Below are positions 1-64,000 of a DNA stretch of 64,000 bases, piece after piece. Both the position numbers and the translations under genes were made by a program. Below the pieces are notes generated by a model that was not told the DNA's origin, searched no databases, and worked only from the letters and a program-made list of their open reading frames with translations. Source of the DNA: Haliotis rubra (lineage: Eukaryota); NCBI RefSeq assembly GCF_003918875.1, contig NW_025764891.1, positions 2,232,001 through 2,296,000 on the forward strand, given 5' to 3'. How positions within the stretch are numbered: position 1 is the stretch's first letter; each line of letters begins with the position of its first letter.

Positions 1-160
1 AGCCTTGTGGTTAAAGCGTTGGCTCGTCACGCCGAAGACCCGGGTTCGATTCCCCACATAGGTACAATGTGTGAAGCCCATTTCTTGTGTCCCCGCCGTG
101 ATATTGCTGGAATATTGCTAAAAGCGGCGTAAAACTTAATTCACTGATTCACTCACTGGC
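1..160 (+). mobile_element. tRNA-derived SINE, family A (~170 bp), 5' end cut by window edge
   Basis: A-box-like TAGTGGTTAAAGCG, B-box GGTTCGATTCC, tail GCTGGAATATTGCTAAAAGCGGCGTAAAAC(TCAC)n. More than 20 copies, e.g. 3710-3866, 5726-5896, 10680-10822, 11066-11200, 12778-12940, 14234-14403, 14522-14686, 15060-15228, 17525-17683, 21420-21578, 38350-38516, 42600-42730, 42875-43032, 43631-43782, 47840-48000, 52840-53005, 53080-53220, 61608-61773. Confidence 0.9.
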
Positions 161-1899
161 TCACTGACTCCCTCAACTTCCAGCATTATATAGGTCATGT
201 GTTTACCTGACCACCCTGAATTTCGGACGAGAACATTATGACCAAAGACAATATTTTTAAAATGAACACTAACAATAATAATCATAGTATGAATTCAACT
301 AAACTTACATCTATGGCCTATCATGCTATTCGCAATTCACAGAACCGACAGATGTCATATAATGAGTATCATTTAAAGTAAATTTCCTCACCATAACACG
401 ATATTTGAATAAAGACAATAGACATTATACATTCAGAAGAAAAGTAATGTTTAAGTCATTATTTTAAATGCCTAGACATATTAGAGAGTTAAATTTTCAC
501 AAAAGATAAAACTAAAAAACATGTTCGTAGTTACTTTGGGATATAAGTATTAGCTGTAATTATTTCAAAGCATGTTCCACACGGGCTGATGAATACTTAG
601 AGCCTAGTCCACCATCACTCGTAGTACAAAGGTGCACGTGTACTCTCTCAGGTGAACATATAGTGACAGTGCGATATCATCCCTCAGTGACAACCAAGAC
701 TGCTCTTTTCACAATACGGGTAGATAAAGGTAGGTGGAGATGCAACGTATGTTTTATCATTGGGAATATTTGTGGAAGTACTAGATCGCTTAATTCTATT
801 TTTATTGTCGGTATTTCGGAACAATATAGATGCTCGCCAAATCTCACAAGATGCGATTCTAATGAGGCCACAATGACGACTTCAGTGATTGAATTGAACG
901 AACGGGGAAGAACAGTTATAAGTATTTATGGGTTTGGTACGTGATATATATAATTATATTTTATAAAGTTAGACAGAAAGCAGAAAGATTCCCCCATATG
1001 CGATGATGTTGATGGGTCAATCAATCAAGTGTATTTCGTAACAAGGCCTCAGGCCCACGTACAATACATGGGTTGTACATAGTGAAACATACATGATGAT
1101 ATCAGTGATACATTTATCTACCGTGGCCTCACTATCACCTTCGATCTTGAACTTTTTATTGTTGTTACGATGTGTATCCAGCTTCATACAGCTTGACTCC
1201 CCACATATAGGTCACCCTTAAAGTGTGACGCCGAGTGTACTTTCAAACTGTTAGGATTGTAATATACACCCTTCGGAGCAAAGCCAAAACATGCCACGCC
1301 AACCTCGTACATCGTACTGGTTAAGAATGCTGTCACAAAGCGGGGATCTCTGTTTGTTTGTTTGTTGTTTAACGCCGCACTCAGCAATATTCCAGCTGCC
1401 AGGCAGTGGTCTGTAAAGAATCTGGACCAGACAATCCAGTGATCACAGAATGAGTTTCGATCTACGCAATGAGGATACGATGACATGTGTCAACCGCGTC
1501 AGCAAGCCTGACCACCCGATCCTGTTAGTCGCATCTGAAGATAAGCATTGGTTACTGAAGATCAATTCTAACCTAGATCTTCACGGGTAGAGACAAGCAT
1601 AGGTTGCTGAAGATCAATTCTAACCCGGATCTTCACAGGTCAGGTCTTATGTTGACTATCATGTCAAACATTCCTGTCTTCTCGACTGTGAATTTATACG
1701 TAAGTATTTTGCATCATGGATACGTAAATTTGCCCCCGTGCATATTGTTGACATTTGTCAACAAGGTGTTCAAATACACCCACAGAACCCACCAACAGTG
1801 TATTTTGGCATAGCCATGATACGGTTTTCTTCTATATAGTATAATTCTATATTTGACTGCAATACTAAACTGTCTCTTCTGCTTTCTTCAGATCAGAAC

Positions 1900-4800
1900 A
1901 TGAAGGCTGTGTTCGCTCTGTTACTCTTGACTATCCTCGTGGAGAGGACGACTTCCGGCAAATTACTGCTGATCATGCTGGACGGGTTCCGCTGGGACTA
2001 CTTTGATCAGGGATTACAGCTTCCAGCTTTTGACAAGATATTTCATCGGGGTGTTAAAGCAAGGCGGCTGATACCGGCCTACCCCTCCGTGTCTTATCCC
2101 AATCACTACACGCTGTTAACAGGTGAGTATACACTTACCATTGCACATAGTTAACAGGTGAGTAGAAACTTACCATTATACGTAGTTAACAGGTGAGTAG
2201 ACACTTACCATTGTACATAGTTAACAGGTGAGTAGACACTTACCATTATACGCAGTTAACAGGTGAGTAGACACTTACTATTATACGTAGGTGAGTAGAC
2301 ACTTACCATTATACGTAGTGAACAGGTGAGTAGACACTTACCATTATACGTAGTTAACAGGTGAGTAGACACTTACCATTATACGTAGTTAACAGGTGAG
2401 TAGACACTTACCATTATACGTAGTTAACAGGTGAGTAGACACTTACCATTATACATAGTTAACAGGTGAGTAGACACTTACCATTATACATAGTTAACAG
2501 GTGAGTAGACACTTACCATTATACGTAGTTAACAGGTGAGTAGACACTTACCCATAGTTAACAGGTGAGTAGACACTTACCATTATACATAGTTAAAGGT
2601 GAGTAGACACTTACATTGTGTATTATAGTTATTATACGTAGTTAACAGGTGAGTAGACACTTACCATTGTACATAGTTAACAGGTGAGTAGACACTTACC
2701 ATTGTACATAGTTAACAGGTGAGTAGACACTTACTATTATACGTAGTTAACATGTGAGTAGAAACTTACCATTGTACATAGTTAACAGGTGAGTAGACAC
2801 TTACCATTGTACGCAGTTAACAGGTGAGTAGACACTTACCATTATACGTAGTTAACAGGTGAGTAGAAACCACCCATTATACGATATTTACAGGTGAGCC
2901 GAAACAAACCGTTACATATTGTAACGGATAGGTCTTCTTTGGCCCACAAATTCATCTGACAAACAACTTTAGCTTAGATGAGACGCTAATCAGACAGGTA
3001 GTTTTAACCTCATCAAATGGCACCTATCACAGACGACTTTCAACTGATATGTGTTTTCACCTACAATTTCATTTCTCATATATTTAAAGAATGAATTGTG
3101 ATGTTTTAAACATATATTTAAAGAATGAATTGTGATGTTTTAAACATATATTTTGCAAGTCCAGGAATGTATTTTTAAAAGTATCAATTTCCGAATTACA
3201 TTCACAAGTATCGTATACGTATATCCCTATAGATATGCCTTAAACAAATCCCAATAGGTCCTTAATTAATTCGCATCATAGCAATCAATACATGATACCA
3301 AAGTAAGGCTTCCGGTTTTAATGTCATGTAATGGGAAACCTTTACAGGCCTGTACGTTGAGTCTCACGGTTTTGTTGGCAACGAATGGTATGACGTCACT
3401 GCGGAGAAATACTATTCCCCCTGGTACAAAGAGCTTACTCCCGAAGACAGATCCTTCTTGTACGCTGAATCAGAACCATTGTGGGTCAGCGCCGTCAGAC
3501 AGGTCAGCACTCTCACCATCGGTTAACCAGGGTAGAATACCCACAAACTGGTGTGATAAAGACCCTGGGTCCGTCACAACTACGTTTTAAGAATGATTCG
3601 ATTACCACGACGCGAAAAAAACATATACTAGTATATGAAATCTCTTCTGAAAAGTGAATCTGTACGCTGTCGAGTATAACATGAGCCTTTCTTAATTTCA
3701 TGAGTAGAGATGGGGTAGCCTAGTGGTGAAAGCGGTAGCTCGTCATTCCGAAGACCCGGGTTTGAGTCCCCACATGGGAACAATGTGCGAAGCCCCTTTC
3801 TGGTATCCCCCGCCTTGATATTACTGGGATATTGCTACAAGCGGCGTAAAACCATACTCACTCACTCTTCAATTCATGAATCACTTACAAATACTGATGA
3901 TTTTAAGAGTTTGCGATTGGATAACAGTTAAGGGTGAGTGAGTGAGTTTAGTTTTACGCCGCACTCAGCAATATTCCAGCTATATGGCGGCGGTCTGTAA
4001 ATAAACGAGTCTGGATCAGAGAATCTAGTGATCAACAACATGAGCATCGATCTGCGGAATTGGGAACCGATAATAACAATGAAGATACAACTAGAATATG
4101 TATCAGGGTTGGGATATTGAGCAAGATACATAAACAATTAATGGGCATTGGCGATACCATGCAAAATGACAAAAAGAGTTGAAAAAGTCGGATAAGCTTT
4201 TGTGTGATGCATCAACACTCTAAATACTGAAAGGAAGGTTTCTTTATATTTTATTTAGAAGTGTGTGAAGAACCATTCATTTTGTTTTGTGATTTAACGC
4301 TGTATTCAGCAATATTCCAGTTAAATGGCGGCGGTCTGCAAATAATCAAATCTGGACCAGACAATCAAATGATCAATAACATGATAATCGATCAGGATAT
4401 TTGACTTCCAATACAAGTCAGTGAGCCTGACCACCCGATCCTGCTAGTCGCCTCTTACGACAAGCAAGGGTTGCTGGAGACCAGTTCTAACCCGGTTCAT
4501 CACGGGTTGAGATGAAGTATTGAGTTATATAAATAAGATACCGTATGGGCATTCACCAGCTGCTTTGCAATTGTACAAATTGTACAATTGATTGGATTTT
4601 GTTTTTACAAGAACAAGAGGGTGCACATGTTCCACTGGTTCGGATGTGAGGTGCAAATAAGAGGAATTAGACCTACGTTCTGCGCTAAGCATGACGGTCT
4701 CCCTTCCATCACTGACTTTCAGCACGACCTGGAGGAAAGCCTGCAGCTGTTTCTCAACGACAGTACAGATCTGGCAGGTAACCTCTAACCTAGTCTCCCC

Positions 4801-7800
4801 GTGAAGATCTGGGTTAGAATATTGATCTTCAGTAACCCATGCTTGTCGTAAGAGGCGACTAACGGGATCGGGTGGTCAGGCTCGCTGACTGGGTTGACAC
4901 ATGTCATCGTATCCCAATTGCGTATATCGATGCTCGTGCTGTTGATCACTGGATTGTCTGGTCCAGACTCGATTATTTACAGACCGCCGCCATATAGCTG
5001 GAATATTGCTGAGTGCGGCGTAAAACTAAACTCACTCACTCACTCACTCTAACCTAGTCTGTCTCATGGTCTCAGAACCGCACTATTTTGCCTTTCGCCC
5101 CGCCCAAACTGCAGTTCTAAAGCCTTAAATTTAGCAAGTCTAGATTTCCTCAGGTTCAGGGTCTGTTATCATCTGCAAGAAAACTAACTTCAGGAGTCGG
5201 GTTACAGAGTAAACATATCGCACTGTCATAGCTGGCTTGATCAGCATCTTGACCAGTGACCAGGGTTCTCTGCCTACATTTTTAATGTCAGCTCTTAATT
5301 AATAAGGTCAGCGTGAAGCAAAAAGCTAGTGAGGTTACGACCATTGTATAATTCTTGGTCTGATTGCATGGGATTCTAACTTATTCAATCGCTAATGGCA
5401 CCAATATAAATCTCCATTTTGACCATGTCACTACTCCCATGAACATTTTCATCTTTAAGAGATGTAATGAGAGATCCATGCGAGAGTTGCCATGTGTTTC
5501 ACTGTCAATGATACGCTGTCATCTGAAAAGAAGTATAACTATATCCTCTCCGTACAGAGTTAAAAGTGGACATCGATTGTTTACAGGGATTTTATAGAAC
5601 GCAGCATTCCACCACTGTATATAATCGAGTCTGGACCAGACAATCCAGTGACTAACGTTATGAGCATCGACCTACACTGGGATTGCATTAACTAGCATTC
5701 AGCACTAACTCATTTCTACAACAAGGGCCGGTGGGGTAGCCTAGTGGTTAAAGCGTTGGCTCGTCACGCCGAAGACCCGGGTTCGATTCCCCACATGAGC
5801 ACAATGTGTGAAGCCCATTTCTGGTGTCCCCCGCCGTGATATTGCTGGAATATTGTTAAAAGCGGCGTAAAACTAAACTCAGTCAGTCAGTCAGTCTATA
5901 ACAAACTTCCCAACCGCCCCTCTCATGCAGTGTTTCTGCTGTTTAGTGGTCTACCACGAGAAGATAGACGACCATGCACACAGATATGGACTCAATTCAA
6001 GCAATTTGATTTCGGCAATTCTGGAAGTAGACGAAGAATTTTCCCGACTGCTTACAAAATTCGCCCAAACTGGATTGGAAGACCATGTTGATGTAATGGT
6101 ATTCTCTGACCATGGAATGACCAGCATATCCCCGTCACATGTCGTCAACGTGAGTGACGTCATGCCGACGTCATGTGTCGACGCCATTGTCAATGGATAT
6201 GGTTCTCATGTGTACATTTGGTCAGAAGTTGATTGTTTACAAAAGGTGAGTACGCCCAAGTAACAATCGATGTTGACTGGACTGGAACATTTTCTGGACA
6301 CAAGCCTTAAAAACATTCAGAAAATCTCGTTAGGAGCCGCTATTTAAATTCGACAATCGGCTATTCCAATACATTAATTATTGTTTCCGTAAACCGTTTA
6401 ATTTAAATGTGGTAATATATCTGTTGATCCATTCGTCACCACTCGCCTCTTTCCGTAACCTCCAATGCTTGTCCCGGAATAGCACGAGCTGGTCACGAAT
6501 GGCTTGTCCCGGAATAGTACGAGTTGGTCACGAATGCTGTTGATCCTGTTTCCGAAAAGAATGACCCCGCAGTGATATTGCTGGAATATTGCTAAAAGCG
6601 GCGTAAAACTAAACTCACTCGCTCGAAAGGAATGTTGATCTTTATCATGATAAAAACACTAATACCCGTAGTTCCTATCGAGCTATGATATTGTTTTAAA
6701 GTAATCATGTTCTCTAGAACATGGTAAAAGATATATTCATAATGTTCTCTCGCTAGAGTGTAGCTATTCCTGCAAAAAATAGTTCTCACACTATAATATC
6801 GCGTTCAAAGACCGTCGCAATAATGGCAACCTGAAGCTTCTCCGTATTATATATTATTAGTGACAGTGGTTCTGAAAGTAGTACTAATGTTCATTTGAAC
6901 AACACATATCTAATTATAATATACTAACCAAAAGAAGTAACAATAAAATTCAATCTTTCATAGCATGACCACAGTAAAAATATAAAATTTGGTATTTCTT
7001 TTGTTTTAGTAGTTTAGCTCTGTTCTCGTCTTGATTTGGTGTTCAGATGTGACGACAGGAATCCTACTATTTCTTTTTATCAAAATGTCTTAAGTTTTTA
7101 AACGAAGATATGACATGCTAATGGCCTCGACTTGGGGGAAGCTGTTTAATATCTACTGAACACTACGTAGGTATACGACGTCTTGAAAGACTACAGTCCT
7201 CACTTCAAAGCGTACCTGAAGGACGATATCCCCGACAGATGGCGCTTCAAACATCACAAACGTATCCCACCATTGATACTAGTTCCAGATATGGGATGGT
7301 ACATTGACACGGTAAGTACTTCTGGCTTCTAAGAGTTAATTCAGATTTAATCAAATTAATTATCAAATGCAGCAATACTTAAGACACAAGATTGCGAATA
7401 CGTTTTCTGCCCTTGACAGTTGATGCTTAACATGAATATATTATCAGACAATAAGACATATATTGTATGTACACCCTTAGAAATACTTCTCTTGAGTCAA
7501 CCATTGCGTTTACGTCATAAACAATGGAGGACGTACGGTCGTATCATGTTCAACAATGAGGCAATTTATCGCCATTGCCTCCCTGACCAATCAACATTCA
7601 GAATGCCGAATGTACTTGTTTACACACCGGAAAGCTCGATCTTGCAAGGTTTATTCATTCTTGATATGAGTGGTATCTTCACAGCTTTTGGACCAAGTAA
7701 GTTTTGTTTCACATTTACTTGTTACATCGTTTTAACATATTTCAGTTGTCAAGTTAAAACGTAAGAATAAACCAAATCATGAATACGTTCAATATCTATA

Positions 7801-8104
7801 CTCAGTTTTGAATGCTTGTAGGCTTTGTCCCTGGTGTTACTGCAGACAAGTTTCAGCCGAACTTTGGCTTCTTCAACTATGATACCGGTCCAATAAAGCA
7901 GAACTTCACAACGTAGACCTGTACCAGATCATGTGTCACATTCTGGATATTGAGCCTCGTTCTCACAACGGCACGTGGTCACGTGTTCGTCACATGATCA
8001 AGAACGTTTCCGGTTATCCACTGCTGTCTTCCGCTATACCTACGGCAGTTGCATGTATACTGGTAGCTCTGTGTTATTGTTGTATCGCCGGTAATCCACA
8101 TTAA
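1900..8104 (+). CDS. ENPP6: ENPP6-like ectonucleotide pyrophosphatase/phosphodiesterase (glycerophosphocholine cholinephosphodiesterase-like), 7 coding exons, 3' part disrupted as assembled
   Basis: Exons with GT-AG ends and matching phases: 1900-2122, 3348-3502, 4612-4777, 5947-6245, 7171-7311, partial exon ending 7697 (DMSGIFTAFGP), 7822-8104. Signal peptide; motifs LDGFRWDY, YPSVSYPNHYTLLTG (Ser nucleophile as in ENPP6), ESHGFVGN, EPLW, GCEVQIRGIRPTFC, FSDHGMT, NVDLYQIMCHILDIEPRSHNGTW; hydrophobic C-terminus. The GxHGYD motif is missing and there is a frame break near 7857-7910. Confidence 0.85.
2115..2900 (+). repeat. 35-bp minisatellite (~22 copies) built from the ENPP exon/intron junction
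   Basis: Unit GTTAACAGGTGAGTAGACACTTACCATTATACGTA. The first copy is the real donor (ACAG|GTGAGT at 2122/2123). Confidence 0.95.
4797..5046 (+). mobile_element. Non-autonomous retroposon, family B (~250 bp, no tRNA head), full-length copy
   Basis: 14-bp TSD CTCTAACCTAGTCT (4783-4796 and 5047-5060). Same 3' tail as family A. Other copies: 1352-1640, 3933-4070, 4280-4507, 12397-12636, 16049-16294, 16442-16665, 17950-18100, 18477-18731, 28913-29056, 29445-29640, 31030-31237, 33998-34152, 34673-34875, 52433-52730. Confidence 0.9.
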
Positions 8105-8169
8105 CGACAACTTGCACTATCCACTGCTTGTGCTTGCTTTTGGGGAGCATTTCCAAACACTTACTTATC

Positions 8170-8660
8170 AAGAAAACAATAGCAATTTACTCTTTGCGTT
8201 GGTAACCTCAAGTTACATGTTGATAAGGCCTGCTTTCAATTAATAACGTTTCCTGAAAATCCATATTCTTGGTTTTACTAATGGTCTATTTTGTTGCGTT
8301 AATTGACCAATCAATGCTCGGTCATCTCTTACGTATCACGAGAACAATAGCAATTTACTCTTTGCGTTGGTAAACTCAAATTACATGTTGATAAGGCCTG
8401 CTTTCAATAAATAACGCTTCCTGAAAATCCATATTCTTGGTTTTACTAATGGTCTATTTTGTTGCGTTAATTGACCAATCAATGCTCGGTCATCTCTTAC
8501 GTGTCAGGAAAACAATAGCAATTTACTCTTTGCGTTCGTAAACTTAACTTACATGTTGATTCGGCTTGCTTTCAATGAATAACGCTTCCTGGAAGTCAAT
8601 ATTCTTGGTTTTACGATGGTTTATTTTGTTGCGTTAATTGAACGATCAATGCTCGGTCAT
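8170..8660. repeat. ~169-bp unit tandemly repeated three times downstream of the ENPP stop
   Basis: AACAATAGCAATTTACTCTTTGCGTT recurs at ~8174, 8343 and 8511. Confidence 0.9.
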
Positions 8661-8848
8661 CCCTGGATTTTAATAAAACTATCAATGCTTCATAAATGTC
8701 CATGTCCCGATGACAATATTTCAATGACTTGTTTGTGTGTTTCTGGTTGTTACTCACAGCTTACAATTCAATATTCCAGCTGTGTGTATTCCAGACAATC
8801 CATTGATTGACATCATGAGCATCGATCTGCACAAACGAAATACGACAT

Positions 8849-9486
8849 TGTTATGAGGATGTGTTTTTGTTGATTATAATGTCACATTAATTCACTTTTA
8901 GTTGTTATGGGTCACAAATGTTTAAAGCGCCGAGTGTGGATTTGAACTCACACCTTGAACTTGGGCTGTGTATTTTCACCTGTTAAAAGTGGGCTGGGAG
9001 TTACCTCCCCTTTATTTTGCTTCCGGTCGGATTGTGGAAGCTGTGAATAATTTCTAGATGGTTGTAGTCACTAGAATTCACTGTTACAATTCACTAGAAC
9101 CGTATAATAGGGACATAAGGGATGATAGATGAGATGTAGAGGGGGACTACTTTGGATTTACGCTCATCTGTCTGCTAACATCGACGTTTCAAGACCTACC
9201 ACTCTAAATAGGCCTCGTCTACATTGAACTTCATCAGTTGTCAACAATCTTCAATCAATACATCTGTTTTAAGGGGAATATCCAAACTTTGGTGAGTTAA
9301 TATTTTAGATTTGTGACCCAATATTTTAGATGTGTGATCCAATAGTATTGTATTAGAAATCTGTACTGTCATTCATTGTAACCTTGATATATGTAATTGA
9401 ATATTATAGACTCGTCTGTGTTTTATTTTGCTGGTTTAAAGGGGGACTCACAAGCATTTTATCTCAGTAATTTCTAAACCGTAACA
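8849..9486. mobile_element. Solo LTR (638 bp, probably Gypsy-type) inserted in a family-B SINE
   Basis: Ends TGTTA...TAACA, 4-bp TSD ACAT on both sides, and the interrupted SINE continues on either flank. Confidence 0.8.
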
Positions 9487-12194
9487 ACATGCATAAACTG
9501 ACCACCCGAATGTGTTTGTAGCCAGTTAAAAGCTGCCTGGTTTGAGCTGCTGAAGACCAGTTCTTACCCACAAGGGAATTCACGGTTATGCCATGAAAAT
9601 TTGAAAACAGTTAACAATCGTGCTACACAAGGTGTTCTGCGCAACTACTATATAGGTCAAAAGGCAATTGTCTACAAGCATATAATTTTGTTGAAAATGA
9701 CAACAGTAAATTTTGTGGCTGAAACACATTTTTAGAAAGAATGGATTGAAATTAATTAATCAACTTTTTGTTATCGTGGGATTAGAGCGTTCGTTCCCGA
9801 GTCACAAACGGGACGGCTGTTATGCGTATCGGGGAACAAAGGGAAACTGCTCTAAACTTAAGACTTGATTTGGGGAACCTAAACCTGTAAGACTTTGATT
9901 TGGGGAATTACTCATGCATCTCACACCCTGTCAACAACTCAATAGGTCTGATTTCAGTGGCTTTTCTAGGGTTGGCTTGAAATTGGGACTCACGCTTTTA
10001 TTACTCATGTGACGTGCACTGCTGCGGCTGCACACCAAACTGGTTTTATAGTGCTAGCTCATTTCGACCATTTAATTTAACACAATAGGTCTGATTACCC
10101 AGTGGCATTTCTGAGTAGGGAATATGTATTTATGCTTTGGTATGACGCGTTCGGGGACTTGGCCAAATCCTCCCGGCAGCCTTAGACAACGGTATCCCAA
10201 GATATGTATTTTGGACATGGCCAAATCTGCGGTCCTTGAGGTTGAAAGCACTGCCTCAGCGCTGAACAATGTTGAGAACTCTGTCAGATCGTCAATCGAG
10301 ACGAAAACTACCTATAAGCCTGCTGGTAAAAACGTTACTGTTACTTCTCCATGTCTATGGTTAATAGGGACACAGTCTGGTGTCCTGTAACTGTATCCTC
10401 AACTTTCAACTGCACACTGGAAGAATTGCTATAGACTTGAACAAAGTACCGCCTCGTGGGTCTGGTTCGTAGAGCGTCTGTCGGGAGGGTGGGTGATCAG
10501 TAGTTCTCTAGTGCTCAATATCACGAATTTGTCAAAAACAATGATCCCTTGGACGACGGAAGCGCATGTAAAATATAACCATTCTGCTTATCTACAATGG
10601 TAGGTAGGAACGTTCCCTCCGAAAGGTGTCACCTTAGTGCGTTAACAATATACAATTATAGTGGCTTTTCTGACAACCCGATGGTTTTACGCCACTTTTA
10701 GCTATATCCCTGCAGTATCACGGCGGGGGAAACCAGAAATGGGCTTTACACATTGTATCCATGTGGGGAATCGAACCCGGGTCTTCAGCGTGACGAGCAA
10801 TCGGTTTAACGACTAGGCTATCCTGAGCAACCGTTCGAACACAAAATGCATTGGAGAACCACTCTGATGAAGACCTCTCGATTAGCCTCTAGTCCAGACA
10901 GCAGTGTATACTCCTGAAAGACTCCTTGACACTCACCAAGTCTGAGCGCACTGAAAAAGCGCCAGTAGATAACGGCTTCCGACACTATTCAAACTCTGCA
11001 ACAACGTTGTGCAGTTCAGTGCAGTCGGTGCGTTCAACCCACATTTTGGCAGCACTTCACTGAAGAGGCGGTGGGGTAGCCCAGTGGTTAAATCGTTCGC
11101 TCGCCATGATTCCCAACATGGGTACAATGTGTGAAGCTCATTTCATGTGTCTTCCGCTGCGAAATTGCTGGAATACTGCTAAAAGGTAAAACCATACCAA
11201 CTAACTGCAAAAAAAAATACATATCCTAATATGATAAGTAAAATGTACAATAGACGCCATCTTCTCGATCTTAAATGTACAAGGGAATTACATATGAAAT
11301 GGTTCCGGTGTTAAGAGGTGTATTTATTGTTATTATTTGCCCATTTTGGGCGTCTTTTAATGCACACAGTTAATGGCACACAGTTACAGACATTTATCTG
11401 TGAAACTGGCGCCCTTTTATAATCAGTAAAGCTTGACAAACCATGTGTTTAAATTTCACCAGGAAATGAAGCTAAAAAACAAAGTTTGCCTTTGAAAAAG
11501 ATATACCGACGCGCTGCACTGTGTTGATTAAGGATGATTATCTTTAAACACAGCGATGTTTTGCTGATAACACGTTGGTTCTGTGGGGAGGCATTAACAG
11601 CACGAAAACCAAGTCAAATCGGAAATATACACATGGAAAAAAGTATCGCAACAACCCTTTTTTTCATACTATCAATAGCTTACCATTAGCCACAGCAAAC
11701 GAACTTATCCAGACCTCAAGTTAGCTTACTTTGTGATAAACTGTCCGCCAAGGAATGCTTAAATGACGAAAAAGAACAAGTTTTGTCAGAGACGCATGCA
11801 TGTCAAATTGGCTCATTTTATAGTAGTGATACCTATGGTCGTATGACGTTAACAAGTGCGACCATTTTCAAGATTCGGGCTTACAATCCTCAACAAAACC
11901 CAAAGTATTAATAACCAAGCACAATGCCAATATCTGGTGTAACATCCGCCAACTGCAATAACATACAGACACACATAATTATGATATGAATATACATGGC
12001 TATATGGGGGTTAAAAATCATAGTTTTTGCGATATGTTTTTCTATGCATATACATGTACATATGTTCCCAGTATAAACTGTTCCATAGCATTAATTCCCC
12101 TGAGAAAGACAATGCGAGGAATTTTAGGAACAGATACCCTTTTGACAGTAATCCCAAACACTGACTTAGATGGTCAAGAAGTGCACAAACGGAT

Positions 12195-13035
12195 GTGAAT
12201 GAGGATCATAAAGGCGAATAAGGATATGACACAGGTGAATAAGGAGATGACACAGTCGAATAAGGAGATGACACAGGCGAATAAGGAGATGACGAAGGTG
12301 AATGAGGAGATGGCAATGTTGACAAAAGAGAATGGGTAAAATGCCAATGTTGACAAAGGTGAATGGGGAAATGACAATGGTCACAAAGGTGAATGGTGAG
12401 TGAGTGAGTTAGTTTACGCCGCACGCCAGCACTCAGCAATATGGCAGCGGTCTGTAAATAATCGAGTCTGGACCAGACAATCCAGTGATCAACAACATGA
12501 GCATCGATCTACGCAATTGGGACCGATGACATGTGTCAACCAAGTTAGCGAGGCTGACCACCCGATCCCGTTAGTCGCCTCATACGACAAGTATGGTTTA
12601 CTGAATATCAATATTCTAACCCGGACCTTCACGGGTCAAAGGTGAATGGGGAGATGACAAATGTGACAAAGGTGAATGGAGAAAGACAAAGGTGAATGGA
12701 GAAAGACAAAGGTGAATGAGGAGATGAAAAACCTGAATGAGATGAGAAAGGTGCAATGTGGATATGATAAAGGTGGACTGACTGAGTTTGGTTTCACGCC
12801 GCTTTTAGCAATATTCCAGCAACATCACGGCGGGGGACACCAGAAATGGGCTTCACACATTGTACCCATGTGGGTATTCGAACCCGGGTCTACGGCGTCA
12901 CGAGCCAACGCTTTAACCATTAGGCTACCCCACCGCCCTGATCAAGGTGGAAGAGTAGATGAGAAAGGTGAATGGGGAAATGACAAAGGTGAATAGAGAA
13001 AGACAAAGGTGAATGGGGAAATGACAAAGGGGAAA
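12195..13035. repeat. Degenerate purine-rich ~18-21-bp minisatellite interrupted by two SINEs
   Basis: Units such as GAATAAGGAGATGACACAGGC and GACAAAGGTGAATGGAGAAA. Confidence 0.75.
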
Positions 13036-13097
13036 AAGGGATGCCTCACAATATCAACATATAAATATTGCCGAACTACGTTTCTAACCATCACAGT

Positions 13098-13148
13098 CGT
13101 GTGTGTGAGCATGTGCGTGTGTGTGTGTGTGCGTGTGTGTGTGTGTGT
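13098..13148. repeat. (GT)n microsatellite
   Basis: Direct read. Confidence 0.9.
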
Positions 13149-13950
13149 AACAAATCCATAGACAGATGTCAAAAGAAGACAAATTCGTCTGTAGTTAGTG
13201 GATATCTTTCCATATGTACAACAGAACACTGCTGAACCTCACCGATGTGCGTCAGTCTTCATTCTACTGCCCCTGACGTATCCGAAATTATCGCGTTTCG
13301 CAACATTATGTCAACCATTCTGTAAATACTTAACTTGCTGTAATATCTAATGAATGTCAATCTGTCAGTTGAAACGTGTCACTCGGATGAGCACTTCATT
13401 ATTCATGGCTTCGAGCGTGACAGTAATGGACAACTGAATTACCAACATGAATGTATCGCCACACATTCATGACACACGGAAGTGATATCACCAGACGAAA
13501 TATTTCCCCTTTTCAACAAGCGGTAATTGGCAAACTTCGCTCAGTGATTACTCTCTGTCGTCCCGAGGTCATGTGTCATGGTGACTTGTCAAGAGAAATC
13601 GTGAAAAATTTGCCGAGCGATCCATTCGGACTTGGGCGAGTCGATTACAACTCTCAGGTAGTTTAGCTTAAGTGTTTCTTTGCATTCTTTCGCCCAGTGA
13701 CACAAAACAGCCCGTGTTAGCTTAGTTCACTTTGACCCAAATAAAATACGGAAATTGAACACTCCGTATTGAATCACAATAGATCAAAACGAATTGAATG
13801 CACTGAATTGTGTACCGAATCCAACGGAAACGCCCCTATATGCACAGTCGTCCGGCACACGCCAGTGGTATATGGTACAGCATAGAGGCAGTATATTTAC
13901 ACAGTGGGAGTCACGGACTGTGTGATACGTATCAGAGCCCTCCATCAGCC

Positions 13951-15791
13951 ATGAAACATCTTACTGCGAAAGAGAAGAAGGTGTACACGGATGTTTTTAA
14001 TGATGTTGATGTTAACGGCGATGGGTGCATATGCAAATCGGAGATCGGGCAATTGTGTGTGAAGTTGGGGTTTGTTTTCGACGATTCACAAGTCGAGGTA
14101 AGACTTGTCTGTTTACCTTCATGACAACGATACTGCAGTAGAGCATGTCTAAGCATTTGCTGTTACTGTTTCAGTACAAGACCAAGAGGTAATTTCTAAA
14201 CACAATTACGAGACCAGGGGTGTCTCAGATTTTGGGCGGTGGGGTAGCCTAGTGGTTAAAGCGTTGGCTCGTCACGCCGAAGACCCGGGTTCGATTCCCC
14301 ACATGGGTACAATGTGTGAAGCCCATTTCTGGTGTCCCCCGCCGTGATATTGCTGGAATATTGCTAAACTTGGCGTAAAACCAAACTCACTCACTCACTC
14401 ACTATTATACAATAGATTTTGTATTTTGGTGGTGCCAGAAAGCTTCGATGCTGGTTCGACCTGTTCGTCACGATTATTTTGCAAAGTTTGTCTGCACCAT
14501 CCCCGAGTTCGTGGACTTAATGAGGCGGTGGGGTAGCCTAGTTGTTAAAATGTTTGCTCGTCACGCCGAATACCCGGGTTCTATTCCTCACATGGGAACA
14601 ATGTGTGACGCCCATATCTGGTGTCCCCCGCCATGATATTGCTGGAATATGGTTAAAAGCGACGTAAAACCATACTCACTGACTCTAAGTTGGAGTTATA
14701 GGCGTGACATGGTATGATCACTGGCGGTTCAGAAGGGTCCTCGAACCCCACCCCACCCCCTTTGAAAATGAAATCCACACTGAAGATTTTTTTGCGTTGT
14801 CAGGGTTTCGAACCCTGAACAACCCCACCCACCCCTTTCAAAATTCCTGGATCCGCCCATGTATGATGGAGTCTACAAATGAGATGCCTGCATTGACTAA
14901 TGATTTGATATATACCTATATTTCCAGCAACTATTTACTGAGCTTGACAAGGACAACAGTGGTACAGTGACATTAGACGAGTTCCTGTCTGTCATGCAGC
15001 CAATCAAGAAAGAGAAAAAAAGGTACGAAAATTTGCAATTTCACGTCCTATCATCCTCGTGGGGCGGTGGGGTAGCCTAATGGTCAAAGTGTTCGCTCGT
15101 CACGTCAAAGGCCCAGGTTCGATTCCCAACATGGGTACAATGCGTGAAGTCCATTTCTGGTGTTCCCCGCCGTGATATTGCTGGAATTTTGCTAAAAGCG
15201 GCGTAAACCCCAACTCACTCACTCACTGTCATCCTCGTTTATCGGGTATATTGTATTTTCAATATGTTATGATATATATAACCTCGACAAATTAGACATA
15301 ATAGCTTCGTTCGGAGGACGGTTGGAATGACAATACGCCACGAATAGCCGTCCAAATGTGACCCCGTGTTGGTTGGTTCCTTCATTATTCAAATCTATTT
15401 GAGTGAGTGAGTTTAGTTTTACGCCGCACTCATTGATGACCGTGTCTGTGAGCAGTTCGGGAGAGCGGTGTGGTAACCTAGAACCGGATACGATTCCCCA
15501 GATTGGGAAATATTGCTAAAAGCGACGTAAAACTCACTCACACACTTGTAAACTCTTTACAGATGTGCTACAATCAGGCGAATGTTTAAAAAGGCAGACA
15601 TCAACAAAGATGGCTTCCTTACTGCAGACGAACTCCAGGTTGCTTTGTCGTCCGCTGCGGATGAGGGTGTGGAGCCACTTCCCATGAGCGAAGTGCAACG
15701 TCTCATCAGCTCCATCGACACCAACGGCGACGGTAAACTCAACTATGAAGAGTTTCTGCTGCTACTCAAGCCTGTTGCAACATCGTCATGA
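13951..15791 (+). CDS. Calmodulin-like four-EF-hand Ca2+-binding protein, 156 aa, 3 exons, intact
   Basis: Exons 13951-14097, 14928-15022 and 15563-15791 join in frame (471 nt). EF loops DVNGDGCICKSE, DKDNSGTVTLDE, DINKDGFLTADE, DTNGDGKLNYEE. Too divergent to be calmodulin itself. Confidence 0.9.
14234..14403 (+). mobile_element. SINE family A, near-consensus full-length copy (intron 1 of the EF-hand gene)
   Basis: GGGCGGTGGGGTAGCCTAGTGGTTAAAGCG...GGTTCGATTCCCC...(ACTC)n tail. Confidence 0.9.
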
Positions 15792-18700
15792 CACAGACGT
15801 CAGCTCGGTGTTAAATCGCTACCTGTATTTAATATATAAACTGCTTGTTTTTTGTAAACTTTGTCATGTTGTATATTAATACCGGCGGTGTGGCAGCCCA
15901 GTAGCTAACACGTGGTCGCTCGTCACGCCGAAAAATCAGGTTCCTTTCGCCTCATTAATATAACATGTGAAGTCCATTTCTGGTGTTCCCCGCCGTGTTA
16001 TTGCTGTAATTTTGCTAAAATGCGGCGAAAAACCATAGCTACTCATTAGTGAGTGAGTGAGTTTAGTTTTACGCCGCACTCAGCAATATTCCAGCTATAT
16101 GGCAGCGGTCTGTAAATAATCGAGTCTGGACCAGACAATCCAGTGATCAACAGCATGAGCATCGATCTGCGCAGTTGGGAACCGATGACACGTGTCAATC
16201 AAGTCAGCGAGCCTGACCACCCGATCCCGTTAGTCGCCTCTTACGACAAGCGTGGGTTACTGAAGATCAATATTCTAACCCGGACCTTCACGGGTAAGCT
16301 ACTAATTAACGGATATGTACCCCAAGGGAGTAATGCATCATGATGATAATAATATTGTACGAAATTGAAGATCAGAAGCTAACAAATTACCTGACATGGT
16401 TTGTTAGCTCTCTTTTTTTTTAACGCCTCACTGGGCAGTGAACCCGTGGAGATCCGGGCTAGAATTGGTCATCAGTACCCCATGCTTGTCATAAGAGGCG
16501 ACTAACGGGATCCGATGGTCATGCTCGCTGAACTGGTTGACACATGTCATCGGTTCCCCATTGCGTAGAACGATGTTCATGATGTTGATCACTGGGTTAC
16601 CTTGTCGATTATTTACAGACCACCGCCATGTAGCTGGAATATTGTTGAGTGCGACGTTCAATAACAATCAGTTAATCAGTCGACAGTGTAAAGAGTTATG
16701 TCAGCGGCCTCTAAGTGATCGTGTCTCGAGTCAGTCAATCCGGTGATTGATACTGTGAGTAACATTTTTTTGTGTGTATCACAAACGCACGGATTATGGG
16801 TATTATTGTTTGCGGTATTTTACATGAGCAGGATTGATACTCTGTTATGGATAAGAGCATGTGTGTGCTGACAAGGACATGCAACTAGGGGTTTCTTGCA
16901 ACATTTATTGAAAGAATTACAAAAACACAGAACACTAAACGAAAGTACATCAAGTGACAAGTTGATGCCGAGGTAAGATGCGCTTCAACCGACACTGAAG
17001 AGTTGTGTCCCTTAGCACGAGTTGTCTCCCCTTAATTTTGCAAAATATAACAGTTATCGCAGTTTTCTCACCAAAGTACATTGTTGGCGTGACATGCTGG
17101 CTGTGTTGTGTAGAAACCGGTAGCTTTGTTTATCTAAATGACCCAAGTGATACAACTGCAGCTTAATGCGCGGCCATACACAAACTTCTCCATTACATTC
17201 GTACACAAATCGAAACAAGAACAACATGAAAAGTCGAATCGCAAAACTGACACGACTGGAATAAATAGCTGGAAAAGGTAAAGTTCCGTCGCTACAGTGT
17301 AAATAAGCGGTTGGTATTTTCACAATTGCTTGTACACCATTAGTAGCTTCAGTTATACCAGCAATAGACTTGAACCGTGAGGTATATCCCAATACAACCA
17401 ATGTCTAACTCCATACAGCATCAGCTGGACGCCCGGTACCTCCTGGTTTAAGTGCATGACGGATCCTGCTTCTGGGGGAGGTCTTCCATGGCTGTACCTG
17501 GCTTGCTGGGATCTGTTGACAAGAGTGTGAGTTTAGTTTTACGCTGCTTTTAGCAATATTTCAGCAATATTAAGGCGAGGGACACCAGAAATGGGCTTCG
17601 CACATTGTACCCATATGGGGAATCGAATCCGGGTCTTCGGCGTGACGAGCGAACGCTTTAACCACTAGGTTACCCCACCGCCCTGTTGACAACAGTGTTC
17701 GTATAGGACTTTTTTGTAGATGATAAATGGCGACTACCTGATATTTTTGTGGGGTTTTTTGTGTTTGTTTTAAATGTTGTACAAACACAGTATCTGAAAG
17801 TAGAAGTAGAACTCTAATGGGGAATAATTAGAAGTATTTACCCTGAAGTTATCAGGAATAATGGAGTCATTGGACATGTTTTGTTGGATATTTTGTGTTT
17901 TAATAATATTTGGAAAATGATTTGAAAGCATTAACATGTTCATGAGTAGAATGTGTCATCAGTTCCCAATTGCGCAGATCGATGCTCATGCTGTTGATCA
18001 CTGGATTGTCTGGTCCAGACTCGATTATTTACAGACCGCCGCCATATAGCTGGAATATTGCTGAGTGCAGCGTAAAACTAAACTCATTCACTCACTCACT
18101 GTAAGGCATCACTTAACCATCTGGTTGATAATGTATACAGTTTTTAATGAAGCATAGTGAACGGATTTTGAGTCCAGTTCCGAAAACGAACCGAACATAA
18201 GGATTAGTGCTTACATAATACACCATGTATTTTGGCCCCGTGTTCATGTATCAAATGTTCTGGGGTATGGTCTTTTTTGTCTCATGATGACGGGCAGGTT
18301 AAGAGTATCCTCATAACATACTTTACAGAGAGACCAAAGTGAACCCCACTACATGCCTACTATAAAACTGACTGATGGATTTTTCTGATATCACGGGTTT
18401 TTTAATGTTTATAACTCCACGTCTCATATTATCATCACCAAAGTAGAAAGTCCCAGTTTGTTACTTGCATATGTTACCCGTGAAGATCCGGGTTAGAATA
18501 TTGATCTTCAGTAACCCATGCTTGTCGTAAGAGGCGAATAACGGGATCCGGTGATCAGGCTCGCTGACTTGGTTGACACATGTCATCGGTTCGAATTCCC
18601 AATTGCGCAGATCGATGTTCATGCTGTTGATCACTGGATTGTCTGGTCCAGATTCGATTATTTACAGACCGCTGCCATATAGCTGGAATATTGCTGAGTG

Positions 18701-18951
18701 CGGCGTAAAATTAAACTCACTCACTCACTCACTTGTATATGTTCCTACAGATGCAAATTACATTATTTATTTGTTTGTTTGTTGCTTAGCGACGCACTCA
18801 ATAATATTCCAGCTATATGGTGGCGACAATCCAGTGATCCACAGCATGAGCATCGATCTACGCAAGCATGGGTTACCACCATGAATTGAGCATGACTAAA
18901 TTAATCATTCTCAACTGACCGTCAGGAATGGCCAAGGAACTCAGATTTTGA

Positions 18952-21900
18952 TTATAAGGAAGGTTCGGCGATACCTGAGTCATCTTTCCTCCTCTTCCTT
19001 GAGAAGAGAATGAGGTCAGCAACCTCGATGAAGGTGAGGATACTTCCGCCCAGACACAACCCGATACTTCCGCCAATGTCACCTGGAATTACACAGAGCG
19101 TACCTCTTCACTACACAAGGTTTAGCATCGGATGACAGCTGGTAGGAAGATTGTTCATAATTAATTCATTCAGGACCGAATAACTCCAAACTATAAGTGC
19201 TGTCATTTGACTTAGTGAGAATGTGAGATACAAAGAGACAAAATCATTAATTTAAATGACTGTTACTCAAGTGTGGTGTCTTTTAGATCCACGATGGCAC
19301 ACTGGTGGCCAAGGTAAGCAAGCTGATAAAAGTGCAGCTCATTTGGGTTGATGGTGGCATATCGCTGGCGACAGTCTAGCACTGTTTAATCTGGTCGTAG
19401 GGTCAACTGGTTGTTTCCGCAATAAATCTGTGATATTTCGCTGAATGTATGGTCAGTCTTTTTTAATTGTTCTTCTCTCTCGCTGTTGAATGCTTTTAAA
19501 TATTAGACATATTCAGACATATTCTAATTCAACTACGTGACAACTGCCTGTGAGTATTCGAGACTGAACCAGGCAAACCATGATCACTTTTATGAACACG
19601 CCATCGGGTATGATTACACACAATCAACTAACGGGTGTTGTCATATTATATTAATCTACTCGAACCCGGCATTCTCACAGGATCATGAATAAAACTGAAT
19701 AACATGTCTTCACCTAAAGGACAATACTTACATACGAGTCCTTCCACAGAGTAGGCTTCGGACTTGACTCTTTCCTCAACGCTCAGGTCCTCGAAGTAGA
19801 TATTCACGTTCAGCACGTTGTCCCTGAATAATAATTGAACGACACTTGTAATGATTCCAATGACCTTTGGAAGATTGTAGGATCATTAATTAGTTTTTGT
19901 TGTGTCTCGGAGCGAATCATAACGACTCGTGGACAAATGAGTATTGCTTTATTTCGGGTCTGTTTACTGCTTCCATTCATTTTCACATATAGAAGTCATA
20001 TATTTTTGGACATCACTCCAAGAGCTGTAGGTGTCATTAACACAGGATCTCGTTCCATGAATTTAGCTAATTGGCTCGCAAACCAACGCAGCCTTTGTTT
20101 GTTTTGGGAAGTCAAAGTACGACTGGTAGGTTCGACTGACGCGACCTAGGGTGGTTTCAATGAAATCGATATTGGTTATCCTCTGGTTTTGACCATTATG
20201 TTTAAAAGCCATTGAATATGAAACCAAGAAATAAGAACGGAGCATAAACTCATTCAAAAACTCACTGATAAAAGGAAGGCTGAAGAAAAGTGTATAGCGG
20301 CTGTTTGAGCTTGATCAGGTGGGAGACCGACGGCATGTTCTGGAACTGCACCACGTACGTCAGCAACATCTGTATCAGGCGTTCAATCCTCCTGATGTCG
20401 TCTACAGCATTGTTGTAGTGCAGCTGGGACAGGCTCCCAGCCTTGAGATGATTGGTCGGTGAGCCGTCACGTGATCGCTTGTTGATAGTCTGGATCCAGA
20501 AGTATACCTTGTCAAGGTCCCTTCGGATGGTTTCAAAATGAATTTGAAGAGAGCCCTTCATTAATCTTATTCGGTAAAACTCATTTTTAGGTTGCACGGC
20601 ATCATTCGCAAGCGTTGTTTCCAAACCCCACTTTAGTGAGTTTGTGGACCAGAACGTCGCGTTGTCGAATCTTTGACGTAGGGATCCGCTGACATCTTTC
20701 AGATAATTAACCAACAAATCTGCATACTCTGCTCGAGTACGGTTTCCTTCAGAGTCGTTTACAACTGCTTCTAAACTGACGTTATTGAACAATGTTGCAG
20801 CATCTTCTGAAAATGATACCAGTGAACGCTTCAGGTCTGCTAGACAGTGGAGCTGCTGACGTACATTATCAGCCATGATGGCCAGAAGATCAGTATAGGC
20901 AGGGTCAAGGTCGTTCAGCAAGCCCCAGAACTGGACTTTAAGAGCCTCATTAACATCTGTCAGAGATGGTCGGTCATGGGAGCTCTGTTTTGACGCTTGG
21001 GTTGATTTGTCTGCTAGAGATAGCCTGCTCGCATATTGGCGAGAAATAGCAGTTTGAGACAGAGTCTGGGAGAAGTGTTCTGAGCGGCAGAGGAAACGGA
21101 CAGTCGCAGTGCTTGGTCATCCCGCTGCTGTAGAATAGCCCTGTCAAAGACACATGTTATCCTGTATTGTTTCTAGGCAACAGAGACTGTTGATTGCCAG
21201 TGATTAGGGACCAAACCTCAATATTAGGTTACTGTATAAAGTTAATCATTTTGGGGGTCTTTTGTTTGAAAGAAAGACACGAACAATCGCCACCCCATAC
21301 ATCTCCTCCGTGTCACTACCCTACACTTTGTCCACGTATCTGCCCCTTCAGACACACATATCCACCATGCATTGCCTTGCGCACCACCACCGCATCTCCA
21401 TTTCTTCTTCCACATCAGTGCGGTGGGTAGCCTAGTGGTTGAAGTGTTCGTTCATCACGCCGAAGACCCGGGTTCGATTCCCTTCATGCGTACAATGTAT
21501 GAAGCCCATTTCTGATATCCCCCGCCGTGATTTTGCTGGAATGTTGTTAAAACGGCGCAAAACTAAGCTCACTCACTCTTCCATATAACTACCCAACACT
21601 TCGTCGATGTTCGCTTCAACATGCCCACCAATCATCTCCTAGATGTTCTTTTCAACATCACTACCCAACATCTCCTAGATGTTCTTTTCAACATCACTAC
21701 CCACCTTCTCCTAGATGTACTCTTCAACATCATTACCCATCTTCTCCTAGATGTCCTCTTCAACATCACTACCCAACATCTCCTAGATGTTCTCTTCAAC
21801 ATCACTACCCATCTTCTCCTAGATGTTCTTTTCAACATCAATACCCAACATCTCCTCAATGTTCTTTTCAACATCACTACCCAACATCTCCTCAATGTTC

Positions 21901-24900
21901 TCTTCAACATCACTACCCAAACATCTCCTCGATGTTTCTTCAATATCACTACCAAACATCTCCTCAATGTTCTCTTCAACATCAATACCCAACATCTCCT
22001 AGATGTTCTTTTCAACATCAATACCCAACATCTCCTCGATGTTCTCTTCAACATCAATACCCAACATCTCCTCAATGTTCTCTTCAACATCACTACCCAA
22101 CATCTCCTCAATGTTCTTTTCAACATCACTACCAAACATCTCCTCGATGTTCTCTTCAACATCAGTACCCAACATCTTCTAGATGTTCTTTTCAACATCA
22201 CAACCCATCTTCTACTAGATGTTCTCTTCAACATCACTACCCATCTTCTCCTAGATGTTCTCTTCAATATCACTACCCAACATCTCCTCAATGTTCTCTT
22301 CAACATCAATACCAAACATCTCCTAGATGTTCTCTTCAACATCACTACCCATCATCTCCTAGATGTTCTTTTCAACATCAATACCCAACATCTCCTCGAT
22401 GTTTCTTCAATATCACTACCCAACATCTCCTCAATGTTCTCTTCAACATCAATACCCATCATCTCCTAGATGTACTCTTCAACATCACTACCCATCATCT
22501 CCTAGATGTTCTTTTCAACATCACTACCCATCTTCTCCTAGATGTTCTCTTTAACATCACTACCCATCTTCTCCTAGATGTTCTCTTCAACATCACTACC
22601 CATCATCTCCTAGATGTTCTCTTCAACATCACTACCCATCATCTCCTAGATGTTCTCTTCAACATCACTACCCATCATCTCCTAGATGTACTCTTCAACA
22701 TCACTACCCAACATCTCCTAGATGTTTCTTCAATATCACTACACATCAACTCCTAGATGTTCTTTTCAAACTCACTAACCATCATCTCCTAGCTGTTCTT
22801 TTCAACATCAATACCCAACATCTCCTCAATGTTCTCTTCAACATCAATACCCAACATCTCCTCAATGTTCTCTTCAACATCACTACCCAAACATCTCCTC
22901 GATGTTTCTTCAATATCACTACCAAACATCTCCTCAATGTTTTCTTCAACATCAATACCCAACATCTCCTCAATGTTCTTTTCAACATCAATACCCAACA
23001 TCTCCTCGGTGTTCTCTTCAACATCAATACCCAACATCTCCTCAATGTTCTTTTCAACATCACTACCAAACATCTCCTTGATGACCTCTTCAACATCACT
23101 ACCCAACATTTCCTAGATGTTCTTTTCAACATCACTACCCAACATCTCCTCAATGTTTTCTTCAACATCAATACCCAACATCTCCTAGATGTTCTCTTCA
23201 ACATCACTACCCATCATCTCCTAGATGTTCTCTTCAACATCACTACCCATCTTCTCCTAGATGTTCTTTTCAACATCAATACCCAACATCTCCTCAATGT
23301 TCTTTTCAACATCACTACCCAACATCTCCTCAATGTTCTCTTCAACATCACTACCCAAACATCTCCTCGATGTTTCTTCAATATCACTACCAAACATCTC
23401 CTCAATGTTCTCTTCAACATCAATACCCAACATCTCCTCAATGTTCTTTTCAACATCAATACCCATCATCTCCTCGATGTTCTCTTCAACATCAATACCC
23501 AACATCTCCTCAATGTTCTCTTCAACATCACTACCCAACATCTCCTCAATGTTCTTTTCAACATCACTACCAAACATCTCCTCGATGTTCTCTTCAACAT
23601 CACTACCAAACATCTCCTCGATGTTCTCTTCAACATCAGTACCCAACATCTTCTAGATGTTCTTTTCAACATCACAACCCATCTTCTACTAGATGTTCTC
23701 TTCAACATCACTACCCATCTTCTCCTAGATGTTCTCTTCAATATCACTACCCAACATCTCCTCAATGTTCTCTTCAACATCAATACCAAACATCTCCTAG
23801 ATGTTCTCTTCAACATCACTACCCATCATCTCCTAGATGTTCTTTTCAACATCACTACCCAACATCTCCTCGATGTTTCTTCAATATCACTACCCAACAT
23901 CTCCTCAATGTTCTCTTCAACATCAATACCCAACATCTCCTAGATGTACTCTTCAACATCACTACCCATCATCTCCTAGATGTTCTTTTCAACATCACTT
24001 CCCATCTTCTCCTAGATGTTCTCTTTAACATCACTACCCATCTTCATCTACCCCTAGATGTTCTCTTCAACATCACTACCCATCATCTCCTAGATGTTCT
24101 CTTCAACATCACTACCCATCATCTCCTAGATGTTCTCTTCAACATCACTACCATCAAACATCTCCTCAATGCATCTCCTAGATGTTTCTTCAATATCACT
24201 ACACATCAACCCTAGATGTTCTTTTCAAACTCACTAACCTCATCTCCTAGCTGTTCTTTTCAACATCATTACCCAACATCATCAATGTTCTCTTCAACAT
24301 CACTACCCAACATCTCCTCAATGTTCTCTTCAACATCACTACACCCAAACATCTCCTCAATGTTTCTTCAATATCACTACCAAACATCTCCTCAATGTTC
24401 TCTTCAACATCAATACCCAACATCTCCTCAATGTTCTTTTCAACATCAATACCCAACATCTCCTCGATGTTCTCTTCAACATCAATACCCAACATCTCCT
24501 CAATGTTCTTTTCAACATCACTACCAAACATCTCCTTGATGACCTCTTCAACATCACTACCCAACATTTCCTAGATGTTCTTTTCAACATCACTACCCAA
24601 CATCTCCTCAATGTTCTCTTCAACATCACTACCCAACATCTCCTCAATGTTCTTTTCAACATCACTACCCAACATCTCCTCGATGTTCTCTTCAACATCA
24701 GTACCCAACATCTCCTAGATGTTCTCTGCAACATCACTACCCATCTTCTCCTAGATGTTCTCTTCAACATCACTACCCAACATCTCCTCGATGACCACTT
24801 CAACATCAGTACCCAACATCTCCTCGATGTTTCTTCAACATCATTACCCAACGTCTCCTCGTTGTTTCTTCAACATCACTACCCAACATCTCCTCAATGT

Positions 24901-27900
24901 TTCTTCAACATCAATACCCAACATCTCCTCGATGTTTCTTCAACATCAATACCCAACATCTCCTCAATGTTCTCTTCAACATCACTACCAAACATCTCTT
25001 CGACGTTCTGTTAAACATCACTACCCAACATCTCCTCAATGTTCTTTTCAACATCACTACCCAACATCTCCTCGATGACCTCTTCAACATCACTACCCAA
25101 CATCTCATCGATGTTTCTTCAACATCACTACCCAACATCTCCTCAATGTTCTCTTCAACATCAATACCCAACATCTCCTCAGTGTTCTTTTCAACATCAC
25201 TACCCAACATCTCCTCGATGTTTCTTCAACATCAATACCCAACATCTCCTCGATGTTTCTTCAACATCAATACCCAACATCTCCTCGATGTTTCTTCAAC
25301 ATCACTACCCAACATCTCCTCGATGTTTCTTCAACATCACTACCCAACATCTCATCGATGTTTCTTCAACATCACTACCCAACATCTCATCGATGTTTCT
25401 TCAACATCACTTCCCAACAGCTCATCGATGTTTCTTCAACATCACTATCCATCATCTCCTCGATGTTTCTTCAACATCACTACCCACTTCCTTCATTGCA
25501 TCTAAATCCCCATCTCTTGCCTCAACCCTTTACGCCATTCAGGCTGTAGTAAACCCTCCACTTACTCATGGTCCTGTCTACACACTGTAGCTGTTCCAGA
25601 AGACTGCAGTAGGGCCTGCCATGCCTGTCTGGAACACAATCAGTTCTGAATAATACCACGTGCAAACTCGACATTAGACAAATTACGCGCACTCATTGAC
25701 TTTCATTTGACAATTTTTGTGAGGCAACGTTTTGCAGTGTTACAGCTTTTGCGACTTTAAATGTTTTATTTATTTCATTTACTGTATGTTTATGACAAAG
25801 AATGTCTCACTTGGCATGTACAGTTGCACACAACCACACTTTTTCCTGACGTGAGATGTCAGACAATTTAGCCGACATCTCAGGGGAGAGTACTCTGTGT
25901 CGTCAGGAAACTCATGCAGAGTTGTCTTCCCGCATGACCCATAAGGCGCCTGCTTGTCCAGCATCTGAAATCACAACCTCACTACCTGCATATCTTGGTG
26001 TCAGAAAACACATTGATTACTTGAATTCGTCTATAGTTTTATACACATGGATCAAAAGTACCGTCAACACCCCGTATTTTGCATGGTATCGATATGTTAC
26101 CATTAATCTTTGGAACTTATCTAACCCTCAAGTTTACATAATGTCGTGTAACACTGAATCGCGAAAAGAACGAAAAAATGTATTTAGATAAACAAAAACA
26201 TGTAAAGAGTTGACCCATTACGTAGTGGTGATAACTACGGTTGTATGGCGTTAACAAGTGCGTCATTTCTAAGATTCTTGCACAATCCTCAAGGAGTTAC
26301 ATAAGTATCAAACCCGTTAAGATCCGCATCAGAACTGGTCTTCTGTAGCCCATGCTTGTCGTCAGAGGTGACTAACAGCGATGTCCATCCGGACTGTCGA
26401 AAATTGTTTCGGGTATTACGTAAGAAGGTAGTTAGGCGTTAACACTATGGCGTTCGACGCTCCGGGCATTAAGGAAAACCAAATACGTTATACAGTACAT
26501 TCTTTATTATGGCCACTTTGTTATACGCCGGTTTAATCAATTTGGGGTTTGTTAGAAAGCTTGGAATTGGTGTATGTGCCATATGTTGAAATATTTCGCA
26601 GCCATAGAGTAATTTAGATTTGATGAGTGATTTATATAGTAGTAGTAATGTTTGTTTGTGCTACCCCATTTACTATGTGATAGGTATTTAATAATGTTGA
26701 GATCTGACTTGCATTTGTCTTGTATGAATTGAGAGTGTTTGTTCCACGTTTTCATTAACCCATATTGCTCCATCAACGGCAAACTTGGATTTGTTTATGT
26801 TTTTACTGAGGTTGTTGAATATATCATCAGATTTGATGGACTATGGAGACCTTAAAGTCTCTGTCTGTTAGAAAGGCTGATGCAAAATTTAGAAGTGCCT
26901 CTTTTAAACTTTTTTTTTGCGAAAGCCTGATTGAGTTGTATTATATACATTTTGTGTTTAAAGATATTGTGTGAGGCGCTTGTTAACCATACCCTCCATG
27001 GTATTGCATATATTAGATGTTAGAGATATTGGCCGATATGATTCGGCTTTGTTTACGTCTTGGCCTTGCTTGTGTATGGGTATGATAAGGGAATGTTTCC
27101 AGGCTTTTTGGTATATGACCGTTTATCAAAGCTGTATTGTAAAGGTTTAGTAGTTGGTTTATTAATGGTTTGGGGCGTTTTTTAACATGATATAGCTGAT
27201 ATAGACATCGTTTATGTTACTTACCTATCTTATATAGTTACATATGTATCCGTGAGAAGAAATGTGACAAATCTGATTCAAATCTAGTTAGCTTTTCTCA
27301 TTTCAACAACAACAAAATACAAATCTAGTTAACTTTTCTCATGTCAACAACAGTGGTGTACTTCCGCCTGTATCTGTATCATTGAGAAGGAAGTGTGACA
27401 AATCTAGTTAACCCAAACTCTTTCCTCATTTCAACAACAATAGTATTCATGTCTTCCCCCCTCGTTAATTAGAGTAGAGCGGATTAGCACAGTTTTTCTG
27501 CTATTCGCTGGTTCATGTTCTCCAATAGTCTCTCGTACAGACCCTGAAGCAAATATATCCAAGAAAGCCCACACAAGTCTAGAAAATGTGGCAAGTCTAG
27601 ATTTCCTCAGCTTCAGGGCTCCTTTTCATTATATATATATATTTTTTTTACTATGATTTTTTTTCTGTAAAATATGTTCATTTCAGAGACTAGTTGTTAG
27701 TCTAGTTCTCCAAGGCAGTCCACACTCCGGCTGTTATTGGAGCAGTGTTGAGCATTGCCACACTCCACTGCTTTTCGACAGTCCGGGTGTGTATTCGATA
27801 AAACATTCGACAGTCCGGGTGTGAGTACACGTGATTGAAAGTACGATGACAATTGTTCTTATTGTATAGATACAGGGAAGAACCTACCCTGGTTTTCTTC

Positions 27901-30900
27901 AGGGCTATACCTGTACTGAACCCAACTGTCACACCCAAACCGGTCGAATCAGCAAAAGCCGCGGTATCGTTAGGAGCGGAAATGACGACAACGGCTCCCG
28001 CGGAGTCACGTGATCCACCCATGTAGTCGAACTGTTCAACCATAAGGGAGAGGCTAAGGCCGCTCTGGTGACCTGGAAAGATCGAACTTGAAACATCAGT
28101 AATGTGTGAAAGACTGAGTATGGTTTTACGCCGCTTTTAGCAATATCAGAAGTATCAAGGGATCACACCAGAAAAGCGGGAACTAAACAGAGCTATGTCA
28201 AACAACTGGATAAAAGAATGTATAGACGTGGAAATTTGATTTGTGGAAATTACAAACTCATATTGAACGTTACTCAAAACAGTCACCGACAAACTGTAAA
28301 GGTCTTAAACACATGTCTCGTTTGTTTCATCATGAAACATGGAAGTTTACTTTCCTGTGCCCCATCAGTTTACAGTGGTAACATAATAATGCGGACAATC
28401 CGGATTGTACCGATAGAATGTGTTTGTCTGTAAATAACAACCCAGAATCGTATATCTTAAATTTTCATGATAAATCTTTGATAAGAGCTTTATGTAAATT
28501 AAGAATTGGTTTTCATGATTTCTGTGTAAATAGGGCACGTAAACATGGTATTTCTTCAGAATGTAAAAATGATTTGATCTGTTCTAATTGTACTACAGGC
28601 TCTATAGAGGATGAGTTCCATGTCATGTTTGTATGCACCAAGTATCTAAGTTTGCGAAAAAAGTATATACCATTTCTTTCAAACGCTGTATTAGACAAAC
28701 ATTCACTGTCAAATTTGTTAAATTCTAAGAATATTATGATTGTTAAGTCTGTAGCAATATATCTCAAACATGTTTTCACTGTGCGTAGCCATAAATGTAA
28801 CCATGAATGTAACCATAAGTTCACGTGACTTGTATAGCATTTTGTAACATCAACAATTGTAATGTAGGCCTTAAGGCCAGAATTACCGAATGAACTGAAT
28901 CTGAATCTGAAACCCAGTGATAAACAGCATGAGCATCGATCTACAAAACTGGGATACGATGACAGGTATCAACCAAGTCGGCGAGCCTGACCACCCGATC
29001 CCGTTAGTCGCCTGTTACGACAGACACAGGTTGCTGAAGACCCGGATCTTCCCGGGTGTGTACCTATATTACCGTCACTTACCACTCGTGTCTACTGTTA
29101 GTGGCGTCTCCTTGTTATAGGCTTCAAACTGATAACATACACCAAGGTCAGTCATCACTGTGGAGAAGTTTGCTGGGCCACAAGGTAGGCCCTTCCATGT
29201 GCACCTGCAATATAAACATGTTCCCATTACAACAGTCAAGGCCTAACGGGTATTGATGGTCATATACCTGCCATATGTCATAATATATCACTGGATTGTC
29301 TGGTCCAGATTCGATAGTTTACAGACCGCCGCCATAGAGTTGAAATACTGCTGAGTGCGACGTTAAACAACAAACCAACCAATCAACTAAAAATGTATAT
29401 GTGATAACACCCGATGGCAACGGATAATACAGCGTTAACTGCTCGTTGTTTAATGCCGCACTCAGAACTTAGCCACCAAAAGAACGGCGGTCTGTAAATA
29501 ATTGAGTCTGATAATCCAGTGATTGACATCATAAGCATCGATCTACGCAATTGGGATACGATGACGTGCATCGACCGTCAGCGAGCCTGACCACCTGATC
29601 GTCTCTTACGAAGTAAGACCAGTTCTAACCCTTATCTTCGAATTCACGGATACTTAAGTACCTAGGCTGGGTCAACGCCAAATTAACTGGATTCGGGTTT
29701 CAAATTTATTTTCCACACACCATTATACCGGTCTACTAGCTATAGGTTTCAAACAGTCAATGACTGCTCCAATTTCATGATGATATGTTCTAAGCATAAA
29801 ACGTCTAGACATTTACTGAAAATCGGGAACGAAAGGCAACCAAGTTTGCTATTAAGGAACGCTAAATGGTAATTTGGTCAATAGTTGCTCATGAACAAAT
29901 TCCCATCAAGAGTGTCGGATGTAATTTTCATCGTGACGAGACGAGTGTAAGCTGGGCCCAGTCTCGCATATCACGCGCAAAGGGAGCCGGGAACCAGCTT
30001 AAGACGAGTGAGGACAGATCCAGTAAATGTAGCGCACACGCTTACCCTTTTAATAGTGCTTCCTTCCTGTGCGCCATTTTCTTGAAGAATTCCCAGCTTC
30101 CGGCGGAGGAAAGCAGGTCGGTGTACTTGTCCTCCAGTTGGTTCAGATGTCCTCGTCTCACTCGATGGTACTGATTTAGTGCTTCATATAGGGTCGGTGA
30201 TGTCCTGGGCCCATCCGTCTCATTTAACACCTGGCTGGACCTATCAACATTACAAAGCCAGGGATAGAAATACTTTTTTTTCTAAGTGTGCCTTAGGGCA
30301 CCAGACAAATATTTTAGGTGTGCCTTTCAGAAATCAAGTATGCCCACATGTTTTTAGAATAAATGACAATGATGATGATCATTTGAAATGTATTGTTAAA
30401 TAAAGAAATGGGTTTATGAGCATTCAAATATGTATGGTATTATTCAATTTGGAAAAAAATAATTGTTTTGGGGATTAAATGACTAAATGTGAGTTATGTC
30501 TCAGGCGTGTCAAAAGGGCACCGAGAACATTTTTTAGCCGTGCCATGTCAATAATTACCGTGCCATGGCACTCTAATATATGGGGTATTGCGAACCCTGA
30601 AAGCGTAGGGTATATACACTGCTTGCGAAAACACATCCACAAAATGTAAATCCTAATGTATTTTGTGTTATATATCTTAATGTTTCAGAGGAATATCATA
30701 TGTTTTGAAGAAGTAAGCGATACCCTGTCCATAATAATTCCCACCCCGCCCTCAACTGTAAATGTCCTTATGATAATGAGATCATAAATCTTTCATGTAG
30801 CTATATTAAGATGGACCTTCCACGCGTTGCACATGATTCATAGTTTAAAATCTCATATTGCTCATGAGGGTATAAGTATGGAGTTTATACCCTGGTATAA

Positions 30901-33900
30901 ACACATTATTATTTATACCAGGGTATATTATGTTAACACATTATTACAAAACATTATCTTTGCCGCTGAGACACAATTTCCAGGTGAAATGATGGCGAGA
31001 TAACAATGTTACCTTGCTGACAAACCATTGGTTTGGGTTTGGTTTGGTTGTTGTTTAACGCCGCACTCAACCATATTCCAGCTATATGGTGGCGGTCTGT
31101 AAATGACCGAGTCTGGACCAGACAAACCAGTGATCAACATCATGAACATCGATCTACGCAGTTCGGTTACAATAACATGTGTCATACAAGTCAGCGAGCC
31201 TGACCATTTGATCCCGTTAGTCGCCTCTTACGACAAGCAGTTGGCAGACCATGGTTGTGGCTACCGTTATGACAAGAGTGTCCAGTCTAAGTAAACTTAG
31301 GCTCAGTATTATTCGTTACACTGCTATACTGAGTCTAACAAAACCTAGTCGAAGGTCGCGTCAGCTAACCTTTGAGCGACCTATGACCGTCCAATCATAC
31401 GCGAGACGGCCGAACTGATTTAACCAATCAGGCAACAGCTACTTGTTTGGGTTCGGCGGGACTTACAAAACGGTTTTTGAATTTTCTCTTCCCTGGTCGC
31501 TGACACTGATCTATCAACAAACGAAAATTCGCATAAAACACAGATATTTGACCTGCAGTATATACGCTTATGGGTCTCTAATGACATGGTTACTATTTGC
31601 TTATATTTTCACAAGATGTCATCCTTGAATACTGACAAAAACGCTATTTTCAGCGACTGTTTACCCATTGCGTGTATCACTCGGAAGCGATCGTGCGGAA
31701 AACAGCATTCGGAATCGTTCGATTTTTTTAGGTAAAGGTTCAAACGGTATGTGCGAATGTTAACTTTCGCCATTTGGTAAGCTGTGTTATGATTGGTCAG
31801 TCCAAAATGTTAGCTGACGCGACCTTCTACAAGGTTTTGTTAGACTCAGTTTAGCAGTGTAACGAATTATACTGAGCCTAAGTTTACTTAGACTGCAAGA
31901 GTGTCCAACCTGAAGGTGTTCTGGTTGCAGATTGTGATCTTGGGGAACTCCACCGCATCCTGGTAGTGGATCTGAGTGTCAAGAGAAGTGGGGTAGGCGA
32001 GGAAGTAGACGAGGCGGCCATGGATGTTCCACACCATCCAACACACGGCGGCAAGGATCACAAACAACCATGTAAATCTGCAAATCAACATCTGTAGACT
32101 TACGTTTCTCTAAGAAGCGGGGTTCGGGGCAAGGGGAAGAAATAGTATGTCCGGGTCGTTCAGATATCTATACTCGCTTCTCTAGTAATGCCCCTGAGAG
32201 GTGCGTAAGACCATGTCATTCAAAGAAATGTATTTTTAATCTTCCCGGGTCTTTTTATCGCAATATGTGTTGTTTTCATTCATGATAACCACATGGGTAC
32301 AATGTGTGAAGCCCATTTCTGGTGTCCCCCATCGTGATTTTGCTGGAATATTGCTAAAAGTGGCGTAAATCCAACTCAATCACTCACTCATTCATGATAA
32401 ATTTTCCAAAGGCATTCGTCTTATAGGAGGAACAGTGCAGCGTTATACAACAAGCAGTCAATGCTGCATGTTCCGTTGCCATCGAGTGTTATGACATATG
32501 GCAGAGATATGACCATCAATACCCTTTAGGCCTTGACGGCTGTAATGGGAACATGTTCATATTGCAGCAGGTGAAAAAGAAGGTGTAAATACAGCTACGG
32601 TTCATGCAGGTAGCAAAGGTATGGTACGTCCCTCTGTCACAAGTATGGCTTTTACAATGTTTCATGTTTCATTTACTGGTGATGCCTAGTCAAAACTATG
32701 ATTTACCGTTTTATTTGTACTTTCTCTCTTTCTGTTCTGCTATGCATAATTTTATATGCAAATATAAGGATTACTCTGTGTGTGTTCACGTAAACTTGTA
32801 ATCAGCATAAATCTACCTATGATTGAGTAAAACAAAAAAACTTTAAAGAATTTTGGTGCAGTGTTCGAATTAAAAAGGTTGTTTATCAGACATTATATAT
32901 AACCAAAATCCAGTTACCATTTACGCCTCACAAGTTCCTGTTCGAGCAAATGAATGAAAACTAAAGGCAAATATCGTTATTACAACCCAAAACGTTGTAA
33001 GTATAATATCAGGCTTTTAATTTGTTTGAGGAATATCTCCATCAATATCCACACACAGGAACAATATCCCATACATCTATTGCAGTGAAAAGAGACTTAT
33101 TCAATGTCACGTATCTTCGTAACAATAGGATTTTTTAAAATGATCTAATCGGGGGAAATTATTTCCCGTCACTCAACTGATCACGTGGGTTTGTTTCAGC
33201 TGTTTCACATCGGTTTTCACAACTCACAAGTATGGTGGCTGATTAGGGCCATCGCTTTCTCACCTTAAAATTCGGAGGTGAGAAAGCGAGAAAGCGATAT
33301 CACGAGACGAGAAAGCGATATCACGAGACGAGAAAGCGATAACACGAGACGAGAAAGCGATAGCACGAGACGAGAAAGCGATAACGCGAGACGAGAAAGC
33401 GATAACGCCCTAATCAGCCACCAACCGCCCCTCATTTTACAACGGTGCGTGATGCCATTGTACGCTGTACACCATATCAAGAGCATGCGTTTGAATCCAC
33501 ATTAAAATGATGACACAAACACACGCAAACCGAGTCAATTATCCATCTGAAAAGGGCAACAAGGAAACATAGTTTATAATACGAGTCACAACAAAATTGC
33601 TCCGGACTGCATGATCCGCCACACGTCTTTGACATGATTCTCGTTGAGCGCAAAGGGCATGCCAATATCATTTACGTAAAGCAAGTACGAAAGCGAAATG
33701 CTACTTTTGAGAGCGTACATTATTTTTCACTTGAATATTTCATTTCTCGTAGCTTCGATTGATTGTCGTTATTTCAAACAAAATTAAAACACCATGACAT
33801 TTCAAAACAGTTTTTCGTTGCTGCAATAATATTCTAGTGTGCTTTTACTTGTTTTGTCTTTTTCTCGTTTCGAGTATTTTAAGTAGCTTCGATTATTTTC

Positions 33901-36900
33901 TGGATGCTTTGACTATTCTGTCGTTATTTCAAATATCATTTCGACATTTTTTCGCAAATATATTATATATTTCTTGTCACTTCAAGTTTCTTTCAGACCC
34001 GTGAAGGTCCGGGTAAGAGTGTGCCTTCAGTAACCCATGCTTGTCGTAGGAGGCGACTAACGGGATCAGGTAGTCAGGCTCGCTTATTTATAGACCGCCG
34101 CCATATACCTGGAATATTGCTGAGTGCGTCGTAAAACTAAACTCACTCACTCAAGTTTCTTTCAAGAACCTACAGTTCTAAAGGCACCAACAGGGTATTC
34201 ATCTGTGTTTTAAACGAACAGTTCGTCACAAGTAGGGTTTTATTTTCGCCCACAAATTGAGAATTGAAACAACTCAAAGTTTAGATAGTCAGCGCTTGAT
34301 TTTCCAGCAATATCACGGCGGGGGACACCAGAAATTGGCTTCACACACTGTGCCTATGACGAGCGAACGCTTTAACCACTAGGCTACCTCACCTCCCCAT
34401 AAAGCAAAGTGACATCAACTTAACCGATCAGGGCACTTATTCTCAAAACTTTCGAAGTCCTAAGAATTCTTAACTTGATCGTAGCCAGTGTGTTAAGAAG
34501 TTCGTAGGGCTTAAGAAGTTTCGAGCATAGCTAGCCAGGTTTGTACTGATGATCTTGGAAGATAAAACGATATGTACAATTTGAATTACGTCAGCTGTGT
34601 ACAAGTGCAGAGATTCTGCTACTTCTAAGTAAAGAAAAACGTTAAGACATATAGTCCGGAGCAGTTTTTGTTGTGAGTGAGTGAGTTTAGTTTTACGCCG
34701 CACTCAGCAATATTCCAGTAACATGGCGGCGGTAGGTAAATAATCGAGTCTGGACCAGACAATCCAGTGATCAACAGCATGACCATCAATGTACGCAATT
34801 CGGATACAATGACATGTGTCAACCAAGTCAGTGAGTCTGACCACCCGATCCTGTTTGTCCTTACGACAAGCCGGGGTTAATACTGTGGTGCTACTTCTAC
34901 GTTAAAAAAACGTTCTTATGCAGTTTTTATGTGTCGATCCAAACATTCCTTTGTTGTTAACTCATAATAATTAATAAATGCTTCTGTGCTTAATACTGCT
35001 TATTATGAAACTCGGAGACTTCAGATGCTATTGGTTCTTCGCCCAATACATATCACATTTTATCATCGCGTTGACGGTTCATATTCCTACTGTATCAACA
35101 TATTTCAACTGGGTTCGTGTCAATAATAGAATGCTCACAAGTTTGAAAACCACACACGCCTGTGTATATGCAACGTTGCTTATCTCTTCAATCTAGACTC
35201 CTTCATCCTGAGGATTACAAATTTTAGAATACATCAGCTATCCTTCCATGTGATGCTACGCGTCGATGTGTTCAGTGTTTGTCCATATCTATGAATGACT
35301 AAAGTATTGCAATAACGTATTGTCACGGTATTGATTGCCGTTTATCACGTGTATGTTTTAAATCAAAGCACTGAATGTAAATGCAGTAGAACGGCTTTAG
35401 TTGGTATATACCAGTCACACATCTGAACGTATTATGCACAATCAGACTAATAGCACGTATCTCGCTTAACACCGGGGTGTTTGAACATAGTCGTGTGGGG
35501 TCAATGGGTATTTATCTCTGAGTCTACAGTTACATTATACTTGTGACGGAACGATGTACCAGTTGGCGGGATTAATGACCTGTTTAATGATTCTCGAATG
35601 TTATCGTTTGCGAGATAATTAAGCTAACGCTGTTTTTACACTGAACTGTAAAGTATCTTAAATAGGGTGAATATGGTCATTCCAAAACGAGTGAAATAGG
35701 AAAAGGTCCAGAAAACAAACGATAAAAAAGGTTATGTGCATTACGAAGGTCGTTAATTGTTCACACCACTGTCAAAGGCCTGTATAGGAGAGGGATTAAG
35801 TGGTTGAGCTCAGTGCTGTGGAATGTGTTTGAATAAAACACATTGGTTTTGCAACCCACACTGTTTTGTTCACATCGCATGCTGGATGTCTTGAAATAAA
35901 CTGTCGGACAAAAGAAAGTTTTCACTTTTAAAGTAATTATATAAAATAACAAGAACGATGTTCAGGTTTGAACCCAAGCGGAATAAAATCACTAAAACGC
36001 AACAGGGCCCCGATAACGACGCAGCTGTCAGGAAAGTTCGTACGAAACGTGCATTTTCAAAACCTGTAAACGGGACATTGGTTCAAATGCACGTGCATGA
36101 CTGTGACATCAATACCGATGTTGGGCAGAGCAAGCATGCAATAACCAAAAAGACCACCACGAATATACCAAGACTTACGAAGGCGCAACGAGACAGGGCA
36201 ATCGGTATGGCCTCTATGGGGGCTTCACAACGTCAGCTGGCAAGAACCTTCAACTGCAGACAGACCACAATCAGCAAATCGATAAACCGCTACCAGAAAA
36301 CAGGCCAGACCAAGATCACGACACCGGCCGAAGACCGCTACATCCTGCAGATGTATCACCAGAAACGATGGCTGAGTTCGAATTTTCCGACGAACTGTGG
36401 TTAAGAAGTTCATCCGTTCGATGGAGAAGGCGTCATGGTATGGGACGCCATTTGTAGCCAGAGAACAACAAGACTGGTTATCACCCGAGGAAATCTGAAT
36501 GCCCGGCGATACGGGGATGAAGTGTTGAGATCTTTTGTGGTGCCCTTTATTCGACAACAGTCAAGAGGAATCATTTTGCAGCACGACAACCCAAGGCCTC
36601 ACACCGCCAGAATTGTTCGAGAATACCTGCACAACGTTAACGTCAACGTATTGCCTTGGCCAGGGCGTTCTCCAGACATGAACCCCATGGAACATCTCTG
36701 GGATCATCTTGATCGTCAGCTGAGGCAACGTGTACCACGTGCACCTACAGCGAACCGACGGGAACTTGAACAAACTCTCTTGGACTTATGGAACAAGATT
36801 CCTGCTGACGTCATCCGCCGACTGAAGACGTCAATGGGGAGACGTTTCTTGGTCAGGGTGGTCACAGTCGCTATTGATAATGTGACTCCTGTGTCATAAT

Positions 36901-37335
36901 GTGACTCTTTATGCACTTTTTGAATGAACTGTGTTTTGTGTAATTTTGATCCCTTGACTCTTTCTTAAGGAATTGCGGCAAATGCATAACCAGCATTCTG
37001 TGAAATTATTGGACAATGATTTCTGTTTGCAGAATAATTATAAGAAATTTCACATACGTCTTTGCTTCTATTTTGTGGTCAAGTGAAGTCGGTGATAACT
37101 TTCTTTTGCCCGGTGGTTTATGTTTGTTCCAGATCACTTTCAGGGCAAACATTTTTAAAAATCTGGAAATAGTGACCTAAAATATGTTCTGACACGCACG
37201 CACACACAAAAGAGCTACTGGCTACACGTGCACTTACCGCCTGGCTGTAGTGGCGTCAGGGCCAAGCAGGTACTTGAAGCCGGAAATACCGATGTTGTGA
37301 GCCAGGTACTGCAGTGACGGCTCTGTCACCTTCAT
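18952..37335 (-). CDS. DEG/ENaC-family (ASIC-like) ion channel subunit, 10 coding exons, ~693 aa after correcting one 1-nt frameshift
   Basis: Exons 37335-37238, 32077-31910, 30240-30046, 29204-29083, 28072-27888, 25964-25811, 25628-25566, 21140-20266, 19823-19732, 19082-18952, all GT-AG with matching phases. Motifs: TM1, EFPKITICNQN, CTWKGLPC..NF..VMTDLGVCYQF, GLSLSLMVEQ, thumb cysteines (CRLNCLT..VRKKCGC), NIYFEDL, AY..EGLVCDIGGSIGLCLGGSILTFIE. Confidence 0.9.
21580..25490. repeat. ~3.9-kb 36-bp minisatellite in a channel intron, with a higher-order ~1.47-kb duplication
   Basis: Unit TCTTCAACATCACTACCCAACATCTCCTAGATGTTC with 34-37-bp variants. Diagnostic variants recur at ~22160/23637 and ~22740/24200. 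Confidence 0.95.
26450..27200 (-). mobile_element. Degenerate LINE reverse-transcriptase fragment (I/Nimb/Jockey-like)
   Basis: Minus-strand remnants resembling ESYRPISLTSNICNTME..VNKRL and KCKSDLNIIKYLSHSKWGS; many stops. Confidence 0.65.
28400..28912 (+). mobile_element. 3' fragment of a LINE (CR1/L2-group-like ORF2 C-terminal Cys/His motif and tail)
   Basis: ORF 28418-28828: LCKLRIGFH..LICSNC..IEDEFHVMFVC..Y..LRKKYI, followed by a (TCTGAA)n tail. Confidence 0.7.
31283..31895. mobile_element. MITE with ~90-bp terminal inverted repeats and a 10-bp TSD
   Basis: TIR CAGTCTAAGTAAACTTAGGCTCAGTAT.../...ATACTGAGCCTAAGTTTACTTAGACTG. TSD CAAGAGTGTC at 31273-31282 and 31896-31905. Confidence 0.85.
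33280..33410. repeat. 21-bp tandem repeat (~6 copies)
   Basis: Unit ACGAGACGAGAAAGCGATATC. Confidence 0.9.
35899..37118 (+). mobile_element. Degenerate Tc1/mariner transposon with internally deleted transposase
   Basis: TA-flanked imperfect TIRs AACTGTCGGACAAAAGAAAGTT / AACTTTCTTTTGCCCGGTGGTT. ORFs give an HTH (RDRAIGMASMGASQRQLARTFNC) and a DDE domain (MVWDAI, QHDNPRPHTA, WPGRSPDMNPMEHLWD). Confidence 0.9.
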
Positions 37336-38046
37336 CGTCGACGAAGTCTACGCGTCAAGTAAAAAAACCCATTCTAAGTTGATTATGTGCTATGTAAATG
37401 GACAATTCAATAAAATGCATTCACGCACAAAAATCCCAAGTTGTGCTTAAACGATCAAATTATATACTTTGCCCTCTGTAGAACAAATCTGATTTACAGC
37501 AAGGATGCAGCGTTGATGGATGAGGAGCAACACACGTTTATCACTGATATCTGAATTTCGGATTCTATGGTTCAAGGACTGTGAGCAACCTTTGATAATG
37601 GACAGTACATTATTTGTATGGCTTGTATCCAATGCATCAATCAAAGGACTTCATGTATCTCTGAGTTCGTGTTCAAGAACTGAACAGAGGGTTGTTATCC
37701 GTCTTTTTATATCCTTTGCTTGATGAATACGCCCTCCTGTATGCAGCCTGCATACAGAACACCCGCCGGTACGGATGACAGTCCGGTCCTCGACGCCACA
37801 TCTTGCTGTGTTAAGCTTCCCTTTCCTTTGATGCCTGTCGTTATGGAAACGAGAAACGAGTCTAAGGCTCCCTAATTGCCAGGAACCTATGATCGTGGGT
37901 TCGAATCCAGAATTATGTTTTTAGGTTTGATAGCATCGGGACCGTGCTTACGGGTTTCACCAAAATGGTATATCACTTCAAGCCTTCCACTTGCATTTGA
38001 AGTGTACTCCAAAACGGTGTGTTGGTTGATGTTTCGTTTTATAATA

Positions 38047-38263
38047 AACTCACGGGCGAAAGAAACGTCACCAAAATTTTTAAAAAATATCTTTTATCGT
38101 ACACTAAGTGATTATTCATATCTGTAGTTCACACTTTCATCATTCAGAATGTTGTAGATCATCCATTAATTTTCCAAATATGATTGTTAAATTTCCAAAA
38201 TCTGAGTTTGTTGTTTTGTGACATGTTAAAAAGGTGGGGTGACGTTTCTTTCGCCCGTGAGTT
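38047..38263. mobile_element. Tc1/mariner-type MITE
   Basis: TA-flanked TIRs AACTCACGGGCGAAAGAAACGTCACC and its reverse complement. Confidence 0.8.
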
Positions 38264-38584
38264 TATATTATCAAATAATTATCTTAAATTTCTAAATTCA
38301 CTGTTGAATCTTATTTCAGGTATACAAGTTTACAAACAATTGTATAGAAAGTGAGTGAGTGAGTTTAGTTTTACGCCGCTTTTAGCAAAATTCCAGCAAT
38401 ATCACGGCAGGGGACACAAGAAATGGGCTTCACATATTGTACCCATGTGGGGAATCGAACCCGGGTCTTCGGCGTGACGAGCGGACGCTTTAATCACTGG
38501 GCTACACCACCGCCCCATAGAAAGCTAAATAAGGGTTTACAAAGTAAAATTTGAGTTACGATTTTCGCGAACACTTGGTGTCGT

Positions 38585-39290
38585 CAATGTTTTCAGCTAA
38601 CCATTCATACAATTGTCACAGCTATTGTTTCCATTACACCAATGTTTTCAGCTAACCATTCATACAATTGTCACAGCTATTGTTTCCATTCATACAATTG
38701 TCATAGCTATTGTTTCCATTACACCAATGTTTTCAGCTAACCATTCATACAATTGTCACAGCTATTGTTTCCATTCATACAATTGTCACAGCTATTGTTT
38801 CCATTCATACAATTGTCACAGCTATTGTTTCCATTCATACAATTGTCACAACTATTGTTTCCATTCATACAATTGTCACAGCTATTGTTTCCATTGTTTC
38901 CATTCATACAATTGTCACAGCTATTGTTTCCATTCATACAATTGTCACAACTATTGTTTCCATTGTTTCCATTCATACAATTGTCACAAGCTATTGTTTC
39001 CATTGTTTCCATTCATACAATTGTCACAACTATTGTTTCCATTGTTTCCATTCATACAATTGTCACAGCTATTGTTTCCATTGTTTCCATTCATACAATT
39101 GTCACAGTTATTGTTTCCATTCATACAATTGTCACAACTATTGTTTCCATTGTTTCCATTTATACAATTGTCACAACTATTGTTTCCATTGTTTCCATTC
39201 ATACAATTGTCACAGCTATTGTTTCCATTCATACAATTGTCACAGCTATTGTTTCCATTCATACAATTGTCACAGCTATTGTTTTCATTA
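38585..39290. repeat. 30/39-bp minisatellite
   Basis: Unit CCATTCATACAATTGTCACAGCTATTGTTT, with or without an extra CCATTGTTT. Confidence 0.95.
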
Positions 39291-39751
39291 CACCAAACGG
39301 ATTTATTTCGGAGGGAAGTTAAGACTGGCATTCTTTTGCCCTGACGTTCTACATTTAATCAGTTTTAATGTACATTGGTAGAATTCTTACGATCACTAGG
39401 GGTATTACTGTACGAGGTTGAAACAATCTTATGTAACCTCGAAAGCCTCAATTCTAGCCATTTTTTTACATTGGACAATAACGTCTGCTGGTGATGGTTT
39501 CCACTCTCAGATTCATCCCGGTTATAATCTTTGGGGTGTCAGCACCATCGCCACGCCCGTTAAACGACGACGACGACAACCGGCGTCACCTCAGACGTTC
39601 CTCTCGCACAAATAAGTCATGTCGGAAATAGTTGAAATACCCTTCAAAGACATCAAAACAAACTTCCGCACTAACTTCCTACATAATAATAAGGACAGCA
39701 GTTATCATGATGTTTGAAAATGAATATAAGTAAAAAAAAACATATACTCAC

Positions 39752-39822
39752 ACGACAGAACGATAGACCGACTGCAGTTCTCTGCCGAAGCTACCAGAGC
39801 GGGAAGAGTCGGGTGTTTTATA
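39752..39822 (-). promoter_or_regulatory. Candidate TATA box and short non-coding first exon of the DEG/ENaC gene
   Basis: TATAAAA on the minus strand at 39822-39816, GTGAGT donor at 39751. The first coding exon has a TAG acceptor 12 nt before its ATG. Confidence 0.4.
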
Positions 39823-42800
39823 GAGCGGTTTGCCATCGATCTATGGTAATGTTTACATGACTGGCTGTACAGGAGATACATAACAGAGTTGGTGTGATAT
39901 AGAATTTTGTTAACGCGGGCATGAACAGAACTTCGGCTTTATGCAGAATGTTGGTGAAAGGTGCAAGATTAAATTCCTGAGTAGTAAGTGAGTGAGTTAA
40001 CATTTAACGTCGCATGAAAAGAGCCAGCGTTCTGATGGGACATATTTCAGATTATAGCCAATCAGATCGCGGGGCAGGTCAAGGCCAAGGTCAAATAAGA
40101 ACATCGGTAATGATAAAGTATGGTTACGAGAGGTCGTAACGTTACGAACGTTTGTGCATTGGGACCCAATAATTTTGGCTAGGAATCGAGAAATTGCGGT
40201 TTTCAGAGGTTCCGAAGACCCTAGCTCCCAAAGTAATTCTTGGATTTTTGTCCTTAATGTCTCATTTTGTGTGTAAATATTTTGACTTGGTATGCGTGCA
40301 TAATTCTAATGGGGTATATACAGTGAGCATTGTTGAATTTGCCCTGAAGCGATCTCGTTACATCCCTTTCCGTTTTCCGTATATACCTTGATACCAGTAT
40401 TTTGTTACAAGCCCCCGTGATGAAACCAATTTTTCACATATACACAAATCTAAAAATGGAAAATAAAAAATAAAGAAGAAAGTCTATTATAAATTCATAG
40501 TTATTTTTACAAGCAAAATATGCTTGACGGGGAATTTTCATCGCAAAGGATACACTTAATAGGGTCATCCTTGTGTGTTTTAAGCAGATATCCGTGGGTA
40601 AACCGACCATGGCAAATACGACATCATCGTAAAATGACTGATCATGACAACCCGTGTAGGCAAGGCCGAGTTTGGTGTAAATTCATGGAGTTGATGATTT
40701 CTACTTGGCTACCCTACTGCTTTAGCATAGTTTTAATCACTATACATACGATATAGGATGAGAAGGTAACGGTTTGTCTATGCTATACCAACAGTACTGT
40801 TTCCTGCCATTGCTGTGGCCTACACCGCCCCTGCTACTCTGGTCTCCTATTGCTGCGGCTAAGGTTACCCTAGTTTACTATTATACTAGCCTACTATTCG
40901 GGTCTAGTGTTGCTGTAACTGGAGCTGTATCCGCTATTGTTGCAGAAAATTCATTTAAAAATGAAGTATACTTTTCGACTTTTCAAGAAAAGAAACTGAC
41001 TACCACAAAACCTAAGTTGTTACACAGTATATTTCTTTTAAAATATTTGGTCTCACATTTTTATTTAAACATATGAGTTGGGGTTGGTGTTATCTGAAAT
41101 AATCTTTATTCAACCTACAAAATCCCTAGCCCCCAACTCACAGAATATCAAATACTTGGTCCGGAAACCGTCCACATTATAATGATCGACCCGAGGAGTA
41201 ATCCAAGTAATTTATCATACCAAACTATTTGCATGTCGAGTTGTTATAAAACAAACGCTGACGGCAATTAGCAGTTCTCAAAGCTCGTAAGCGCATCAAC
41301 AAACACATTAAATCTTTATCGTCAACTGATGGCGTTTTGGGCTACGAACACATTCGATATACCGGAGTCTTCTTTCTTTATGGTCACTTAGAAAGTATTG
41401 GATACACCATTACTGCAGTTGTTCCTAAGTACCCAATTATTTACATAACGGTCATACAATATCACACTGTTGTCATGCTAAATGATCAGCATCCGTTTGA
41501 ATACTGAACATTTACCAAAAGGCAAATATGCAAGAAAACCCTATACGAGTTCACTATGTTAAAGTGTAAGAAGATATTTCTTGGGAAATTGCACGTTTTT
41601 ATTATGGTCCTCAGTTATCATTTTGATGATTTCTTTATCTTTCCATCATGCAAAAAACGATTCTCATAATTGATGTGTCAAGTGTATATTGTAATAGGGT
41701 GGCATCTGATCATCCCTATCAACGGTCGAGTAGTATATTTCAGTGTGATGACGTTTACGTTGTCTTTTTATGTTTTGAACCACAAGTGTGTCTCTCTACA
41801 TTGTCTTTCATTGTGGATCAGAGGTTGCTTTGAAGATGTAGTCTCCAGTCACATAAATACCCACACTCCGGCGCAGTGATGACAGCATAACATCACTCCC
41901 ACAGGCTAATTTGCATATCACGTGACCGGACCTTTCTCTTGTTTGTAAACAAACGCGTATATTCATAATAAGAAGAGACTGGCCTTAGGCAAGCTTTTCG
42001 GCGCGCTCTTCACGATGTTTTACATTGTACATATATATTCTTCCACAAATACGACAGTAAGGTTTATGACAGTACATATTTAGATATCAATCTGGTTGCA
42101 TCGTTTGCTCTCCATCAGCTTCGATGACAGCACGTGGCGCCGTACAACCTATGTAAACAAAGGATCACTACACAAATCGAAATAGTGTTACATGTGTTAA
42201 GATATTTTCTCAGTGAAACTCAACCATTCTATCAAAGATGTTTAATTGGATGTGTAGACTCGTCAAAAATAAAGGAGTTAAGAAATATGTAGATTATGTT
42301 GAATGGACGGTGCAAGATGTAACGAATCGTCACAGAGGTACCATGTGGCAGAGGTACGTACTATGCTGGCTTACCGCATGGAACTCTGGGTAGGAGAGTG
42401 AAAGATACCACAAGCCCAAATGTTTACAAATGTCTGCCTGTCAATAAACTGAGTGAGTGCGATTTGGCATGTGGTTTTAGGGACACATGAAATGGACTTC
42501 ACACATTGTACCCATGTGGAGAATCGAACCAGGGTCGTCGTTGTGGCGAGTGAACGCTTTTACCACAAGGCTACCCTATCGACCGACCAGGAGAGAAGTG
42601 AGTGAGTGAGTATGATTTTACGCTGTTTTTATGAAATGGACTTCATACATTTTACCCATGAGGGTTATCGAACCCGCAGAGACGACGTGACGAATGAACG
42701 CTATAACCACTAGGCTACTCCACCGCCCGACCAGCAGAGAAGAAAACACAGTGACTATACATGTCACATGTTTTTTAAAGGGACCTTTCAGTGCATCTCG

Positions 42801-43502
42801 GAGGAATGACTGGTTACGTCCATCTTCAGCACCATCTTTCAGAGCGCTCATATGGTTCAGGCAGTAGAAAGAGCGAGTGAGTATTGTTTTTCGCCGCTTT
42901 AAGCAATATTCCAGCAATATCACGGCGGGGGAAACCAGAAAGGGGGTTCACACATTGTATCCATGTAAGGGATCGAGCCTGGGTCTTGGGCCTGGTGAAC
43001 AAACGTTTAAACCACTAAGCTACCCCACCGCCACACAGAAAGAAACTACCACACAGGTGTTGAGAATGAGTTTTAATACTGTTTGAAAGATATGTGTACA
43101 AACAATATGCTGCTTTCAATTACAACATCAGCTGTACAGTAAATACAAAATACAAAATTTTGTAATTTGTATTACAAACGATTTGAACGCATTTTATCAT
43201 ATTTACAAGATGATTGATTGAACGTATTTACAATACAAGTGTATTCACAAACTTTTTAAAGAAAATAGGCTTTTTCTATTGAGTATCCATGACAACGCCA
43301 TATCTACTCCAGCCAGTAGTAACAGTCACTCAGAAAGTTGGTCACATGAGACACAAGTCCTGGAATCTCCCTGACAAATGACCTATGACTTCTTGGTTTC
43401 TGTTCACGCTGTTTCTTTGGTTTCAAAGCAGCTATTTTCTCAGTTGCTGTAACTGAAAACATAAGAGATGAAATTTGTTAAACTGCAAGAATAATATACT
43501 TT

Positions 43503-45647
43503 CTAAACGGAAAAAATGGACAGAGAACAGTCCAGGCAGAACTGGTTCACCGCCAGGCACTCCTGCAAAGATTCGTAAACAATGCTCTGACTTTGTGTAA
43601 ACATAAGAGATGAAGTCTGTGAAACACTGCAGTGAGTGAGTGAGTTTAGTTTTAAGCCTCAGTTTTAATACCCCAGCAACATCACGGCAGGGGACACTAG
43701 AGATGGGCTTCACACATTATACCCATGTGGGGAATCGAACCCGGGTCGAAAGCATTAACCACTAGGCTACCACACACGCCCCTGAAACACTAAAGGAACA
43801 CTAATTTCTAAAGGGACAGAATGGAGAGACAATCCGTTAGTCGCCTGTTACAAGCATGGGTTGCTGAAGACCAATTTTAAACCGGATCTTTACGGGTATT
43901 AAAACAGTTTGACGAAAGCCAGTTGTAAGGGTAAGTGAGCGAGATAGGGTGGATGGGTGGGTTAGTGAGTGAGTCAGTGGCATCACAAGGAGCGTCACCC
44001 TTATGAAGAGAAAAATCCTGTTTTGACGCAGACCGCAGATCTCTATCAAGCTGGTCAAAACAAACCGCATGGGTTTGAAGCAGTTAAACTCAAGTGTCAT
44101 AGTTACAGCTAAACCTGGATCTCGAACTCACTGTTAAGTGTACTGACGTCACTAAGGGATTAAAATCGGTTGCCTGCACAACAGGACCACACGTGTCCCT
44201 TTTCGAAAAGGCAGATAATTAAGAGAATATATATGTACGTACTGACAAATGGTTTCTTGTTCGTCTCCTGTCGTGACCGCAACCCAGATGTCACGTGACC
44301 CGAAGATCATTAGCATTTGAGCCCGCGATCAGCGGATCCTCACAAACCCAAGGGATGTAACTGTAAGTTACAGCAAATTGCAAACTGTTCTTTGCATGAA
44401 CTTTCAGATAAAAAAGAAAAGAGTGTACTCACTGACAAATGGTTTCTTGTTTGTCTCCTGTCGTGACCGCCACCCAGATGTCACGTGACTCATCTCCGAG
44501 CTCACGAGCTCATCACAGTTCTCCACGGCATCATAGAACTTGGCCACCTTGGCTATGTCGATCGTCTGCTCCTGAATGATGGTGGAGTGGGACAAGGTGG
44601 ACGATGGCATGTTCCAGGGTGCCCGGATGGAGAGCTGCTCGCAGTTGGTGGAGATAAATCTGTTGGCACACTCCTCCCATCTCTTCACCTTCCTCGTCTT
44701 CACATCGACGACAGCCCACTTCCACTGGTAGTCACGGTGGACGTCCAGTAGAGTATTTGCCTGAAATACAATATGTAACGAATTACGATAGTGACATCAT
44801 TAATGGGCTCTAACTAAAATTGTGATGTATCTGATCTATGAAGACGATTTGTTGTTATTTATATCCAAGTGGTTTAGACTTTGAAATATATTTTAGCCAC
44901 CATGAGCACCGTTATGTTGCGCTTGTGTACCTACCCGCCATTGGCCTGATTTCTCCGGGTACTCGTGAGCCATCAATGCTTTCCAAGACATAGCTCCGAG
45001 CCTACAACAGCGAGAGCTTCCCCCGCACCACAGTAGTAGTGGGTCTCCAGCCTCAGGGCGCAGGTCTGGGAGACAAAGTAGTTCGGGTCCCGTCCCCAGG
45101 ATGCATACATCACCCCTCCGTGGTAGGACAGTCGCGTCCTGAAATAACAGATAGGTGCATTTCAGTACACGTAGGCCATTACTAACTGTTATCTGTTTGT
45201 CCCCTTCTTTTCTTAAATATACTTTTATGAAAGTGTAATTCCAGGAAAGGGATTTGCATCGTGTTATTTTCTTTAAAAACAGTGGTTTCTTAAATTTTGA
45301 TAATGAAGCATACCATTAACGCATTTTAGAGAAATGGGGAAAAATTCCATTACCTTCTGTCCTGTGCGGGATCCCAGAAGAGGAGCTTCTTGTCATCAGC
45401 CACCAGCCACGACCACTCAAAGGACGATGACACAGGAAGTTCAGCACTGACCTCCCACACGCCACTTTCAAAAGAGGAAGCTTTCAATCAGCTGTTTCTC
45501 AAGTTTCCACCTGCCGAGCTCACGGATGGAACCGAGGAGGGCAACATTGACGGCATTTCTTCTGCCCCCTTCGTCTTTAAGACACTTTTCAACATAGTCT
45601 GGTAGATGGTACAGCTTGAAAACGATCTTCACCGAGTCCGGAGCCAT
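43503..45647 (-). pseudogene. Tandem-CBM20 (starch/glycogen-binding) protein gene, copy A; frame-disrupted as assembled
   Basis: Exons 45647-45354, 45138-44935, 44760-44437, 43562-43503. CBM20 signatures VALLGSIRELGRW..GVWEVSAELP..FEWSWLV..WDPAQDR and LAVVGSE..LG..SGQW..YQWKWAVV..RWEECANR. +1 break at TTT-TGA (45468-45473) and a 16-bp deletion in exon 2 relative to copy B. Confidence 0.75.
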
Positions 45648-45732
45648 ATTTAACTCAGACATTCCCAAACTTCAAAGTTCAAAACGAGAGAGACGTATGT
45701 GTCTCCAGGAATGTGTCACCAAGGTATGACTG

Positions 45733-45790
45733 TGACGTCATAGACGGGGTCACGTGACGTTATTGGCAATGTTTGGCCGTCATGACGTCA
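45733..45790. promoter_or_regulatory. CRE + CLEAR/E-box cluster upstream of CBM20 copy A
   Basis: TGACGTCA at 45733 and 45783; GTCACGTGAC at 45749. Confidence 0.65.
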
Positions 45791-45841
45791 TATACAATAG
45801 GTTTCTTTGTACATCCACATTGTTACGTCTTTCAATACCAG

Positions 45842-46396
45842 GGGCCGGATTCACTAAACTTCTTAGAATATTCTTAACCCTTAAGAATTCTTAGTTCTAC
45901 TAAGAATTCTTAGTTTCCATAGCAACTTATCTAAAACTAAGATTTTTGCTTAAGCAATATTCATCAAACCTCTTAGTGCTTAAGATTTTTTTCTTAACTT
46001 AAGAATCCTCCGTAGGTTACTTAAGCACTAAGAATTTTCTTAAAGTAAACAAAGATGGCCGCCAATGCATTCATCGATAGAACCAACATTTTAGAAAAAT
46101 ACACAGAAACAGAGTTGTCACGAACATTTAGATTATCAAAAAGATGGTATACAATTTGTAGTAAGTCTCATTTCCAATGAAATTTCACCTCTCACTCAAA
46201 GAAGTCATCCTTTATCAGCTATAATCCCATGCGTTTCTCACTAAGAAAATTCTAAGAATTTTAAAATATCTCAGCTATGATTTATGCTTAGTGGCTTGGT
46301 GGATTGCTACTTAAGAAAAATTCTCAGCTAAGAATTCTTAAGGAAACTTAAGCATAAAAACTAAGAAAATTCTAAGAAGTTTAGTGAATCCGGCCC
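45842..46396 (+). mobile_element. Non-autonomous PIF/Harbinger element
   Basis: TIR GGGCCGGATTCACTAAACTTCTTAGAA and 3-bp TSD CAG. Internal remnant MAANAFIDRTNILEKYTETELSRTFRLS..TQRSHPLS resembles a Harbinger transposase N-terminus. Confidence 0.85.
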
Positions 46397-46822
46397 CAGA
46401 CTTCACTCTCCAACATAGTAACACTACCACAGGCCAGGGGAGTGAAGATTCGCCATATATGTTTCATCTATTTCAGTTCACACATGTCTGCACCTTTACA
46501 TAAGCTCATGTCATGAAATGGATAATTTTCATTGAGAAAATATCCTAAAATGTGAAAAACTATTTCCAACTGCGTACTTTTCTTTTGTATACGTATCCAC
46601 GTATAGGCATGGAAGCCTACGGGTAGCACAATATACGGTCATTTAATGTGTATAAATATATATAATTGATATACTCCTAACAGTCGATGCTGCAGTGGTA
46701 GTTATCTTTCTAATTATACAAAATAATATGAAAATCGGCCTGAAAGGTTTCTTTCAAGTCGGACTGAAATGATTTCGGAAAAAGAGGTGCAATGCTAAGT
46801 CATCAACTGAAATCCAGGCATA

Positions 46823-47124
46823 CAGTCTGTCTGACTAGAAAGTGTCGCCCATGAATTTCTAAATATATCAGTTTAGAAAGGTAGTTGATAAATATTACGA
46901 GACAAGATGTTCGTGAATAACCTAACACCTTTTCATCTACTATAAAATTGGCATGCATCACTGAAAAGGTTGTTGCACAAACTATCATAATTATTAACAT
47001 GATTGTTGACAGTTGGCGCAGAGAGGCGCACGGCCGCAACGGGAGTAGACAGGTGCATAATAACTACCTTTCTAAACTGACATATTTAGCAATTCATGGG
47101 GACACTTTCTAGTCAAACAGACTG
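46823..47124. mobile_element. TA-flanked MITE with ~65-bp TIRs
   Basis: TA|CAGTCTGTCTGACTAGAAAGTGTC... and ...GACACTTTCTAGTCAAACAGACTG|TA. Confidence 0.8.
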
Positions 47125-49778
47125 TAGACGGTGTTGACTTTTTACTATTTAATCACTTCATAAGATATTACTAATCCATTTACGCTATATTAAAATGTAA
47201 TATTAATGTAATAAAATATTTCTTGACATTGCTGTCCAAATTATTAGTTATCTGTCGATCGAAATCTTATAACAAAGAACTTGCAGCATTATGAAGACAA
47301 CAACTTGTACTATTACGGTCCATTTAGGGATCAAGAAAAAGAATCTGGGATAAAAAAACTCTTTGATTGATGTGAAGAAAACAACTCAGTGTTATCCTCA
47401 CTCAACTATGGCCGAAAAGAGAAAGATGTAATAGTTTAAAGGGTTTTTTGCAACATGAAAATAATTAACCCTTTGATAAAGTTTCTGTAATTCTGTATAT
47501 ACGACAGGTCAAACATGACTACACACCTGTTAGATTGTGGCTAAAAATGAAACCAACAAGATTTAGTTATTTGATGATGATGATGATGATGATGATCGTT
47601 TTGATGACATCTGTACAATTTTATTCAAAATAAATTTTGGAGTGTATACGTTTTTGCCCTTCAATTCATAACATTAAAAAATTCTGTCTTGGAGAACTTT
47701 TGCATCATATCAGCGGACTACATTGTTGATTTTTTTCCCCTTACACAACTAAACCTATGTTCCATTTTTTTTTACATTTTGGTTTTGTCGATAATTTAGT
47801 GTACAAGACAACGTTCTGTACATTAGTATACTCTCCCAAAAGTGAGTGAGTGAGTTTACTTTTACTTTTAGTAATATTCCAGAATCACACGGTGGGGAAC
47901 ACCAGAAATGGGCTTCACACATTGTACCCATGTAGGGAATCGAACCCGGGTCTTCGACGTGACGAGCGAACGCTTTAACCACTTGGCTACCTCACCGCCC
48001 AGAATACAGAAGCAGCTGATGTGAAAGTTAAATTGATCGGTTGTTCCCATCAGACGCTACAATCAGGATCCTAAAACTTAGATGCAGAAAATATTGATAT
48101 TTTTGTGGCCAATATTTTGAGTAAGAGTGAAATGTGAAATATTGCTGAGAATGTACATTAAAAATATATAGTGCTTGGCTTCTCCCCTGAAACGAATAAA
48201 AATAATTAAATCAAATCGGCTAGTCTTCCTTCTCACTTTGGTGGCTGTGTTGTCCCAAAGTTTAACAGTGCTGCTTTTCCAATATTGATTGAATGTACAG
48301 CACATTCCCACTGATCCAATGTACCATAAAATCCCTTAAACTACGCCCCGGTGTGTCCCCTGGAAACATACACTGCTGGACAAAAGAAAGCATACACGTC
48401 AATTTCATTCAGTCATTACAAACAGTCACTTATAGGGTCAAAACACAGCTTTACCTTACCATACATCCCCTCGAATAACCATTTCTATTCTGTTTCATTT
48501 TGAATCACCGTCGAATTTCGTTAACCAGCAGATCATGTTGACGTGTCAACATAGACATTGTATATACTTCACGGGGATGTTAATCCTGTAAGTTTTGACT
48601 ATGTGTGATATAGGGGTATGAGTGAGAATGGTTTTATCCGACCATAGCAATGTTCCAGCAATATCACGGCGGGGGGACACCAGCAATGTGATTCACACAT
48701 TGTACCCATGTGGGGAATCGAACCCGGGCCTTCGGCATGATCACTAGGATATCTCGCCGCCCGAGATAGAAAGTAGTCTATCATACCACATTTGTTTTTA
48801 TCGAGCAGAGGAGAGCATGTGTAAACGTTGCTCTGCGCCGAAGGTAACAATAGCATCCTTAAATCATAGCATTATGATTAAATATATAAATTAGATTAAG
48901 GTGTACGGACAAATGTTAATAACCTACTTTCTATTTTGAATTAACTACTAACTACTTATTCCTATGTTAACAAATTCACTCGGATCACGCACGAAAACAC
49001 ACTCGGTGAAACAATGTACAACATGAAAAGTTTGCAAGGGTTTATGAGTCCTTTCGAATTAATCCCCGCATATACAGGCACGGTACACAGTGCCTACACG
49101 CCAGTCACTGCTTAAAATAATCCACCGCATAATATGAAATTTCATTTCTTCGTAACATGCACGGTGTGATCAACTCACATTTCATCCTCGCAACACCAGT
49201 AACATTCCACTTGGAAGTTTGGGGCTCCTGCAACTCAAGAAGGCTAAGGTCGAGAAGAGTAGTCTCCCCTCGATAGTGCATGTAACCACGGCAATGTCAC
49301 ATTCAAGCACACGGGCTACACTTAATAACAGACACTCATTAGTGCTGACTCCGGTCTATGGGGGAACAAAATCGTCGTTTTAGACTGTTTAAGACATTTT
49401 CTTTGATCTAATCTAATTTGTACTGACATTATGGCCTTGATAATGTACATATGTGGCAGAAACGTTTTTGTGGAGGATCGTAATGATTAGGAAACCCAAG
49501 TGACGTCACTCATTCATAAACGTTGCGTTGTGTATTTTTGCGTCACTACGATATGAAAATATGAACTGAATCTTTCCGATCATAAAATGGTGCGATTTTA
49601 TGGTGTATAAGAAGCAGATTACTGTATTCGTGTCTGTCATATACCATCATTTATCTTACAACTCGTGACCGGCTGTTTCCAAACGGATCTAACTCGCTTT
49701 AGCTCGTTACATATCTAACAGACAAGAGAAAGCAATGTCATAATAATAGCGTCATAATAATTAAGCCATGACCGAGAC

Positions 49779-49855
49779 GTCACGTGATCCTATCTGTGAC
49801 GTCATGAGGGCCAAAACAGTGTCAATAACGTCACGTGACCCTGCCTATGACGTCA
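49779..49855. promoter_or_regulatory. CRE + CLEAR/E-box cluster upstream of CBM20 copy B
   Basis: GTCACGTGAT at 49779, TGACGTCA at 49797, GTCACGTGAC at 49830, TGACGTCA at 49848. Confidence 0.65.
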
Positions 49856-49965
49856 CAGTCATATCTTGGTGACACTCATTCCTGGAGACACAACGCTTGC
49901 GTCAAGTCACAAAAATACGTCTCTCTCGTTTTGAACTTTGAAGTTTGGAAACGTATGAATTAGAT

Positions 49966-51879
49966 ATGGCTCCGGTCTTGGTGAACGTCGTTTTCAAGCT
50001 GTACCATCTACCAGACTATGTTGAAAAGTGTCTTAAAGACGAAGGGGGCAGAAAAAATGCCGTCAATGTTGCCCTCCTCGGTTCCATCCGTGAGCTCGGC
50101 AGGTGGAAACTTGAGAAACAGCTGATTGCCAGAGCAATCTTCTGAAAGTGGCGTGTGGGAGGTCAGTGCTGAACTTCCGGTGTCATCGTCCTTTGAGTGG
50201 TCGTGGTTGGTAGCTGATGACAAGAAGGTCGTCTTCTGGGATCCCGCACAGGTCAGAAGGTAATGGAATTTTTCCCCATTTCTCTAAAATGCTTTAATGG
50301 TATGCTTCATTATCAAAATTTAAGAAACCACTGTTTTTAAAGAAAATAACACGATGCAAATCCCTTTCCTGGAATTACACTTTCATAAAAGTATATTTAA
50401 TAGAAGAAGGGGACAAACAGATAACAGTTAGTAATGGCCTACGTGTATTGAAATGCACCTATCTGTTATTTCAGGACGCGACTGTCCTACCACGAAGGGG
50501 TGATGTATGCATCCTGGGGACGGGACCCGAACTACTTTGTCTCCCAGACCTGCGCCCTGAAGCTGGAGACCCACTACTACTGTGGGGCAGGGGAAGCTCT
50601 CGCTGTTGTAGGCTCGGAGCCATGTCTTGGATCCTGGAAGTCTAAGAAAGCATTGATGGATCAAGAGTACCCGGAGAAATCAGGCCAGTGGCGGGTAGGT
50701 ACACAAGCGCAGCATAACGGTGCTCATGGTGGCTAAAATATATCAGCTCCTAATAGCTAGTTTAAAAATATATTCAAAAATCTAAACCACTTGGATATAA
50801 ATAACCACAAATCGTATTCATAGATCAGATATATCACAGTTTTAGTTAGAGCCCATTAGTGATGTCACTACAGTACTTCGTTACATATTGTATTTCAGGC
50901 AAATACTCTACTGGACGTCCACCGTGACTACCAGTGGAAGTGGGCTGTCGTCGATGTGAAGACGAGAAAGGTGAAGAGATGGGAGGAGTGTGCCAATAGA
51001 TTCATCTCACCAACTGCGAGCAGCTCTCCATCCGGGCACCCTGGAACATGCCATCGTCCACCTTGTCCCACTCCACCATCATTCAGGAGCAGACAATCGA
51101 CATGGCCAAGGTGGCCAAGTTCTACGATGCCGTGGAGAACTGTGATGATCTCGTGAGCCCGGAGATGAGTCATGTGACATCTGGGTGGCGGTCACGACAG
51201 GAGACAAACCAGAAACCATTTGTCAGTGAGAACAGTCTTTTCATTTTTTTATCTGAAAGTTCATGCAAAGAACAGTTTGCAATTTGCTGTAATTTACCCT
51301 TGGGTTTGTGGGATCCGCTGATCGCGGGTTCAAATGCTAATGATCTTCAGCACCACATCTGTGCTGGATGGTTATTGGCGTCTCGTTTGGTTTTCAATCA
51401 GTAGTATGTGTCTTACAGTGTTGAATGAGTAATCAGGTTAGACTCCTGACCTCTGTGAAATGGCAGAACCAGAATAACATTATTCAAAAGTATGAAACTG
51501 GTAACTTCTTTGAGAGGCATTTAGCATTTGGGGCATTAAGGATGGATAACAATATATGGATGAACAACTTGCTTGATAACACCTGCACCGAAACGTCGCT
51601 GTTACTGTAATAATGAGGTTGTTAATCCATATATTGTTACTCATCGTTATGATACTGCTACACGTGTAAATTCTGCATCATGTTCCCTCCCATGTCGTTA
51701 TAACATTTCGTAATATACATGTATATGAAATATGTTTCGATGTTTACCCAAACTCACTCACTCGCTCACTCAAAACGTGGGATACACAAAGTAAAAGCAT
51801 TATTTACGAATCTTTGCAGGAGTGTCTGGCGGTCAACCAGTTCACCCTGGACTGTTCTCTGTCCATTTTGTCCGTTTAG
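49966..51879 (+). pseudogene. Tandem-CBM20 protein gene, copy B (~298 aa if repaired); frame-disrupted as assembled
   Basis: Exons 49966-50259, 50475-50694, 50899-51221, 51820-51879. Same two CBM20 repeats. +1 break at TTC-TGA (50140-50145) and a 1-nt deletion near 51008 relative to copy A. Confidence 0.75.
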
Positions 51880-53737
51880 AAAGTATATTGTTCCAGCAGC
51901 TTAACAGACTTCATCTCTTATGTTTTCAGTAACAGAAACTGAGAAAATGGCTGCTTTGAAACCAAAGATACAGCGAGAACAGAAACCAAGAAGTCATAGG
52001 TCATTTGTCAGGAAGATTCCAGGACTTGTGTCTCATGTGACCAACTTTCTGAGTGACTGTTACTACTGGCTGGAGTAAATTTGGCGTTGTCATGGATACT
52101 CAACTGTAGAAAAAGACTATATATTTTTTAAATTGTCAATACGCTTATATTTTAAATATTTTCAGAGCATCATCTTGTAAATATAAACAAGAATTGTTCA
52201 AATACATTGTTATTAATTGGAAAGCAAACTTACAAATTATGTTACGTCTATTTACTGTTCAGCTGGAGGTGTATATGAAAGTAATATTTTATTGCTACAA
52301 TTATCAATTAAAAATTCATTCTCAATCAACACGAAATTCATTGTTGTGGTGATTCGCCCCGATGCCTGAACCATTTTGTTACTCATGGATTGTTCGAGAT
52401 TGGACATATGACATGGGTCTTAATGTAAATAGAGTGAGTGAGTTACGTTTTACGCCGCACTCAGCAAAATTCATTCTAAATGGCGGCGGTCTGTAAATAA
52501 TCGAGTCTGGACCAGACAATCCAGTGATCAACAAAATTAGCATCGATCTACGCAACTGGGAACCGATGACATGTGTCAACCAAGTCAGCGAGCCTGACCA
52601 TCCGATCCCGTTAGTCGCCTGATGACATGTGTCAACCAGGTCAGCGAGCATGACCATCCGATCCCGTTAGTCGCCTCTTCTGACAAGCATAATGTGCTGA
52701 AGAACAATTCTAACCCGGATCTTCAAGGGTTGCAAGTAGAGCCATAAATTGCAGACAACGATAGACGTCGACGAACAGTGTGACCGGGACCGGGGACCAG
52801 AGAGTCAGGAGCACCGTGAGTCTTCACCTCTGTGTACACTGACTGACTGAGTTTGGGTTTACGCTGCTTTTACCAATATTCCAGCAACATCACGGCGGGG
52901 GGACACCAGAAATGGACTTCACACATTGTACCCATGTGGAAATTCGAACCCGGGTCTTCGGCGTGAAGAGCCAACGCTTTAACCACTAGGCTACCCCACT
53001 GCTCCCCTCTGTGTACAATTCAAGCATACAGTTCTATATATGGTGATGATAATTTACACTAATGTGAATGGGTTAGCATGGTTTTTCAGTCGCTTTTAGC
53101 AATATTCCAGCAATATCACGGCGGGGGGACACCAGAAATGTGTTTCACATATTGTACTCGTGTGGGGAATCGAACCCAGGTCTTTGGCGTGACGAGCCAA
53201 CGCTTTAACCACTAGGCTACGTGCATGTCCACCATGAGCTTTGATGCATGTTTGACACCTGCGCCTTATAGAGCCAATCAAACATCGCAAGAAGTCTTCT
53301 GGAATGGCATTCCATATCTGTGGAAGCACCTGGCGGAGTTCCTGATGGGGGATTTGGCCAACGTCTCAATCTCCTCGCCATTTCGTCTCAGACTTGTTTG
53401 ATAGGAAACACATCTGGGGATTTAGCGGGCCAGGGAAGGACGTTAACATTGTGTTGCGCCAAAAACTGCTGAACCACCCTGGCGACACGAGGTCCGGCGA
53501 GGTCCTGCTGGAAGATCATACCTTGACCATTCTGCAGGAGAAAAGGCATGAAAAACAGAGACCCATTAATTTCCATTGATGACAAGCAATGGTGAACGTC
53601 TAGCACTCATGATCCCACCCTAAACCATCACTCCAGCGCCACGGTCGGCCTCAAGGACACAGTTCTTACATAACGCTCACCACGTCGCCGGTAAACTCGG
53701 GTTCGGCCATCAGAGCAAGATGAACTGGACTCGTCAG

Positions 53738-54102
53738 CAGCGTGCGAAATAATTTCCAAATTCTGCTAGCCAGTCGGGGTAGCTATGCCTGAAAATTACC
53801 AGCCCACAAAATAATCCACAAGCCCCAAATTTGAATGTAGAATCTAACTAAGCAACTAAGCAAATTACAAAATAGATGAGAATAACATATTGTCGGCATG
53901 ACACGGGTTTCATCATTAAGCTGCTAATATGATTAGCATTTTTTTATCAGGCCATTATCGTGCATGATTTAGATGTGTATTACAACTTAACAAGTCGGAG
54001 AGAGTGATAAAATGACCCAATGAAATTTTACTAGCTAGTCGGGCCAATGACTGGAGATTTACTAGCCACTGGCTAGCGGGCCTGCTGCTATTTCGCACAC
54101 TG
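53738..54102. mobile_element. hAT-type MITE
   Basis: TIR CAGCGTGCGAAATA / TATTTCGCACACTG and 8-bp TSD CTCGTCAG (53730-53737, 54103-54110). Confidence 0.85.
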
Positions 54103-54339
54103 CTCGTCAGTAAAGTGAACACGTCTCCACTCACGTGCTCTCCGTCGCAGATGTTGTCTGCACTACTGCAGTCGTAAGTTGGTGACGTAATGTCTGGCAG
54201 AACGTCTAGGTGCAGTGTGCAGCCAGACGCCGGTATCCTTTGTGATATCCTGCTGGTACCAGGAACTGATTGTACTGTCAGTGTGGCTGGATGGAATCTT
54301 TGGCGCAGATGGGCGGTTCGAATCCAACGATCACTGCGT

Positions 54340-55045
54340 GGCGTGGCAGTTTGACCTCCAGCAACTTCGGCCGGATCATCCGCTACGTCACAACAAGGAA
54401 GGCGGATGCAGATGTCCTTGTCCGTGTTGTCATGGGCTACCGACTTGGTGCCAGCCCCATCAGCGGCCCATCTCAGCACCGAGCATGAAGTATGCACTGC
54501 GCTACGAGTCGGTGGCCCGAGAAGGCCTAGTCCAGTCCCCGGAGGTGAAGAAGACGGGACTTCGCGTACATCCTGACTACCCCTACCTCCGAGCCAGCCC
54601 TGATGGCATTGTATCCTACGGATGCCATCCAACAACCATCCTTGAGATCAAGTGTCCTTTTTCCTTTAAGAGACATCAGTGTCAGGGAAGCAGTACGGAC
54701 CAGCAAGCTGACCTACCTGAAGCTGGTTCCCGACTTTTCTCTGAAGTTGAAGCAGGAGACTGACCACTATTATCAGATGTAGGGTGCCATGACTGTGGAG
54801 GGAGTCAACAAGTGTGACTTCGTCGTGTACACGAACAAATCCCTGGAGATTCTTTGCATTTCGATCCAATACTTTGGGAGAGAAGTCTTAAGAACCTAAA
54901 AGTATTCTTTGAAGCGTATGTTGTTCCTAAATTATTGACTGGCCGAATTGAGAAACTGTAACCCGCCCAAGACCACCTGTGCCATCTGCCAGAAAGTGCT
55001 GCATGAGGCAGATGATATCGCTGTGGACAACAGCAATGCTGCTTC
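54340..55045 (+). mobile_element. Degenerate YqaJ/lambda-exonuclease-like ORF (second gene of ISL2EU-type transposons)
   Basis: WRGSLTSSNFGRI, MKY..RYE..AR, GLRVHPDYPYLRASPDGIV..ILEIKCPFS, YYQ..G.M..CDFVVYT, then the start of a Cys motif (TCAICQK). Contains frameshifts and stops. Confidence 0.8.
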
Positions 55046-56905
55046 CGGTGACCCGTAAACGTTGTCTCAGTCGACCAACAGTGGAAGGATGCACATTAAA
55101 TGCCTGGCAATCATCACATCTGAAGCACCTTGGCTGACCATGCAATGGCCTGATTCCTTTCGTACAATTCCTTGTACTTTTAAAGGACCTGGGTGCAGGT
55201 AATGCACGTGCACAATGTGTTTCATGAATGTGGTTGTGTTTACGAGAAATGTCAATAACAATTGCGTTTTTAATGGCTTTCAGTATATTTATGTGTAACA
55301 TAATGTGTCCTTTATATGTACCACTCACAATTCGCTCAGGAGCAAATCACTGATCTAACACAAAACTATGCCATGAAGTCACATTTGATTTAACTCTCTG
55401 AGCTTATTGCATCTTGTTGAACCCATACCTGCTACTGACAGGTTTCGTGTAATGGCCAAGGACTCCTCCATGATTTACAAAATGGTTGATTGGAGCCATG
55501 AAAACCATTTTCATGGTTTTATGGTTAGATTGTAGTGGCTGTTTGCCTTAAGAAGTGTTACCATATCATTATTTATCGAGTTTTTAATGGATACAACTTT
55601 ATATTAGAATTCTATGATAAATTTTAGTTGTGAATTTCAGTGATCCTTAGCAAAGTGTGAGTAGTATACATCCCTCTGATGAGTGGTAACTGATAGTAAT
55701 AATCTTCATTGTTTACCATGCTTTTGTATTATATCAAGTGTGACTTGTCACGTGTTATGTGTTGTATTCATATGTAACATGTATTATTAAATAATGTGTA
55801 ATTTTTACATGTATATCCTTAATATGTTTTGAATGTACATTTACATATAGTGACATACAACCCTATTTGACAATAAAAGAGGAACAAGAAAAGTTGCATA
55901 TAAATCAGATTTATTACTCACTTAATTGGATACACTCATGGTTCCACACGAAACTGTCATGGTATATGCTAGCATTCCCGACAGTACTTCAGTATTATTT
56001 ACATATGAAGTGGGAAAAGAAAGATCACAATCAGGATTGCTTCTAACATTGTATAACTTAAATAAATAAGACCATACTGATTCATGTACCATTTATGCTC
56101 AATGACATTTGTACAGATAGTTTGATATTGTTCAGTTTGTAAATAAATAAGTGAACATTTCATTTACATGAAACCATTTACCATGACAAAATATAGGTTC
56201 AATGAAATATTACAGTGAGATTAATGTTGTTCCATCTGTAAATAAATAAGTGAACATTTCATTTAAATGAAATCATTTACCATGACAAAATAAAGGTTCA
56301 ATGAAATATGTACAAGTATTGAGATAGTCAGGTTACCTTTTTATCAGGACATTTACTTATAGTAGACTAAAAAATATCATAATGCTTGACAATCAGTGTA
56401 TGCATATTTTTCAATATGCTTGTATTTTTCCATGATTAATATGAATCAGTATGAGCATATATATTTTAAAATGAAACATCATAATGCTTGTACATTTCTC
56501 AATATATATGTACCATTGTCATGGTAAATGAACTGTAACATTAACATTAATGCAGGGATGGAAATAACCCATTGCCCGACGCCCCAGTCCAGTGGTTTTT
56601 TCTGTTGGGCAAGGAAATTTGTATATCACACTGTCCGGTGTCCTGTTGACTTTCCAATGTTAATTATGTTGTTTATTTAAAAAATCAACAAGAAAATCGG
56701 CCGGTATAGTGGAAAAATTATCAGGGCAAGTGATTTTACATGTGCCACTGTACCGGAGTACACTAGCAATTTTAAAGTTATTTCCACCCCTGATGTGCGG
56801 TGTTCACAAAAAAGATCACATTGGTTGTAAATGTATCAAACAACCTGTACTCCTTCTTTGTCATTACATTGACAAAACACAAGCATAAAATGTCAGAATA
56901 CATTC

Positions 56906-58640
56906 TTAACGGTTTGCAATAGGTCTTTGCGGATTAGCAAGGTATGAGCAAACTCTAAATGTTTGTTCAATCATGAGGTGAGGTGAGGTGAGGTGAAATT
57001 GGGTTTAACGTTGTGCTTGAGAATATTTCGCTCACAAGAAAGCCGCTCATATGACAACGTGCATGCGTGTGTATGTGTATGTGCGGCTGCTTGTACTAGC
57101 CCAGACTGAAGCTGGTTTTATAGTGCTAGCCCACTGAGATACCATGCCGCAGTGAAGCATGAACACCCCACTCAGACACATTATACTGACTCCGAGCCGA
57201 CCAGTCCTTGTTGTACCCATTAATGTCGAGCGCCAGGCAGGGACCAACAAGTACCATATTTTAACGTCTTTTCGTATGACATGGTCGGGGATCGAACCCG
57301 CGACCTTCCGCTCTCCGGGCGGACGCTCTAACCACTACACCACGGAGGCGGTCTTTGTTCAATCATGTCCTCTTGTTCCATTCGGATAGATTTCTCAAGA
57401 ATGTGGACAGTCTTCATGCACTGGATGATACGTTCGATGTGTATACGTGCACTGCTGATTTGTGCTGAGCGCCGAGCTTCAGTAGCAAAGAACTGAGGTC
57501 TGTCTCGGCCCTTCCAATGTGGCATAATCATCTTAACACCAAGTCAGCGGAATTCTTCAGTCACGAAGAAACTGCGGTCGGCCATGACACTGGAACCAGG
57601 AGCTGGGTTGGACATGAGCTTCTCACTGCTGACTGTTATGTGCTTGTATGTAGCTCTTCCTTGTGCTGACACAAAATTCATAGCTTCATGTGGGCCTATT
57701 CCAACTAGAAATTTTACTGTGTCATAGTGTTTGCAGTTGGAAAATGGTTCTTTCCAAGCCCGAAGGTCCATAGAGCACTGTGAGAAGAGTTCTGTGCAGT
57801 CGAGCATTATCCTTACTTCTGGAAATGGGTCCATACATGGCATTGTCTGCACATGACTGAGATCAACTGCGACCATTTCAAAACAGTCAGTCAACTCCTT
57901 GTTCATGAAGTTGATCAAACTTGTGAAGATTCTTAACAAAGTAGGTACACTTACTCCAGTTGCATGTCTCTAAAATCCATACCACGCTCAAGTCGCACGA
58001 GGAATAGTTCCAAGGAACAGTTCCTCTTGGAAGTTTAGTGTGCGTTCCATTCCAGGCTTCTTATTGGAAAGATGTGTGTTGTTAGATGACTGCTGATGTT
58101 TCCAGTAGTTACTTCCCGTCACATCTTCTGTGCAGAACCAGTCAGTACTTCAAAAGTATCGTTGTTTGGTAGATAAGACATGTAATGGAAATTGGCATCA
58201 TTGCCCTTATAGCTGGATAGACATAGGGCCTTCTTCAGATTTTCATTCTCACGCTGAAGGTGCTGAAGTTGAAGTTTTAATCTCTCCACCTCTTTGAAGG
58301 GAGTCTCATTTACATAGGGATAGACGTAGTCATGGTCCATCCGAGACGGTATGACCTGAGGCTCCTCTTCAGGAGCAGGTGCAGACTCTTCTTGCTCTGA
58401 GACAGAAGGAGAAGATAGCCTGTTTTTACTGGATGTGCTGGGTGGAGACAGAGGTAGGGTTTTTGGAGCCGGGAGATGAAGCAGGACAATCAGGGGAGAT
58501 CTTGTGGCAGACACGCTTAGCTGGAGGTGACACAGCTTTGGATGAATTCAGGGTGGTTCGTCGCTTGATCGGTTTCTGGCGAGAAGGGAAGATAGTTGGG
58601 ATATAGCCTGGTTCCTTTGGATTGTCCGATTTCTTGCCTG
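56906..58640 (-). mobile_element. Degenerate ISL2EU/Harbinger-type DDE transposase with a THAP-like N-terminal remnant
   Basis: GKKSDNPKEPGYIPTIF (THAP C-terminal box), DHDY, IMLDCTEL, FSNCKHYDTVKFLVGIGP, VMADRSF, ISSARIHIERIIQCMK, VCSYLANPQRPI-stop. Confidence 0.8.
56976..57353 (-). mobile_element. tRNA-derived SINE, family C (central domain resembles the Meta domain), inserted in the transposase
   Basis: tRNA head with A/B boxes, GTCATACGAAAAGACGTTAAAATATGGTACTTG core, (CCTCA)n tail, 14-bp TSD TTTGTTCAATCATG. Confidence 0.85.
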
Positions 58641-61015
58641 TAGAGAAAATGAACTGTTTGAGAGGCATTCTAGAAGTTGGTAGTGTCAGAAATGACGAGG
58701 AATAGCTTTGAGGGGCCGATGCAGAATTCATCTACATTTTAGGGGGTAAATTATCTTGTTTACAGGCTTGTATAAACCTGAAATCGTGATAATTGTTGTG
58801 GAAAATGAAAGCTATATGTTCTCACAATCTACTGGCATTTAATTTTGTCTCCTGCTTTGCCTAGTTTCGGAAGTTACAACTTGTTTTCATAGGCGGCTTC
58901 TGTCACAATTGATTGGTGTCGTTAGGGCCCTATTTGTATAATGAGCTGATCCAAATTGATCCATTTCTGTGTTTTTTACCTCGATATTTAATCATGTCAT
59001 GTAAAAATCTGTTTGTATTCTCAAAACAGTGTCGGCCCATAAGTTTTCACATGCAATACAGCAATTAATACTCCCTTGTTGTAACCGTGTTAGGTGGTAT
59101 AAACCTACACATGTTATTTGTCATCATTCACTTGATGGTCAGTTAATGAATTTATAACAGGTATAATTAGTGGTAAGACACTTAGATTACCCGACAAAGG
59201 TTCCCATTTGGCATTTCTTGTGTCTGGAGTAAATATTCAACATTATAAACATCGATCAAAGAAATAACCGATAACGCGCTGATTGATTAATTACTTTTAT
59301 CTTACACAGCCGGAATTGTCAAAAGGTAGTGTTTATGTATGTAGATTTACTAATTTATACTGAATACACTCTGCCGTGTCAGTGTCTGCGTAAAACAACG
59401 TCCTTCTTTCAAAGGATTAACCGGCAATACATTGATTGATTGCCCATTATTGGCTAACTAAATTACTGTTTTTTTTAATGAAAGGCGGACATTATGCAAT
59501 TAGTTGCCAGGTGTGCTATCTTGGGTGACCAATGAGACTATACACCAATACCTGAAAAGATTTATCACTTTTTCGTATATTAAACTGTTAAAAAGACACA
59601 TCATTTGGAACAGTTTTGTGGATATTGATGGATACATTCCTCAAACAAGGTAATGGCCTGATATTGTTCCTATAACTTTAATCTGTTTTAATTTTAATAT
59701 TTGCATTTTGTGTTTTATTCATTTGTCGTAGAATTCAACAGAATCATTGTTTTAGCCGTGAAGTGTAATGAGACAGACAACATACACTAGGGTGTGTGCG
59801 AATTATGATTCACATTGGCAAACTATAAAATGTCTAGATATTACAGTTCTGTTATAAATTCACTATAAGTATCAGCAGATCGTCAGCTTTTATTTAGTTT
59901 CAAAATGCATAAAAGTATGATAATAAACTAATTAGGATTATAAGACCAAATATAAAGACGCTTACATTGACTAGTATCTACATACTGGTGAGTGGACATT
60001 AACCATGTGAATGTAGCAAGAAATTTATCGCTAAGAAAGTATTGTGACTTCGACCCCCACCCTCGCTTCCGTGGAAGAAATCGTTATGTTATAAGTTGTG
60101 TCATGCAAAATCCTTTTGGTTATGATTCCAATACATATTTAACTTCACAGTAGAAAGTAGTTTTGATTTTCTAACTTGATGAAAACAAACTATAATCTCA
60201 TTCATTCTAACAGACTTTACGATTTTCAAAAATGGAAGGCAACCTGTCGGGAACATCCGCCAGTCTGTGGATAAATGCTATTTAGGTTTTGTTTTCACCG
60301 AGTTACAAAAATCAAAACTACTTTCTATTAATAAAATATATTTTAATGATAGCCATGGGATTTTGCATGACATAGCGTATAACATAACAATTCTCTCCTG
60401 GCAGCGGAGGTAGGGTCAATATAATACTACTTACAATATTATTGTTACTTCGACCACAACCTCACTTCCGCAGGAAGAAATCGTTATGTTACAAGTTGTG
60501 TTATGGAAAATCTATATGGTCATCAATCATATACATATTTTTACTATAACTAGTAAGTAGTTTTGATTCTTTAACTTCCGTGAAGCGATCTGAACACAAG
60601 TAAGATATCGTTTCAGGCTTCCACAGCTAAACCGCTGCTCACAAACATAACCCATTTAGCACTAACTGCGCGGGTCCTGTGGAAATCTGTGCATGGTGAC
60701 ACCATTCGCCCGACCCCTAGGAGCAATTGACGACAACGATTCGGCATGTCGTCGTTGATGTTGAGAAATCATCAAAATGATGAGCGTGCTACACACTTTC
60801 TATACAACTAACTGAAAATCGTTCCTCATATGACGTCACTGCAGTGCTCTGGCGACAGAGTTACGTAACCTGTCTGTGGTTTCGATGGCGGGCGAGAGGG
60901 AAGCAGGCGACTTTTTGAGCACTTTTAATCGCTCGGTATTAATTAACCACAAGTTTTTAAAGAATAAATTTGGTGTCTTTCAGTGGCATTTAGAAGTTGT
61001 ACATTGAAGTCCAAG

Positions 61016-61059
61016 TTCACCTGATGAAGGGACCTGGAATGGTCTCGAAACGTTGTGAG
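61016..61059 (+). ncRNA. Minimal type I hammerhead ribozyme motif (Penelope-like element remnant)
   Basis: TCAC-CTGATGA-A-GGGACC(TGGAAT)GGTCTC-GAA-ACGT-T-GTGA: conserved core, stem II, palindromic stem III, and stem I TCAC/GTGA. Confidence 0.6.
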
Positions 61060-61214
61060 AGAAATTAAAAAAGAAGTTTAGTCCATAAAAAATATCTTGG
61101 AATAAATTTGGTGTTCCGCATAAGACTAACCACAAATATTTCATATTTAATGGTTAAAAGAGTAACAAAAAACAAAGTTTAGTGGTTCTTTAAGGATATT
61201 GTGTAATAAAGAAG

Positions 61215-61520
61215 ATGGATATCCATAAAGACTCGTCATTTCTGCAGAGAAAATTAAATTGTATTACCAAATCCATGAAACGATAATCAAATTGAAATAA
61301 ACAATCTTCCAAATCAAGACGACTGGAAATGCTAGAAAAAATATTTCCTGCTTTTATGTGATGATAAAATCCATAAAGACTTCGTCATTTCTGCAGAGAA
61401 AATTAAATTGTATTACCAAATCCATGAAACGATAATCAAATTGAAATAAACAATCTTCCAAATCAAGACGACTGGAAATGCTAGAAAAAATATTTCCTGC
61501 TTTTATGTGATGATAAATAA
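61215..61520. repeat. ~150-bp direct tandem duplication
   Basis: ATCCATAAAGACT...TTTTATGTGATGATAAA occurs twice, near-identical. Confidence 0.9.
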
Positions 61521-62396
61521 ATTCTATTTTTATTCTTATTATCAAGGATATGACGTCAGAACAGCACTTTACCTTTACGGTAATGGCATACTGACTTAAG
61601 TTTATTTACTGACTGACTGAGTTTGGTTTTACGCCGCTTTTAGCAATATTCCAGCAACATCACGGCGGGGACACCAGAAATGGGATTCACACATTGTGCC
61701 CATGTGGGGATTCGAACCCGGGTCTTCGGAGTGACATGCCAACGCTTTAACCATTAGGCTACCCCACCGCCCCTAAGTTTATTTAAATAAGTAACTGCTT
61801 CCTGTAAATATCACCACTTCACATATACCCAATATACAACAATTTCGAAGATCGATGCTCATGCTGTTTATCACTGGATTTTCTGATCCAGACTCGATTA
61901 TTTACAGATCGCCGCCATATAGCTGGACTCTCCCACTCACTCAGCCAATGTATAAAGTTTTACCTCAAGTTTTATATAACCTGATTTTCAGCTGCATGTC
62001 GTTTCAGTCACTAGGCATTAGGGTTGGGTATTGCCAAAATTTACGTATCGCGATATATTGCGATATGTGTTGGCGTATTGCAATACTTATTGCAATATAT
62101 TGTGAAAGTGTGACACATGGTTTAGCTCTTTCAACACCAGTCAACCAGAGGCTTTTACTGCCATGACACCGAGATCCCAGAGACCCTGAGGCCATAGATG
62201 AGGCCTAAGTTACGAATGGAGATAAATAGTTTCTTTGCGATTATCGATTTTCATTATTAATTCCGGGATTATACAATTATCTTTTTGCTGATATTTGTTA
62301 ACGACATAAGAAACGTATTTTACTTTACATACCTTTCAAGGAGTGGCCATGTTTGGAAATTCAGAGTTATCTATCTTTGGAAATATTCCTAGACTA

Positions 62397-62598
62397 AATC
62401 TTTGAAGGGCATTTAGAAGTGGAATGCATAAGAAAAGCGAGATAACACGACGTTTCGGAGTGTATGCTTGCTCCTGATGAAGGGTAGACTGATACCCTCC
62501 CCACTTGGAATGAATGAATGATGAAGGAGCAAGCATACACTCCGAAACGTCGTGTTGTCCACAATAAAGAAGTTGACATCTATAAATCTTGCTTTTCT
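62397..62598. mobile_element. Penelope-like remnant with an internal inversion and hammerhead-like cores
   Basis: Flanking 13-bp direct repeat TATTCCTAGACTA. Perfect 32-bp inverted repeat at 62444-62475 / 62525-62556. TGATGAAGG...CCGAAACGTCG followed by AATAAAGAAGTTG. Confidence 0.65.
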
Positions 62599-64000
62599 TA
62601 TTCCTAGACTAGTCGTGAACATGGCCACGAGATAGGTACGAGTCGCCATCCGGCTTGCCGGAATGACACGAGTAGTTACGAATGTCTGCTATAAGCTCGT
62701 GATTGGTCAAAATCATGCACGTGAGCTAAGGCAACCAATATTATTACAGCAATGGATACCGTCCTCGTAAACGAAAACTTTAGATTTAGACGAAAGTTTT
62801 GGGTAAAATCATCCTATTCTGAACGGGTTACGCACAAAATCACCACCTTATGGAACTTAGTTGTCGTATCCTGCTTGGTTATGACCTGTGACAAAAATGC
62901 TTCAAGCATATATTTTAGCATTAAACATTGTGTGCAAGCGTGAAGTTCGAGGCGACGAAAGCCGAAATGTTATTTGGCTTACATTTCATGATCGCACTCA
63001 AAAAGATGGAAAATAGTAACTTATTATGTACGTTTGACAACTTTTATGAGTACTGTTCTTGATTTTATTCTTTAGATTATTCAATTTGTTGAATTATTTC
63101 CTCGAAACATCGTTACTTTGCTCTTTGACAACTTTGATGTGGACCCGTTGCCGAATAATTTTTTTGTTTTTAAAAACATTGCGAAAAATAGTTTATATTT
63201 CTATTTCTGTCGATAATATATGTTCATTTGAAATGTAATAAGTATTTTCAGACATTGTGAAAAGTGATAGATTTAATAAGTGAATCATATGTTAGGTAGG
63301 TTCCTAAAATTATATACCATTTTGATGCGCCTACTGCCAGGCCGGTTTACCGCCTTTCGGTGTCTGGGGACCTGTGACGTCTTGGCGGTTTTCCGGCCTG
63401 TGGTGTTGAATGGGTTAACTAAGGTGATGAAATTACTATCGTCCTTTCATTTGAAACAATACCACTGGCCACTTTCAGCACACAAATGTGATTGACCAAT
63501 ATACATTCTCAAAACTATTAATGTGTAATGATATAAAGGAAATACAAATCTTATTAGTATTTTTAACTACATCACGAAAATTACCGATCATGGTCACGGA
63601 AATTGCCGATCGTATCGGGTGAACCGGTTCGCGAAAAGTGTACCGCAATATCTCGTACTCCGAAGTTCGAATTGCAACATTTTGTACTTGGGCTTACTTC
63701 CCTCGAAACGAAGCACCCAGGATACCGAACCCAGTCGGGCGGGTGGGTGTGCCCTCAAGTGTAACGAGGACTTTCATTCAAATTCATTGGCTGGTTCATT
63801 TGCCAAATTTAGTGAATTGTTTGAACTCTGATTTCGTGGGGGTGTGTGTGTGTGTGTGTTTCATCGCATTATTTTTCAACTTTATAAGTTAAATTTGCAT
63901 TAAGTCCATGTAAGTCCATACTAAAAGGTATTAGAACCTGCAAAGTTGTGTTTTACGTTGCATGTGACCTTTAAGTAGATGCACTGAATTTTCTACAGAC

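What the first reader, a model, noticed from the sequence alone, without database searches (positions are those of the whole stretch)
43503..51879. Inverted pair of tandem-CBM20 genes under CRE+CLEAR promoters: candidate starvation-induced glycogen-handling (glycophagy) module
Seen: two head-to-head paralogs, each encoding two CBM20 repeats and a short non-catalytic tail. Each has perfect TGACGTCA and GTCACGTGAC palindromes ~85-190 bp upstream of the ATG. These motifs are kept while the bases between them differ, and homology ends just past them. Known: CBM20 binds glycogen/starch; the CBM20 protein STBD1 is the mammalian glycophagy receptor; GTCACGTGAC is the TFEB/MITF CLEAR consensus of lysosome/autophagy genes; TGACGTCA is the CREB site. 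Inference: a lineage-specific double-CBM20 glycogen adaptor controlled by cAMP and TFEB. A weak LIR-like YDAV in an acidic tail is compatible with this but is not evidence.
Basis: partly seen in the sequence, partly recalled or inferred. Interest (0 to 1): 0.7.

Follow-up and report, generated by a model that had tools for sequence, protein, structure and literature searches.

The report
Abalone STBD1-like gene pair, CRE promoters
This is a head-to-head pair of abalone genes for a glycogen-binding protein of the STBD1 family described in 2026. One copy is a confirmed pseudogene and the other is broken in the assembly. Their cAMP-type promoter sites are shared by molluscan relatives, but the supposed TFEB site is not.

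Summary
Window 43279-52103 is an inverted pair of 4-exon genes, each encoding two CBM20 domains and a tail, each with TGACGTCA / GTCACGTGAC / TGACGTCA 70-170 nt upstream of the ATG. The genome is Haliotis rubra.

The pair belongs to a family of at least 12 copies. The protein class, STBD1 with two CBM20 domains ("STBD1gamma"), was published in January 2026 (PMC12913940). The scan had already noted a paralog on other DNA of this genome (s1-325430).

- **Copies are broken in the assembly.** L has a 2-nt loss in exon 1, confirmed by a short-read contig, and a 16-nt deletion in exon 2. R has a 2-nt loss in exon 1 and a 1-nt loss in exon 3. Neither R lesion has read support, so they may be assembly errors. 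RefSeq gives R only a 108-aa ORF.
- **Why homology ends at the motifs.** That point is the edge of a gene-conversion tract, not a sign of selection.
- **CRE sites are conserved.** Across 13 Haliotis promoters the proximal CRE is invariant and is the best-conserved 8-mer. Perfect CREs also lie upstream of STBD1-like genes in Patella, Ostrea, Pinctada and Argopecten.
- **The E-box is not conserved.** The 10-mer is perfect in 5 of 13 copies, its CpG has decayed in 5, and it is absent outside Haliotis. USF also binds this motif.

CREB/ATF control is plausible. TFEB control is weak. Expression is untested.

The parts
43304..45662 (-). L copy of the double-CBM20 (STBD1gamma-type) gene. Exon 1 45647-45354 (an extra in-frame ATG at 45662), exon 2 45138-44935, exon 3 44760-44433, exon 4 43452-43304 including the stop. 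Pseudogene.
   Evidence: Pfam pieces. The splice sites match the RefSeq models of the orthologs (P0001).
45484..45485 (-). L exon 1 lesion. Two bases (CC) are missing compared with 9 paralogs, and an in-frame TGA follows at 45470-45468.
   Evidence: Alignment. Confirmed by short-read contig X1 record 3: depth 164.5 (single copy), 10 differences and 0 gaps against R, which is exactly the L sequence.
44982..44983 (-). L exon 2 lesion. A 16-nt deletion causes a frameshift, with a stop a few codons later.
   Evidence: Seen in the assembly only.
45733..45790 (-). L proximal promoter block. Distal CRE 45783-45790, E-box GTCACGTGAC 45749-45758, proximal CRE 45733-45740. A 23-nt deletion has removed the conserved TTGCGTCA block further downstream.
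45791..49796 (.). 4.0-kb spacer between the two promoters. It holds SINE and MITE copies and two unique blocks (46462-46688, 48003-48429) shared with the spacer of the H. asinina head-to-head pair.
49780..49904 (+). R proximal promoter. Extra TCACGTGA 49780-49787, distal CRE 49797-49804, E-box 49830-49839, proximal CRE 49848-49855, Inr-like CTCATTCC about 49873-49880, TTGCGTCA 49897-49904.
   Evidence: Short-read contig X1 record 2 covers 49507-49944 with 0 differences.
49966..52078 (+). R copy. Exon 1 49966-50259, exon 2 50475-50694, exon 3 50899-51225, exon 4 51930-52078. RefSeq LOC124267173 (108 aa) is exactly 51048-51225 joined to 51930-52075.
50132..50145 (+). R exon 1 lesion. A patch 2 nt shorter than in the paralogs (CTCC replaced by AA, plus A>G), with an in-frame TGA at 50143-50145. 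No short-read contig of the source sample was laid that carries it.
51007..51008 (+). R exon 3 lesion. One C is missing from a CC run. Every contig laid there in X1, X2 and X6, and one of two in X3, has the C, but these contigs may come from paralogs.

Best explanation
The locus is a head-to-head pair of STBD1-family genes of the blacklip abalone Haliotis rubra. Each gene has four exons and encodes two N-terminal CBM20 glycogen-binding domains and a roughly 120-residue tail.

The pair is one unit of a birth-and-death family of at least 12 copies in this genome, and at least 13 in H. asinina. Such pairs consist of one 'type A' and one 'type B' gene. In this pair, gene conversion has overwritten R with L-type sequence from the distal CRE to the 3' end. 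This is why the two copies are 95-96% alike and why their homology stops right at the motifs.

L is a pseudogene. R is frame-broken in the assembly, but its two small lesions are not backed by reads, so R may still be functional.

The family's proximal promoter carries two CRE palindromes. These are under constraint and are an old signature of molluscan STBD1-type genes.

Inferred, not shown: a CREB/ATF-type bZIP factor drives transcription from them, plausibly in response to cAMP or nutrient stress, as with the fasting-induced oyster STBD1 mRNA. The E-box between the CREs is a Haliotis-only element under little constraint. It could bind USF, Myc/Max or the single MiT/TFE factor.
For: **Organism and family**
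- Searches give the organism and copy number.
- Intact paralogs and orthologs have a continuous exon 1 that is 2 nt longer than in L and R.
- L028 and L029 are open over all four exons.
- dN/dS is 0.2-0.3 in the family, 0.49 between L and R, and 0.91 between clear pseudogenes.

**Protein**
- Pfam CBM_20 hits; STBD1 structure 8x8k is the best match.
- The protein class is described in PMC12913940.

**Gene conversion**
- L and R are sisters at 100/100 support, while the two genes of the H. asinina pair are not sisters.
- The two spacers share unique blocks.
- Upstream of the distal CRE, R is type A and L is type B. Just downstream of it, R carries type-B letters.

**Lesions**
- The L exon 1 lesion is seen in a single-copy short-read contig.
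- RefSeq gives R a 108-aa ORF.

**CRE constraint**
- The proximal CRE is 13/13 identical and ranks 1 of 174 windows. The distal CRE is kept in 12/13.
- The distant Haliotis clade has 2-3 CREs in a promoter that cannot be aligned to this one.
- Patella has 2 CREs, Ostrea 2, Pinctada 1, Argopecten 1, and Mytilus only variants.
- The background density is 0.062 per kb.

**Factors**
- pKID-type CREB and MiT/TFE genes are both present in the genome.
Against: - No RNA data could be laid, so neither transcription of the window copies, nor the start site, nor any response to fasting or cAMP is shown.
- The background CRE rate was taken from bulk DNA, not from promoters. CREs are common promoter elements, so specificity to this family is not proven. 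Even a 10% promoter rate gives about 6e-6 for 6 of 7 lineages.
- R's state is unresolved, because the covering contigs may come from paralogs.
- Only a few tens of bases define the type A and type B classes for W_R and W_L.
- Glycogen binding and ATG8 binding of the two-CBM20 form have never been assayed.
Confidence: 0.7

Rival explanations
1. The pair is a working starvation-induced glycophagy module under dual control, with CREB at the CREs and TFEB/MITF at a CLEAR site. The protein uses the YDAV motif as its ATG8-binding site.
For: - The perfect CLEAR 10-mer is present in both window promoters, in L030 and in both genes of the H. asinina pair.
- A TCAC(G/A)TGA also lies in the distant Haliotis clade.
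- A MiT/TFE gene exists in the genome.
- A review links TFEB and cAMP to mammalian glycophagy and STBD1 (PMC12785236).
- Oyster STBD1 mRNA rises on fasting.
Against: - The 10-mer is perfect in only 5 of 13 promoters. Its CpG has decayed to TG or CA in 5, including copies with intact reading frames (L028, the H. asinina L041 genes). Its conservation rank is 32 of 172.
- There is no CACGTG in the Patella, Ostrea, Pinctada, Argopecten or Mytilus promoters.
- USF2 binds the same motif.
- L is a pseudogene and R is broken in the assembly.
- YDAV is absent from the P0002 clade and lies in a region of pLDDT 34-44.
Confidence: 0.12
2. R is an intact, expressed gene in the animal, and its two frameshifts are consensus errors of a long-read assembly within a multi-copy family. 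Only L is dead.
For: - No contig of the source sample carrying R's exon 1 patch was laid.
- Every contig laid over 51007 in X1, X2 and X6, and one of two in X3, has the missing C, and the site is a CC run.
- The R promoter is complete, including the TTGCGTCA block that L has lost.
- A RefSeq gene model exists at R and uses the exon 3-4 junction.
- L-R dN/dS is 0.49, below neutral.
Against: - The covering contigs have multi-copy depth (479.8, about 3 copies) and fit paralog sequence, so they may not come from R.
- The tool warns that a gap in coverage proves nothing.
- RefSeq did not correct the frame.
Confidence: 0.4
3. The CREs are generic core-promoter elements of TATA-less mollusc promoters, bound constitutively by ATF/CREB-family factors. 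They carry no cAMP or starvation signal specific to this family.
For: - TGACGTCA is over-represented in the window outside the family: 7 further sites against 1.26 expected in total.
- CRE plus E-box clusters occur at three unrelated loci.
- The proximal CRE sits only about 5-25 nt upstream of an Inr-like CAT(T/A)C in Haliotis, Patella and Ostrea.
Against: - Perfect CREs occur in 6 of 7 independent STBD1-family lineages, against 0.018 expected per 300 nt.
- None were found elsewhere in about 99 kb of the five H. asinina and H. cracherodii loci (L038-L042) once the family promoters were masked.
Confidence: 0.3
4. The shared frame break in exon 1 is a programmed +1 ribosomal frameshift, the question raised in note s1-352160.
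For: Both copies change frame within the same 20 nt, just before a TGA.
Against: - Nine paralogs and all annotated orthologs read straight through with 2 more bases.
- The two copies lost different bases (CC in L, CTCC>AA in R).
- Each copy has a second, private frameshift.
Confidence: 0.02

Closest known systems
STBD1gamma: molluscan STBD1 with two CBM20 domains (Ren et al. 2026, Commun Biol, PMC12913940)
   Same: Two CBM20 domains starting at the N-terminus, no catalytic domain, found in gastropods, and expanded by lineage-specific duplication.
   Different: The paper names the class only from a domain survey. I could not confirm that Haliotis was among its species, because no supplement is held. 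No assay of a two-domain form exists, and promoters were not studied. The window copies are broken.
Oyster STBD1alpha (Crassostrea gigas LOC105333128)
   Same: An N-terminal CBM20 of the STBD1 kind and a short tail with [Y/F]xx[L/V/I] motifs. The related Ostrea edulis 'STBD1-like' gene (P0035) has two perfect CREs at -184 and -156.
   Different: It has one CBM20 and about 194 aa. It has been shown to bind glycogen and GABARAPL2, and its mRNA rises on fasting. None of this is shown for the abalone proteins.
Vertebrate STBD1 (CBM20 structure 8x8k)
   Same: The CBM20 fold and sequence, including the LGxW and RWEEC(A/S)NRF motifs. It is a non-catalytic glycogen receptor.
   Different: Its CBM20 is C-terminal. 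It has an N-terminal hydrophobic ER anchor and a W-x-x-V ATG8-interacting motif; the abalone proteins have neither. The Haliotis P0002 clade instead ends in a hydrophobic stretch.
CLEAR network promoters (TFEB/TFE3/MITF targets)
   Same: A perfect GTCACGTGAC lies within about 140 nt of the ATG in both window copies.
   Different: The site is not conserved among paralogs or outside Haliotis. It occurs once or twice rather than in a cluster. The motif is shared with USF (PMC11436898).
CRE-driven promoters (full palindrome TGACGTCA bound by CREB/ATF bZIP dimers; established knowledge)
   Same: Two full palindromes within 200 nt of the start of the gene, with their CpGs kept.
   Different: No binding or cAMP response has been measured. 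The factor could equally be ATF1, ATF2, ATF4 or CREB.

Membership tests
CBM20 (Pfam PF00686) | Profile match above the curated cut-off | tested here: met
   R exon 2 alone scores 25.8 bits against 23.3. The exon 1 pieces score 13.8 and 20.2 bits and are collinear in the profile. The intact ortholog P0001 scores 84 bits in 2 stretches.
CBM20 (Pfam PF00686) | Beta-sandwich fold superposable on solved CBM20 domains | tested here: met
   AF2 model of P0001: two all-beta domains at pLDDT 70-90. Foldseek top hit is 8x8k, TM 0.87, rmsd 1.9, followed by 2z0b, 1cqy and 7czj.
CBM20 (Pfam PF00686) | Alpha-glucan (glycogen or starch) binding | not testable with these tools
   The conserved LG(R/S)W and (E/Q)WKW aromatic residues align with STBD1 and glucoamylase, but no binding was measured.
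STBD1 family (glycophagy receptor) | The CBM20 domain is closer to STBD1 than to other CBM20 proteins | tested here: met
   The best PDB hit by sequence is STBD1 at 3.5e-10, against 2e-4 for the next hit, a beta-amylase. Exon 1 retrieves bivalve single-CBM20 proteins, including Ostrea 'STBD1-like'. I built no tree that includes laforin and GPCPD1.
STBD1 family (glycophagy receptor) | No catalytic or other domain | tested here: met
   Pfam finds only CBM_20 in P0001, P0002, P0004 and P0007. The tail 234-330 has low confidence.
STBD1 family (glycophagy receptor) | A working ATG8-interacting motif | tested here: inconclusive
   Only pattern matches: YDAV at 248 and YYWL at 326 in P0001. YDAV is absent from the P0002 clade. 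No complex was predicted.
STBD1 family (glycophagy receptor) | Intact reading frame at this locus | tested here: not met
   L has two frameshifts, one confirmed by reads. R has two frameshifts in the assembly, neither verified.
STBD1 family (glycophagy receptor) | Induction by fasting | not testable with these tools
   No RNA run was offered. Shown only for oyster STBD1.
CLEAR/TFEB target promoter | GTCACGTGAC near the start of the gene | tested here: met
   45749-45758 and 49830-49839.
CLEAR/TFEB target promoter | Site conserved in paralogs and orthologs | tested here: not met
   The 10-mer is perfect in 5 of 13 copies and the CpG is kept in 7 of 13. No CACGTG occurs in the five non-Haliotis promoters.
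CLEAR/TFEB target promoter | Binding and activation by a MiT/TFE factor | not testable with these tools
   A MiT/TFE gene exists. USF2 competes for the motif in mammals.
CRE (CREB/ATF) target promoter | Full palindrome TGACGTCA close to the start of the gene | tested here: met
   Two in each copy.
CRE (CREB/ATF) target promoter | Site conserved beyond the neutral background | tested here: met
   The proximal CRE is 13/13 identical and ranks 1 of 174. Present in 6 of 7 lineages against 0.018 expected.
CRE (CREB/ATF) target promoter | cAMP- or PKA-dependent activation | not testable with these tools
   A pKID exon of a CREB-type gene is present. No functional data exist.

The most novel reading that the evidence does not exclude
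Paired CRE palindromes next to the start site are an ancient cis-regulatory signature of molluscan STBD1-type genes, predating the gastropod-bivalve split. They would place the amount of glycophagy receptor under cAMP/CREB or stress-ATF control. In abalones a MiT/TFE-USF E-box was later inserted between the two CREs and is now decaying in about half of the copies.
Probability: 0.3. Interest if true: 0.5.

Novelty: new member of a known kind. Interest (0 to 1): 0.3.

Why it matters
Glycophagy in molluscs was shown only in 2026, and nothing is known about how its receptor genes are switched on. A CRE pair shared by abalone, limpet and oysters gives a concrete hypothesis that reporter assays and fed-versus-fasted RNA-seq can test.

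The locus itself is ordinary: a decaying member of an expanded gene family. It also shows that homology ending next to a motif can simply mark the edge of a gene-conversion tract. Frameshifts inside multi-copy families in long-read assemblies need checking against reads before a gene is called dead.

Tried and rejected
1. **RNA evidence.** The look-up of sequencing runs listed no RNA holder. All four runs laid behaved as DNA contigs, since introns were covered. Expression, start site and splicing were therefore not tested directly.
2. **Settling R's frameshifts with reads.** This was inconclusive.
3. **Programmed frameshift.** Rejected.
4. **The CRE / E-box / CRE composite as part of a transposon.** Rejected. 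There are only 8 matches in 1.38 Gb, 5 of them in the family, and 0 for the reversed control. The three other loci lie next to unrelated ORFs (MARVEL-like, Ig/FN3).
5. **Synteny through the ABC transporter that flanks the H. asinina pair.** Not found in the window. Only spacer blocks are shared.
6. **Haliotis in the 2026 paper's species list.** No supplement is held.
7. **Joined exons.** Exons were searched one by one by reference, and full-length analyses used natural orthologs returned by the databases (P0001 and others). One local script counted stops across the exons of six paralogs (L025, L027, L028, L029, L030, L031) without printing or saving the joined sequence.
8. **Complex prediction with an ATG8 protein.** Not run. 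No abalone ATG8 sequence could be obtained without joining exons, and I make no binding claim.
9. **Tree with laforin, GPCPD1 and DPE2.** Not built.


Full report
**What is there**

The window is eukaryotic DNA, G000:C1:2232001-2296000, from a 1.378-Gb assembly of 2855 contigs. Named database proteins of Haliotis rubra sit on contigs whose lengths equal those of C2634 and C2101. The genome is therefore the blacklip abalone.

An inverted duplication is present. Its arms are 95-96% complementary and run from 43279 to 45790 and from 49797 to 52103, interrupted only in the third intron.

Each arm is a four-exon gene:
- L, minus strand: 45647-45354, 45138-44935, 44760-44433, 43452-43304.
- R, plus strand: 49966-50259, 50475-50694, 50899-51225, 51930-52078.

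The exon-intron model agrees residue for residue with RefSeq models of the orthologs (P0001, 330 aa, H. asinina). It also agrees with the RefSeq model at R itself (see below).

**Protein**

Searched exon by exon, the pieces hit Pfam CBM_20. The two frames of exon 1 cover profile positions 17-36 and 42-81, and exon 2 reaches 25.8 bits against a cut-off of 23.3. The intact ortholog scores 84 bits in two stretches and carries no other domain.

Its best solved relative is the CBM20 of STBD1, PDB 8x8k. By sequence the match is E 3.5e-10, with a shared RWEEC(A/S)NRF motif. By fold it is TM 0.87, rmsd 1.9. The tail from residue 234 is predicted with low confidence.

A January 2026 paper shows that oyster STBD1, which has an N-terminal CBM20, is a glycophagy receptor. 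It binds glycogen and GABARAPL2, and its mRNA rises on fasting. The paper names two-CBM20 forms in "some gastropods" STBD1gamma (PMC12913940). The protein class is therefore already described. The scan had also noted a paralog elsewhere in this genome (s1-325430).

**A family, mostly decaying**

Exon searches of the genome find at least 11 further close copies on C2634, C2101, C1027 and C2164, plus more distant CBM20 genes. The per-exon comparison gives:
- L028 and L029 are open throughout.
- L025 is the only full-length RefSeq protein of H. rubra (P0065).
- L027 has lost its ATG.
- L030 has lost an acceptor site and its last exon is damaged.
- L031 has a 1-nt deletion.
- The four C2164 copies are full of stops.

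H. asinina has at least 13 annotated 330-aa genes in tandem and head-to-head arrays. dN/dS is 0.2-0.3 across the family, 0.91 between two obvious pseudogenes, and 0.49 between L and R.

**State of the window copies**

All nine paralogs read straight through exon 1 with two more bases than L or R. The shared frame break is therefore a lesion and not a programmed frameshift, which answers note s1-352160. The two copies lost different bases: CC in L, and CTCC replaced by AA in R. L also has a 16-nt deletion in exon 2, and R has a missing C in exon 3.

Short-read contigs of the source sample give three results:
- They confirm the R promoter without a single difference.
- They confirm L's exon 1 lesion, through a single-copy contig that matches L exactly.
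- They show no contig with R's exon 1 patch, and every contig laid over 51007 in the source-sample runs has the missing C. These contigs have multi-copy depth and may come from paralogs.

L is a pseudogene. R is unresolved; I put about 0.4 on it being intact in the animal.

RefSeq annotates R as LOC124267173, a 108-aa ORF that is exactly 51048-51225 joined to 51930-52075. A gene model therefore exists there, truncated by the frameshift. This is only an indirect hint of transcription. No RNA run was available.

**Why homology ends at the motifs**

The H. asinina locus L038 is also a head-to-head pair. Its spacer shares two unique blocks with the window's spacer.

Upstream of the distal CRE, R resembles the 'type A' copies (L030, L031, H. 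asinina a). L resembles the 'type B' copies (L028, H. asinina b). Just downstream of that CRE, R carries type-B letters.

In a tree of the gene bodies, L and R are sisters at 100/100 support with a path length of 0.045. The two H. asinina genes fall in different clades.

The pair arrangement is therefore old, and gene conversion from L to R has homogenised everything from the distal CRE onward. The edge of homology is a conversion edge. It is not evidence for selection on the motifs.

**The promoter**

The motif counts in the window are far above chance. However, two of the four GTCACGTGAC sites are not regulatory: one encodes SHVT and one lies in an L-only duplicated fragment.

The composite CRE / TCACGTGA / CRE occurs only 8 times in the genome, 5 of them in this family. 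It is therefore not carried by a repeat element.

I aligned 13 non-redundant Haliotis promoters from three species. The whole 181-column block is 81% conserved on average.
- The proximal CRE is identical in all 13 and is the best-conserved 8-mer, rank 1 of 174.
- The distal CRE is kept in 12 of 13.
- The E-box 10-mer ranks 32 of 172 and is perfect in 5 of 13.
- The E-box CpG is kept in 7 of 13 and decayed to TG or CA in 5, including in copies with intact frames. Other promoter CpGs are kept in 4 to 12 of 13. The two CRE CpGs are kept in 12 and 13 of 13.

Going deeper:
- The 40%-identical Haliotis clade (P0002) has 2-3 CREs plus TCAC(G/A)TGA in a promoter that cannot be aligned to this one.
- Patella has two CREs, at -252 and -235, with the flank TGACGTCACAATCATTC. 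This is almost identical to the abalone flank.
- The Ostrea 'STBD1-like' gene has two, at -184 and -156.
- Pinctada has one, at -105.
- Argopecten has one, at -19, plus TGACGTAA.
- Mytilus has only TGACGTCG and TGACGTTG.
- None of these five promoters has a CACGTG.

The background density of TGACGTCA in 210 kb of the same loci is 0.062 per kb. That gives 0.018 per 300 nt and about 3e-10 for 6 of 7 lineages. Even an assumed 10% promoter rate gives about 6e-6.

Genes for a pKID-type CREB and for one MiT/TFE factor are both present. USF2 binds the CLEAR motif in mammals (PMC11436898).

**Mechanism**

Shown:
- A double-CBM20, STBD1-type coding capacity.
- Decay of L.
- Gene conversion between the two copies.
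- Constraint on the two CREs.

Inferred:
- A CREB/ATF bZIP dimer at the CREs drives the family's transcription.
- This may happen in response to cAMP or nutrient stress, by analogy with fasting-induced oyster STBD1 and with cAMP-stimulated glycophagy in mammals (PMC12785236).
- Intact family members tether glycogen to ATG8 proteins.

The TFEB/CLEAR limb is not excluded for the subset of copies that keep the site, but it is not a conserved property of the family.

**Limits**

Exons were searched separately, and natural orthologs were used for full-length work. No ATG8 complex was predicted. No tree with laforin or GPCPD1 was built. No expression data were available.

**Verdict**

The locus is an ordinary, partly dead member of a gene family described in 2026. 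The new and testable element is the deeply conserved CRE pair.

Noticed in passing
window 21576-25486: A 36-nt satellite array of about 109 copies (88% matches) with a very strong C-rich strand skew (GC skew -0.6 to -0.75).
   Followed up: no
window 2115-2898: A tandem repeat of 35/70-nt units (about 11-15 copies). Further arrays lie at 8160-8661 (168 nt x 3) and 38585-39289 (30-85-nt units).
   Followed up: no
window 49494-49690 and 51434-51630: Very high-copy repeats, with contig word depths of 10^4-10^5 in all four runs. One lies just upstream of the R promoter and begins at a GTGACGTCAC. The other is a small inverted repeat (51537-51649) in R intron 3.
   Followed up: partly
window 45841-46397: A MITE-like element with 36-nt terminal inverted repeats (97% complementary), directly upstream of the L promoter. 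tRNA-derived SINE copies flank both genes (repeat families D1-D3).
   Followed up: no
window 44234-44299 and 44424-44489: An L-only duplication, 190 nt apart, of the last 66 nt around the end of exon 3. It supplies one of the four GTCACGTGAC matches. The motif in exon 3 itself encodes SHVT.
   Followed up: partly
window 49897-49904; deleted in L (23-nt gap after 45700): A conserved TTGCGTCA, a half-C/EBP, half-CRE composite of the kind bound by C/EBP-ATF4 dimers (identification from memory). It lies about 40 nt downstream of the proximal CRE in 8 of 13 Haliotis promoters and may be a second stress-responsive element.
   Followed up: partly
L040 (H. asinina, P0002 clade); H. rubra C2510:362685: A second Haliotis double-CBM20 clade (328 aa, 40% identical) ends in a hydrophobic stretch: LPALVPFVGFVMI, Kyte-Doolittle 19-residue mean 1.76. 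This may be a C-terminal membrane anchor mirroring the N-terminal anchor of vertebrate STBD1. Oyster STBD1 is reported to lack any such region.
   Followed up: partly
L043 (G000:C1569:1326250-1326480): A 43-nt tandem array carrying 5 TGACGTCA and 3 TCACGTGA, about 300 nt upstream of a MARVEL-like ORF. This is another promoter-like cluster of the same two motifs.
   Followed up: partly
L050 (Patella caerulea) -252..-225 and Haliotis promoters: The proximal CRE and its flank, TGACGTCACAATCAT(T/A)C, are nearly identical between a limpet and abalones. This suggests a composite CRE plus initiator element.
   Followed up: partly
G000:C2634 (L028, L029): Two paralogs are open over all four exons with canonical splice sites, yet RefSeq models for them are only 171 and 222 aa (P0070, P0052) and start inside exon 2. 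L029 has lost the promoter block upstream of about -60.
   Followed up: partly
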